Part shown: piece by piece, positions 1 to 64,000 of the stretch
How positions within the stretch are numbered: position 1 is the stretch's first letter
Layout: each line of letters opens with the position of its first letter
Source: Dictyostelium discoideum
Lineage: Eukaryota
Reading direction: 5' to 3'
DNA length: 64,000 bases
Assembly (NCBI GenBank): GCA_000004695.1
Contig: CM000154.2
Location: 1,184,001 to 1,248,000, forward strand
Translations under genes and position numbers: made by a program
The notes under the pieces: model-generated
Told to the model about the DNA's origin: nothing
What the model saw: the letters and a program-made list of their open reading frames with translations, nothing else
Database searches by the model: none

Positions 1-2027
1 ATAAGAATTTTTGTAAAGAATAAACCAACAATGGTTGTAATTGGTGAAATGAATGAAGAGATGTCGGTAAAAGTTCTTTTTATTAATTGATAGGTTGTCT
101 CTATATAAATGTCTGATACTACATTTGAACTGTACCAAATGTAGATATAAGATATACCTGTAAAAGCATTTGGAATTGAAATTGTTGGTAAAGGTACAGA
201 GGTTACTGATGGTTCATAGGTTGTTATATTGGTACCATCAGCTTGGTGAAATACAGATTTAGTTAATTCTATTGATATATTTGAATTTGGTCTAACAGAA
301 TAAGCTATATCATTTATATAAAGTGTTGCATATGTTAAATCTGGTGAATGGTATTGTGTATTATAATAAGAGATTGTGTAAAGTACAAGAGAATAATTTT
401 GATTTTTTCCAACTAATATAGATCCACCTTCTGAATTGTATGATATAGTTGGGAATCCTTCAATCGATGTTGTATTGCTTGGATAATTTAAAGTTTTATC
501 ACAAGTTGGTGTTTTAAAATCAACATAAGAACCATTTAAAAAACTTGTACATTCCAAGAATTCTTGATTTGGTAATGTTTCTTCCCATCTTAATAAATAT
601 GTTTCTGTTGAATTTCTAACTGATTGAATTGTAAAATTAAATGATGGAAGCTTAAATAAATAATTAATAAATTAAAAATTATATATTAGTATTTTAATTA
701 TTTGTTTTTTTTTTTCCTAATTTTAAAATTTTAAAATAATAATAATAATAATAATAATTACTTCTAAATAATCAATATCATTATATGAAGTTGTAGCTAA
801 TCTATTTTTTAAATCTTTTGTAGCAATAAATATACCAATAACAACTAAAATTAAAGCTGATACTATAATTTGAAAAAGTGAAAATCTAGATAATGAAATA
901 CTATATTTATCTTGTGGAGGTATACCTTCTAAAAGTCTTTTATATTTACTTTCTGAACCCATTGTTTCTTGTTCATTTTTAATTGTTTTTTCATTTTTAT
1001 TTAATAATCTATCGAGGTCACCTTGATCTATAATTGATTTTTCAAGTTTTGTTAATTTTTCTTTTGTAAGACAAGGTTTATCATTTTCTAAAACATAAAA
1101 ATTAAAATGATATAAAACTGCATCTCTAACTGAATTTTCAAACCATGATGTTCTTTTTTTAAATAAAAACTTTTTTGAATAAAATGAGAAAACTAAAGAG
1201 AGAAATACTAGAGTCAATTTACCAATTGAGAATGTATTGATTAAAATTCTAATGAGTAATTGTGGACCAGTCTCTAATGTATAACGTGGTACAATATTGG
1301 ATTGATAAATGATTGAAAGTGAAATTGAGCTACAATTATTTCTCAATTCCAATGTATTACTATATTCTTGACAAACTTTATCATCCAATAATGATGTCAC
1401 CAAATTTGGTATATATCTAAGAGTTTCAACACCTTGATCTATAATCATTTCAGTTTTGAATAAAAGTTCAGCTTTCATTGGACCAACCAAACTATATGCA
1501 TAATCACCAAATCTAAAAACAAATCCTGTACCTTGTGTACTATTATTTAAAATACTTTGGATATTTAAATTTATGTAGGTTTGTTGAAAGGTTAAATTGA
1601 ATGGTTCGACATCTATTCTTTGGTGATAATAAATTGAAGAATTTAAATTTTTATTCTCCTCATTTTCTAAGTTTGGGCAAAGGTATTGACGTTCTGATTG
1701 AGAATAATAACAAGATTCAACCTTGTCATAATCCAATTCATTATAATCTGTTTCCATGGTTAGATTATTCAATGAAAAATAATCCATATTTGAAAAACGT
1801 AGAAATACTGTAAATGATGGTACTTGTACAATATCTCTAATTTCATTGTTTACAAATACTTGTTGGTTTAGAATATCATAAACCAACACTACAAAAAATA
1901 TAATCCATCCAATCGTACCCAAAACACAAAATTGGAATAATAAATGTTTGGTTTTTTGTAAAGAAATACTATCAAAATTTCGAGGTGAATTAAATATTCT
2001 TTCATATAATCTATTTAATTTTCCCAT
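1..2027 (-). CDS. Multi-pass transmembrane glycoprotein, function unknown. Two exons, 3' partial. Exon 1 is 2027..762; intron 761..651; exon 2 is 650..<1.
   Basis: The ORF at 723-2027 has predicted TM helices near both ends, many N-x-S/T sites and Cys residues. Its poly-Ile tail is a read-through into the intron. A GTAATT donor sits after ...YLE at 761. A TTTATTTAAG acceptor at 651 opens a frame (LPSFNFTIQSVRNSTETYLL...IVGLFFTKIL) that stays open to position 1. No recognisable family. Confidence 0.6.
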
Positions 2028-2483
2028 TTTTTGAATTTGATCAAAATAAAAATCTTTTCACAAATGAAAAAAAAAAATTAAAAAAAAAAAATTAAAAATT
2101 AAAAATTAAAATATTCCAAACCAAATCTAAAATATAAGGGGGTCAAATAGAAAATAAAAAAATGAAAGAAAAAAAAAAAAAAGGCGCACAAAATTACTTT
2201 TCAATTTAATGCTGAAATTTTTACATCAAACACCCTTACTAAAATAATTTTATTTTTTTTTATTTTTTTTTTTTTGTTTTTTTTTATTTTTTTTTTTTTT
2301 TTACATTTTTAACAGGTTGGAATGAAAATATCTTGGGCTTATTATTTTAAAAAAAAAATTTTAAGAATTTATGACCTTTTTATTTATTTTTTAAAATATC
2401 CTTGATTATTTTTGTTTTTTTTATTTTATTTTTTTTTATATTTCAATATTTCTTTTTTTAAAAGATATGATTTAAATTTAATT

Positions 2484-3724
2484 ATGCAACAAAATTTCTA
2501 TAGTAATTATACTAATAACAATTATTATAATAATTTTAATAATAATTATAATATAAGGAATAACCATTATTTAAATACAAATGATCATTCTAATAAACCA
2601 CCAATGCCAGAATTTAAAAAAAAATATATTCCAACATTTTTAAATAAATTAATTGGTTTACCACCATCTCATGATCCAGTTAGTTTATTAAAATTTAAAT
2701 TAAAAGTTTTAAAGATTTTAGTAATATGTTTTGGTTTTGTTGCTATGACCACTTCCCTTTCAATTATTAATTTTGAATCAAGATCAACATCATTCAAACT
2801 TGAACACCAAAATCAAACATATGTACCATCAGTTTACTTATTTTTTGAAGTTCCAAACTATAAAGACATATTCGGATTTGAATTTTTAAGGGAAAACGTT
2901 GCAACAGGAGCATATGATGAAATGGTTGTTCAAGGATTAAACTTAAATGATACAGAAGGTTTTACAAAATCTGGTGTATTTCAAAATTGTGTAGATACAC
3001 CAGATTTCAAAGATGGTTTCGTTATTTTAGATATTTTAGATGGTTGTTTATATTTATATGAAAATGAACAATTACTTGTAAGTATTTTTTTTTTTTTTTC
3101 CCAATCAAAATTAAAATTAAAATTAATATTAATATATTTTTTTTAAAAAAAAAAAAAAAAAAATAAAAATAAAAGATAAATATTTATAAATATTCAACAA
3201 ATGATATAGATCCTTGGTTTATTTCTATATATATTGATGATCAACCATTCTATTTAGACAGTACTGTTCAAATGTCAACCTCATTAACTAAATCAATTGT
3301 AACCAGCCAAAATGGTGACACAACTGAAAAATATAAATTATCAAGAGCAATGAGTTACCCCCAGAAAAATGTAACAGTAGGTGATTTAGTCTGTGATATA
3401 TATTCCTATGGCATTTTTTTTTCAAGTCACTTTGTGTTGCAAGAAAAAACTCAAACAAACTTTTTAGTAATAATTTCAATTCTTTCTAATATTGGTTCAT
3501 ATATTTCATATTTATTTATTGGTTCAGAAGTTATCTTTACTATGATAACAAAGTTTCTTATTAGAGACAAATCTGCATGGGTGGATGATGATGTAAGAGA
3601 ATGTATAATTTATCATTCAAATCAAATTAATACTGATAATTTATTAAGTGAAAATGAAAATAAAAATGATGATGATGGTGATGATGATGATGACAACATC
3701 AATGGTAATAATAATAATAATAAC

Positions 3725-3796
<72 letters not shown>

Positions 3797-4021
3797 GATG
3801 GTAATGATACTGATGGTAATGGAAATAATGAAGAAAGTGTAGAACAAAATCAAGGAATAAATGATGACCAAATAGAATTAGAGGGTGATAATGAAGATGG
3901 AGATGAAGATGAAGACAATCCAATAAACCCATTAATTATGAAGGATCAACTGGAAGAAGAAGATGAAAGAGATGAAGAAAGAAATAATTACTTTATTTTA
4001 AAAGATAGATCAATAAAATGA
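2484..4021 (+). CDS. Hypothetical TM protein with an Asn/Asp-rich acidic tail. Two exons: 2484..3077 and 3176..4021.
   Basis: The first in-frame ATG is at 2484 (the ORF track appears to begin some ORFs at TTG; here at 2412). GTAAGT donor at 3078. The acceptor AG at 3174-75 restores the frame of ORF 3272-4021; the stronger-looking ATATAG at 3210 gives an immediate stop. A hydrophobic helix, VLKILVICFGFVAMTTSLSII, is present. A coding (AAT)n run lies at about 3700-3790. Confidence 0.55.
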
Positions 4022-4180
4022 TCAAAATAAATATAAAATTTTTATTGTCCAAAATTAATGGATGATAAGAGAAGAAGACGAATCAGTTTTACAAGCTGTA
4101 CGAAATTAATCGATAATATAAGTTAAATAAACTATGTTTTTTTTTTTTTATTGTTAATTATTTAAAAATATAAACTTTAT

Positions 4181-4309
4181 TTAATTTTTATTTTTATTTC
4201 TTAAAGCAAGAAACATATCAAACTCATCGATAGAGGTTTCATCAATAACTGCTTTGTTGTTATTGTTATTATTTATAATATTACCAGAATTATTTAAGGG
4301 AGGTAATGG

Positions 4310-4369
<60 letters not shown>

Positions 4370-5898
4370 TAAAAATGTTCCAGGGTTACTTGAAGACATA
4401 TGATACATTGAAGGGGTTGGTGGACCAAAATCATTGAATGCCGATGATTGTGATAATGGTGATTGATCGAAAAAGTTTGAAGAGTGATAAGATGCTTGTG
4501 GAATCATACCAGAGCTATTTATTAATGGTGGTAATATTGATGATGTTGATGAAAAACTACTACAATTACTATTATTAATATTGTTGTTATTATTATTATT
4601 TAAATTATTACTTGTACTTGAAACTGACGGTATTTTATTTGAACCAGAAATTGATGAAGGTTGTTGAGCTGAAACAAATTGTGAAAAGAAAACCTCACCA
4701 GATTGAGCTATGCCATTGTTATTGTTACTAATTTGAGGTGTTGAAGTTGGTTCACCAAGTGGCCATCCATCTGTAAAAAATTTATTTCCATTATCAACTT
4801 GACTACCACCTCCACCTATTGGTAATGGTGATGTTGTAATATGAGTTTCCAAAGGATTATTTGAGAAGAAGTCACTACCACTATTTTTAGTTTGATTATT
4901 ATTATTTACAATTGAAGTTGTGTCACTTCCGTTAATGTTGTTGTTGTTATTGATGATGTTATTAGTGTTATTAATAGATTGAGGAGCAGGTGATGAACCA
5001 CTAACATTAATTGCAGAAGAAACACTACCAATAGTTGAAGAAAGTGGTGGTAATGGATTAAAATCATCAGCACCATTACTTGTATTTATTGGTGTTGAAA
5101 TCTGTTCCTCTTGAATTGATTTAACAATTAATGGTTTTGGTAAAGATGAGGAATGTTTTAAGCTTGTACCCAATACCTCCATAACTTTTGAAGAAGTTAC
5201 TTGCGGGAATTCACAATGATTAGTTGTATCATTACTATTTTGATTTGGATCGAATGATGAACCCAATAGAGATGGAGTTCTAACCACTGGATTAACTGTT
5301 GAATATGATCTTTGGTGTCCTCTATGAGAAAGCTTTAAACTCAAAACTGGATTTGGTGAATCTGGTGGTGGCATTAAAACTTTACCACAATTATTAAAAC
5401 CAATATTATTGTTTGTATTAACACCACCACTACTACCACCACCACTACTACCACTACTACCACCACCACCACCACCACCACTGTTATTTAAAGATCCACC
5501 AGAATTATTTAGACCAGATTTTTTAGAAATTGATAATGGAATTGAAAATTGTGATGGGGTTTCAGGTATTTTAAATAGGTTTTTATCGACAGAAGCACAC
5601 CTTTTAAATTCTTCAAACTCTAAATTTGTTGGTGTAAAATTTGAACCATTCATTGTAATAATTGGTGGTGGTGATGAATTACTATCCTTTCTTGGTGGTA
5701 AATTACCTAAATTAGAAACAGACTGACTAACCAATTGTTTATGTGGTAATGTTGGTGATTGTGGAAATAAAAACTCATGAATATCCTCAACCATCAAGTG
5801 ATGTTTATCATCAGGTGAAAACTTTTGATGTAATAATTCCCAAGGTATTGATTTCATTGGTATAAATATTCTTAATGGTCTGCTTGTTAATTTACCAC

Positions 5899-5983
<85 letters not shown>

Positions 5984-7739
5984 TATACTTGTTAAACCTA
6001 CTGTTGATGATGATCTGCTTTTTGTAATTAATCCATTTAATACTAATGATGGTAATTTTGATAATGATTCACTTTGATTTGATAGAATTTGTTTTCTATC
6101 AACACTTGCGCTACTATTAAAACTATTATTATTGTTTATATTATTGTTTATATTATTGTTATTACTATTATTATTATTATTATTATTATTTGCAATATTA
6201 TTATTAATATTATTATTGTTGTTTATATTGTTGTTATTACTAACATTATTGTTGTTATTGTTATTACTAACATTATTGTTGTTGTTGTTGTTGTTATTGT
6301 TATTGTTATTGTTATTGTTATTGTTGTTATTGTTATTGTTGTTATTGTTATTGTTGTTGTTGTTATTATTGTTTATATTATTATTATTATTATTGTTATT
6401 ATTCGCATTACTACCACTGACAGGTAAATTATTTAAATTACTATATCCACTATTATTATAATGACTATTAATGATATGATTAAGTGGGATTATACTATTT
6501 GCAATATCTGATAATGATTTATGATGTGATACAGATGATTTTAAAGGGGATGGTTTTAGTGATGAATCGCCACCACTATTACCACCATGAGATGGACTAC
6601 CCATTGTAAATGATGTTGATGTACTCTTTGTAATTGATGCTCCAGCATTCAATATTCCATTTGCTAATGATGCTAAATTTGATCTCTGTGCGCTTAATGT
6701 TGCTGTAATTAAATTTGAATGTGATGATGTTGGAATTGGTTGAGTTTGTTGTTGCTGCTGTTGTTGTTTTAAATCTGCGATTGTAACTGTTTTCGACCTA
6801 CCTACATTTGATAATGGTGGACTATTACCATTGTTGCTGTTGTTGTTATTTCCATTTCCACCTAAATTGTTGCTGCTACTAACTAAACCAGAAGCTGTAT
6901 TAAATCCATTAGTATTTCCTCTATTTAAACTGCTACTATTAATATTATTACTACTATTATTACTACTATTATTATTATTTATTACCTGACCACGACTGTT
7001 ATTAGTTACAGTACTTGAAGTTACTGATACCGAAGCAAGTGGAGGTCCGTTATTACTGCTATTACTATTATTATTATTATTATTATTACTGCTACCATTA
7101 CTATTACTACTACTACTATTTATACCATTTATTAAAGAAGCCAAGAAAGATCTATCCACACTACCATTGAATCTACCATTAAGTGGGTTTGAAGCTGGTG
7201 ATTTCATAACAGAGAGAGATTGTTGAGGTTGTAATTGTTTTTGTTGTTGTTGTACTTGTTTAGCTAATTTCTCTTTTTCCTTTTCTTTTTCTTTTTCTTT
7301 TTCTTTATTTCTAAGGGTATTATTAATTGAAGCTGTAACAGGATGTTTTAAATCATAAATTACTGCTTCTTTTTCAAAAATACCTGGGGGTGTAACACCT
7401 TTAAAATAATACTCTTCTCTCTCTGCTATGAATCTTTCAAACATTTGTGATGAACAAAATACATTAAAGAACTAAAATTAAAATTAAAAAAAAAAAAAAA
7501 AAAAAAAAATTACAAATTAGTATTTTTCTGTTTTTTTTACTTTTTTTTTTTTTCAATTATTAACTTACCTTTGTTGGAGTTATAAGTTGAGAATCAATGA
7601 AAGAAATTTTATCAAAAATCATTTTCTTTTTATCCATATCCTTTAAAAAGAACCTTCTATATGTACCCAATACTGTTACAAAAAATTTTCTAAATGTTTC
7701 AACTATTATTTTATTATCATAATGTTTATTTTCTAATTG

Positions 7740-7770
<31 letters not shown>

Positions 7771-8296
7771 AATATTTAATATTTATAAAATTAAATTAAA
7801 ATTTAAAACAAAGCACACCTACTTTTCCAATCAAGTATTTGTAATTCTAAACAATGTTTTAAAGGTTGTAATAAAATTGAAGGGAAAATTGCAATATCTT
7901 CTGGTAAAGGTAAAACTTGATCCTTATCTAAATCGACGAAAACTATTTCATTCAATGGTTTTCTTCTAATTGGTGCCAATAGTGATGAATGAATACCAAT
8001 TATGAATGGCATTGGAGCTGTACAATAATCCAATAATGATCTTGGTAAAATTGGAATGAATATATGTTGCCATGCAAATGGATCCAATAATGATACAATA
8101 GCATTTATAAATTTACTAACTCTATTAATATTCTCTGAATAAATTATAACTCTTCTTTCAAATAATAATGATATAAATAAGTGTAATAATTTTTGTGAAC
8201 TTAATGTTTCAATTAATGGTTGTAATGTTCCCTAAATATTAAAAAAAAAAAAATTAAAAAAAAAAAAAAAAAAGTTAATATATATTATAAAAACAA

Positions 8297-8335
<39 letters not shown>

Positions 8336-9059
8336 TTTATACATACATCATGTAATGAAGATTTATCAGTTGAAACTGGTCTTTTTAAAGTATATGATAC
8401 AGGTAAATTTGTTGGTTTTTTATCAGAGATGAAAGGATTGTCATAAATGTAAACAGTAAAGGAGTCACCTGGTGCTGGTATAACTGATAGGAGTGAGGCG
8501 GCTAAGAAATTATGAATCTCGTCTATTGAAACACGATAACGAGTTTCCAATATTTCCAACATTGATCCAAATGTGCTTGACCATGCATGATGACTTATTA
8601 TGCATAAACATTCCAATATTTTATTACCACCGCTACCATCGGGTTGTTGAGGTTGTTGAGTTAAAATACGTTTTGTAAAACCAAACTGTTGTTTACCTTC
8701 TCTATCTGTTAATACAAATGTAAACATACTATCTGTAACTCTAGTACTAGTACCACTGTATTGAATATATGTTTTATCTATTTCTTCAGGAAAACAAAAC
8801 AATGGTACATTTGGATCGACTGTATCTGGTGGATATATATCTTTAACATATGGTACTATCGATTGTTGTACTCCACCATTTGCTCCATCTTTTTCAACTA
8901 ATAAATTAATAAACAATTAATAATCAAACTTCTACAAATATTACTTATTATTATTATTATTATTGTGGCTACGTTGTTGTGGTTACTAAAATAATATATT
9001 AACTTACCCTCCTTTAAAGAAACTAATAGAAATTGATCAAATAATAGTTTTTTTGACAT
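4181..9059 (-). CDS. DENN-domain protein (uDENN, cDENN and dDENN in the N-terminal part) followed by a ~1000-aa Asn/Ser/Gln-rich low-complexity tail. Five exons: 9059..9008, 8897..8347, 8231..7823, 7732..7569, 7471..4181.
   Basis: The encoded core reads LLFERRVIIYSENINRVSKFINAIVSLLDPFAWQHIFIPILP...FVDLDKDQVLPLPE. Upstream it reads FCFPEEIDKTY...FTFVLTDREGKQQFGFTKR. All donors are of the GTAAGT type (GTAAGTT, GTATGT, GTAGGT, GTAAGTT), all acceptors are AG, and all phases are consistent (1,0,1,0). Exon 1 encodes MSKKLLFDQFLLVSLKE. Exon lengths sum to whole codons. Confidence 0.85.
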
Positions 9060-9220
9060 GCCAAGTTAAATAAACTATTACAAATAATAAATATTTAATT
9101 TAATAAATATTTATAATTGTATTTATAACCTTGGCTCAGTATTTATTTATAAATTATAATGGTATTTATGTTTTATGTGTAGTTTTTTTATTCTTTTTTT
9201 TTTTCTTTGTTTATTTCTTT

Positions 9221-9300
9221 CTTTCTTTATTTCTTTCTTTCTTTATTTCTTTCTTTCTTTCTTTCTTTATTTATTTATTTATTTATTTATTCTCTTTTTT
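9221..9300. repeat. (TTTC)n/(TTTA)n tetranucleotide repeat block in the DENN-gene upstream spacer
   Basis: ctttctttatttctttctttctttatttctttctttctttctttctttatttatttatttatttatttattc, read directly. Confidence 0.9.
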
Positions 9301-10945
9301 TTTTTTTTTTTTTATTATTCTTTGGTATAGTTTTTAATAGTGTGTGTAGTAATAGTATATAATAATAATAATAAATAATAATAATAATATAGTAAAAAAG
9401 GAGAGCGTGAAAGTTTTTACTATAAAATTAATTTATTAATTAAAAAAATTAATATTGTTTGTTATTGTGCTTATTTTTAGGTTTTTTTTTTTTTTTTTAT
9501 TTTATTTTATTTAAATTTGTCTTTTTTTCCTTTTTTTTTGTTTTGTTTTTGTTTATCTCCTTATTTATTTTAATTATTTATTATCGGAAATAAAAAAAAA
9601 TAATATAAATAGATTTTTATTATTTATATATTGTATAAAAATATTTGTACATATAAGTTGAGGTGTGTGTATGTTTTTGCGAATTTTATAAATACAAAGA
9701 AAAAAATAAAAAATAAAAATTTTGCTTTGTGTTACGAATGGGTGTATTTTGAGTTGAATGTGTAATAGATTCAAAAAATAAATTTTAAAAAAAAAAAATT
9801 TTCAAAAAAATATTAAAAATAAAAATAAAAAAACAATAAAAAAAAAAAATAATAATAATAATAACAATATGACAAAAAGTGATGGGGTTTTTGATTTCTT
9901 TTTTTTTCTTTTTTTTTTTAATGGCGTTGGAGAAAAAAAAAAAAAATTAAAAAAAAAAAAAATAAAAAAATAAAAAAAGGATTTTTTCATTTTTTTTTAA
10001 TTTTTTTTTATTTAAAAAAAAAAAAAAATATATATAAATAAAAATAAAAATAATAAAAAAAAAATAAAGTTAAAATAAGAAAATTTGGATACTACATTTA
10101 AATTTCCAGGGAAGTTAAAACTTTTTTTTTTTTGGGAATTAATTTAATTTAAAAATTTTTAACCTTTATAAAAAAAAATGAAATGATAAAAAAAATTTAT
10201 ATCCAATAGTCTAAAAATAAAAAAAAATTGTTAGTATAATTGAGAATTCTACCCATAAAAATTTTTTATGTTGGGATTAAATTTTTAAAAATAGATTAAA
10301 AAAAAAACCAAAAAAAAAAAAAAAAAAAAAAAAAAACAGAAAGTAAAAAAAAAAAAAATTAAACAAAATTAAACAAAATTAAACAGAGAAAAATTCCTGG
10401 TTGAATTTTTTTTTTTTTTTTTTTTCATTGGGTGGCACCAAAGTCGTTCCATAAAATATCATGTCACAAAAAAAAAAAAAAAAAAAAAAAAAAATCAAAA
10501 AAAAAATCAAAAAATAAAATAAAAACAAAAATCAAAAATTAAGATTGTAAGATTAAAATCAAATGAATAATAAATAAAATTTATTAAATAAAACAAATAT
10601 TTAGTAACCCCGTTTTATATGTGGTATTTATTTTAAAAATAGATTTTTTTTTTAAAAAATAAAAAAAAAAAAAAAAAAAAAAAAGTTAAGAAAATCTCTA
10701 TAAAAAGAAAAAATTGAAATCTGATAATTTAATTAATAACAAAAAATTAGTATAGTTTATTAAATAAAAAAAAAAAAAATAAAATTAAATAAAATAAAAT
10801 TAAAACATAATATAATTTTATAATTATTTTATTTTATTTTATTTTAATACATTGTTTATAACTTGTTTATTTTTTTAATTTAATTTTATTTTGAGATATG
10901 AATATTTTTAAAAAAGATAATTATTCATTCAATATTATCATATAT

Positions 10946-13900
10946 TTAATCAGTAGTATCAGAGGCAGATTGGTAGAGTGGATTTTCAGCGGCAGATGCA
11001 GATTGTTCATAAAGTGGATTAGAGCTAACACCATCACCAAGGAAAGCGGCTTCACTAAAGAAAGTATCAGTTGGTGGTGCAGCTTTTCTTAATAATCTCC
11101 AAGCTGCGGCAGCAATTAAAGCAGTACCAGCGGCAGCACCAGCAATAGCACCTGTTAAAACGGTCTTATTGTCATTGGTTTGAGTGGTGGTTTCTGCTTC
11201 TTCAAATGTGACATCAACATAACCAGTTGCATTCATATGTGATTGAGCTCTAATGGCTGATGGTGCATTGTAACCTAAATCATCAACAAAGAGTTTAAGA
11301 CGATAGTTACCAGCAGTTACAGCATTGACAGTAATTGTTTGAATTGATTCATTGAGAGCAGATTTAGTATCGAGACATGAAATAGATGCAAGTGAAGTGT
11401 GGAGTTCACAATTTTGCATTCTTTTGAGTGAGATTTTAATATCTTCAAGTGATGCAACATTTTCATCATTTTCACCAACAATTGAAACTACAATTGAAAC
11501 ATTATTGCTTTTACCGGAATCTGGATCATCAAATTGAACATTTTCAACTGAAAGGGCTAACTTGGTAGTGGTGGAATAGGTTTTATTTCCGGCAAGAACA
11601 AATGGTGGAATGTTATATCTGTTAACGTTGATAACTGCTGTTAAGGTTGGTGAATCGAGACCACCATTATCTGTCATGAAAAATGGAATACGTACATAGC
11701 TATTACCAGATGAATCCGGGACAGGTGAATATACAACATAGTAATAGCCATCACTACTTTGCTCGACAGTTGTATGGTTACGATCAATAATAGAGCCTTT
11801 TAAGTCTGGTACAGTTTCATCTTTGGTATATAAAGTACCACGAAGTGCTGTGGTGACTGTTGAAAGTAATGGAGTGACTTGATCAACATCAACATCACTA
11901 CCAGTGTATTTGATTAAAACGGATGTATTGATATTCATATTGACAATATAGGTTGAGTCAAATAATACCTCACCATTATCTTTGGAAGTGTCATCTAAAA
12001 CCTTGTAACTAATTAATTGGATTGTTGGTGGTTGATTGACATGAATAACATTGACGGTGATAGTGTAAAGTTCAGAGTAAAGATCACCATCAAACAATTT
12101 GAATTCAATAAAATCGAAATCATTACCATATTCATTATGTGGTGGCATGTATGCAAAATTGTAAGAGGTTGAACCAGTTTGTGAATTTGGATAGGATGTA
12201 ATTTCTGTATCCATAGTACCTTCGCTACCCATGCTATGGGCAATTGATAAAGTACCTCTACCAGAGAATTTCAAAACTTGAATATTAACTTCAGAACCAC
12301 CATTTCCAACTTTACCTTGAACGTTTAATGGATAACGAGTGTTTTGTAAAACATCAATTACATCGGCTCCGGTGTAAACTGGTGGATTTCTTGGTCTGAC
12401 ACTAAAGGTAACTACGTCTGAATCTGATACAAGACCTTGTTGATCAACAACAGAGTATGGAATTGAATCTAATGGACCAATGTTATCAATGGTATTCCAA
12501 TTGGAAAGACCCGCATTTGGTTTGTATGAAAGAGCATCTAATTCGTAAGTTTCTTCACCAATTAATTTTGATGTAAGAACAACATTACCATTCAAAAGTT
12601 GACCATTGGCTGGGAGAGCATAAATCTTAGCTTTGAGGTCTGATGGCGATTCAATATCAGTACCATTGAATGTGAATGGTTCGGTTGTATCTTGATCGAG
12701 TTCAACTTGAATACCTTTTGTAGTTGGTGGAGTGTTAATATAGGTAAATTGGACAAAACCAGTTACATTACCAGTTGATAATACACCATATGGAGTGGTT
12801 AATTTAGAATCATCTTTACAGCTAATTATAAAGGAATCAGAGAAACTACTGAATGGAGTTGGTGAAATTTTAGATGCATCCAATAATTTGAAACTATAAC
12901 TATTGCTTGAGAGCGATTTTGGAAGGGTGGTAATTAATTCATTTTCTGAATCGTACATACTGATTTGCTTTGGAGCTGCTTGAACTGAACATAATACATT
13001 ATCACCATCAAAATCATAGGTAACCAATGTTTGAGTTTCACCAGCACCACTTTGAGATGTGAATGAGTAGGAATTGACTGTTAAAGTTGGTTTATGATTA
13101 ATTGGGTTAACAGTGACGGTTGTACTTTCAACTGATGACGTTTCTTTGAAAGTATCCATAACTTGATATGAATAACTATCAGTACCCTTGAAACCAGGAT
13201 TTGGTCTATAGTAATGAGTGAATGGTGCGTTTCCTTGAGTGGCAACGTTGTTACCATTTTGGACAGTAACTAAAATACCATTTGATGGTGGAGTGGTAAT
13301 AATAGCAATTAAATTATTAACATTTGGTGGATTGTAATCATCGATATCAGCATCGGTACCAGTTACAACATGTGCATCAGAATCTAAATAATCTTGATAA
13401 ACACTGTAATCTTGAATTTTAGTTACAACTGGTGCAACATTGGCACGATCTCCAACAATATTTACAACAACAGAGACAGTGTTTGATTCTAAACCTTCAT
13501 CATCAGTTGATGTGAATGAAATGGATGCATAATTTGAAATTGCGGAAGGTTCTCCATTGGTGAAACAAATAAGTTTATTGGCTTTTGTTGAAGAGTATGA
13601 GATACCAGAGAATTGATCTTTAAGAGAAATAATGGTGCTATCAGATGAACCAGAAGTACATGAACAATCATTAGTTGAACAGGTGTAGAAATTACCATTA
13701 TTACCATTTTTAATTGCAGTAATGGTGAATAATGCTTTTGTGGAATCTGAATCAGTTGATACCAAAGTTAATGAAACAGAACCTCTTGGAATTACTGAAA
13801 TTGGTGATGTTGATGATGAAACTGGTGCTACATTTGCATGTTGAATCTTGAAAGAAACTGAACAAGAAGCTTGTGAGAATGCATTTGATGTATCAATAGC

Positions 13901-16821
13901 TCTAAATTCTAATGTAACAGTGGCATCATTTTTTGGATTAACAGTTTGAGTGAAAATAACACTATCTCCAGTTGTAATTTTAGTTGATGAAGTAATAGAA
14001 GCACCTTTGTAAGTGAATGTACCGTAGGCAGTTAAATCAGTTGGTTTAGTAAATTGGAGGAATGGTGAGGCGTCTTCAAAATCAGTTGCAGTCATACTGA
14101 ATGTTGATTGGGTATTTAAGGTTGTTGTGATTGTTGATGAAATTGATGAACATTCTGGTAATTGATTTACTTTGTTGATGGTGATTGAAATTGTTGCATA
14201 GGTATTACTTTCGACACAACCATCAAAAGCAACAAATCTAATAGTATTTGAGGCTAAATAATTTTCGAACGGTGTATAGGTGAAAATTTCAGAGGCTGCA
14301 TAATAATTTGATTGTTGTTTTGAAACATCTTTACCATTGCTATCGGTAATAACACCAGCATTAGCTGTTAAGAATGTAGTGAATTTGAATTGTAAAATAT
14401 TTGCATCTGGATCAGTACCTGTTAATTTGAAAGTGGCTAATGAATTTTGATTGACAGAGAATGAACCTGAAGTTGCAACTGGTGGACGATTGTAATTGAT
14501 TGAAATATCAGTTTGACCATAACCCATTGCAGAAATTGTAGCAACTGGTGAAACAATTGTTGTACCTGATGGAAGTGATAATTTAAGACCATTGACAGTT
14601 TGTTGAGTTGATGAAGATGATGAAACTGTAACAGTTGATGGGACACTTGAAACAAATGAAGAACCAGTTGCAGTTGGATCAGATTTATAAACGATTTTGG
14701 ATAAAACATTCTTTACACCAGTATTAGCTTTAGCAGACCAATCACTAGCTGATGTTCCTGAAGCGGTAACAACACTACCAAAACCAGCTGAAGTGAGAGC
14801 TGAATTCCAATTAGTCATAGATGAGGCACCAAAACTAACGACCACTGGTACAATTGATTTTCCAATGAATTTATTTGTGAATGCAGTGATTTGTGCTGAA
14901 CTAGATGAATGATCACTATCGGTAATGATAACAATAACTTTGAATGAACCAGAATTCCAACCAACTGAAGCACTTGCAGCATCAGTAGCAGCCAAGAGTG
15001 AATTTCCATTAGAAGTGGTTGAATAAGTTGCTGGTTTATAAAGTCCAATGGCTGCAGCAATTGGACTACCCATAACTTGTGATGGACTAAATGAAATTGG
15101 TGATGGGGTGTAATCAGAGAAATAACCAATACCAAATTGAGCGGTTTCACAAATATTTTCAATGTTTGAAACAAATGTTGACATACCAGATTTAATATAA
15201 CCAAAGGCAGTAGTTGAAGCAAGATTGGCATCAACTAAAACGTAAACATCGAGATTATTAATTGGGTTTGGAATACTAACAATAGTTGGTACTTCATAGT
15301 TTGGTGTACTTGTGAGATAAACTTGAACTTTGGTTGGATTAACAAATGATGGATTACTGTATGAGATTGAGGTGTTGCTATTTGATAAATCTTTACAACT
15401 TTGAGATGATGAAATACTGCAATCGGCACCAGTCCAACCATTAGAACATAAACATTTACCATCACCATTAATACCACTATTTGGAACACCATTTACACAA
15501 GGTGGAACGGCAACACAATTTTCACCATAATAACCATCTTTACATTCAAAACATTTAGATGCTGGATCCCAATTATCAACACATTTACAAACACCACTCT
15601 CTGTATAACCACCATTACCACAATCTGGTTTAGCCACTAAAATTGTAAAAGAACGAACCGATGATGTTAAACCAGTTGAATCCGAGCAAACAAGAGAAAC
15701 AACATATGAACCGGTATTTGCAGTTGTTGGTGTCCATGTAATGGTTGTATTGGAGGTGGCACCTGTAACAGGAGTTTTGGTAGTGACACCAACTGGAAGA
15801 TTTGCAGTTTGAATGGTTGTTGATCTTCCAGACATAATAGTTTTACAAGAGAAAGTTAAACTTGTAGAGGCACCAATTGGGAATAATTTTGTATCACCAT
15901 CATCTGGAGTTGGTGGAGAGACAAAATCTGGTGGGTAATTACTAGTAGTACAAGTATCGATTGTGGTTGAACCACTGTTTGTGCAACCTTTACATTGAGA
16001 GTTTTGATTACATGCTGTACCAGCGTTTGAACATGTTGGATCACAAGTACCAGGTTCAGCAACTGATTGAAGAATGAAATCCACAACAATGTAGGCACCT
16101 CTTGAATCTAAAATATAAATTTGAGTTGAATAAAGACCAATTTGAGTTGGAAGGAAATAACAGTTACCTTTGGAATCAATTGTCATACCACTTGGTTGAG
16201 TCATTGTATAAACTTTTGAAAAGGAGAAAGTGAGTGCTGATGAGTCTGCATTTTGAACATTTTGATCGGATGCAATAACACGGAAGTTATTGTTTTTATT
16301 TGCAACTACTTGAACGATTGGAATCATACCAGATACTGGTGACCAATTTACCATTGACAATTCATTTTTATTATCGATTTGTACACTTGTTGTAATATTC
16401 CATGATGCATCTTTATTATTTAAAAGAGAACTAATTCTACAACAACTTGTGAAAATGGCGGTATATTCTCTAATTGTTCCAGAGTTTTGAGCTGGATAAG
16501 CTTTGGTTGTCGTGAAAGTACCTGTGAACCAATTATTTTTAACATCAAAATCTGTAACTGTAACAGAGACTGTTACTGATCCAACACCACTTCCAAAATT
16601 TAATGTACCAACATTAACTAAATTTCCAACCTTAATACTTGATGTTGATGAATAGAAAAAGGTTGTTCTATATGCAAAGTTTGATGTGAATTTGATGGTT
16701 CTATAATCTGTTGTTGGTTGCCAACTAATTGTACCAAAACGGAAATGTGATGCTTTGGAAAAAAAAAAATAATAAAAAAAAAATTTAAAATTAATATTTT
16801 TTTTTCACCTTTTCTGTTTAA

Positions 16822-16852
<31 letters not shown>

Positions 16853-16961
16853 TTTATTTGGGAAATAATAAAAAAAAAAAAAAAAAAAAACATTATTACT
16901 TACCATCAGTTAATATAAAAAGTGAAGCTATTAAAATAAATAGGTAAAATAATTTATTCAT
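10946..16961 (-). CDS. Sib-family (similar to integrin beta) adhesion receptor, paralog 1 (A/C-like), ~1955 aa. Exon 1 is 16961..16904 (signal peptide); intron 16903..16753; exon 2 is 16752..10946.
   Basis: Signal peptide MNKLFYLFILIASLFILTD. Cys-rich EGF-like repeats (CKCVDNWDPASKCFECKDGYYGENC...). A VWA-like region, then long Ig-like/cadherin-like repeats. A single TM helix (LTGAIAGAAAGTALIAAAAW). The cytoplasmic tail RLLRKAAPPTDTFF...NPLYEQSASAAENPLYQSASDTTD carries two NPxY motifs, as described for Dictyostelium Sib proteins (talin-binding, integrin-beta-like). Confidence 0.9.
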
Positions 16962-17314
16962 TTTGTTAAAAAATTTTATTAATTATTAATTTATTTATTT
17001 AATAAAGTTAAAATAAAATTTAAATTAAAAAAAATAAAAAAAATAAAAAAAATCCAGAAACTAAACCTGGCCAAAGAAATTTATTCTTTGTTTTTTAAAA
17101 ATACAGTGTGGTAATAATAAAATAGAAAATAGTATAAATGATTAAAAAAAACTTTTTTTTTTTTTTACTTTTTTTTTTTATTTTATTTTATTTTTTTTTT
17201 TTACTTTTTTCTATTTTATTTTATTTTATTTTTTTTTATTTTTTTTTATTTTTTTTTTTGAGTAACCATAAAAACGGATCTGTCAAATTTTTGTTAAAAA
17301 GTGTCAATTCGTTG

Positions 17315-17331
17315 GAAAAAAATCTAGATTT
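17315..17331. promoter_or_regulatory. Candidate cis-element GAAAAAAATCTAGATTT. It contains the perfect 12-bp palindrome AAATCTAGATTT and lies ~360 bp upstream of the paralog-1 ATG.
   Basis: The identical 17-mer recurs at 24890-24906, upstream of paralog 2. It sits inside a locally GC-richer island (17270-17350) in an otherwise >85% AT spacer. Confidence 0.35.
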
Positions 17332-17737
17332 CGTGAATATTTTAGATTTGCGCAAAAAAAAAATTGGTCCAAACAGTTTAAATTAATTTATTTTTTTTTT
17401 AATTTTTTTTTCATTTTTTTTTCATTTTTTTTTCATTTTTTTCATTTTTTTTTCATTTTTTTTTATTTTTTTCATTTTTTAAAAGATATTTTTTTTTTTT
17501 TTTTAAAAATAAAACACTTTGCCAAATGATGGGCGAAAATAAAAAATTTAAAATAAAAAAAAAAAAAAGGCTAAAATTGGATTGTGAATTTTGTGATATG
17601 GAACCATTTAAGTACTTTTTTGTGATATTTAACAACCTTTTACAAAAAAAAAAATAAAAAAAAAAATAAATATTAAAATAGTTTTAAATGAAGATAAAAG
17701 GGAATTTCATTGTTGTTATCAATTTTTTTTTTTTTTT

Positions 17738-17741
17738 AAAA

Positions 17742-17780
<39 letters not shown>

Positions 17781-17845
17781 ATATATAAATAAATAAATAA
17801 ATAAATAAATAGATAAATAAATAAATAAATAAATAAATAAAATTT
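17738..17845. repeat. (AAAT)n tetranucleotide microsatellite
   Basis: About 25 tandem AAAT units with a few interruptions, read directly from the sequence. Confidence 0.95.
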
Positions 17846-17886
17846 TTTTCAAAATAAATAAATTAAATAAAATAAATTAAAATTTG

Positions 17887-17960
<74 letters not shown>
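17887..17960. repeat. Poly(A) homopolymer, ~74 nt
   Basis: An uninterrupted A run in the spacer between sib paralogs 1 and 2. Confidence 0.95.
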
Positions 17961-17962
<2 letters not shown>

Positions 17963-18241
17963 AGGTCTGGTCAATTTCGCCTCATTCAATTCTTTGGAAT
18001 ATTTTTTTTTTTTTTTTATTTTTTTAAAATAATTTTAGTGTTTTTTTTACACTGTTATTATATTGATATTATAAATTATTATTTAAATAAATATAAATAT
18101 TTTATTATTATTATTTTATAATAATTAATATTTATTTAAATTAATTTATTAAATAAAAAATAAAAAATAAAAAATAAAATAATAATAATTTATTTTTTAA
18201 TTTATAAAATTATTTGTTTTTTTATTTATTTTTTTTTTTTT

Positions 18242-21200
18242 TTAATCATCGGCACCTTCATAAATTCTTGATACATATGATGTTTCAGATTTTTCGTAAA
18301 TTGGACTACTTGAAACATCACCCATAAAAGCACCTTCATCAAAGAAAGTATCAGTTGGTGGGGATGATCTTTTTATCATTTTCCATAAACCAATTACAAG
18401 TAATGCTGCACCAGCAGAAGCACCAGCAATTGCGCCTGATAAAACTGTTTTATTGTCGGTATTTTGGGTGGTAGCAATTGGGTCATTAATTATAATATTC
18501 ACATATCCAGTTGCATTTAAATGTGATTCAGCTCTAACTGTTGATGGTGCACTATAGCCCAAATCATCAATGAATAATTTTAGACGATATTTTCCACTAA
18601 TTGAACCAATGACTGAGATTGTTGATATTGATGCATTAAGAGATTTCTTTGATCCAATACATGTGATAAGGGCAAGATTTAGATTTGGGTTACATTTGGG
18701 AGTGGCTTGAGTAAAGGATAATTTAATAATGGAAAGTGGTAAAACTTCATCACCATCATTATCATCAACAATTGATACAATTAATGAAATATTATTATTA
18801 ACTGAATCTGGATCATCCAATGTTATATTTGTAATTGAAATGGTTAGATTAACTTTACCTACAAAAGTGTTTGAATTTGATCCAATGTAGATTTTTGGTT
18901 GAAGGTTAACAGAGTTTACATTTATAATTACAGTGGAAGTTTGTGACACAACTCCTTTTTCATCGATAACATTAAATGGAACACGAGCATAATTATCACC
19001 AGTTGTACCTTTAGTTGGTATGAAAATTACATACCAATAGCCATCTTCATTTAGTGGAATTAATTGAGATGTATGGTTGATTTCTCTTCCTAAATAGTCT
19101 GAGGAGTTATCATCAAATGAATAAATTAAACCACGAAGTGGAAGATTTGAAACTAAAGCAACTAAAGGGACTGTTTGGTTATCTATATCACTACCATAAA
19201 TTTTAATTAGTACAGAATCATTAACATTCATATTAATTGTTGAACCATCAATTTGAATTTCTTTTTCAAATTGATTTAAAATTCTATAACTTATTAATTC
19301 AGTGGCTGGTGGTTGATTCACATGAATAACATTAACTGTAATATTATAAATTTTAGAGATAATATCATTATCAAATAAAATAAATTGAATTTGATCAAAG
19401 TTTGAACCAAATTGATTTCTTGGTGGATTATATGCAAAATTGTAGGATGTTGAACCAAGTTGTTGGCTTGGGTACTCTGTTATTAGTTTATCAAAGAAAC
19501 CTTCTTTACCCATACTATGGGAAATTGATAAATTACCTCTACCACTGAAACTTAAAACTCGTATACTAACAGATAAACCGCCTCCACCAAGTTCTCCCTC
19601 AATTGTTAATGGGAAACGAGTATTTTGTAATACACTAATATCAGAGTCACCAAGGTAAATTGGTGGGTTTCTAGATCTAACTTGGAATGATATTGTTGAA
19701 GAAGGAGATAAAAGACCTTGTGGATCGACGATTGAGTATGAAATTCTATCCAATGGACCTAAATGATCCACTGTATCCCAATTTGATTGACCTGGTAAAG
19801 GTGTATATGTTAATTCATCCAAACCAAAAGTATTGTCTCCACCAATCAATTCTTTTGTCAAAACCACATTGCTATCAATGGATTTGGAAAGTTTACCATT
19901 GATTGGTAGAGAGTACAATAAAACTTTTAATAGCTTTTCATTGGATTCAATATCAGAACCTTCAAAAGAAAATGCAATGAATGAATCTTGTGAAAGTTTA
20001 ACTGAACTAATATTAGTTTTTGGTGGAGTGTTTATGTAATAGTATTGAACATTACCTATTACATCACCTGTTGACAATACACCTTTTGGTGTTGTTTTTT
20101 CACTATCATCAACACAGTTAATGCTAAAGGTACTTAAAACATTCGAAAATGGGGTTGGTGTAATGATTGAAGGGTCCAACAATTTAAAACTATAGGCATT
20201 ATTTGGTAACACCATTGGCACTGATTTTATTTGCACACCTTTGTCATCATACATAAGGATTTGTTTTGGAAGGGATATTACTGAGCAAATTACATTATCA
20301 CCATCTTGGTCACTGGTATTTAAAGTTTCTATAACCCCATCACCACTCTCTGATGTAAATTTATAAACATCAATCAAAACATTTGGTTTATGATTAATTG
20401 GTTTGATAGTAATAGTTGTAGATTCAATTGATGATTTTGCATTAAATGTGTCAATAACTTGATATGAATAACTATCAGTACCAGCGTACCCTGGATTTGG
20501 TCTATAATAATGAGTGAAAGGTGCATTTCCTTGAATGGCTATAGAACTACCATTTTGGACAGTAACTAAAATACCATTCGATGGTGGATTTGTAATTATA
20601 GCAATTAAATTATTAGCATTTTGTGGATTGTAATCATCGATATCAGCATCGGTACCAGTTACAACATGTGCATCAGAATCTAAATAATCTTGATAAACAC
20701 TGTAATCTTGAATTTTATTTACGACTGGCGCAACATTAGTACGATAACCAACAATATTAACTATTACAGTGGCCAAATTTGATTCTAAACCTTCATCATC
20801 AGTTGATGTGAATGATATGAATGCATAGTTTGGAACTGCAGAAGGTTCTGAATTGGTGAAACAAATTGGAAGACTGGCTTGATTTTTGGCGTATTGAATC
20901 TGTGAATACTTTGTATTGTCAGTAATATCGATACGATCATTTGATCCAGCAACACAAGAACAGCTATTATCAGTGCATGAATAGAATGTACCTGTTTTAC
21001 CAGCATTAACCTTTTTTATGGTAAATATAGCAGATTTTGAATCTATATCAGTTGATAATAAAGATAGGGGATTCCCGATACTTCTTGGAATAGTAACAGA
21101 TGTTCCATCATTTGAAATTGGTGCTTCATTCGTATGTGTAATATTAATAGTTTGGGTACATAAATTTGAAAATAAACCAGATGAATCTTTTGATTTGAAA

Positions 21201-24185
21201 GTCAAAGGAACTAAAAGATTTAATGGATTCTTTGTTTGTTTGAAAAGTATTTTCACACTCTTTTTAATTATTGTATCTATAGTTACTTTAGCACCAATAT
21301 ATGTTAGTTGTCCATATTGTTCTAAGGATGCTAGCTCTGAGCTCACAATAAACTGTGCATTAAGAATTAATAGTTGATCATCATCTTCAAAATCAGTAGC
21401 AGTAAATGAAAAATCAACCGTTTTTTCAAATTCAGATATAACAATAGCTGAACTACATTCAGGTGGTTGATTCACCTTATTGATAGAGAATGAAACTTTT
21501 GCACTTGAATCACTAGTTAAACAACCATCATCAGCAATAAAACTAATATACAATGATTTCAAATAGTTTTTATAAGGTGAAAATGTAAATTTTTCACTTC
21601 CTGCGTATAATTCATCCTTTTGAGTTGAAACATCAATACCTTTACTTGTTTTAATTAAACCTTCTGTACTCGATAAAAATGATGTAAATTTAAAGGTCAA
21701 AATATTTCTATCTGGATCAGAGCCTTCCAATTGAAATATAGCATCAGAGTTTTGATTACAAGAAATTCCAAATGGATTTGGTGTTGGTGGATGATTGTAG
21801 TTTGTTTTAATATCGATACAACCATATCCTATAGTACACACTCTAAGTGATGGATTTATACTACTATTGTAATTGATTGGTAAAGATAAAGAAAGACCAG
21901 ACAAAGTTTTGACAACTTCAATATCTGCATCTATAGGTAAATTTTCTGGAATTGATTTTAAAAATGCAAGACCACCAGAGTTATCATTAACTTTAAATAT
22001 AATATTCTGTAACACTCCATTACCTAATACTGAGCTTGATGTTTCTTTGAATGCTGTCTTTACAAAATTTTTCCAACCTTGAGCATCAGATGATAATTTA
22101 TAAGCTCCAAAACCACATTGATATAATGTTGAATTCCAATTACTTAGAGAAACATTAATTCCAATAACTACAGGAGCAATTGACTTTTCAATGAATGCAT
22201 TTTTAAATTCATCTATTTCTGTTTGGATGGGACTTAAAGGAAGATCTGTTCTTGGTATAATGATCATAGACTTAAAGGCATTCGTTCTCCAACCTAGTGG
22301 AGTCTTTGCTGCTTTGGTTGCAGCCGATAAAGATTTTCCTGTAATTGTATGATTATAGCCACTCCATTTTTTATTTTCTAGTGATGTTACAATAGAGTCT
22401 GATGGAATTTTAGCTAAATCAGCGAATAAACCATTTTCATCAATAATGCCCAACCCAAATGATACACTTTCAGGAGATAGTTCCAAAATTTTCGTTTTGG
22501 CGTCATTCAATTGAGATAGAATATTGTTGAATTCATTTTGAGTGTTTTGATTAATATCAATCAAAAAGTAAACATCAATTAATTTATTTTTCTCTGGAAT
22601 TTTAATATTGACTTGTATTTGATACTTTTGATTATTTGCCAAATATACTTGAATGCCTACTGGGTTAATATATGATTGCTCCATAATTGAAGAACTAACA
22701 ACACCACTTTTTAATGACCCACATGATTGACTGTTTGAAATTGAACAATCATCGCCAATCCAACCATTGTTACAATAGCATTTACCATCACCCAAAATTC
22801 CACTATTGGAAACACCATTGACACAAAGTGGCACAGCAATACACTTTTCTCCATAATATCCTTTTGAACAATCTAAACAATCACTTTCAGAGGTAAAATT
22901 CTTTGGACAAACACAAATACCTTTATCTCTAAATCCCCCATTTGAACAATCAGGTTTTTCTTTTAGAAAAAATTTAAAAATTAATAAAATTAAATTTATA
23001 AATAAAATAATTAAAAAAAGAAAACTTACTAATAATAATTTCTATTGAAGTTGTAATTTTTATCAAAGAGTCGGTACATACTATATATTTAACATATGTT
23101 CCATAATCTTGAAAAGATGTCGGGAACCATAATAAATTTATTGTTGATTTTGGTCCAATTTCTAAAATTTTTGTTATGAAACCAATTGGAAAACCGACAG
23201 GTTGAATAGTTGTGTTTAAACCAATTGCATCTGTTGTACAAGAAACATTAAAACCTTCATTTTGCTCACCAATAACAAATGTTTGTGTTTGATTGGGCTT
23301 TGGAGTTGGTGGGTAAATAAAAATAGGCTTTGTTGATAAACAAGCGTCTTGTGTTTTATTATATACTAAATTGCCACAATTAATACAGTCACTGTTTTTT
23401 GTACAAATTTCACCACTGTTATTGCACTGATGATGACAAAACCCATTTTGTATCTCTGATTGGAGGATAAAGTCAAGAGTTATATACGCACCATTTTTAT
23501 CTGTAATTATTACCTTTGCGCAATATAAACCAACAGATGATGGCATGAAATATACCATACCAGTGTTTTTATCAAGTGTCATCCCATCAGGCTTTGCTTC
23601 GCCAAATGTAAACACAAGATTAGAATACTCTCCAGGTCTGAGATGTTGATCAGAGGCAGGGATATTGAAATTATTATTTCTACCATATGTTACTGGATAG
23701 ATAGGTACCATTCCTGATACTGGTGACCAATTAATTTTATCAAGTGAATTACTATTATCAATTTGTACCAATGATTTTATTGTAAAATCACCATCTTTTT
23801 CATTCAAAAGAGTACTGATTCTACAGCACAACGAATAGAAGGCAGTATAGTTAGCAGTTTTTCCTACTTCCAATGTTGGGTATGTGTGGGAAAATACTGA
23901 AGTGCCAGTAAACCAATCATCTTTAGAGTCAACCGTTGTTAGTATTAATTGATAAGTACTCACAACATTATCTCCAAAATTGAAAGAAATTTTTATAAAA
24001 TCATTTTTTTGGGGCAAATTGGAGAACCAGGCACTGGTTCTGAAGCCAAGGTCAAGAGTAAATTGTATTTCATTGTATTGAGTAGTTGGTTGCCATTTAA
24101 ATGTACCAAACCTAATATGAGAAGCTTTTATTATTAAAAAAATTATAATAATATAAGAATTTTTGTTTTTTTTTTTTGATTTTTA

Positions 24186-24231
<46 letters not shown>

Positions 24232-24299
24232 ATTTTACCGTTTGAGAAAGTTATCAAAAAATAAATAAAAAATAATAATTTTACAACAAAACTAAACAT
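18242..24299 (-). CDS. Sib-family adhesion receptor, paralog 2 (divergent), ~1958 aa. Three exons: 24299..24239 (signal peptide), 24124..23030, 22959..18242.
   Basis: Signal peptide [20 protein letters not shown], phase-1 GTAAAA donor. Exon 2 begins [15 protein letters not shown]..., parallel to the other paralogs. There is an extra 70-nt intron (GTAAGT...AAAAG) inside the EGF-like region. Same overall architecture as paralog 1 (EGF-like, VWA-like, repeats, [21 protein letters not shown]). The tail reads ...[21 protein letters not shown]; both NPxY motifs are replaced by SPIY and SRIY. Confidence 0.85.
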
Positions 24300-24666
24300 T
24301 TTTTAATAAAAAGTAATAAAATAAAAGATTTTGTTTTTTAAAATCTTTATTTCTTTTTTATTAAAAATTTTTTTTTTTTTTTTTAACTATTATTAGTTTT
24401 TAATTTATTTGTTTGTTTTTTATTTTTTTATTGTATTATTAAAACTTGATATTAAGAAAAATGAAAATTTTAAAAAAAAAATTTAATAAATTAAAATTAA
24501 TACAATTTATTTATTTTAATTCATTTATTTTAATTTTTTTTTTTTTTTTTTAAAAAACTAGATATTTTATCAATCCAAAATAAAGAAACTTTGAATTCTT
24601 TTTATTATAATTATATTCTATCCAATTACTCTTTGTTAGTTTAATTTAATTTTAAACATTAAAAAC

Positions 24667-24765
24667 AATCCAGCCAACCAAATTTTTAAGTAAAAAAAAA
24701 AAAAAAAAAAAATATTTTCCAATTTTTTTTTCAAAATATCCATTTTTTTTTGAGGTTGGCTGGAT
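24667..24765. repeat. Inverted repeat ATCCAGCCAACC (24667-24678) and GGTTGGCTGGAT (24754-24765), flanking a ~75-bp A/T spacer. It could form a hairpin or be a MITE-like terminal inverted repeat.
   Basis: 12/12 reverse-complement match read directly from the sequence. Such GC content is unusual in this intergenic DNA. Confidence 0.6.
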
Positions 24766-24889
24766 ATAAAAATTTAATTAAAGTGGTGAGAAGTGATTTT
24801 ATGCGGTGTTGGCCACTTTTTTTATTTTCCACGAGTTTCAAAGAAAAAAAAAAAATAAAAATGAGCCGCGTAGAAAATGGTTTTAGTTG

Positions 24890-24906
24890 AAAAAAATCTA
24901 GATTTT
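24890..24906. promoter_or_regulatory. Second copy of GAAAAAAATCTAGATTT (palindrome AAATCTAGATTT), ~595 bp upstream of the paralog-2 ATG.
   Basis: Exact 17/17 match to 17315-17331. Neighbouring short GC-richer motifs include AAATGAGCCGCGT at 24860-24872. Confidence 0.35.
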
Positions 24907-25104
24907 AGAATTTTTTTTTAAATACAGACTTAATTAAATTTAGTTTGAAATAATTTTTTCTATTCTTTGATATTTCAAAAGTGAATTGAAATATACAAAA
25001 ATAAATAAAAATAGAAAAAGAGTAACAAAGTGACTTTTTTTTTAGTTTTTTTTTTTTTTTGATTAAATTAATTTAAGTATTTAATTGTCTTAAAATGAGT
25101 TTGC

Positions 25105-25156
<52 letters not shown>

Positions 25157-25764
25157 ATAATAATAATAATAATAAATTCCCTATCCGACTAATGGAATCT
25201 GATTTATTTTTTATTTTTTTTTTATTTTTTTTTTTTAAGTATACTATAACCCTTTAATGAAAAACAAACAAATATTTTTTTTTTTTATATTAAAAATGAT
25301 TTTTTTTTTTTTTTTTTTTATTTATGATATATAAAAACAGAAATACCCAAAGTGATAAAATATAAAAAAAATTTATTAATCCTTTCTGTTTTTTTAATTT
25401 TTTTTTTTTTCAAATTTTATTTTCGAGGAACATATAAAAAAAAAATCTGAAAGATTACTAAGAGAATCTGATTTATTTTTGATTTTTTTTCGTCGAAATG
25501 AGCGGCGTGTTTATACTAAATCAAAAGAAAAAATGGAAATTTTTTTTTTTTTAAAACTCAATTTTTACCTTCCAAAAAATGAAATAATAATAATAATAAA
25601 ATCTAAACAATCTTTCATATTTTTTAATCAAAAACTAAAAAAAAAATAAAATTTAACACCATATTGAGGGAATCAATTTTAAAAAAAAAAGTTTGAGATG
25701 AATGAAATTATTAAATTTTATTAAAAAAAAGATTTAATTATTGAGAAATATTTAATAAGAAACT

Positions 25765-28700
25765 TTAGTCAGTATTATCAGAGGCAGATTGATAAAGTGG
25801 ATTTTCAGCGGCAGATGCAGATTGTTCGTAAAGTGGATTGGCATTAACACCGTCACCAAGGAAAGCGGCTTCACTAAAGAAAGTATCAGTTGGTGGTGCA
25901 GCTTTTCTTAATAATTTCCAAGCAGCAGCAGCAATTAAAGCAGTACCAGCGGCAGCACCAGCAATAGCACCTGTTAAAACAGTCTTATTATTAGTGGTTT
26001 GTGTGGTAGCTTCTGGTGCATTAACTTTAACATCAACATAACCAGTTGCATTTAAATGTGATTGAGCTCTAATGGCTGATGGTGCATTGTAACCTAAATC
26101 ATCAACAAAGAGTTTAAGACGATAGTCACCAGCAGTTGATGCGATAACAGAAATTGAAACAATTGAACTGTTGAGTGGTTTCTTTGGTCCAATACATGTG
26201 ATTGAAGCTAAAGTTTGATGATATTCACACATTGGTGATTGAGTGAATGAAAGTTTAATATCTTTGAGTGATGCAACTTTGTCATCTTTTTGACCAACTA
26301 TTGAAACAACAATTGAAACATTGTTAGTTGTAGAATCTGGATCATCAAATTGTACACCCATTACAGAGGCAGTTAAATTGGTTTGAGTTGTGTAGTTTTT
26401 GTTACCAATGATTACAAATGGTGCAATATTGACAGTATTAACATTGATTAACACTCCGACGATTGGTGAATTAAGACCGCCATTGTCAGTCATAATAAAT
26501 GTAATACGTGCATAACTTTCACCAGAGGTTTTTTTTGATGGTACAAATACGACATAGTAAAAACCATCAGCATTTTGTTCAACATTTGAAGAGTTACGAG
26601 TGATTGGCGCACCTGATGAATTTGAAGCAGTTGGATTATAAGCGTAAAGCGAACCTCGAAGTGGGAAATTTGGAATCATTGAAATTAATGGAGTAACTTG
26701 ATCAACATCAATATCATTACCAGAATATTTAATTAGGACAGTGGTATTAATATTCATATTAATTAATGAAGTATTTTCAAATAAGACTTCACTTGAAACG
26801 CCATCTAAAATCTTGTAACTAACTAATTCGATTGTTGGTGGTTGGTTGACATGAATAACATTAACAGTGACTGTATAAAGTTCAGAGTAAAGATCACCAT
26901 CAAAGAGTTTGAAGTAAATGAAATCAAAATCATTACCATATTTATTACGTGGTGGCATGTATGCATAGTTGTATGAAGTTGAACCAGATTGTTGATTTGG
27001 ATATGATGTAATTTCTGAATCCATAGTACCTTCGCTACCCATATTGTGAGCGATACTTAAAGTACCATTGTTAGTGAATCCAATAACTTGGATATTAACT
27101 TCAGAACCACCACCACCAATTCTACTAGTGATAGTTAATGGATAACGAGTGTTTTGTAAAACATCAATTACTCTTGCACCAGTATAAACTGGTGGATTTC
27201 TTGGTCTAACACTAAAGTAAACGATATCAGAATCTGATGTAAGACCTTGTTGATCAATGACAGTGTATGAAATTGAATCGAGTGGACTTTGTTGATCAAT
27301 GGTATTCCAATTTGAAAGACCTGCATTTGGTTTGTATGAAAGTGCATTAAGGTTGTATGTTTCAGAAGCAATATTTGTTGTAGTAAGAGCAACACCAGTA
27401 GCGTTAATTAAAAGTTGACCATTGATTGGTAATGAAAGGATTTTAACTTTAATATCATCTTTTGGTGTTTCAATATCAGAACCATTAAAAGTGAATACTT
27501 TGACTGTATCTTGATCAAGTTGAACAGTGCCACCTTGAGTAGTTGGTGGAGTATTAATATAAGTATATTGAACATTAGCAGTTACTACACCAGTTGATAA
27601 TGTACCAAATGGAATAGTCTTTGTAGTAACATCAGTACATTTGACAGCGAATGAACTTGAAACACTTGTGAATGGAGTTGGAGTAATTTTTGATGGATCT
27701 AATAACTTGAAACTGTATGAAGTACCAGAGAGAACAGTTGGAACTGATTCAATTAAATTACCATCTGAATCATACATACCAATTTGACTTGGAATGGAAA
27801 CAACTGAACAAATAACACTATCACCATCTGGATCACTGGTGACCAAGTCTTGAGTTTCACCATCACCACTTTGAGATGTGAAAGAATATGAACTGACAAC
27901 AACACTTGGCTTGTGATTAATTGGGTTAACAGTGACGGTGGTACTTTCAATTGATGACCCAGCTTTGAAAGTGTCAACAACTTGATATGAATAACTATCA
28001 GTACCCTTGAAACCAGGATTTGGTCTATAGTAATGAGTGAATGGAGCTTTTCCTTGAGTGGCAGCAATGCTACCATTTTGAAGAGTAACTAAAATACCAT
28101 TGGATGGTGGAGTGGTAATTATAGCAATTAAATTATTAACATTTGGTGGATTGTAATCATCGATATCAGCATCGGTACCAGTTACAACATGTGCATCAGA
28201 ATCTAAATAATCTTGATAAACACTGTAACCTTGAATTTTAGTTACAACTGGTGCAACATTAGTACGATTACCAACAATATTAACGACTACATTGACAGAA
28301 TCTGATTCTAAACCTTGGTTATCAGTTGATGTGAATGAAATGGATGCATAATTTGAAATTGCGGAAGGTTCTCCATTGGTGAAACAAATAAGTTTGTTGG
28401 CTACTTTGTTGGTATAAGAAATTGATGTGTAGGTTGTAGTTGTAGAAATAGAGGTATATATGTTGGTTTGAGTAGAATTACATGTACAATCATTGGTTGA
28501 ACAAGTGTAGAAATCACCCTTTGCGCCCTTGTTAACGGATTTAATGGTGAATTTTGCAGATGTTGAATCTGAATCAGTTGATACCAAAGTTAATGAAACA
28601 GAACCTCTTGGAATTACTGAAATTGGTGATGTTGATGATGAAACTGGTTTAATATTTGTATGAACAAGTTTAACAGTTAATGTACAAGTACTTGTAGAGA

Positions 28701-31502
28701 TTGCACCAACACTATCGACAGCTTGGAATGATACTGGAACATCAATAGCATTGGTTGGATTAACGGTTTGGGTAAATGTGATTTCAGAACTAGTTGGAAT
28801 TTTAGATGTTGAAGTAACAGCAACACCACCAAAAGTTAATGTACCATATGCAGTTAAATCGGTTGGACTAGTGAATTGAATGAATGGTGTGGCATCTTCA
28901 AAATCGGAAGCACTCAATACAAATTTGTTAGCAACATTCAAAGTTGGTGAAATTGTTTTTTGTTGACAAGTTGGTAATTGATTGACTTTGTTGATGGTGA
29001 TTGAAACGGTTGCAGATGTAGTACTATTAAGACAACCATCATTGGCAACGAAACTAACACTGATTGGTAATAAATAGTTAATGGCTGGAGTGAAGGTGAA
29101 AGTCTCGGTTGAATCGTAATATTTACTTTTTTGGGTTGAAACATCTTTATTATTACTATCGGTAATAACACCAACGTCACTTGTTAAGAAGGTAGTGAAA
29201 GCAAAGGTTAAAATATTGAAATCTGGATCAGTACCTGTTAATTTAAAGGTAGCAAATGAATTTTGATTTACAGAGAATGCAGTTCCGGTTGGAGTTGGTG
29301 GACGATTGTAATTGATTGAAAAATCAGTTTGGCCAAAACCAATTGCTGAAACTGATGCAACTGGTGATACGATTGAGGTTGCTGATGGTTTGGTTAAAAC
29401 AAGACCACTAACGGTTTTAACGGTATCAGCGGTGGAAGATACAGCGACATCTGATGGTGTGGATTTAACGAATGAAGCGCCATTGGTTGTATTATCGGTT
29501 TTATAAACAACATTTGATAAAACACTCTTTAAACCAGCTACAGCTTTAGCAGAGATATCGATGGATGTAGCAGCAGAGACAGTGCTATAACCAAAATCAG
29601 CGGTTGAAATTGCTGAATTCCAATTTGGAATTGATGAGGCACCAAAACCAACAACAACTGGCGCAATTGAATTTGAAATGTAAGTATTGACGAAATTAGT
29701 TATAGCAGCAGAGTTTGAAGAATGATCTTTATCGGTAAGTACAACAATTGCTTTAAAGGAGCCAGAGTTCCAACCATTTGAGTTTGATGCAGCATTTGTT
29801 GCACCCAAAAGTGAATTACCACTTGAGGTTGAAGTATAAGATGAGACAGCATAACCATTGATAGTATTAACGATATTGCTACCAATGATTGAACCTGGAG
29901 CAAAATTGAAACCAGATGAAGAGGCATCACTGAAATAACCAATACCAAATTGAGTTGTTTCGCAAATACTCTTTGAAACCTCAGTGACAAATGTTGAAAT
30001 ACTTGATTGAACAACACCAAAGAGAGTTGATGAGGCGACATTGACATCGACTAAAACGAAAACGTCAATTTTTGTTAATTTTTGTGGAATGTTTAATGAT
30101 GTAGTTAAAGCGAAATCACTTTCGATATATAGTTGAACTTTGGTTGGATTGACAAAGAATGATGGAACAGAGGTGGAGAGGAGAATAGAATTTTTCAAAT
30201 CTTTACAACTTTGAGATAATGGAACATCACATTTATCACCACTGTAACCATTGATACACATACATTTACCATCACCTAAAATACCTTCATTTGGAATACC
30301 TTTATCGCATGGTGGGGTTGGATCACAATTTTGACCATAATAACCGGTACTACAATCGAAACAATTTGAAGTTGGATCCCATTTATCACCATCACATTTA
30401 CATTTACCAGTTGAAGGATCTTTATGACCATTACCACATTCTGGTTTAGCAATGAAAATTGTAAATGAACGAGATGATGATGTTAAACCATTTGAATCAT
30501 AACAAAAGATTGAAGTTACATAAACACCAACATTTGCAGCGACTGGAGTCCATGAAAGAATATTTTTAACTGTACCTTGACTTGAAGTTCCTTCTGCAAT
30601 GGCTGCACCAGCTGGTACATTAGCAGCTTGGATACCGACAGTTCTAGTTGTATAATCTGATTTACATGAGAGTGTGATACTATTTGGTTGACCAACAGTG
30701 AATGGAATTAATTGATTATCTTGTGGGGTTGGTGAAACAAAGTATGGTGGATAATTAGTTGTTGAACAAGTATTGCTAGTTGTTGAACCAGCGTTGGCAC
30801 AATTTTTACATTCTGAATTACCATTACATGTTGCACCACCATTGGAACAACTTGGATCACATTTACCTGGTTCAGTAATTGATTCTAAAATGAAATCGAC
30901 TACGGCATATGCTGGTGGAACGGCATCATCTGTGATATAAATTTGAGTAGAATAAAGACCAACTGAAGTTGGTAAGAAAAAAACATGACCAGTACTATTG
31001 ATTTTCATTCCAGATGGTTGGGTCATTGGATAAACGGTTGAGAAAGAGAATGAAAGTTTATCATCAACATTTGGGTCACTTGCAATAACACGGAAGTTAT
31101 TATTTTTGTTGGCAATAACTTGGACAATTGGTAACATACCTGATACTGGTGAATGATTTACTGATGGCCAATTTTTGTTATCAAGATAAACACTACTAGT
31201 AATGTTCCAATCAGCATCTTTATTATTGAGAAGTGTACTAATTCTACAACATGATGTAAACATGGCAAGATATTGTTTTGAGTTGTTTGGAGTTAAGGCA
31301 GTATAGGTTTTAGTAAAGATAAATTGACCAAAGAACCAATCATTCTTGGTATCAAAACTGGTCACAGATGCCCTAACTGATGTAGATGAACCATCACCAA
31401 AAGTTAAAGTACCAAGAGTAATTTTTTCTCCAATTACAATTGATGATGAGCTTGTTTTATAAAATGTAGTTCTAAATGCGAAATTTGTTGTAAATTTAAT
31501 AA

Positions 31503-31551
<49 letters not shown>

Positions 31552-31999
31552 AAAAAGAAAAAATTAGTAATTGAATAAAATAAATAAATAATAAGTTACT
31601 TACGTTATGTGCTGTTGTGGGACTCCATGAGATACTACCAAATCTGAAATGGGTGGCTAAAATAAAAAATTAAAAAAAAAAAAAAAATTGAAAAATAAAT
31701 AAAAAAAATGAAAATCGAAAAAAGGTCAGAAAAGTTTTAAAAAGTAATCGATTTTTAGTATTATTATTTTTATATTATTATTATTATTTATTAATATTTA
31801 TTATTATTATTTATTTATTATTTATGTATCTATCCATTTATTTTATTTATTTATTTTAATTTTATTATTTTATTATTATTATTATTTTTATTGTTATTTT
31901 AGTTTTTAATTTTTATTTTAATTTTTAATTTTAGATCTTACCTTCAGTGACACAAAATATTGCAAGTAATACAAATAAAAATTTGAATAAATTATTCAT
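25765..31999 (-). CDS. Sib-family adhesion receptor, paralog 3 (A/C-like), ~1903 aa. Three exons: 31999..31942 (signal peptide), 31655..31603, 31503..25765.
   Basis: Signal peptide MNNLFKFLFVLLAIFCVTE (GTAAGA donor). Mini-exon ATHFRFGSISWSPTTAHN. A 99-nt phase-0 intron (31602..31504) contains a 43-nt homopolymer. The tail ...NPLYEQSASAAENPLYQSASDNTD is about 93% identical at nucleotide level to paralog 1's tail. TM helix LTGAIAGAAAGTALIAAAAW. Confidence 0.9.
31506..31548. repeat. Poly(T) run of 43 nt (poly-A on the coding strand) inside the paralog-3 intron
   Basis: Read directly from the sequence. Confidence 0.95.
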
Positions 32000-32029
32000 T
32001 TTATTACTTTAAATAGAAATCGATTTTTC

Positions 32030-32078
<49 letters not shown>

Positions 32079-32266
32079 ATAGACAGGAAAATTAATTTTT
32101 TAAATTTTTTATTTCTTAAAAAAAAAAAAATAAAATAAAAAAATAAAATGAATTTACAAAGAATTAATCTTTGTGTGTAAAAATACAATGGAAAATGAAA
32201 ATGATTAAAAATAATTTTTTTTTTTTTTTTTGATTTAGTAACTATTGTTTAAATTTTTTATAAAAA

Positions 32267-32298
<32 letters not shown>

Positions 32299-32627
32299 TT
32301 TAAAGATATTTTTGAAGAAAAAAAAAACTTAAAAATAAAAAAAAAAATTGTCTCATGTGAAATCGTTAATCAAATCGACGATTATGTTTTTAATCATTTG
32401 ATTTCTTTTTTTTTGAGGCCCAAAAAAAAAAAAATTTTTAATAAAAAATTGGAGGTTTTTTTTTTTTGCCGTTAGATTTTTTTTTATATTTTTTTTATTT
32501 TTTTTTTATTTTTTATTTTTTTTTAGCTTTTGTAAACAGTGTTAAATTTCCAATAAAAAGTAAAATTTTAAAAAAAAAACCCAAATTAAATAAAAAAATT
32601 ACCCAATATCCTTTTGCGTGAATAATT

Positions 32628-32659
<32 letters not shown>

Positions 32660-33315
32660 CATTTATTTATTATTTTTTAAAAATAGAGTTTGCAAATGAA
32701 CATCAAAATATTTTATTAATTTGGCACCTCTGTTAGATGCAAATATTAAAATATTAATATAAAATTACACTTGTTGAGAAAATAAAATGACTGAAAAAAA
32801 TTGTTAATTGTTTTATTTTTTTGATTATTGCTTTTTATTAGTTTTATTTTTTTTTTTTTCTTTATTTTTTTTTATTTTTCTTTTCTTTTTTTTTTTTTTA
32901 TTTTTAAAAATTTAGAATTTCAGATCACACAAAAAAAAAAAAATTTTAAAAAAAAAAAATTTAACGTGCCCCAATCAAATAAAATTTTTCCGATTTCTTT
33001 TTTATTTTTTTCTTTTTTTATTTTTTTTTTTTTAAAGAATATTATTATTTCTTTTTCTTTTTTTTTAAAAATAAATAAAAAGGGGGAGTTTTTTTATTTA
33101 GGAATTAAAAAAAAAATATAATTAAATTTTTGGTTTACCATAATTTTTTTTTTTCCCAAATTTAACAAAAAATAGAAAATTTTTTTAAAAGTCCAATTAA
33201 AAAAAAAAAAAAAAAATTGAAAAAAAAAAAAAAAAAAAAAATTGAAAAAAAAAAATTTGTTTAAAAAAAAAAAAAAAAAAAAAAAAATGATACACACCCA
33301 TGAAATGTTCTATCA

Positions 33316-33417
33316 ATGGAACCTTTCAGCTATGAAATAGAAGGATTCAAAAAATCGGATAAAGATTTACCCTTAGAAATTAGTTGCAATGAAGAAGAAA
33401 ATGAATATAAAATGAAA

Positions 33418-33481
<64 letters not shown>

Positions 33482-33758
33482 GTAATAGTAATAATAGTAG
33501 TAATATTAATAATAGCAACTTTAATAAAATTTTCTTAATGAAATGGGTGATTGTTGTAAATATAATATCTCCATTCACAATATTTTATCTTTATCTCCTA
33601 TATTTTGATTCAATAAATAGTGAAGCAATTAAATCTGAAATGGAGTTTAATTTAATCATTCATATTTATAGATCAATGTGGTCACTGGTATTATTATTAT
33701 TTTTATCATCGTATGTATTATTTAATATAATAATATCATAAATTGGTTTATTTACTGA

Positions 33759-33804
<46 letters not shown>

Positions 33805-34210
33805 TAAAATTTATATATATGGGATAAATTTAATATAAAATACTTTTCAATTTTTAAATTTAAAGATTTTTTAAAAAATCCACCCCTTCCAAATCCAAAT
33901 CCAAATATAAATATAAATATAAATGCGATATCAACAGATGAAGGACCAATTATATTTAATATTTTATTTAAAAAATCAATTGCTTTACTTTTTATTTTAT
34001 CAGTATCAGTTTTAGCTTCAATTTTAAATCAAAGTTACAATAATAAAATAATTTCAATATTTATATGGACTTGCTTTTTTATTACACTATTTTATAATAG
34101 ATTTATTAGATTATTAGTTACTGAAAATATTATTTTAATTTTAAAAGCACCATTTAAATCAATTACATTTTTATCGTATGTATTATCAACTCTAATTTTT
34201 AAAGAAAATC

Positions 34211-34302
<92 letters not shown>

Positions 34303-35101
34303 TTAATAATAATAATAATAATATTTATTTATTTAGGTTTTGGATTGCAGATCAAATTACAAGTTTATCAATATTTTTAAAAGATTTCAATATGTCATTA
34401 TGTTTTTTAATATCATTTTTTAACATTGAATATTGCAGTAAACAATTTGAATGGTTGTCAATAATAATACCAATATTACCATTTTCATTCCGAATTAATC
34501 AATGTCTTCGAGTTTATTATGATAATAATGAAAACAAATCACAATTATTCAATGCATTAAAATATTTTATGGGTTTGGTTGTTTTATTCTTTTCAAATCT
34601 TTATCATAATAAGGATAATGGCGAAGTTTATAAAATTTATTGGATTTCATTTGCAATGATTAGTACAATTTTTTCAACCTATTGGGATATTGTAAAAGAT
34701 TGGGGTTTATTTTCAAAAAGTTCAAAAAATTATTTATTAAGAGATCAATTATTATTTATTTATAAACCTGTAAATATTTTATTATTATTAATATTATTAA
34801 AAATATTTTTTAAAAATTAATATGCATATTAATATTTTAAACATCTTTTTTTTTTTTTTTTTTTATAAAAAAGTTTTATTATCACTCAATAATTTCAAAT
34901 ATAATTATGAGATTTACATGGGTTATATTAATAAATCCATCATATTTTGGGTTTAAATCAAGTAATGAAATTTTAATTGGTATATTTTTAGTGTCAATTG
35001 ATATTGTTAGGCGTTGTCAATGGAATTTTTTAAGGTTAGAATATGAAGTAATTCAATCAAGTTTTAAAAATTTTAAACAAATAAATATTGAAGAAATATA
35101 A
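33316..35101 (+). CDS. EXS-domain (Erd1/Xpr1/Syg1 family) multi-pass membrane protein. Confident exons: 33316..33710, 34337..34769, 34874..35101. A further exon-like segment ends at 34175 (about 33874..34175) whose inclusion is unresolved.
   Basis: C-terminal EXS signatures STYWDIVKDWGLF and RRCQWNFLRLEYEV (compare the family consensus WD..MDWGL and RR..WN.FRLENEH). Junctions: GTAAAT donor at 34770 to AG at 34872-73, phase 0. GTATGT donor at 34176 to TATTTATTTATTTAG acceptor at 34336, phase 2, through an (ATA)n-rich intron. Exon 1 ends with an identical phase-2 TC|GTATGTATTA donor at 33711. Confidence 0.65.
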
Positions 35102-35205
35102 CCAATTTTTTTTTCTTTTTTTTTTTTTTTTTTTTCTAAACTATTTAATACATATTTATTTTATATTTATTTATTTATTTTTTAATCTATAAATAGAATT
35201 GTTGG

Positions 35206-45553
<10,348 letters not shown>

Positions 45554-45959
45554 TATTTATTTTTATTATTATTATTATTATTATTACTGTTGTTATTACT
45601 ATTATTATTGTTATTATTTATGATTAAAAATTAATTTGTTAAAAATTTAGAAAAAAAAAAAAATATATATTTTTTTTTTTTTTTATTTTATTATTTATTG
45701 TTTTTAATATTTTTTTTTTTTTTTTTATAGTGAGGTGTGTGCGAATTTTAAATACCACCAAAATGATGGTGTGATTATTATTCTAAAATGAGTGGTTTTT
45801 TTCAACTGTCAAAAATAATAAAAAAATAAAAAAAAAAATTTAAAAATAAAATAAAAATGATTGGTTATTTTGAGTGTGTATGTATGTATGTGTGAGTAAG
45901 TGAGTGTGGTTTGAAAGAAAATAAAAATGAAAAGGGTGGCGAAATCCAAAAAAATCTCC

Positions 45960-45992
<33 letters not shown>

Positions 45993-46198
45993 TTAAAGTA
46001 CTATTTTTATTATTAATTATAAAATACACATTGAGTTGATACCTTTAATGTGGTAAAAAAAAAAAAATAATAATAAAGTGTTGAAACAAACAAAACAAAA
46101 AAAAAATAATTAAAAATACAATTTAGGCGCACTTTTTTTTTTTTTGAACGATGAAAAAAAAAATAAAAAAAAAATAAAAAAAAAAGAAAAAAAATCAA

Positions 46199-46230
<32 letters not shown>

Positions 46231-46520
46231 AAAATCAAAAAAAAAAAAATTTCAAATTTGAAGTGCTCAACCAATCAGTTTTTTTTTTTTTTTCTATTCA
46301 TTGAATTTTAGTTTTATTATAAAATAAAAAAACAATACCTGCTAAAATATGCAAACCCCAAAAAAAAAAAACTATTTATTTATTAATAAAATATATTATA
46401 TTTATTTTATTATATATATATATTTTTTTTGGTATTTGCATATTTTCTCTTTATCTTTATTGGAAATACAATTTTTTTTTTTTTTTTCTAAACAATTTTT
46501 ATTTTTTATTTTAATTTTAT

Positions 46521-47141
46521 TTATTTTTTATGATGAATAACGATTTGTTCTAAAATATCTTGTAAAGAAACAACACCAATTGGATGATGATCATCATTTA
46601 CAACAAATACTCTATGTGCTTTTTTTTCAGAAACATTTTCAACAACACTTTTAAATGTATCACTTGGTTTACAAAAAATATAATTATTATCCTGAAAAAA
46701 TAAAAAAAATAAAAAAAATAAAAAATAAAAAATTAATATTATTAAAATTTTAAAATAAATAAATAAATAAATAAATAAAATTAAATAAAATAATATTCTA
46801 TATTCTACGTATTAATAAAAACATACAGTGACTTTTTTTAAAGCTTGTAAATATTCAGATACAGGTAAATGTAATAATTGAAGGTATTGGAATTTTGGTT
46901 TAATTAACTTTAAATCACTATCACCAATAGCGCCAATTAATTTACCTTGTGAATCTGTAACACCAACACCACTAACACCCATTTTTGAAATTAATTTGAA
47001 TGCATCCCATGCTTTTTTATCGCTTGAAATTGAAACTACATCACTTGTACCAATTTTCATCTCTTTAATTGTCATTTTACCTAATTTTTCTAATTCTTTA
47101 TCCATTGCAAATAAATGAGATATACATTCAATAATTCTTGA

Positions 47142-47173
<32 letters not shown>

Positions 47174-47660
47174 TATATAATTAATAAAAAAAATAAAAAT
47201 AAAAATAAAAATATTTATGGTGATAAATTTATACGATACATTTGTAATTATATTACAAAGTTCACCTTTTTGATTTAATACGGCAACTCTTCTAATATTA
47301 TTTTTAACCATTAAACCAGCGACATTATCCAACATAGTTTCACTATCGACTACAATGAAAGGATCTCTTTTTGATGAATCACAAATATCAGCCACTATAC
47401 TTTTTTTAAATAATTTTCTATCTTGAAGATCCAATAAAACAGTATTGATATCACCTTCTTGTTCCCAATGTTGAGTTGTTGATGTTGTAACAATCTCTTT
47501 AATTAAATCTAACATTGAAAAGAAACAATAATATTTCTTTTCATTTGGGTTATAAACAGGAGCAGATAAAATATTATTTGAAATTAATTGCTAGCAATAA
47601 ATAATATTTAATAAAATAAAAATAAAAAAATAAAAAATAAAAAAAATTAATAAATATTAA

Positions 47661-47726
<66 letters not shown>

Positions 47727-47854
47727 AAATTTATATACATATACATTACTTTTAATGCAAGATCTATTGTATCTGTCATTGATACTGCTTTTATTACACT
47801 TGAGTCATTTGGAAAAACTGGTGAGGATGCCCTTAATGTTTTTAATAATTCCAT
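46521..47854 (-). CDS. CBS-domain pair protein (~360 aa). Four exons: 47854..47750, 47590..47240, 47141..46827, 46691..46521.
   Basis: CBS-like motifs: ...GELCNIITN|SRIIECISHL, GVSGVGVTDSQGKLIGAIGDSDL and AHRVFVVNDDHHPIGVVSLQDILEQI. Donors GTAATG, GTATCG (weak) and GTATGT; acceptors TGCTAG, AAAAAAG and TTTTTCAG; all phase 0. Intron 1 carries a (TA)n run. The 47240 donor is the least certain junction. Confidence 0.75.
47666..47722. repeat. (TA)n dinucleotide microsatellite, ~28 units, inside CBS-gene intron 1
   Basis: Read directly from the sequence. Confidence 0.95.
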
Positions 47855-48073
47855 TTTTTTATTTTTATTTTCTTTATTTATTTATTTATTTATTTATTTA
47901 TTTTTTTTTTTTTTTTATTTTTTTTTTTTTTATTTTTTTATTTTTTTATTTATTTATTTTTTATTTATTTTTTTATTTATTTATTTGTACTTTGAAAATT
48001 AGTGATAGTTTAAAAAAAAAAAAAAAATAAAGAAGAAAAATTAATTGTAAAAAGGTTTTTTTTTTTTTATTTT

Positions 48074-48115
<42 letters not shown>

Positions 48116-48351
48116 AACCCTATCTTTTATTAGTTTTCAAATAGATTTAAAAAAAAAATAAAATAAAATAAAATTTTAAATTAAAAAAATAAAAAAATAA
48201 TGAAACACTATTTTGGCGTGACAAATTATTGAAATGTTGTTATCATAATTTCACTTTTTTATGGTAAACATTTTTAAAAACAATAATATTATTATATTTA
48301 ACACCACACTCACGCTACACAAATACATAAAATAGTTATAAAAAAAATATA

Positions 48352-48389
<38 letters not shown>

Positions 48390-48443
48390 TAGTGGGTTTT
48401 GTGAACATACAATTTTTATCTCTTTTATTTATTTTATATAAAG

Positions 48444-48478
<35 letters not shown>

Positions 48479-48695
48479 ATACCAAAATTATAAAAAAAAT
48501 AAAAATAAAAATAAAAATAAAAATAAAAATATAAATATAAAAAAAAAAAAAAAAAAAACCTTTTTATTTTTTGAATTAAAGCAGGGGATTATTATGCCCA
48601 TGATTTTTAATTATTCATATCCCTTTTTTTTATTTTTTTTTTAAAAAATTAAAATAAATTTGGGAATTCTCTATTTATTTTATTTTATTTTATTT

Positions 48696-48731
<36 letters not shown>

Positions 48732-48936
48732 TTTAATTATTAATAAATAAAAAATAAAATTAAATTAATAATTAAATATTGTAAGCAAATTTTTGTTCTT
48801 CTAGATGAGAAAAAAAAACGAAACATAACATTGTTTCCTTTTTGGATGTGAGAAATTAAAAATAAAAATAAAATAAAAAAAATAAAAAATAAAATTAAAA
48901 TTTTTTTTTAAAAAAATTTAAAGAAAAAAATTTTTA

Positions 48937-48976
<40 letters not shown>

Positions 48977-49062
48977 TTTTTTTTATTTAATAAAACATAT
49001 ACATATAACACATATTTTAATTACAAATACACACAACTCCTAAATAATAAAATTTTTAAAAA

Positions 49063-49936
49063 ATGAATATAAGTAAATATCTTGATATAAAAATAAATAA
49101 CTAAACATTACTCTCTCAACAAAACAAAATACACACTCACACGCTCGCACCACCATATAAATTTATTTATATTTTATAATATAAAAAACTCAACTGAATA
49201 ATTTCACCACACACCTTCACATATTTAAACTGCATAATAAATTATATTAATAAAAAAAAAAAAAAAAATAACTTACACATATTAACTTTTTTTTTTTTTT
49301 TTTTTTTTTTATATTATTATATTATAGGAGAAAAAAAGAAAACCAGTCATAGATCAACAGTTGCAGTCCATAAAGCACTAAATGAAAAAGATAGAGAATT
49401 TAATTACTTTTTACCATTATTAAAAGAAAAGAAAACAAGTATTGTATCAAATGCAATCAATAATTTAAATTATATTCTTACATATCAATCTGAAAGAGAA
49501 GAACAAGTTAGCAAAGATATTCTCGAAGCTTTATGCCAACTCTTTACAAATGGTGTCTCTGGCAAATTGGATAAACCCGAAGAACTTGGTAAATGTATTG
49601 GTTTAGTATGCTTAAAGACTGGAGAAAATAATGAATTCTACCGTTATATTAAAACCACACTCTCTTCAATTATAACCGATGGTGAAGCTCACATTAAAGA
49701 TAATGAATTAATGGCTGCAATCTATGCGCTATCTCAGTCATGTTTCTATTGTTGTACTGATCGTGACTCTTATAAACATACAATTTCCTTATTCCAAGAT
49801 TTATTATATACACAAAAAAAAAAAAATATTCAAGATAAATTATTATCAGCTTGGTTATTATTATTAACAAGAGTTAATCCTCAAGAAATGACAAATTATA
49901 AAATGTAAATATTTTAAATAATATATTTATTAGTTA

Positions 49937-50030
<94 letters not shown>

Positions 50031-50875
50031 TATTATTTTCAAATACTAAAAATTATTATTATTATTATTTTTTTTTTAGGGTTTTACCAAGATTAATTGA
50101 ATTATCAAAATCATCATCACAAAATGTTAGATTATCTGCATCATTGAGTATTGCAATGATTGTTGATGATGTTAAAGAAAAAGTATTGGAAGATTTTGAA
50201 AGTGAAATGGGTAGTGAAGATTTAAATGAAGATTATGAAGAATATGATGATGATGAAGATTATGATGGTGAATATAATTATGATGAAGAAGAAGAAGAGA
50301 TCGAAAGGGATTATAGAAGAAGTAGTGATAATGGAGGTAAATCAGCAGCACCAATTGATCAATTAAATAATTTAAGTTTTAATGGTGATGAATATAATAG
50401 CGATGATGATGAGGAAGGTGAATTTAGTGAATATAGTGAAGAGGATACAGTGAATCAATTCATTGTAGACGATGATCATATGGTACAAGTTATTGAAGGA
50501 ACCCTTAGTTTAAATAATGAAAAGGGTAAGAAAAAAATTCAATCCAAAACATTGTTACGTCAAATCCTTGGAAATTTAAAGGATGGTGATTCACCAAAAG
50601 AAACTATCATCATCTATGGTTTACCATTCCATTTCAGTGGTTGGAGAAAGTATATCCAATTGGAAGGTTTACGTAAACTCGTTGGTAATGCTATGATGGC
50701 TCAATGGCAAAATCCATTAATTCAAAAACAATTTGGTATTGAAATTCCTGAAGGTAATCGTTTAAGAGAAGCCAAATACCAATTAAAAAGATCAATCTCT
50801 CAAAAGAAAAAAGCAGACTATGATAGATCAGTTCGTTCAGAAAGTACTTTATTTGAAAATAATGCTGCCAATTAA
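49063..50875 (+). CDS. IFRD (interferon-related developmental regulator) family protein, ~460 aa. Exons: 49063..49072 (tentative 3-codon first exon), 49328..49904, 50080..50875.
   Basis: The frame stays open upstream of the listed Met back to the acceptor ATTATAG at 49327. The candidate exon 1 is ATGAATATAA|GTAAAT, phase 1. Donor AT|GTAAAT at 49905 (phase 2) joins TTTTTTTAG|G at 50079, which recreates the ATG codon. Recalled IFRD1 similarity: LLSAWLLLLTRVNPQEM (IFRD1 SLLAWTLLLTICPINEV), LSQSCFYCCTDRD (ATCFGVCCFIATDD), and a C-terminal IFRD_C-like block ETIIIYGLPFHFSGWRKYIQLEGLRKLVG. An acidic DE-rich linker is present. Intron 2 is (ATT)n-rich. Confidence 0.65.
49938..50030. repeat. (ATT)n trinucleotide microsatellite, ~30 units, intronic
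   Basis: Read directly from the sequence. Confidence 0.95.
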
Positions 50876-51204
50876 TTTTTAATAAATAAATAAAAATAAT
50901 AATAATAATAGTTTTAATTTAAATAATTTAATCTTCTCTCTCTATGATTAGAAAAAGTATTCTCAATTTTTATTTTTATTTTTTTTTAGGAAAAAAAAAA
51001 AAAAAAAATCAAAAAATTTTAAAAAAAAAAAAGAAATCAAAAAAAATATCCAAATTTTTTTTTTTATTTGAATGTATTGTAAATAAATTAAAGATTAAAG
51101 ATTTTAAAATAAACAATTCTCTATAATAAAAAAAAAAAAAAAATAAAATAAAATAAAAAAAATAATAATGTTTAAACAATTAAATTTGGCTGTTTGGGGA
51201 CTAA

Positions 51205-51252
<48 letters not shown>

Positions 51253-51607
51253 ATTTTTTTTATTTTTTTTTTTTTTCCAAAATTTTTTTTTTTTTTCCTA
51301 TCAAAAATTTTTCACGCTGTATTTTTTTTTTTTATTTTTTTTATTTTTATATTTTTTTATTTTTTTTTAATCAAGAATAACAATATTTTTAAAATAATAA
51401 TAAATTAAATTAATCTTGTACAATAAAATCCACCCAACCACCCACACACCACTACCACCCCACAAATATTTAAACACACACAAAACATTCACACACAAAT
51501 AATTGTATAATATAAATAAAATATTTTTTCTATATTTTTTTTTTTGTTAAGAAAAAAAAAAAAAAAAAAAAGATTTTTTAGAAAAAAAAAAAAATATTTA
51601 ATTAATC

Positions 51608-52303
51608 ATGAGTAATAATAATAATAGAGCAAGTATTTATGGTGGATTAGGATCAGTTGGTAAAATATTTGGAGCACCATTATTAGATGTGGTAATGAAT
51701 CAAAAGAGTAAAACAACATCATTAAATTCATCATCATCAGCAACCAACAATAACAATAGTACAGTAGAGGAGGTCAATATCCCATTATTCCTTCACAATG
51801 GATTTAAATATATTATTCAACATGGACTTGGTATCGAGGGTATCTTTCGTATTGCAGGTACTAAAGACAAGGTAAAACAATTACAAATGCAGTTGGATAA
51901 AGGGGAGAATATAGATTACGATGCATCAAAAGTTGATCCAGTGGATTTAGCAGATCTCATGAAAATATACTTTAGAGAATTACCAGACTGTTTATTACAA
52001 TCTGATCAGTATGACCATTTCATCTCACTTTTAACTTTAGATCGTTTAGGTCAAATTCAAAAATTACGTGAATTAGTCTCATCACTTCGTCCTGAAAATA
52101 GAGAAATGTTAAAACAATTAATTTGGTTCTTAGGTAGAATAGCTGTTAATTCAACTACAAATAAAATGTCTGAAGAAAATTTAGGTTTAGTTTGGGTAAA
52201 AAATTAATAAATACAATCACAATCATCAATTATCAATCATCAATCATCAATCATCAATCATCAATCAATGATTACATATCTATATTTAGGTATAAAGAAA
52301 TTA

Positions 52304-52354
<51 letters not shown>

Positions 52355-53602
52355 GGACCAAATTTGTTATGGAAAGGTGGTAAAGCTGTTAGCACAACTG
52401 ATATGATGGAATTAATGGCAGGTGCTGGTAAAATTAAATTAATTGTTACACTTTTAATTGAAGAACAAGAACATGTATTTAATAATTTAAATGCTACAAT
52501 TACAAAAGGTGAAATGGTAAGAATATTAAGCAAATAGTTTAAACTCAATATTCAATACTAATTATTATTTATTTATTATAGAAAGTATCATTTATTAATA
52601 AAATTGTAGGTAATAAAAAGACATGTCAAGGTATTTCAATTATTGAAGATGGTGAAAGTAAATCAATTTGGACAGCAGATTCAGCAGGTATAATAAAAGT
52701 ATTCAATGCAGATAATTATGTTACAGAAAGAGAATGGGATTCAAATCTTGGTAGAATTCATACAATGACATCGGTTAGAGATCATGCTTGGATCGCTTCA
52801 AGTCAATCTGTTAGTCTTTGGAATAAAGCTGGTAATTTGGTTAAGGAGTTTCCAGGTTTTCATGTTTCTTTAACACCAGTTTATTCACATGGTGAATATA
52901 GAATTTGGGCTGGTACTGATCAAAAAATAACAATCTTTTCTTCAAATGTAAATATATATATATTTATTTTATTTTATTAATTATTTGTGTTTTATTTATT
53001 AATTTATGTTTTTTTATTTTTTTTAGACATTAGAAATTGTACAAACTATTTCAATTCCAGGACAATTTATAGTTAGTATTACAGAGATATTTGGAGAAAG
53101 TAATCAAGTTTGGGTTGGTGCAACAGGTGGACAAATTATTATTTTTGACAAGACAACTGGTGAAGAGATTAGAAAGTTGAGTACACCAGCAAAGAGAAAT
53201 ATTACATGTTTAACCTTTCACAAGTATATGGATAAGGGTAAGGTTTGGGCAGGCTCTGAGGATAAATTAATATTTGTTATAGATCCATTCGATGATTATA
53301 GTATAGTTCAAACTGTTTCACATCCAGATTTACTTTTGATTAATACTTTGAAATCAATTTCAAAATCGGTTTGGAGTTGTAGTAGAGATTCTTCAATTAG
53401 AATTTGGGATTCAAATTCTTTCGAATTATTGGGTTCTCTTGATGATTACCATACCGATGCTGTCATTGATGCAATCTTAACTTATAATAATAGAAAAATG
53501 CGTTGGGAATTTTGGACTGCTAGTTTTGATAAATCAGTTTGTATTTGGAGTGTTTCAAGTGAACTTTTATCTCAACCACCACCTCCATTATTAAATGTTT
53601 AA
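51608..53602 (+). CDS. RhoGAP-domain protein with C-terminal WD-repeat-like region (~563 aa). Four exons: 51608..52195, 52355..52516, 52582..52947, 53027..53602.
   Basis: Canonical RhoGAP motifs: [10 protein letters not shown] (arginine finger), [14 protein letters not shown], ...GPNLLW. Donors GTAAAA, GTAAGA and GTAAAT; acceptors TTAG, TTATAG and TTTTAG; all phase 0. Exon lengths are 588, 162, 366 and 576 nt. The downstream exons contain SIRIWD...SVCIWS WD-like repeats. Confidence 0.85.
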
Positions 53603-53670
<68 letters not shown>

Positions 53671-53901
53671 TAATAAAAATAATAATAATAATAAAATAAA
53701 TAATAATAAAAAAAAAAAAAAAAAAAAAATCTAAAAATAAAAAAACTAAAAATAAAAATAAAAAATTGTTGTTAAAATAGAAAATATCCAATTAAAATTT
53801 TTAATTAATTAAATTTCCAATTCCAAAATTGGGGAGGGGCGAACAAATCATTTCGTATCAGAAAAAAAGTTATTATTTTTTAATTTTTTTTTTTTATTTT
53901 T

Positions 53902-53942
<41 letters not shown>

Positions 53943-54052
53943 AAAAACACAAATTTTATTTTTTATTTTTTTTTTATTAATTTTTATTTTCATTCATTTC
54001 TCGGCAATCAAATTAATTTTTTAAATTATTTTTTTTTTTTTTTTTTGTTTGA

Positions 54053-56089
<2,037 letters not shown>

Positions 56090-56105
56090 AAAATATAAAT
56101 AAAGA

Positions 56106-56137
<32 letters not shown>

Positions 56138-56396
56138 TAAAATTAAAATAATTAAGATTTTAAAAAGTTATTTTTATTTTTGTTTTTATTTTTAAATTAT
56201 TATAAATAACCATTTTCTGATCGGGGTACCCCAGTCACCTTTTTTTTTTTTTTTATTAATTTTATTTTATTTTCAATTTTTTTTTCAATTTTTTTTTTTT
56301 AATTTTTTTTTTTTTTATTTTATCAAAAATTTTCAAAATTTTTTGTTTATATTAATTTTTTTATCTTCACAAAGCAATAATAAAGAAAAGAAAAAA

Positions 56397-56410
56397 ATGA
56401 ACAATGTAAG

Positions 56411-56505
<95 letters not shown>

Positions 56506-56557
56506 TATTAAAATAATTAAAAATATTGATAATAAAAATAATTAATAAATTAATAAA

Positions 56558-56595
<38 letters not shown>

Positions 56596-59500
56596 AATCA
56601 TTTGACATAATCATCATACAACCAATTCACAGAGAAAACTCTTTATGAGTCATGAAGAGTTAGAAAAGCAACAAGAACAAGAGTTACAAACTCAACATCA
56701 ACAACAAGAAGAGAATAACAATAATAGTGTTTTAAGATTCTTTCAAAATTTAAGTGGTTCAATGGGTTCTATACCAACACAAGACCCATTACAACAACAA
56801 CAACAACAACAACAACAACCACCACTACCACAACAACCAAACATATTGTCATTTTTAACAGGAGAAATGAGAAGTGCTTCACCAACAATATCACCATCAA
56901 CATCATCAAATAATGTAAATATCAATCTTCACTCATCTGATAAATCAATAAAAAATTCAATTGGTAATCTAAATAATAAGAATTCTGCGTAAGTTTTTAT
57001 TAATATTAATAATATATATAAAAAAAAAAAAAAAAAAAAAAAAAAAGGTTTAAAAATTAAATGTAATTTCAAATATTAATACAAATATTCCTTTTTTTTT
57101 TTTTCCTTTCTTTTTTTTTTTTTTAAGGGAGGGGCCTTCATTTAGGATTAAATTTATATGGGAAAAATATAAATATAAATTCAAAGAAATCATTGGGTAG
57201 TAAATTGGAAGTGGAATCCCAAACCGTTACAAGGGTCCAACCGAATAGACCAAGTAGTAATTTAATTGGTAATTTAATATCAGTGAATAAATATTTCATA
57301 TCTTACATTATAAAGGGTGAAAAGGTTAGAATATTGGATAAATCAAGTGCAACTAAAATCTTGTTAAAAGAGTTTCCAGACGTAATAGATATTCAATTTC
57401 ATAGTGAAAATGTAAACATTTTGTCATGTTGTAGTATGTCTGATGGTTGTATTTACATTTATGAAATCGTTAATAATGGTGAATCTATAAATGCAAAATT
57501 ATTATCAAAAATTAAACAACAACCACAACCACAACCACAACCACAACCACATGGTAGTTCATCATCATCATCATCATCATCTTATTATACAACTGTTAAA
57601 TGGCATCCAACTAAAAATGATACATTATTAACTTGTACAAATGATTCAAAATTGGTTTATGCTTTTAATATAAATCAACCTGATACACCATTATTCATAT
57701 TGGATCCAACAACTGGAAATATTCCAACTGGTTTATGTTGGTTCGTACAAGAGTCACCATTCAATGCTAGTGGTAATGTTTTTGAAAAATCATCAATTTT
57801 AATTGCAAATGGTGATATTTGTATTTTTAATCAACAACAACAACAACAACCAAATATTTATCAATTAGAGAGTACATATAGTAGTATTAATGGTAGTGAT
57901 GGTAATAATTTAGATTTCTTATTTGTTAATCATATCAATTTCGATACAATTGTTGGTGTTACAAGACAATCTGAAATTTATTTATTTAATAGACAATTTT
58001 CGGTGATTCAAAAGATTACCTTTTCAAATAATCTATTTTCAATTTGTTCATTATTATCAATTAAAGATTCATTTTTATTCATCTCTGATAGTAATAGTTC
58101 AAAAGCATATATAATTCATATAAACTCTGGTAAAAAAGATAAATCAAATGATATTATTGGTGATGGTAGTGATGATAAAGATGCTATAAATAGTTTAGAT
58201 GGTGATAATAATAATAATATCAATAGTAATAATAATAATAATAATAATAATGAAGATAATGGTGGTGATGAATATCCACATTTTGATTATATTAATGAAT
58301 GTGATTTTAAGAAACCAATTATTAGTTTTTGTTTTCAATCAACACCAATAATAAATAAGAGTACAAGTACCAATAGTTTATCATCATCAACTCAATCACA
58401 ACAAACTTATCAACATCAACAAGAGAAAACAATATTTAGTGCTTGTACAATTCAATCACATTCAGTTTTACTTCATTCAATTTCTTTAGATACTTATTAT
58501 GCTGAAAATGATCAATACTCTGTCAATTCACTTGAAAATGATGTTGTCGAACAATCTGGTTTATATTTAGATTCTTTAAATAGTATTAATGGTAATAATA
58601 ATAATAATAATAATAACAACAACAATAATAATAGTAGTAATGTTGGTGGTAATAAAAATAATGGTGTTTTATCACCAACTAGCAGTACAAATGCAACCAT
58701 TGGTAGTGAAGATGATGATATTAATAAGATAATATTATTAACACCAAAATCATTCACCCCTTCATCACCACCGCCATTATCATTACCTGAACCCGATTTA
58801 TCATCAAGTCCGACATCTGATGATCCAATATTTGGTAATGTTGTCAGTGGTAAGGGTGTAGTTAATAATAATACTACCACCACAACTTCTGAAAAACCAA
58901 AGAAAGAGCCTTCTGCTGCAAGAAATTTGAAAAAGAAAACAAAATCAAAAGAGAATGAGTCAAATAGTACTACTACTGCTGCTGCTGCCACTAACACTAG
59001 TGGTAATAATTCAACACCATCTTCAAGTAGTTCTTCACCAAATGGTACAAATTCCACAACACCATCAACTACAGTATTATCTCCACCATTGTTGGTTAAT
59101 ACAACTGATGATCAATCAGGGTCAACTTCACCAGCAAGTATTAAAAAAGTGAAACCAAAAACTTCAACTACAAAGGTCACCTCTTCAAGTTCAAATGAAT
59201 CATTAAATACTTTAGATACCAAAGAAAAAGAGAAAGAAAAAGAAAAAGAAAAAACACCAACTAAACTAATTAAATCTACAACAACGACAACAACAACTAC
59301 ATCAACCACAACAACTCCATCAGCCACAACACCAACCACAACAACACCAACCAAAAAGACTCCATCATTTGTTGCCCCACAATTAGTTATACCTTTAACT
59401 AATCCAGCTTCAAAATTAACACCATCAAAATCATTATCATCAACTAATGTTAACTCTGTACCAACTTCATCAACATCACAATCATCGTCAACAACAGCAC

Positions 59501-61197
59501 CAGCACCAATAACTACAACAACAATGACAACTGCAACAAATACATCTCCATCCTTGTCACCTCCAACTACTGCTAATTCAACTTCTACCACTTCAAATAT
59601 ACCATCATCATTTTTCTTTTCACCAACTGAAACTAATCAAGATCATATTAACACAAATGCACCATTACCAGTACTACCACCACCACCACTATCACCACCA
59701 CAACAACAACAACAAACTTCATCTCCAACAACAACAACAGCAGCAACAACAACTTCAAATTCAAATTCACAACCAATTCAACAATCAAATTATACATCAA
59801 ATAATATTCAACAATTATTTATGGAAATGGAAAATAATTTATTTAATAGATTAGAGAGATCAATGGCAAATCAATTTGCACAACATGAAAAAGAAAGAAT
59901 TGAAAGAGAGGCAATGGAGAAGGAAAGACATGAAAAACTTTTAACAATTGTTCATCAATCAATTACAACCATGATGAAGAGTAATCTCGAAAAGATTGTA
60001 AAGAAAGAGATTGCAGCAACATTTGTAAATTTAGAGAAAACTTTACCAACTACAGTTGAACAAACCATTGGTAAGATTGCACAAGACCAATTAAAGAAAT
60101 TATCAGTTAAAACTGATACACTTTTGAAATCATCATCAGAGGCAATCGTTTCAAACGTTAAACAATTGATTTGTTCAGACATTTTCGAAGGTTTGTTAAA
60201 GAACCAAATGGAAACCATTTTCATAAGTTATTTCCAAAGTATTTTAATACCAGGCTTTGAAAAATCTTGTCAATCCATGTTTAAACATTTAAGCTATACA
60301 TTTGAAAATGGTTTCAATCAAGCAATTCAACATCAAACTTTATCATCTCAAGGTCAACATTTAGCTTTAGAAAAGATTTTAAATGAAGGTAATACAGTAA
60401 TTAAACAATGTACAACTCAATTGGTTGAACAACAAGATCAATTATTAAAAGAATTTAAAAAACAACAACAACAACAAAATCAACAACAACAACAAAATCA
60501 TCAACAACAAAATCAACAACAACACCAACAACAACAAAATCAACAACAACAACAACAACAACAAATGTCACAAATGCCACCACAATTCCAACCTTTACAT
60601 CATGGTCCAACTGGTTTTTATCCTTTCCCACCACCACCTCATTCACCATTAAATAATCAACAACAACCACAAACACCACCACAACAACAACAACAACTAC
60701 AACAATCACAACCACAACCACCACCACAACAACAACAACAACAACAACAACAACAGCAATCACAACCACAACAACAAACTCAACAACAACAACAACAATT
60801 AATTAATCAAAAATTATCAGCTTACCCACAACTTAAAGCATTAGTAGAGACAAGTTATATCGATGCATTTAATTTTGCATTGAACGCATCAAATCTACAA
60901 ATGGTAGTTAGTCTTTGTTCATGTTTAGATCCATACACAGTTTTCTCTTCAAATAAATTCCCACAAACAATAATTTTATCATTGATTCAACAATTATCAA
61001 TCAATTTGTATACTGATACTGAACTTAAATTAAAATGGATCAAAGAGTGTTTATTCGTGGTCGATAATAGTAAGGCTGATGTCACTAAGAAGATTTTAAA
61101 CGTTTTGAAAAATAAATTGGATGAACATCAAAATTCAAATCCAAATTCAAATTCACACCTTCTTCAATCAATTAAATATATAATTAAAGATATTTAA
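56397..61197 (+). CDS. Edc4/Ge-1-like enhancer of mRNA decapping (~1475 aa): N-terminal WD40-like region, Ser/Thr-rich linker, Gln-rich segment, conserved alpha-helical C-terminus. Exons: 56397..56405 (tentative, ATGAACAAT|GTAAGT), 56633..56988, 57132..61197.
   Basis: The C-terminal blocks match my recollection of human EDC4: ILIPGFEKSCQSMFKHLSYTFENGFNQAIQ (EDC4 VVLPAFEKSCQAMFQQINDSFRLGTQEYLQ) and LQMVVSLCSCLDPYTVF...IILSLIQQLSINLYTDTELKLKWIKE (LNLVLYVCETVDPAQVF...VLLSLIQQLASDLGTRTDLKLSYLEE). Phase-2 donor GC|GTAAGT at 56989 joins acceptor GGGAG| at 57131 in frame. The listed 1334-aa ORF begins at a TTG. Confidence 0.75.
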
Positions 61198-61351
61198 TTA
61201 AATACATACATATATATAATAATAATAATATAATAATAATTACCAATTTCCTCTAGTTAAAAAAAAATAAATTTAAAATTTAAAAAAAAAAAAAACAAAA
61301 AAAACCAAACACATATTTTACAATTATTCTTTTATTATTATTATTATTGTT

Positions 61352-61924
61352 TTATAGATTATCTAAATCTTTAATTGAAATCAAATCATTTCTGGTTAAA
61401 CCATTTTGTTTTAATAACCTTTCAAAAGTTTGATAACCCTTTTTATAAAGTTGTGGATTTTCTTTTATGGTGAAATGTTTTGAGTGAATTTTTAAATTAA
61501 ATACATGTTTTATTTCATTTCCAAACATATTTAATTTTTCATTATTTGTAATTCTTAATAACAACTGTTGTTGTATTCCTAATATTTCAACATTTGCAAG
61601 ACATATATAAGCAATACCTAATTGATTTTTACAACTTTCATGTGATACTATTAATAATGGATGACTTTTTAATTCTAATTTTATAGCTTCTTCTCTATTT
61701 ATATAAGAATAATATGACTAAAAAAAATAATATTATTAAAAAATTTATTTTAAAAATAGATTATGGTTTTTTTTTTTAAAAAAAAAAATAAAACTTACTG
61801 AATTTGATAAAAACACTTTCAAAGGTGTAGAATTTATTTGACTTTCAATTAAGTGATACTTTGAACATTCAGATGACGAAATGAAATCACCAACCACTAT
61901 TTTTTCATTATAAATAGTTTCCAT
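61352..61924 (-). CDS. Small protein of unknown function, 163 aa. Two exons: 61924..61799 and 61717..61352.
   Basis: METIYNEKIVVGDFISSSECSKYHLIESQINSTPLKVFLSNS | SYYSYINREEAIKLELKSHPLLIVSHESCKNQLGIAYICLANVEILGI... Phase-0 GTAAGT donor at 61798 and TTTTTTTTAG acceptor at 61718; exon lengths are 126 and 366 nt. No family recognised. Confidence 0.6.
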
Positions 61925-61955
61925 TGCTTCTTACTTTATAATATATCCACCTAAT

Positions 61956-61999
<44 letters not shown>

Positions 62000-62587
62000 T
62001 CAAATTTATTAAACAGTAATTTTTCAAATAAAAAAAACAAAACAAAAAAAAAAAATAAAGAAATTTCCAATCAAAAATTTGGGAATTTTTGTTTTATTGG
62101 AAGGAACATGACAAAAAAATGGGAGGAACAAACTTATCTTTGTTTTAAGGTTTTTTTTTTGTTTTATAGTTTTTGTTTTTTTATTTTTGATACTGCATAT
62201 TAATTAAATGCCAATATTCCAAAAACCTTAGTATTAATTTGAAATTAATTATTGTAATTTAGGAGTTACCCAGTTAGAAATTAAAAAAAAAAAAATTACA
62301 GAATGGTTGCATTCATTTTTTTATTTATTTTTTTAAAGAATTTTAAAAAATGAATGATAATAGAATTCTAAAAATAAACTTTTTTTTTTAAAAAAAAAAA
62401 AAAAAAAAAATACAGAATGGCACATTCATTTTTTTATTATTTTTTATATCATTTTGTGTTCTTTTGAGTGATCTATTTATCTATATGAAATTCATATTAA
62501 AAATAAATAAAATTAAATCTTTTAAACCAAAAAGGTGTCAAAATAAACCACACCAAGATTGATAATAAAAATTGACAAAAAAATTGG

Positions 62588-62632
<45 letters not shown>

Positions 62633-62730
62633 AATTTAAAATTTTTTTTTTTTTCTATCCAACATATAATATTTCGGTCGTTGTTTGAAACCAAATATAA
62701 AAAATAAAAATAAAATAAAATTAAAAAATC

Positions 62731-63063
62731 ATGATTTCACAATGTCGAAATTTGAATAAAACAATTCAAAGATTGTCATTGCCATCAAATATATTTAGAT
62801 TACAGTATTTTTCAACAACAACCTCTAGCACAATTCCAAAAGTAACCAACAAGAAATTAAAAGTAACAATAAAAAATAAAGATAAATTGGATATCCCATT
62901 AAATAATTTTGTTAATAATAAAGATAATAACAATGGACCATCACTAAAAATCAATTATGTTGGTGGTGAACTTGAAAATAATCCAACAACATCATCATCA
63001 TCACCTGTACAAACATCTTCAAAATCATCACCACAATCTACAACAACATTTAAAAATAATAAT

Positions 63064-63135
<72 letters not shown>

Positions 63136-64000
63136 TATAATAATAATAGTAATGAAAATAATTCATCAACATTTGTATCATCACATTATAAAGTAAATGA
63201 AGAATCAATGTTATCATATTTAGATAGAAAGAAATTAGTATATAAAATAATTGGTAAACAAATCATTGTTAAAGAGTGTCCATTATGTCATGATACAAAA
63301 GGTAAATTTGATAATTTTTGGAAATTATATATTTCAAGAGAAACAGCTGCTTTCTTCTGTCATAGATGTGGTTGTAAAGGTTCATGGATTGATTTAAAGG
63401 TAAATTTAGGTGATTTATCATTAGATCATTCAAATCATAAACCAATAATAAAATCACCAACAACAACATCAACAAATAAAACATCAAATAATGAAACTGA
63501 AGAATCAACAATTAGTATTGCAGATTTAAAAAAGATGTTAAATTATTCAAATGAATTAAATAATCATCAAGATGTAATAAAGAAATTAACAGGTAAAGAA
63601 AAAGGGGAGAGAGGATTATCAAAAGAGGTATTAGAATTTTATAAAGTTGGTGTAACAAGTCAACAATTCTTTTTTAATGATGAATGGCAAGAACATAAAT
63701 GTATAACATTCCCATGGACTACATTGGATAAAAAAGGTAATATTCAAGTACATCGTTGTAAATTAAGATCAACCAAAGAGAAATCATTACAAAGAATTGA
63801 ACCAAAAGGTGGTAAATGGGGATTCTTTGGTTGGCATACAATACCATCCGATGCAAAGGAGATTATCCTAACAGAGGGTGAATATGATGCAATGGCAGTT
63901 TATCAAGAAACTGGTATTCCCACAATTTCATTACCAAATGGTGCAAATAGTTTACCAATTGCTCTATTACCCCTATTGGAAAGATTTGAAAAGATTTATC
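62731..64000 (+). CDS. Twinkle / phage T7 gp4-like primase-helicase (mitochondrial), 5' partial; it continues beyond the window.
   Basis: N-terminal presequence-like MISQCRNLNKTIQRLSLPSNIFRLQYFSTTTS. Zinc-ribbon CPLCHDTKGKF...FFCHRCGCKGSW. TOPRIM-type primase motif IILTEGEYDAMAVYQETGIPTISLPNGANS. An in-frame (AAT)n poly-Asn tract lies at about 63060-63130. Confidence 0.7.

Follow-up and report, generated by a model that had tools for sequence, protein, structure and literature searches.

SibA (Q54KF7) is the founding and best-studied member of the Sib receptors, a group of Dictyostelium proteins known as "integrin-beta-like". Two papers assign to these receptors roles in talin A binding and in adhesion to substrates and particles (PMC9197732, PMC3279395, citing Cornillon et al. 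2006, 2008). Talin is described there as being bound through the cytosolic domain, with the membrane-proximal NPxY motif being essential in SibA (PMC9197732, PMC3279395). The same passages present SibA and SibC as the abundant Sib forms of vegetative cells, and report that knock-out of either lowers adhesion (PMC9197732, PMC3279395). The dependence of SibA on Phg1A stems from glycine residues in its transmembrane (TM) segment, and a csA-SibC chimera shows the same behaviour (PMC4510845, PMC3279395).

Three other systems provide points of comparison. Like Sib proteins, metazoan integrin beta chains are type I proteins with a vWA-type domain and Cys-rich EGF-like modules, bind talin through NPxY, and link the substrate to actin (PMC9197732, PMC12686525). 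Sib proteins, however, are about twice as long, carry bacterial-type Ig/cadherin repeats, and have no known alpha partner. Bacterial Big_9/Cadherin_4 surface proteins, exemplified by a Cytophaga T9SS protein (P0037) and a JGI protein (P0052), share with Sib proteins these repeat types and the PF24907 N-terminal domain, with ~31-32% identity over 20-35% of the query, but they lack both vWA_SIBA-E and the eukaryotic TM segment and tail, and harbor a T9SS sorting signal instead. Finally, the tgrB/tgrC locus of D. discoideum also holds surface-receptor genes in tandem, with copy numbers and mosaics that shift by local recombination and were resolved only by long reads (PMC12745789). By contrast, the Sib array described below has a stable gene order over species, is under purifying selection, and is not hypervariable.

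The stretch of D. discoideum AX4 DNA analysed here (the window, 64 kb) contains what is, with high confidence, the AX4 sibC-sibD-sibE adhesion-receptor array, reduced from an ancestral four-gene array (E-X-D-C, X being the additional gene discussed below) by removal of ~7.3 kb, which left copy 3 as an in-frame E/X hybrid. All three genes are intact and lie on the minus strand (Table 1), and hand-built models reproduced exactly the coordinates that the first-pass annotation had given for them. Every intron is of the GT...AG type, every coding sequence has a length that is a multiple of 3, and internal stops are absent from the three copies. The first exon (58-61 nt) encodes a hydrophobic, signal-like N-terminus in each of them, and the 70-nt second intron of sibD directly precedes the EGF-like region. 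No tRNA was found in a scan of the 64-kb window.

Table 1. Position of the Sib genes and of their main features in the window.
Feature	Position	Strand	Description
sibC (copy 1)	10946..16961	-	Gene model; exons 16961-16904 and 16752-10946; 151-nt intron; 1954 aa
sibD (copy 2)	18242..24299	-	Gene model; exons 24299-24239, 24124-23030 and 22959-18242; 1957 aa
sibE as in the AX4 reference (copy 3)	25765..31999	-	Exons 31999-31942, 31656-31604 and 31503-25765; 1949 aa
vWA-like domain, SibC	14492..15349	-	aa 488-773; PF24909, E=2.7e-111
vWA-like domain, SibD	21797-22675	-	PF24909, E=5.3e-41
vWA-like domain, SibE	29308-30159	-	PF24909, E=3e-104
Gly/Ala-rich TM segment, SibC	11099..11161	-	VLTGAIAGAAAGTALIAAAAW
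Gly/Ala-rich TM segment, SibD	18383-18445	-	
Gly/Ala-rich TM segment, SibE	25918-25980	-	
NPLY motifs (two), SibC tail	11009-11020 and 10973-10984	-	
NPLY motifs (two), SibE tail	25828-25839 and 25792-25803	-	
Degenerate motifs, SibD tail	18296-18307 (SPIY) and 18260-18271 (SRIY)	-	Positions equivalent to those of the NPLY pair
Crossover interval	27241..27899	-	659 nt without any difference between AX2 sibE and gene X; switch from E-type to X-type within
Concerted-evolution tract, E/X	25765..28648	-	aa ~989 to stop codon; membrane-proximal repeats, Ig_SibA, TM segment and tail

Exact-sequence look-up identified the copy 1 protein as SibC (Q54JA5 / XP_636831.1) and the copy 2 protein as SibD (Q54JA4 / DDB_G0288197) of D. 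discoideum AX4. Copy 3 corresponds to AX4 SibE (Q54JA3) save for aa 17-37, a mismatch that appears to be a gene-model difference, the public model reading exon 2 in another frame. The RefSeq numbers of the SibC, SibD, and SibE proteins are consecutive. Each of the three proteins harbors, in order, the five Sib-specific Pfam domains (SIBA-E_N, Ig_SIBA-E_2nd, Ig_SIBA-E_3rd, vWA_SIBA-E, and Ig_SibA), with scores of 46.8-372 bits against gathering cut-offs of 27-28.1, in Pfam families that were built on SibA-E. These domain matches and protein identities support the Sib family membership proposed in the first-pass annotation; a best match to a non-Sib family, envisaged there as the alternative, is excluded. 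As sibC, sibD, and sibE are known, already catalogued genes, the three-gene tandem array is not a novel finding, and its confirmation adds little.

In SibC, SibD, and SibE alike, Cys-rich segments of the EGF-like type accompany a vWA-like domain and Ig/cadherin-like repeats, and a single Gly/Ala-rich TM segment is followed by a tail of ~50 aa. Together with the signal-like exon, this is the common architecture that had been described from the first inspection. Their domain order is that of SibA (~1930 aa), which is 39% identical to SibC and ~37-38% to copy 3, and whose gene lies elsewhere on the same chromosome (ACTFIT_000100, the array being 000473-476). Type I topology is indicated by the hydrophobic N-terminus, which is followed by a conserved [AS][ST]H[FI]RFG motif. 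The TM segment, as read from the sequence, comprises 21 aa, with NKT and basic residues at its flanks and a GxxxGxxxG core that is shared with SibA, as is the PPTD.FF membrane-proximal box of the tail. The number of TM glycines is five in SibA, three in SibC and SibE, and four in SibD.

The tails differ in their talin-binding signature. Copies 1 and 3 end in two NPLY motifs, as initially claimed, and SibA also has two NPxY motifs, whereas both motifs are degenerate in the SibD of the window. The proximal NPIY is retained by SibD of other D. discoideum isolates and of D. firmibasis. Given that SibD of the AX4 lineage has no intact NPxY, its coupling to talin may be weakened. A pseudogene status of sibD was considered and rejected, the ORF being intact, the introns canonical, and omega 0.20-0.38 in comparisons with orthologues.

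In the proposed mechanism, each gene would encode a type I membrane adhesion receptor of ~1950 aa, whose extracellular part (N-terminal, Ig-like, EGF-like Cys-rich, and vWA-like domains, and many Ig/cadherin-like repeats) would touch substrates and particles. The Gly-rich TM helix would be recognised by TM9/Phg1A, leading to export to the cell surface, and the membrane-proximal NPxY of the short conserved tail would recruit talin (with myosin VII), thus coupling the receptor to actin. The adhesion, export, and talin steps come from the SibA/SibC literature, and are presumed for SibD and SibE from their family membership.

The vWA-like domain, the EGF-like repeats, the single Gly-rich TM segment, and the NPxY motifs could suggest true orthology between Sib genes and metazoan integrin beta chains, but this is very improbable. 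The Integrin_beta family gave no Pfam match in the three Sib proteins, at either E<=0.01 or E<=0.001, and the generic VWA family (PF00092) scored 22.4 bits, below its cut-off of 23.8. The canonical DxSxS of the MIDAS is also absent: at the corresponding position, set by the PF00092 alignment (start aa 521), DANLAS is found in SibC, DINQNT in SibD, DVNVAS in SibE, and DSQPS in SibA, so that ligand binding may not be integrin-like. Furthermore, the ectodomain is mostly made of Ig/cadherin-like repeats common to bacterial proteins, and a review states that Dictyostelium has no integrins (PMC9197732). The neighbours of the array, an EXS-domain gene and a Roco-type kinase, do not include an integrin alpha-like gene. 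"Integrin-beta-like" is a published family name and denotes a functional analogy rather than an established place among integrin beta chains.

Pairwise protein identity reaches 65.4% between copies 1 and 3, against 48.6% between copies 1 and 2 and 48.0% between copies 2 and 3; the outer copies are indeed closer to each other than to the middle one, as had been noticed. At the DNA level the three copies are 70-73% identical, which makes it impossible that an assembler duplicated one gene to give three, and their interpretation as an artefact of one or two genes is rejected. The concern about assembly raised at the outset fails with respect to an excess of copies; the comparisons lead in the reverse direction, other assemblies carrying four genes.

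The order EXS-domain gene, E, X, D, C is found in GCA_054883475.1, GCA_054859385.1, GCA_054859355.1, and GCA_036169595.1. The last is from D. firmibasis, and the others comprise two isolates of D. discoideum from the wild and a long-read assembly with the same coding sequence as AX4. In one more isolate, of D. cf. discoideum, all four gene types are present and their locus tags are consecutive. The AX4-coding-identical assembly (ACTFIT) is very likely strain AX2-214, because of this coding identity and because AX2-214 is the sole lab strain in that project (PMC12745789); it is referred to here as AX2. Gene X (KAM9947153.1, i.e. ACTFIT_000475, KAM9969648.1, KAM9958728.1, and KAM9996060.1; RB653_008435 in D. 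firmibasis) lies between sibE and sibD in the same tandem array and is annotated merely as "hypothetical protein"; no name such as sibF was found for it in the literature searched. Its head is SibC-like, with ~78% protein identity to SibC (95-100% in patches) and ~57% to SibE, whereas over the C-terminal ~960 aa it shares 96-100% identity with SibE. From these comparisons, gene X qualifies as a sixth, unnamed Sib gene combining a SibC-like head with a SibE-like tail.

The AX4 window is shorter by ~7.3 kb than the four-gene array, and comparison with AX2 locates the difference in copy 3. Down to position 27900 the sibE gene of the window is that of AX2, and from position 27240 onward it is AX2 gene X; at the protein level, copy 3 agrees with AX2 E as far as aa 1458 and with AX2 X starting at aa 1240. 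Its final 3' ~710 codons are identical to those of gene X, and the 5' two-thirds or so of X are missing from the window. Among the informative sites of the block 28648-25765, where E and X are nearly identical, the 14 between 27900 and 28573 are all E-type, as are the listed sites further upstream, and the 49 between 27240 and 25771 are all X-type, as is the 3' flank. Apart from one nucleotide in the bin 31250-31499, no coding difference separates window positions 34551-27250 from the AX2 E region, and none separates positions 27749-15703 from the 3' part of AX2 X followed by D and C. Judged by these sites, copy 3 is made of the 5' part of sibE and the 3' part of gene X, joined at a single clean switch. 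Recombination or a mis-join inside the shared E/X block would have removed the 3' end of sibE, the spacer, and the 5' part of X, and the outcome would be one in-frame hybrid gene, the annotated AX4 "sibE".

A genuine deletion of ~7.3 kb in AX4 (or in its AX3 parent), arising where the near-identical 3' halves of sibE and X underwent unequal homologous recombination, is given an even chance of being correct; the three-gene array and the hybrid sibE would then be real. The single switch, free of any mosaic of E and X variants, and the intact reading frame of the hybrid are in line with it. An orphan AX4 protein fragment resembling the head of X is likewise absent among 29 family matches, although leftover contigs of the 2005 Sanger assembly were possibly discarded. 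A search of 5.8 billion proteins with the X-specific head (716 aa) matched one bacterial protein and none of the Sib proteins, its word filter being evidently swamped by Ser/Thr-rich words. That D. discoideum lab stocks differ by duplications is cited in PMC12745789; on the other hand, the tgrBC locus is reported to be 99.5% identical between AX4 and AX2, with no rearrangements (PMC12745789).

Slightly less probable is a collapse of the array in the AX4 reference, in which case the four genes would be real, the E and X reads would have been joined over 659 nt, and the annotated SibE would be an artefactual chimera. Within the 2.9-kb block, over which E and X share ~98% identity, the join falls exactly in the longest run without a difference, whose 659 nt are about the length of one Sanger read; this is the classic setting for a mis-join. 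Besides, the sister lab strain carries four genes in an otherwise identical coding sequence. However, collapsed repeats usually yield a mosaic consensus, whereas here the 14 upstream and the 49 downstream sites are each of one type, and the product of an orphan contig was not found in the protein collection. As for gene X being a false duplication in long-read assemblies, with three genes everywhere, Nanopore assemblies can duplicate haplotigs or repeats, but this is effectively refuted by the presence of X in D. firmibasis, in D. dimigraforme, and in at least four genomes of the D. discoideum clade that were assembled independently, by its unique 5' half, which diverges from SibC and SibE beyond any duplication error, and by purifying selection on X (omega 0.13-0.33).

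The AX4 reference, which is the base of most Dictyostelium mapping, misses one Sib gene and holds a hybrid "sibE", so that AX4-based work (RNA-seq, proteomics, CRISPR guide design, and the interpretation of sibE knock-outs) will overlook or mis-assign X wherever the background is AX2, and possibly in AX4 as well. This also bears on the removal of Sib redundancy, for example on the reported failure to obtain sibA/sibC double knock-outs. If AX4 has really lost X, its adhesion-receptor repertoire is not that of AX2, the other of the two most used lab strains, and it expresses a hybrid receptor found in no other strain.

The switch lies inside a tract, 25765-28648, over which E and X stay nearly identical in all the genomes compared. 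Identity between the two tails is ~98% within a genome and ~80% between species, with dS of 0.047 and 0.044 within a genome against 0.51 between species. The 5' boundary of the tract agrees to ~150 nt between D. discoideum and D. firmibasis, and its 3' limit is the stop codon. These final ~2.9 kb, common to X and sibE, would be kept alike by repeated gene conversion. The full proposition, namely that D. discoideum has a sixth Sib receptor gene in AX2 and in wild isolates, absent from the AX4 reference, and that the E/X tracts have been homogenised since before the split from D. firmibasis, is held with just under even confidence. Over all comparisons omega is 0.13-0.49, which points to purifying selection on all genes, X included. 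The locus is a clean case of domain-restricted concerted evolution: two paralogues retain the same stalk, TM segment, and talin-binding tail, and their putative ligand-binding heads stay ~55-65% identical.

Three very long reading frames lie on the minus strand between 10.9 and 32 kb of the window, which is strongly AT-rich (13-17% GC in intergenic and 30-37% in coding DNA). Complete gene models were built for them after reading the 5' regions (see table). Every intron is of the GT...AG type and 70-285 nt long, and all three coding sequences are divisible by three and free of internal stops. The start and stop coordinates given in the first-pass annotation, which had described a tandem triplet of Sib (integrin-beta-like) adhesion receptor genes, were reproduced exactly. 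In Pfam, each of the three proteins harbors SIBA-E_N, the second and third Ig-like domains, vWA_SIBA-E, and Ig_SibA, in that order, with Sib-specific scores of 47-372 bits against cut-offs of 27-28; weaker matches in the Sib proteins correspond to EGF_TEN, Cadherin_4, and Big_9. By exact-sequence look-up, copy 1 is SibC of AX4 (Q54JA5, XP_636831.1) and copy 2 is SibD (Q54JA4, DDB_G0288197, XP_636832.1). The same look-up returned no exact database sequence for copy 3, whose sole difference from AX4 SibE (Q54JA3, XP_636833.1) lies in residues 17-37. These domains and identities establish the triplet as Sib genes and the window as AX4 reference sequence; since they are named genes of a model-organism reference, this finding was already known.

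Coordinates of the features discussed, in the window unless marked L002, the array locus of the AX2-like assembly GCA_054883475.1 (CM142511.1:1,236,132-1,262,216)
Feature	Position	Strand	Remark
sibC (copy 1)	exons 16961-16904, 16752-10946	-	1954 aa, gene model
sibD (copy 2)	exons 24299-24239, 24124-23030, 22959-18242	-	1957 aa, gene model
sibE (copy 3)	exons 31999-31942, 31656-31604, 31503-25765	-	1949 aa, gene model
TM segment, SibC	11099-11161	-	
TM segment, SibD	18383-18445	-	
TM segment, SibE	25918-25980	-	
SibD membrane-proximal motif	18296-18307	-	SPIY, codon AGT in the window
Exactly identical stretch, sibC	13302-13409	-	pairwise identity
Exactly identical stretch, sibD	20623-20717	-	pairwise identity
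Exactly identical stretch, sibE	28121-28228	-	pairwise identity
E-to-X switch interval	27241-27899	-	aa 1239-1458; 659 nt with E and X identical
2953-aa ORF	35231-44092	-	myotubularin-like phosphatase domain, LRRs, protein kinase domain
1334-aa ORF	57193-61197	+	Ge1_WD40 and EDC4_C domains; enhancer of mRNA decapping 4-like
Gene X	L002 10001-16085		AX2-like assembly
X-specific 5' region	L002 10001-13150		
E-X spacer	L002 8771-10000		

The outer copies form the closer pair, as had been noted, with 65.4% protein identity between SibC and SibE versus 48.6% for SibC/SibD and 48.0% for SibD/SibE. At the DNA level, the in-window copies are merely 70-73% identical and are therefore old paralogues, not an assembler's duplicates. 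SibC and SibE both end with two NPLY motifs, replaced in SibD by SPIY and SRIY at the homologous tail positions, and the Gly/Ala-rich transmembrane (TM) segment is built on a GxxxGxxxG core. The earlier observation thus held in every element, and its interpretation was right as well. All three paralogues, otherwise about 70% identical, share pairwise stretches of 83-108 nt of exact identity, in a region conserved at 70-90% within the C/D/X/E clade versus 35-51% towards SibA/B. This points either to a micro-conversion tract or to an element under unusual constraint.

When copy 3 served as the query of a homology search, and in split-gene trees, other D. discoideum assemblies proved to encode an unusual protein, with an N-terminal half in the SibC clade and a SibE-like C-terminal half. 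The corresponding gene, hereafter X, is located between sibE and sibD. The same layout, namely a divergent EXS-domain gene followed by sibE, X, sibD, and sibC, is found in the loci retrieved from four genomes: GCA_054883475.1 (ACTFIT), GCA_054859385.1 (ACTFIR), GCA_054859355.1 (ACTFIW), and D. firmibasis (GCA_036169595.1). In D. cf. discoideum (ACTFIY), all four gene types carry consecutive locus tags (002249-002252), and in D. dimigraforme X adjoins E. The ACTFIT, ACTFIR, ACTFIW, and ACTFIY assemblies were produced by Holland et al. 2025 (PMC12745789), who combined Nanopore and Illumina sequencing of AX2-214 and wild isolates. Very probably, ACTFIT represents AX2-214, since its SibA, SibB, and SibC are identical to those of AX4 and AX2-214 is the sole laboratory strain in that project. 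No mention of a sixth sib gene was found in the literature searched. In the window, the gene transcribed divergently from sibE lies at about 33300-34860 (+); its counterpart in the related loci encodes an EXS-domain (PF03124) protein. As a conserved neighbour, it flanks the array on the upstream side in each of the four loci retrieved, that of D. firmibasis among them, and provides a synteny anchor.

Base-level alignment of the window with the ACTFIT four-gene locus revealed what became of X in the reference. Between 34551 and 27250, the window agrees in coding sequence with the ACTFIT E region except for a single nucleotide (bin 31250-31499), which corresponds to the one residue that differs, at aa 81. 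Between 27749 and 15703, no coding difference separates it from the 3' part of X followed by the spacer, sibD, and sibC. Within the near-identical block (28648-25765), E/X-distinguishing sites are E-type at 14/14 positions between 27900 and 28573, as is every listed site further upstream, and X-type at 49/49 positions between 27240 and 25771, as is the 3' flank. With an E match followed by an X match and one switch between them, the window therefore lacks about 7.3 kb, comprising the 3' end of sibE, the spacer, and about the first two-thirds of X. AX4 SibE as annotated is thus an in-frame E/X hybrid, with 21 residues in the interval aa 1459-1786 distinguishing it from AX2 SibE, and the reference array is devoid of an unnamed sixth Sib gene.

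Two explanations are plausible. AX4 could carry a genuine recombinant molecule resulting from a real deletion of about 7.3 kb, in keeping with the perfectly clean E/X switch and with the copy-3 homology search, in which the protein collection yielded no orphan AX4 fragment of the X head. Also plausible is a mis-join by which the reference assembly collapsed a four-gene array: the junction falls inside the longest identical stretch, about the length of one Sanger read, of a 2.9-kb block that is ~98% identical, and the sister laboratory strain has four genes.

In every genome examined, the E and X proteins share 43-66% of their residues over the initial ~990 aa and 95-100% over the remainder up to the C-terminus. 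The DNA transition is abrupt and lies upstream of the stop codon, at a distance of ~2850 nt in the D. discoideum isolates and ~3000 nt in D. firmibasis, and the tract ends at the stop codon, with only 50-63% identity in the 3' flank. Within one genome, the final 2850 nt of E and X show 97.6-98.0% identity, versus ~80% when orthologues of D. discoideum and D. firmibasis are compared. At synonymous sites, the E and X tails have diverged by 0.047 in AX2 and 0.044 in D. firmibasis, versus 0.51 between species. This is concerted evolution of the stalk, TM segment, and tail by recurrent gene conversion limited to these parts. This well-defined tract, common to E and X across species, is an added result. 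The X head is 78% identical to SibC overall, with most 100-aa windows at 68-88% and patches at 95-100% (alignment columns 200-300 and 800-1000); these patches suggest further exchange with sibC, as recent, patchy conversion across the intervening sibD. All four array genes look functional, given omega values of 0.13-0.49 in all comparisons. Wild isolates differ from the reference by ~4-6% at the DNA level (window 15174-34856 against their loci L001 and L003), and by 0.054-0.10 at synonymous sites of sibD, sibE, and X; the latter values far exceed the 0.003 quoted as mean nucleotide diversity across the species (bioRxiv 10.1101/2025.10.22.684067). This high divergence may not be specific to the locus, because the isolates compared are tropical and were picked for divergence.

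Sib proteins are the main Dictyostelium receptors for substrate and particle adhesion. All five bind talin A through their conserved cytosolic domain, and in SibA this binding needs the membrane-proximal NPxY; SibA and SibC are the abundant vegetative forms, adhesion is lower without either, and attempts to obtain a sibA/sibC double mutant were unsuccessful (PMC9197732, PMC3279395). Glycines of the SibA TM helix make its surface delivery dependent on the TM9 protein Phg1A, as is also the case for a csA-SibC chimera (PMC4510845, PMC3279395), and recent work regards SibA as one receptor through which talin bears force (PMC12686525). Given this literature, the talin/Phg1A adhesion mechanism can be assigned to SibC with confidence; SibD and SibE would share it by family membership. 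The integrin analogy is tempered by the lack of any Pfam Integrin_beta match in Sib proteins, the generic VWA match being sub-threshold, and by the absence of DxSxS at the MIDAS position, which reads DANLAS in SibC, DINQNT in SibD, and DVNVAS in SibE.

SibD departs from its neighbours in its tail. Its proximal motif is SPIY (AGT) in the window and the AX2-like assembly; ACTFIR and ACTFIW (wild isolates), D. cf. discoideum, and D. firmibasis have NPIY (AAT) there. The distal motif is S[RK]IY in every genome compared. The laboratory lineage has thus lost the only NPxY remaining in SibD. The TM segments contain three glycines in SibC and SibE (GxxxGxxxG), four in SibD, and five in SibA, which conflicts with PMC4510845, where SibB-E are said to retain all five SibA glycines. 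As Phg1A dependence rose with the number of TM glycines (PMC4510845), the lower counts may be relevant to it.

The check also yielded a corrected 5' model for sibE. Residues 17-37 of the public AX4 model read PPISDLVVSHGV..PQQHIT, apparently a translation of the 53-nt exon 2 (31604-31656) in another frame. In the revised model, this exon is predicted to be joined to 31942 and 31503, giving ...TEATHFRFGSISWSPTTAHN..., and the same residues become VTEATHFRFGSISWSPTTAHN. The revised splicing recovers [AS][ST]HFRFG.ISW.PTT, a family-wide motif (THFRFGSISWSPTT) common to SibA-D, and is concordant with the newer annotation KAM9947154.1.

Elsewhere in the window, the 2953-aa ORF encodes a multidomain kinase of the Roco type, which resembles pats1/roco2 and has no relation to the Sib array. 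In the 59-61 kb part of the 1334-aa ORF, GC skew is very strongly negative (-0.43 to -0.48) and AT skew positive, probably owing to a low-complexity coding repeat.

Follow-up and report, generated by a model that had tools for sequence, protein, structure and literature searches.

A short internal segment of the tandem Sib adhesion-receptor genes of Dictyostelium is very probably a tract of recurrent gene conversion

Why do three clearly diverged neighbouring genes have one internal segment in common that is nearly identical even at synonymous sites? The question is raised by an AT-rich, 64-kb stretch of DNA (here, the window), in which three Sib genes lie in tandem and in the same orientation, ~7.3-7.5 kb apart. 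A preliminary description of this DNA had proposed either recent gene conversion between the paralogs or a constraint acting on the nucleotides, such as an embedded RNA element or an antisense feature. We found that the segment is very probably a tract of interlocus (ectopic) gene conversion among the tandem Sib paralogs. That is, the tract appears to be undergoing concerted evolution, and the conversion appears to have recurred.

The window comes from the AX4 reference of D. discoideum and contains its tandem array of sibE, sibD and sibC, since the three Sib ORFs are each 100% identical to AX4 SibC, SibD and SibE. These ORFs were named by a protein search that led to close Dictyostelium homologues, then by a cluster look-up, and then by a residue-by-residue comparison. 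The main exon of sibC (copy 1) lies at 10946..16360 on the minus strand and encodes SibC residues 151-1954 (P0028/Q54JA5). The main exon of sibD (copy 2; DDB_G0288197) lies at 18242..22834, also on the minus strand, and encodes SibD residues 428-1957 (P0041/Q54JA4); an upstream exon ORF of sibD is at 22974..24017. The main exon of sibE (copy 3), in its AX4 reference form, lies at 25765..31365 on the minus strand (P0038/Q54JA3). Sib proteins are described as integrin-beta-like substrate-adhesion receptors of Dictyostelium (PMC9197732, PMC4510845), and both sources cite Cornillon et al. 2006 for the first description of the family, SibA-E. A Pfam scan found the domains of the family (SIBA-E_N, Ig_SIBA-E, vWA_SIBA-E and Ig_SibA), and the products of sibC, sibD and sibE carry a vWA domain, a glycine-rich TM segment and NPxY tails.

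We compared sibC, sibD and sibE in a protein-guided codon alignment and calculated dS and dN by NG86 (Nei-Gojobori). Nucleotide identity reached its maximum, 0.95-0.97 for all three pairs, at sibC positions ~13261-13411; elsewhere it was typically 0.5-0.7. The near-identity of one segment in three otherwise diverged copies, reported in the preliminary description, was thus borne out. Its extent was larger than described. The location, 13130-13445 in sibC, was right, but the length of ~300 bp was too short: the ML low-divergence segment spans 13088..13570 on the minus strand, and reaches ~125 nt beyond 13445 toward higher coordinates. This interval also contains the trough in dS, and the species-type site patterns described below fall at ~13588-13240. 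The corresponding islands, placed by ML boundaries, the dS trough and the exact run, are at 20450(20384)..20866 in sibD and at 27973(27916)..28389(28395) in sibE, both on the minus strand. The island is therefore ~420-480 nt long, with a divergence between copies of 7-14% compared to 28-41% elsewhere. For sibC and sibD, divergence was 13.5% inside the island and 40.6% outside; for sibC and sibE, it was 7.3% inside and 28.1% outside. For sibD and sibE it was 11.5% inside (20866..20450 and 28389..27973) and 40.2% outside.

The resemblance is strongest in a core of ~190 nt, located at 13253-13441 in sibC, ~20549-20737 in sibD and ~28072-28260 in sibE. Within it, the longest run that is identical in all three copies is 83 nt (13327-13409, 20623-20705 and 28146-28228, respectively), whereas the second longest such run is 27 nt. 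A 71-nt string that had been offered as an example of the shared sequence indeed occurs exactly three times in the 64-kb window, once in each copy, compared to 0 occurrences expected.

The homogenisation extends to synonymous sites. In sliding windows, dS fell from ~1.0 (sibD compared to the others) to 0.08-0.17 in the island, and dN fell from ~0.4 to 0.03. That is, with the sequences aligned by machine, dS dipped sharply in the island instead of staying at the level of the flanks. In the core, dS between copies was 0.07-0.13, compared to 0.5-1.0 in the flanks; for the pairs that include sibD the flanking dS was ~0.9-1.0, and the island is the only low-dS tract of sibD. The 40 central codons of the island have 0 synonymous and 4 non-synonymous differences. 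The longest runs of codons that specify the same amino acid without a synonymous difference were 38, 46 and 39 codons for the three pairs, all inside the island (permutation p = 1e-4, 6.5e-4 and 5e-5, respectively), and Fisher tests of the island against the remainder of the genes gave p = 4e-6 to 4e-9. The claim that synonymous sites are conserved along with the protein therefore holds, and their homogenisation exceeds chance (permutation p ≤ 6.5e-4).

In SibC, the island encodes residues ~1081-1241, which comprise the end of one Ig-like repeat and a Big_9-like repeat. The latter (NVAP...INHKP; SibC residues 1124-1241) corresponds to 13441..13088, with a weak match to Pfam Big_9 at residues 1124-1228. 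Because a further ~130 nt of the tract belong to the repeat before this one, the tract crosses the border between two domains and does not coincide exactly with any single module.

We compared the array to syntenic loci from seven other assemblies (labelled L001-L009). These were from D. discoideum, namely strain ACTFIR (L003) and an AX4-like long-read assembly (L008); from a cryptic sister species, D. cf. discoideum (L009); and from D. citrinum (L006, L007), D. dimigraforme (L002, L005) and D. firmibasis (L001, L004). The arrays in these assemblies have four tandem genes in the order E-X-D-C. The fourth tandem paralog, X, is missing from the reference assembly, and it has the island too. Distances and trees were obtained from codon alignments of 17 and 23 sequences.

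We found that in the island, genes within a genome resemble each other more than they resemble their orthologs. The mean distance between paralogs of one genome was 0.09 in the island, compared to 0.19-0.21 between orthologs of different species, and the latter value is the same as everywhere else in the genes. The ratio of within-genome to between-species distance was 0.44 in the island and 1.2-2.3 elsewhere. Between-species ortholog dS was 0.27-0.9 and dN was 0.04-0.24 in the island and its core, and the flanks were alike. Because these rates match those of the flanks, the island shows no sign of a constraint on its nucleotides, nor of an unusual one on its protein.

Trees of the island and of its flanks disagreed. 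In the neighbour-joining (NJ) tree of the island, sequences grouped by species: all four paralogs of D. firmibasis grouped together with a bootstrap value of 100, those of D. dimigraforme with 92-95, the C, E and X copies of D. citrinum with 95-99, and the C, E and X copies of D. discoideum with 88. SibD of the discoideum-citrinum group was located within that clade and not beside SibD of D. firmibasis. In contrast, both flanks grouped by paralog, with bootstrap values of 100 for the SibD clade and 95 for the SibC clade. The comparison to other dictyostelid sib loci that had been suggested thus gave a clear result: island by species, flanks by paralog.

Counts of informative sites in quartets gave the same picture. 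With sibC and sibD of AX4 and of D. firmibasis, the island had 27 sites that group the sequences by species (species-type) and 3 that group them by paralog (paralog-type). In contrast, the remainder of the gene had 75 species-type and 534 paralog-type sites (Fisher p = 3e-20). Nine of ten quartets gave p < 2e-5, with Fisher p values down to 1e-22, and a sliding quartet scan placed the species-type signal at ~13588-13240 in sibC. In the quartet of AX4 and D. citrinum (sibC and sibD), the island was still mostly paralog-type, with 3 species-type sites to 13. The homogenisation that involves sibD is therefore partly older than the split from D. citrinum, and patchy.

These comparisons show that the Sib paralogs had diverged before the speciations that led to D. 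discoideum, D. citrinum, D. dimigraforme and D. firmibasis. The ~450-nt segment has changed at a normal rate between species, and has been kept near-identical within each genome through repeated homogenisation.

Several lineages have marks of their own in the island. A 3-codon insertion is present in the copies of D. firmibasis and D. dimigraforme, and SibD of D. firmibasis has only its first codon (aac). The C, E and X copies of D. citrinum have several synonymous changes in common. In the cryptic sister species, SibX is identical to SibD over 96 nt, including a common 15-nt deletion that SibC of that genome does not have. Within D. discoideum, sibD of AX4 reads GCA CAT GTT, as do sibC and sibE of AX4, whereas sibD of strain R reads GTA AAT ATT; AX4 sibD thus has a clustered patch of 3 nt. 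The exact 71-nt string is found in sibC, sibD and sibE of the window and in E, X and D of the long-read assembly, that is, in every AX4-lineage island covered, and it is absent from all copies of the other strains and species compared. Judging by these lineage-specific marks, homogenisation still continues within species. The proposal of recent conversion between paralogs is thus strongly supported, but conversion is recurrent, in at least five lineages, and not one recent event.

Older exchanges may also have left a trace. D. dimigraforme has a truncated SibD remnant that, downstream of the island, is 81-84% identical to the SibD orthologues of D. citrinum and AX4, 75% identical to SibD of D. 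firmibasis and 65% identical to C, E and X. Within the island, its identity is about 80% to every type alike, which is what would be expected for older exchanges.

We considered other explanations for the island. A functional element in the coding sequence (a structured RNA, an antisense transcript, or a splicing or regulatory signal) could constrain the nucleotides of all copies, and the three copies in this genome do hardly differ at synonymous sites. Between species, however, dS of the island reaches the level of the flanks, and is, for example, 0.36-0.90 in the core. Moreover, an Rfam scan of 12600-14000 gave no match at E ≤ 1, the minimum free energy of the core did not differ from that of shuffled sequences (z = 0.04 for the sense strand and -0.05 for the antisense strand), the opposite (+) strand has no ORF of 40 aa or more, and an inverted-repeat scan found just one weak 12-nt repeat. 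An element would also not yield clustering by species with common indels. We therefore rejected an RNA or antisense element, and with it the second proposal of the preliminary description; a constraint of this kind is very unlikely to account for the island. We hold it equally improbable that very strong purifying selection on the module, combined with the A/T codon bias of Dictyostelium, would produce identical codons by default. The amino-acid identity of the island is high (0.85-0.92 among the three copies), ~66% of the codons at conserved residues are identical to begin with, and in deep comparisons, to D. purpureum and Cavenderia, the module is modestly conserved, ranking in the top 3.5-17%. 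However, dN of the module between orthologs is not below that of the flanks (AX4 compared to D. firmibasis SibC, 0.19 in the core and 0.23 and 0.19 in the flanks). Identity of SibC to its D. firmibasis ortholog is 0.74 in the module, compared to a mean of 0.71. For SibB, a control whose gene is not part of the tandem array and is, according to the locus tags, ~56 genes away, identity to SibC is 0.49 in the module, compared to a gene mean of 0.51. These ortholog and SibB controls rule out protein constraint as the cause of the island, and codon bias cannot yield 38-46 successive identical codons on a 66% background (permutation p ≤ 6e-4). In D. purpureum we found only two unlinked Sib homologues; these are without a comparable island, and identity in their module is 0.43 compared to a mean of 0.35. 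The least likely of the explanations is an artefact of the 2005 AX4 reference, in which reads of different paralogs would have been merged so that the copies look identical. The reference does have sequence collapsed or deleted immediately 3' of the sibE island, where it switches from E to X, but the exact 71-nt string is present in E, X and D of the independent long-read assembly. In sibD and in the 5' part of sibE, that assembly and the window do not differ, and the assembly of every other species or strain has its own homogenised island. The independent assemblies thus rule out an artefact.

It is also possible, although in our judgement unlikely, that conversion is the mechanism and that the tract is kept uniform by selection for an identical module in the tandem Sib receptors. 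Conversion would then be the vehicle, and new variants would spread to all copies so that the module evolves yet stays matched, a course of events to which we give a similarly low probability. With no greater confidence, the selected module (SibC residues ~1081-1241) could be imagined as a shared interface, used for instance in hetero-oligomerisation, in a processing step or with a common cis-partner. The same segment has been homogenised in all five lineages, the very diverged sibD included, and the rate of protein change in the module is normal between species although the module is uniform within a genome; both observations are consistent with such selection. Against it, between-species dN/dS of the island is not above that of the flanks, the tract crosses a domain boundary and does not fit one module exactly, and the module is without a known partner. 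A neutral, self-sustaining identity trap accounts for the same data.

The island is very probably maintained by recurrent gene conversion, and established knowledge of homologous recombination suggests how this could work. A break in one copy would be repaired by homologous recombination (synthesis-dependent strand annealing) with a neighbouring paralog as the template, and each repair would copy between a few tens and a few hundred bases. The start of a conversion would require a stretch of near-perfect identity, and each event would renew that identity. Because conversion would both require and restore identity, the tract would be self-perpetuating. The flanks of sibD, with ~60% nucleotide identity, would be too diverged to participate. 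We did not find a signature of GC-biased conversion: GC3 was 0.10-0.13 in the island core, compared to 0.16-0.19 gene-wide. GC bias is a frequent companion of conversion but does not define it.

By sequence comparison, the Sib island has the usual hallmarks of concerted evolution by interlocus gene conversion. Conversion of this type is described for tandem families that include long-lasting cases in mammalian gene pairs (PMC2720389), the CEACAM/CEA genes (PMC7042247) and Caenorhabditis paralogs (PMC3966223). As in those families, the Sib genes have a discrete tract in which paralogs are closer to each other than to their orthologs, the homogenisation includes synonymous sites, the trees of tract and flanks are incongruent, the genes are in tandem and in the same orientation, and the tract is tens to hundreds of bases long. 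Unlike those families, the Sib genes have one short internal segment in common, and this includes a paralog (sibD) that is otherwise saturated at synonymous sites. The Sib tract also differs in having no GC-biased signature. In Dictyostelium, intermingled paralogs in trees of the tgrB/tgrC family have been interpreted as the result of conversion or non-allelic recombination (bioRxiv 10.1101/2025.10.22.684067; PMC12745789). Both the tgr and Sib genes are clustered cell-surface paralogs from the same group of organisms, and both were compared in the same generation of long-read assemblies. In those sources, however, the process in the tgr genes is discussed as making diversity under diversifying selection, whereas in the Sib genes one segment is homogenised with no excess of dN/dS. 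Our literature search returned no paper on Sib gene conversion or on an identity island; the Sib papers that it found treat function and trafficking. The Sib island is thus a new example of a well-known process, ordinary gene-family evolution, and not a hidden RNA or regulatory element.

The island documents, in a social amoeba, concerted evolution that affects only part of a gene and that lasts across lineages. Orthology of the Sib genes cannot be read from the island, and trees and dN/dS estimates that include it will mislead. Primers, guide RNAs and antibodies directed against the island will hit all of the tandem Sib genes. The island also flags one extracellular module of the main substrate-adhesion receptors of Dictyostelium as a candidate shared functional surface.

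Comparison to the long-read assembly also showed that sibE of the AX4 reference is a hybrid of genes E and X relative to that assembly. Compared to gene E of the long-read assembly, the reference has zero or few mismatches from the 5' flank down to ~27,900. From ~27,300 downward, the 3' intergenic DNA included, it matches paralog X at every position, and in this region gene E differs from the reference at 90-117 per 200 positions. Because of this switch from E to X, the reference is without ~7.5 kb (the 3' part of E, the spacer and the 5' part of X) and one paralog. The loss could be either a collapse in the assembly or an unequal crossing-over where E and X are identical. The missing paralog and the hybrid sibE are relevant to Sib knock-outs and to quantification in AX4.

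The new assemblies contain five Sib clusters (B, C, D, X and E), and five Sib genes are named in the literature, with sibA listed as DDB_G0287363 (PMC3919814). Because X (P0032) makes up the fifth cluster and sibA (Q54KF7) the fifth name, X may be sibA. In NJ trees, X was a mosaic in most species examined. Its 5' part grouped with SibC of the same species in D. discoideum, D. citrinum and D. dimigraforme, and with SibE in D. firmibasis. Its 3' part grouped with SibE of the same species wherever both sequences were compared. Separately from the island, sibC and sibE have a second high-identity tract in common, located at their 3' ends.

We found that sibE in the AX4 reference is a hybrid by comparison with an AX4-like long-read assembly (L008), over the 3' half of the gene and the DNA downstream of it (window 25191-28716). 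The 5' part of reference sibE equals gene E of the long-read assembly. From ~27,300 downwards, the reference sequence is that of paralog X of the same assembly (the fourth tandem Sib gene, in the order E-X-D-C), including the 3' intergenic DNA. The switch from E to X falls within ~27,916-27,316, where the two genes are identical or nearly so: there are three differences in the first 200 nt and none in the remainder. Because reference sibE switches from E to X sequence, the window is missing ~7.5 kb and one Sib gene. The missing gene may be sibA, and the gap is due to either assembly collapse or unequal crossing-over.

A second tract of high identity is common to sibC (10946-11341) and sibE (25765-26160) and is not present in sibD. 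The two copies are 86-93% identical in nucleotide sequence, with synonymous sites mostly identical, and encode the end of the protein that contains the transmembrane segment and cytoplasmic tail. The part of this tract in reference sibE comes from paralog X.

Paralog X is itself a mosaic in most of the species examined (assemblies L001, L002, L003, L006, L008 and L009). Within each species, its 3' part clusters with the SibE-type copy. Its 5' part clusters with the own-species SibC-type copy in D. discoideum, D. citrinum and D. dimigraforme, and with SibE rather than SibC in D. firmibasis. The mosaic indicates that concerted evolution acts on a large scale across the Sib array and reaches beyond the near-identical island in sibC, sibD and sibE.

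In D. cf. discoideum (L009), 96 nt of the island core are 100% identical between SibX (ORF 3230-9041) and SibD (ORF 11325-17193). Within this stretch, the two genes share a 15-nt deletion that turns YNPPNV into Q, together with five derived substitutions. SibC of that genome lacks all of these changes, as does every D. discoideum copy.

The SibD-type gene of D. dimigraforme (L002, 18217-21749) is a truncated remnant that spans only SibD residues ~558-1686, and its reading frame shifts near 19533. The annotation gives a protein of 1224 aa, for which there is no Pfam match.

The spacers between the Sib genes (window 16750-18250 and 24120-25650) are low-complexity DNA of an extreme kind, made up of A/T homopolymer and short-period sequence, as is ordinary in Dictyostelium, and there was no sign of unique sequence shared between the two.

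We also compared sibC, sibD and sibE of the window with their orthologs in strain ACTFIR (L003); both assemblies are labelled D. discoideum. dS was 0.05-0.12 and the proteins differed by 3-5%, values that seem high within one species. This divergence could reflect high polymorphism of the Sib genes, variation driven by conversion, or a divergent lineage.

What the first reader, a model, noticed from the sequence alone, without database searches (positions are those of the whole stretch)
18242..18420. Middle Sib paralog has lost both NPxY talin-binding motifs
Paralogs 1 and 3 end ...NPLYEQSASAAENPLYQSASD(T/N)TD. The middle paralog ends ...[23 protein letters not shown]. The spacing and the I/LYE core are retained, but the Asn-Pro of both NPxY motifs is replaced (SPIY, SRIY). 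The membrane-proximal PPTDTFF(S/D)E(A/G)AF motif is retained in all three. In integrins and in SibA the NPxY motifs mediate talin PTB/FERM binding. This copy may therefore be uncoupled from talin, or may act as a decoy or differently regulated adhesion molecule.
Basis: partly seen in the sequence, partly recalled or inferred. Interest (0 to 1): 0.55.

Follow-up and report, generated by a model that had tools for sequence, protein, structure and literature searches.

The report
SibD tail: one motif strain-specific
The sequence is the known Dictyostelium adhesion gene sibD; its outer talin-type motif was lost long ago and has been conserved since, while the loss of the inner, talin-critical motif is a single-base variant found only in the laboratory reference type, so the gene is probably still talin-coupled and the finding is mostly ordinary.

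Summary
On the minus strand the middle of three tandem Sib genes ends ...[23 protein letters not shown], while its neighbours end with two NPLY motifs.

The three genes are D. discoideum sibC, sibD and sibE. My sibD model matches UniProt Q54JA4 (DDB_G0288197) exactly.

- **Distal motif.** The distal NPxY is S[R/K]IY in every sibD I could fetch: six D. discoideum-complex assemblies, D. citrinum and D. firmibasis. It is an old loss that has since been conserved.
- **Proximal motif.** This is the motif reported to be essential for talin binding in SibA. It is intact NPIY in four other assemblies, D. citrinum and D. firmibasis. Only the window and one near-identical assembly carry SPIY, through one AAT->AGT change at window base 18306.
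- **Gene integrity.** sibD is intact and under purifying selection (dN/dS 0.22-0.36). Its tail is more conserved than its ectodomain, its transcripts are reported, and no alternative 3' exon exists.
- **Talin binding.** Two secondary sources say all five Sib tails bind talin. SPxY tails occur naturally in related proteins, and talin binds an SPLH motif in PIPKI-gamma.

Talin uncoupling is therefore unlikely. This is a known gene, and the only new point is a minor strain polymorphism.

The parts
18242..24299 (-). sibD gene (DDB_G0288197, SIBD_DICDI Q54JA4). Exons are 24299-24239, 24124-23030 and 22959-18242, encoding 1957 aa.
   Evidence: I built the gene model from the sequence with GT..AG introns of 114 and 70 nt. 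The product matches XP_636832.1 / Q54JA4 exactly. All five Pfam SIBA-E families hit it over their full length.
18383..18445 (-). sibD transmembrane segment [21 protein letters not shown], glycine-rich with GxxxG motifs
   Evidence: translation; 62% identical to SibC and SibE
18245..18382 (-). sibD cytosolic tail, 46 aa
   Evidence: Between strains and species the tail has pN/pS of 0.04-0.42. It is 74% identical to D. firmibasis SibD, against 59% for the ectodomain.
18326..18361 (-). Membrane-proximal [12 protein letters not shown] segment, conserved in all Sib tails
18296..18307 (-). Proximal motif SPIY. The Ser codon AGT occupies 18305-18307. The variable base is 18306 (C on the + strand, G on the coding strand). 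All other sibD sequences have AAT or AAC, giving NPIY.
18260..18271 (-). Distal motif SRIY (TCA AGA ATT TAT). The codons are identical in all D. discoideum-complex assemblies and in D. citrinum. D. firmibasis has SKIY.
10946..16961 (-). sibC gene (SIBC_DICDI Q54JA5, 1954 aa). Exons are 16961-16904 and 16752-10946. NPLY motifs lie at 11009-11020 and 10973-10984.
25765..31999 (-). Third paralogue, taken to be sibE because it is the remaining member of the array. My 1949-aa model is not identical to any database entry. NPLY motifs lie at 25828-25839 and 25792-25803.
   Evidence: Orthologues in other strains are annotated at 1946-1955 aa with SIBA-E Pfam families.
16962..18241 (-). Non-coding spacer between the sibD stop and the sibC start. 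It holds no alternative tail exon.
   Evidence: 10.5% G+C and no NPx[YF] in any frame.: AATAAA signals just after the stop.

Best explanation
The feature is the 3' end of sibD, the divergent middle gene of the sibE-sibD-sibC tandem array of Dictyostelium discoideum. SibD is an intact, transcribed type I membrane adhesion protein under selective constraint. Its tail carried one talin-type motif ancestrally, the proximal NPIY. The distal NPxY had already become S[R/K]IY before D. discoideum, D. citrinum and D. firmibasis separated, and it has been conserved in that form since. In the AX4-type haplotype of this window a single A->G transition (AAT->AGT, window 18306) changed NPIY to SPIY. Most likely the tail still docks the talin FERM/PTB-like F3 subdomain through the retained Pro-Ile-Tyr turn, the conserved upstream Phe-rich [12 protein letters not shown] segment, and its unchanged distance from the membrane. 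SibD would then remain a talin-coupled receptor, possibly with altered affinity in this strain. What is shown: the sequences, the gene model, the polymorphism and its polarity, the selective constraint, and the absence of another exon. What is taken from the literature: all Sib tails bind talin, only the proximal motif matters in SibA, talin F3 binds an SPLH motif, and sibD is transcribed. What is inferred: that SPIY itself binds talin.
For: Identity: the product matches Q54JA4 / DDB_G0288197 exactly, and Pfam SIBA-E_N, Ig_2nd, Ig_3rd, vWA_SIBA-E and Ig_SibA hit at E 1e-41 to 1e-57. Polarity of the proximal change: the codon is AAT or AAC in L001-L004, D. citrinum and D. firmibasis, and AGT only in the window and L005. 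Distal motif: it is S[RK]IY in all eight sequences. Orthology: D. firmibasis P0011 is 59% identical to SibD against 47% to SibC and SibE, and it sits directly upstream of the SibC orthologue. The D. citrinum copy is 80% identical and in the same position. Constraint: dN/dS is 0.22-0.36 for sibD against 0.17-0.28 for sibC. In the tail, the block [23 protein letters not shown] is invariant in L001-L004 and D. citrinum despite 2-6 synonymous differences from the window. The AX4-type branch shows no relaxation, with 31 synonymous and 14(+1) non-synonymous changes against 24:19 on the sister branch. Talin: all Sib A-E tails are said to bind talin, and only the proximal motif is essential in SibA. 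Precedents: PIPKI-gamma WVYSPLH binds talin F3 at 0.27 uM, and a beta3-SPLH chimera is pulled down by talin head (PMC4003243). Among 57 related tails, 7 cluster representatives have SPxY at exactly the proximal position, six of them with S[PA]xY at the distal position as well. Expression: sibD transcripts are strongly induced in chronic hypoxia (PMC12750705).
Against: The primary talin pull-down paper (Cornillon et al. 2006) is not in the library. I therefore do not know how strongly SibD bound, or that the SPIY allele was the one tested. That it was is only an inference, from my own knowledge that the laboratory strains share an origin. The Asn of NPxY normally stabilises the turn recognised by PTB-like domains. 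High-affinity SPLH binding in PIPKI-gamma depends on the Trp/Tyr just upstream, which SibD lacks (it has VSSSPIY). The organisms and function of the natural SPxY tails are unknown. [quoted passage not shown]
Confidence: 0.6

Rival explanations
1. One reading: with no NPxY left, SibD of this strain no longer binds talin. It would then act as an uncoupled or decoy adhesion molecule that engages ligands without linking to actin.
For: The window allele has neither N-P. The proximal NPxY is essential for SibA-talin binding. SibD is the most divergent paralogue in the ectodomain, transmembrane segment and tail, and it is not among the Sibs abundant in vegetative cells.
Against: Secondary sources state that all five Sib tails bind talin. 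The proximal loss is confined to one haplotype, and the gene elsewhere keeps NPIY under strong constraint. A decoy role would therefore be a strain peculiarity, not the gene's function. Pro, Ile/Leu and Tyr are all retained. SP-containing talin F3 ligands exist, as do SPxY Sib-like tails.
Confidence: 0.2
2. The N->S change is a neutral or mildly deleterious drift allele in a weakly expressed, redundant paralogue. It would be either a natural polymorphism of the wild strain from which the laboratory strains were derived or a change fixed during laboratory culture. It would weaken talin binding somewhat and have no new function.
For: It is a single transition, one of about 15 derived amino-acid changes on this haplotype. 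About 5% of sibD codons differ at the protein level between strains (78 of 1570), so a hit at any one codon is not surprising. SibA and SibC carry the vegetative adhesion load.
Against: It is the only amino-acid change in the 31-residue tail core across the D. discoideum complex, at the most constrained residue of the family. The proximal position is N in 47 of 57 representatives. No functional data exist either way. This rival overlaps with the best explanation and differs only in the expected size of the effect.
Confidence: 0.15
3. Artefact: a sequencing error, a wrong gene end, or an unrecognised downstream exon that supplies an NPxY tail.
For: None found. The AT-rich genome is error-prone in homopolymers.
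Against: The codon AGT is identical in a second assembly (L005). The annotated protein ends at the same stop in all strains and species. There is no coding potential, donor site or NPx[YF] frame downstream, and AATAAA follows the stop.
Confidence: 0.02

Closest known systems
SibD itself (Integrin beta-like protein D, SIBD_DICDI Q54JA4, DDB_G0288197)
   Same: The 1957-aa sequence is identical. The feature is therefore this known, annotated protein.
   Different: Nothing differs in sequence. What is added here is that the SPIY form is specific to the AX4-type haplotype and that NPIY is ancestral.
SibA and SibC, the studied Dictyostelium Sib adhesion receptors
   Same: The domain set is the same (SIBA-E_N, two Ig-like domains, vWA-like, Ig_SibA), as are the glycine-rich transmembrane segment, the PPTDxFF segment and the two Y motifs 12 residues apart. 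Talin binding is reported for all of them.
   Different: SibA, SibB, SibC and SibE carry two NPxY motifs. SibD has one ancestrally and none in this window. SibD is only about 50% identical to SibC and SibE, while those two are 65% identical overall and 94% in the tail. SibD is not abundant in vegetative cells.
Integrin beta cytoplasmic tails (proximal NPxY binds talin F3, distal NxxY binds kindlin)
   Same: A type I membrane protein with a short tail, two Tyr motifs, and the proximal one used for talin.
   Different: Sibs are not canonical integrin beta homologues. Pro is dispensable at the distal integrin motif, whereas SibD's distal motif lacks the Asn as well.
PIPKI-gamma C-terminal talin-binding peptide WVYSPLHY
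   Same: Ser-Pro stands in place of Asn-Pro in a peptide that binds talin F3 tightly. That serine (S650) is phosphorylated by proline-directed kinases, which blocks talin binding (PMC2171813 abstract).
   Different: SibD has no Trp/Tyr immediately upstream of SP, ends the motif in Tyr rather than His, and is a membrane receptor tail rather than a kinase C-terminus. No binding data exist for it.
Unnamed Sib-like proteins with SPLY/SPIY tails (P0086, P0093, P0106, P0116, P0120, P0122, P0142)
   Same: The tail layout is the same, with SPxY at the proximal position. Six of the seven have S[PA]xY at the distal position, and P0116 has NVLY there. These motif variants are therefore fixed in other lineages.
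   Different: They come from metagenome and read-archive assemblies of unidentified organisms. They are only distantly related (E 1e-13 to 1e-21 against the C-terminal profile).

Membership tests
Sib family (Integrin beta-like proteins A-E, Dictyostelia) | N-terminal SIBA-E module, second and third Ig-like domains, vWA-like domain and Ig_SibA domain | tested here: met
   Pfam PF24907, PF24908, PF24910, PF24909 and PF24619 all hit over their full length, E 5e-41 to 3e-57
Sib family (Integrin beta-like proteins A-E, Dictyostelia) | Signal peptide, a single glycine-rich transmembrane segment with GxxxG, and a short cytosolic tail | tested here: met
   The N-terminus is [21 protein letters not shown] and the transmembrane segment is [21 protein letters not shown] (GAIAG, GASAG). 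The tail is 46 aa.
Sib family (Integrin beta-like proteins A-E, Dictyostelia) | Two conserved NPxY motifs in the cytosolic tail | tested here: not met
   The window allele has SPIY and SRIY (0 of 2). Other sibD alleles and orthologues have NPIY and S[RK]IY (1 of 2). This motif is typical of the family but does not define it. Membership rests on the exact match to Q54JA4.
Sib family (Integrin beta-like proteins A-E, Dictyostelia) | The cytosolic domain binds talin A | not testable with these tools
   Reported for SibA-E in secondary sources. The primary paper is not held.
NPxY-type ligands of talin F3 / PTB domains | An Asn-Pro-x-Tyr/Phe turn motif | tested here: not met
   SPIY at 18296-18307 in this window. 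The feature is met (NPIY) in six other sibD sequences.
NPxY-type ligands of talin F3 / PTB domains | Membrane-proximal position with hydrophobic or aromatic residues upstream of the motif | tested here: met
   The motif starts 26 residues after the transmembrane segment, the same register as other Sibs. Upstream lie FF and AF ([18 protein letters not shown]).
PIPKI-gamma-type SP-containing talin F3 ligands | W-V-Y-S-P-L-H: Ser-Pro preceded directly by Trp/Tyr | tested here: not met
   SibD reads D-V-S-S-S-P-I-Y, with no aromatic residue at -1 to -3. This is therefore only an analogy and not membership.

The most novel reading that the evidence does not exclude
The laboratory reference haplotype carries a derived Asn->Ser change in the only talin-type motif left in SibD. 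This creates a Ser-Pro site like the one in PIPKI-gamma, where proline-directed phosphorylation switches talin binding off. If so, SibD in AX4-type cells would be a phospho-regulated or weakened talin partner. Adhesion results from laboratory strains under conditions where sibD is induced (hypoxia, development) would then not represent wild D. discoideum.
Probability: 0.15. Interest if true: 0.45.

Novelty: already known. Interest (0 to 1): 0.25.

Why it matters
Sib proteins are the working model for integrin-independent, talin-mediated adhesion in amoebae. A family member truly uncoupled from talin would be a useful natural separation-of-function allele. The evidence here points the other way. 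SibD normally keeps the talin-critical motif, and the reference strain differs from it by one base.

There are two practical points. Motif-based statements about 'SibD' drawn from the AX4 reference do not hold for the species. The NPIY/SPIY pair is also a ready-made natural allele pair for testing how strictly amoebal talin needs the Asn of NPxY.

Tried and rejected
- **First protein search.** The search with the C-terminal 400 aa of the window's SibD returned no hit. A later search with the D. firmibasis orthologue worked. I treat the first as a tool limitation and not as absence of relatives.
- **Primary papers.** Cornillon et al. 2006 and 2008 are not in the library by PMC id or DOI. The talin-binding claim for SibD therefore rests on secondary statements.
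- **SibA tail sequence.** Table 1 of PMC4510845 is not held as text.
- **Alternative 3' exon or sequencing artefact.** Searched for and rejected.
- **Pseudogene or relaxed selection.** Rejected, because the reading frame is intact in all strains, dN/dS is 0.22-0.36, and the AX4-type branch shows no excess of non-synonymous changes.
- **Strain names.** I could not link the GCA_0548... assemblies to strain names. A preprint describing nanopore assemblies of nine strains, including two cryptic species, gives no accessions in its text. Whether L005 is a laboratory strain or a close wild isolate is therefore unknown.
- **Gene conversion by megablast.** Megablast found no >=88% tract between sibD and sibC/sibE. 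The per-window synonymous divergence did reveal one.
- **Structure prediction.** Not attempted. The tail is short and disordered, and complexes with talin cannot be submitted.

Full report
**1. What is in the window**

All the relevant genes lie on the minus strand.
- The two outer genes end ...PPTDTFFSEAAFLGDGV(SS/NA)NPLYEQSASAAENPLYQSASD(T/N)TD*.
- The middle gene ends ...[39 protein letters not shown].
- In the middle gene, SPIY is at 18296-18307, SRIY at 18260-18271, the 46-residue tail at 18245-18382 and the transmembrane segment at 18383-18445.

**2. Identity**

I built gene models from the sequence, each with a signal peptide, canonical GT..AG introns and one long 3' exon.
- The middle model has exons 24299-24239, 24124-23030 and 22959-18242 and encodes 1957 aa. 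It is residue-for-residue identical to XP_636832.1 / UniProt Q54JA4, 'Integrin beta-like protein D' (SIBD_DICDI, DDB_G0288197) of D. discoideum AX4.
- The model ending at 10946 is identical to SIBC_DICDI Q54JA5.
- The third gene is the remaining member of the array, taken to be sibE. My model for it is not identical to any database entry.
- All five Pfam families built on SibA-E hit SibD over their full length.

The 'middle Sib paralog' is thus a known, named, annotated protein.

**3. Is the tail really the end of the gene?**

The 1.28 kb between the sibD stop and the sibC start codon has 10.5% G+C. No frame there encodes NPx[YF], and the tail-coding region contains no GTAAGT-type donor. AATAAA signals follow the stop directly. 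Annotated orthologues in five other assemblies and two other species end at the same stop.

**4. Other strains and species**

The exact-sequence look-up exposed cluster members from other assemblies. I fetched the whole sibE-sibD-sibC locus from several sources:
- five D. discoideum-complex assemblies (L001-L005);
- D. firmibasis (L006);
- D. citrinum (L010);
- D. dimigraforme (L011).

L005 is 99.66% identical to the window over 26 kb, so it is the same strain type. The others are 90-94% identical.

The distal motif is TCA AGA ATT TAT (SRIY) in all six D. discoideum-complex sequences and in D. citrinum. In D. firmibasis it is TCA AAA ATT TAT (SKIY).

The proximal motif is NPIY, with codon AAT or AAC, in L001-L004, D. 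citrinum and D. firmibasis. It is SPIY, with codon AGT, only in the window and L005.

Orthology of the outgroup copies is supported by best identity and by position:
- D. firmibasis P0011 is 59% identical to SibD against 47% to SibC and SibE. It lies directly upstream of the SibC orthologue.
- The D. citrinum copy is 80% identical to SibD and lies between an E-like and a C-like gene.

By parsimony there were two separate events. The distal NPxY was lost before these three species diverged. The proximal Asn->Ser is a recent single A->G transition on the AX4-type haplotype (window base 18306). D. dimigraforme has no sibD within 10 kb upstream of its sibC-like gene.

**5. Is sibD decaying?**

No.
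- The reading frame is intact in every assembly.
- Pairwise dN/dS over about 1570 codons is 0.22-0.36. The value for sibC is 0.17-0.28.
- The tail is more conserved than the rest of the protein. It is 74% identical between D. discoideum and D. firmibasis, against 59% for the ectodomain.
- The block [23 protein letters not shown] is invariant in L001-L004 and D. citrinum, despite 2-6 synonymous differences from the window in the 46 tail codons.
- Tail pN/pS is 0.04-0.42.
- Changes polarised with outgroups give 31 synonymous to 14 (+1 for the tail) non-synonymous on the AX4-type branch, and 24:19 on the sister branch. There is no sign of relaxed constraint in the reference type.
- sibD transcripts are reported to be strongly induced in chronic hypoxia (PMC12750705).

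The degenerate distal segment is therefore a conserved feature specific to SibD and not erosion. Against SibC and SibE, the SibD tail is 46-48% identical, about the same as the whole protein at 50%. SibC and SibE tails are 94% identical to each other.

**6. Talin**

[quoted passage not shown] - A third paper repeats that it is the membrane-proximal site of SibA that interacts with talin (PMC4325847).

All three cite Cornillon et al. 2006, which I could not read. If these statements are accurate, the old distal loss is irrelevant to talin. The SibD tail, presumably cloned from a laboratory strain of the same descent, bound talin.

Two further observations make an SPxY tail plausible as a talin ligand.
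- Talin F3 binds the WVYSPLH peptide of PIPKI-gamma with sub-micromolar affinity, and a beta3 integrin carrying SPLH in place of NPLY is still pulled down by talin head (PMC4003243).
- I ran a profile search with the C-terminal 700 residues of SibC, SibD and SibE against 1.84 billion representative proteins. It found 57 tails with the same layout, in which the two Y motifs start at tail positions about 23 and 35.

Among those 57 tails:

| Position | NPx[YF] | SPxY | SAxY | Other |
|---|---|---|---|---|
| Proximal | 47 | 7 | 3 | 0 |
| Distal | 42 | 3 | 3 | 9 |

Six representatives combine SPxY at the proximal position with S[PA]xY at the distal one. Tails without any Asn-Pro are therefore a stable natural state in some lineage. 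The organisms are unidentified.

**7. Most likely mechanism**

SibD is a divergent, conditionally expressed Sib receptor. Its tail keeps the elements that matter for talin: the distance from the membrane, the [12 protein letters not shown] segment and a Pro-Ile-Tyr turn. In this strain it probably still docks talin F3 with SPIY, perhaps more weakly. The conserved TSYVS[R/K]IYE segment may serve another partner, but nothing here tests that.

I put 0.15 on 'weakened drift allele without consequence' and 0.02 on artefact.

A more speculative reading is that the new Ser-Pro is a proline-directed phosphorylation switch. PIPKI-gamma S650 works this way: its phosphorylation blocks talin binding (PMC2171813 abstract).

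**8. Comparison and novelty**

The gene, its sequence and (by report) its talin binding are already known, so I rate the finding 'already known'. What I did not find stated anywhere is that the SPIY form is peculiar to the reference-type haplotype. All other available D. discoideum-complex, D. citrinum and D. firmibasis sequences keep NPIY. This is a minor but usable point. It offers a natural allele pair for testing how strictly amoebal talin needs the Asn. It also warns against reading family motifs from AX4 alone.

**9. Limits**

- There is no binding, localisation or knockout data for SibD.
- The primary paper was not read.
- The strain names of the comparison assemblies are unknown.
- Only eight sibD sequences were compared.
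- Dating of the distal loss rests on three species.

Noticed in passing
window 20516-20815 (-), sibD residues 1101-1200, and the matching parts of sibC and sibE: Synonymous divergence between the three tandem paralogues drops to pS 0.16-0.24 in this 300-nt stretch, against 0.27-0.79 everywhere else. Protein identity of SibD to SibC is 87% here, but only 65% to the D. firmibasis SibD orthologue. This looks like an inter-paralogue gene-conversion tract. It does not reach the sibD tail.
   Followed up: partly
window about 9000-35000 compared with L003 and L004: The sibE-sibD-sibC locus differs by 6-7% in DNA (dS 0.07-0.10) between the AX4-type sequence and two assemblies labelled D. discoideum. 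A preprint gives about 0.3% average divergence among D. discoideum strains (10.1101/2025.10.22.684067). Either these strains are unusually distant or the sib locus carries deep haplotypes.
   Followed up: no
P0034 (Protostelium nocturnum), P0033 (Clastostelium recurvatum) and many unnamed metagenome proteins: The Sib C-terminal module also occurs outside Dictyostelia. It consists of the Ig_SibA region, a glycine-rich transmembrane segment and two NPxY-like motifs 12 residues apart. A preprint reported Sib proteins only in dictyostelids (10.1101/2020.04.29.069435).
   Followed up: partly
L006 (D. firmibasis) 1-23715; L011 (D. dimigraforme) 1-16494: Copy number at this locus varies. D. firmibasis has four tandem Sib genes (two E-like, D, C). 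D. dimigraforme has unrelated genes where sibD would be, directly upstream of its sibC-like gene.
   Followed up: partly
window 25765-31999 (-): My three-exon model of the third paralogue (1949 aa, introns 31941-31657 and 31603-31504) is not identical to any protein in the collection. The orthologues in other strains are annotated at 1946-1955 aa. The reference annotation probably uses a different 5' exon structure.
   Followed up: no
sibD residues about 481-773 (vWA-like domain), window about 20640-21520 (-): The vWA-like region is the most diverged part of SibD, at 27-40% identity to SibC and SibE in residues 501-700. For example, the IITDSDH segment of SibC reads IIPRTDL in SibD. Ligand binding may therefore differ as much as the tail does.
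   Followed up: no
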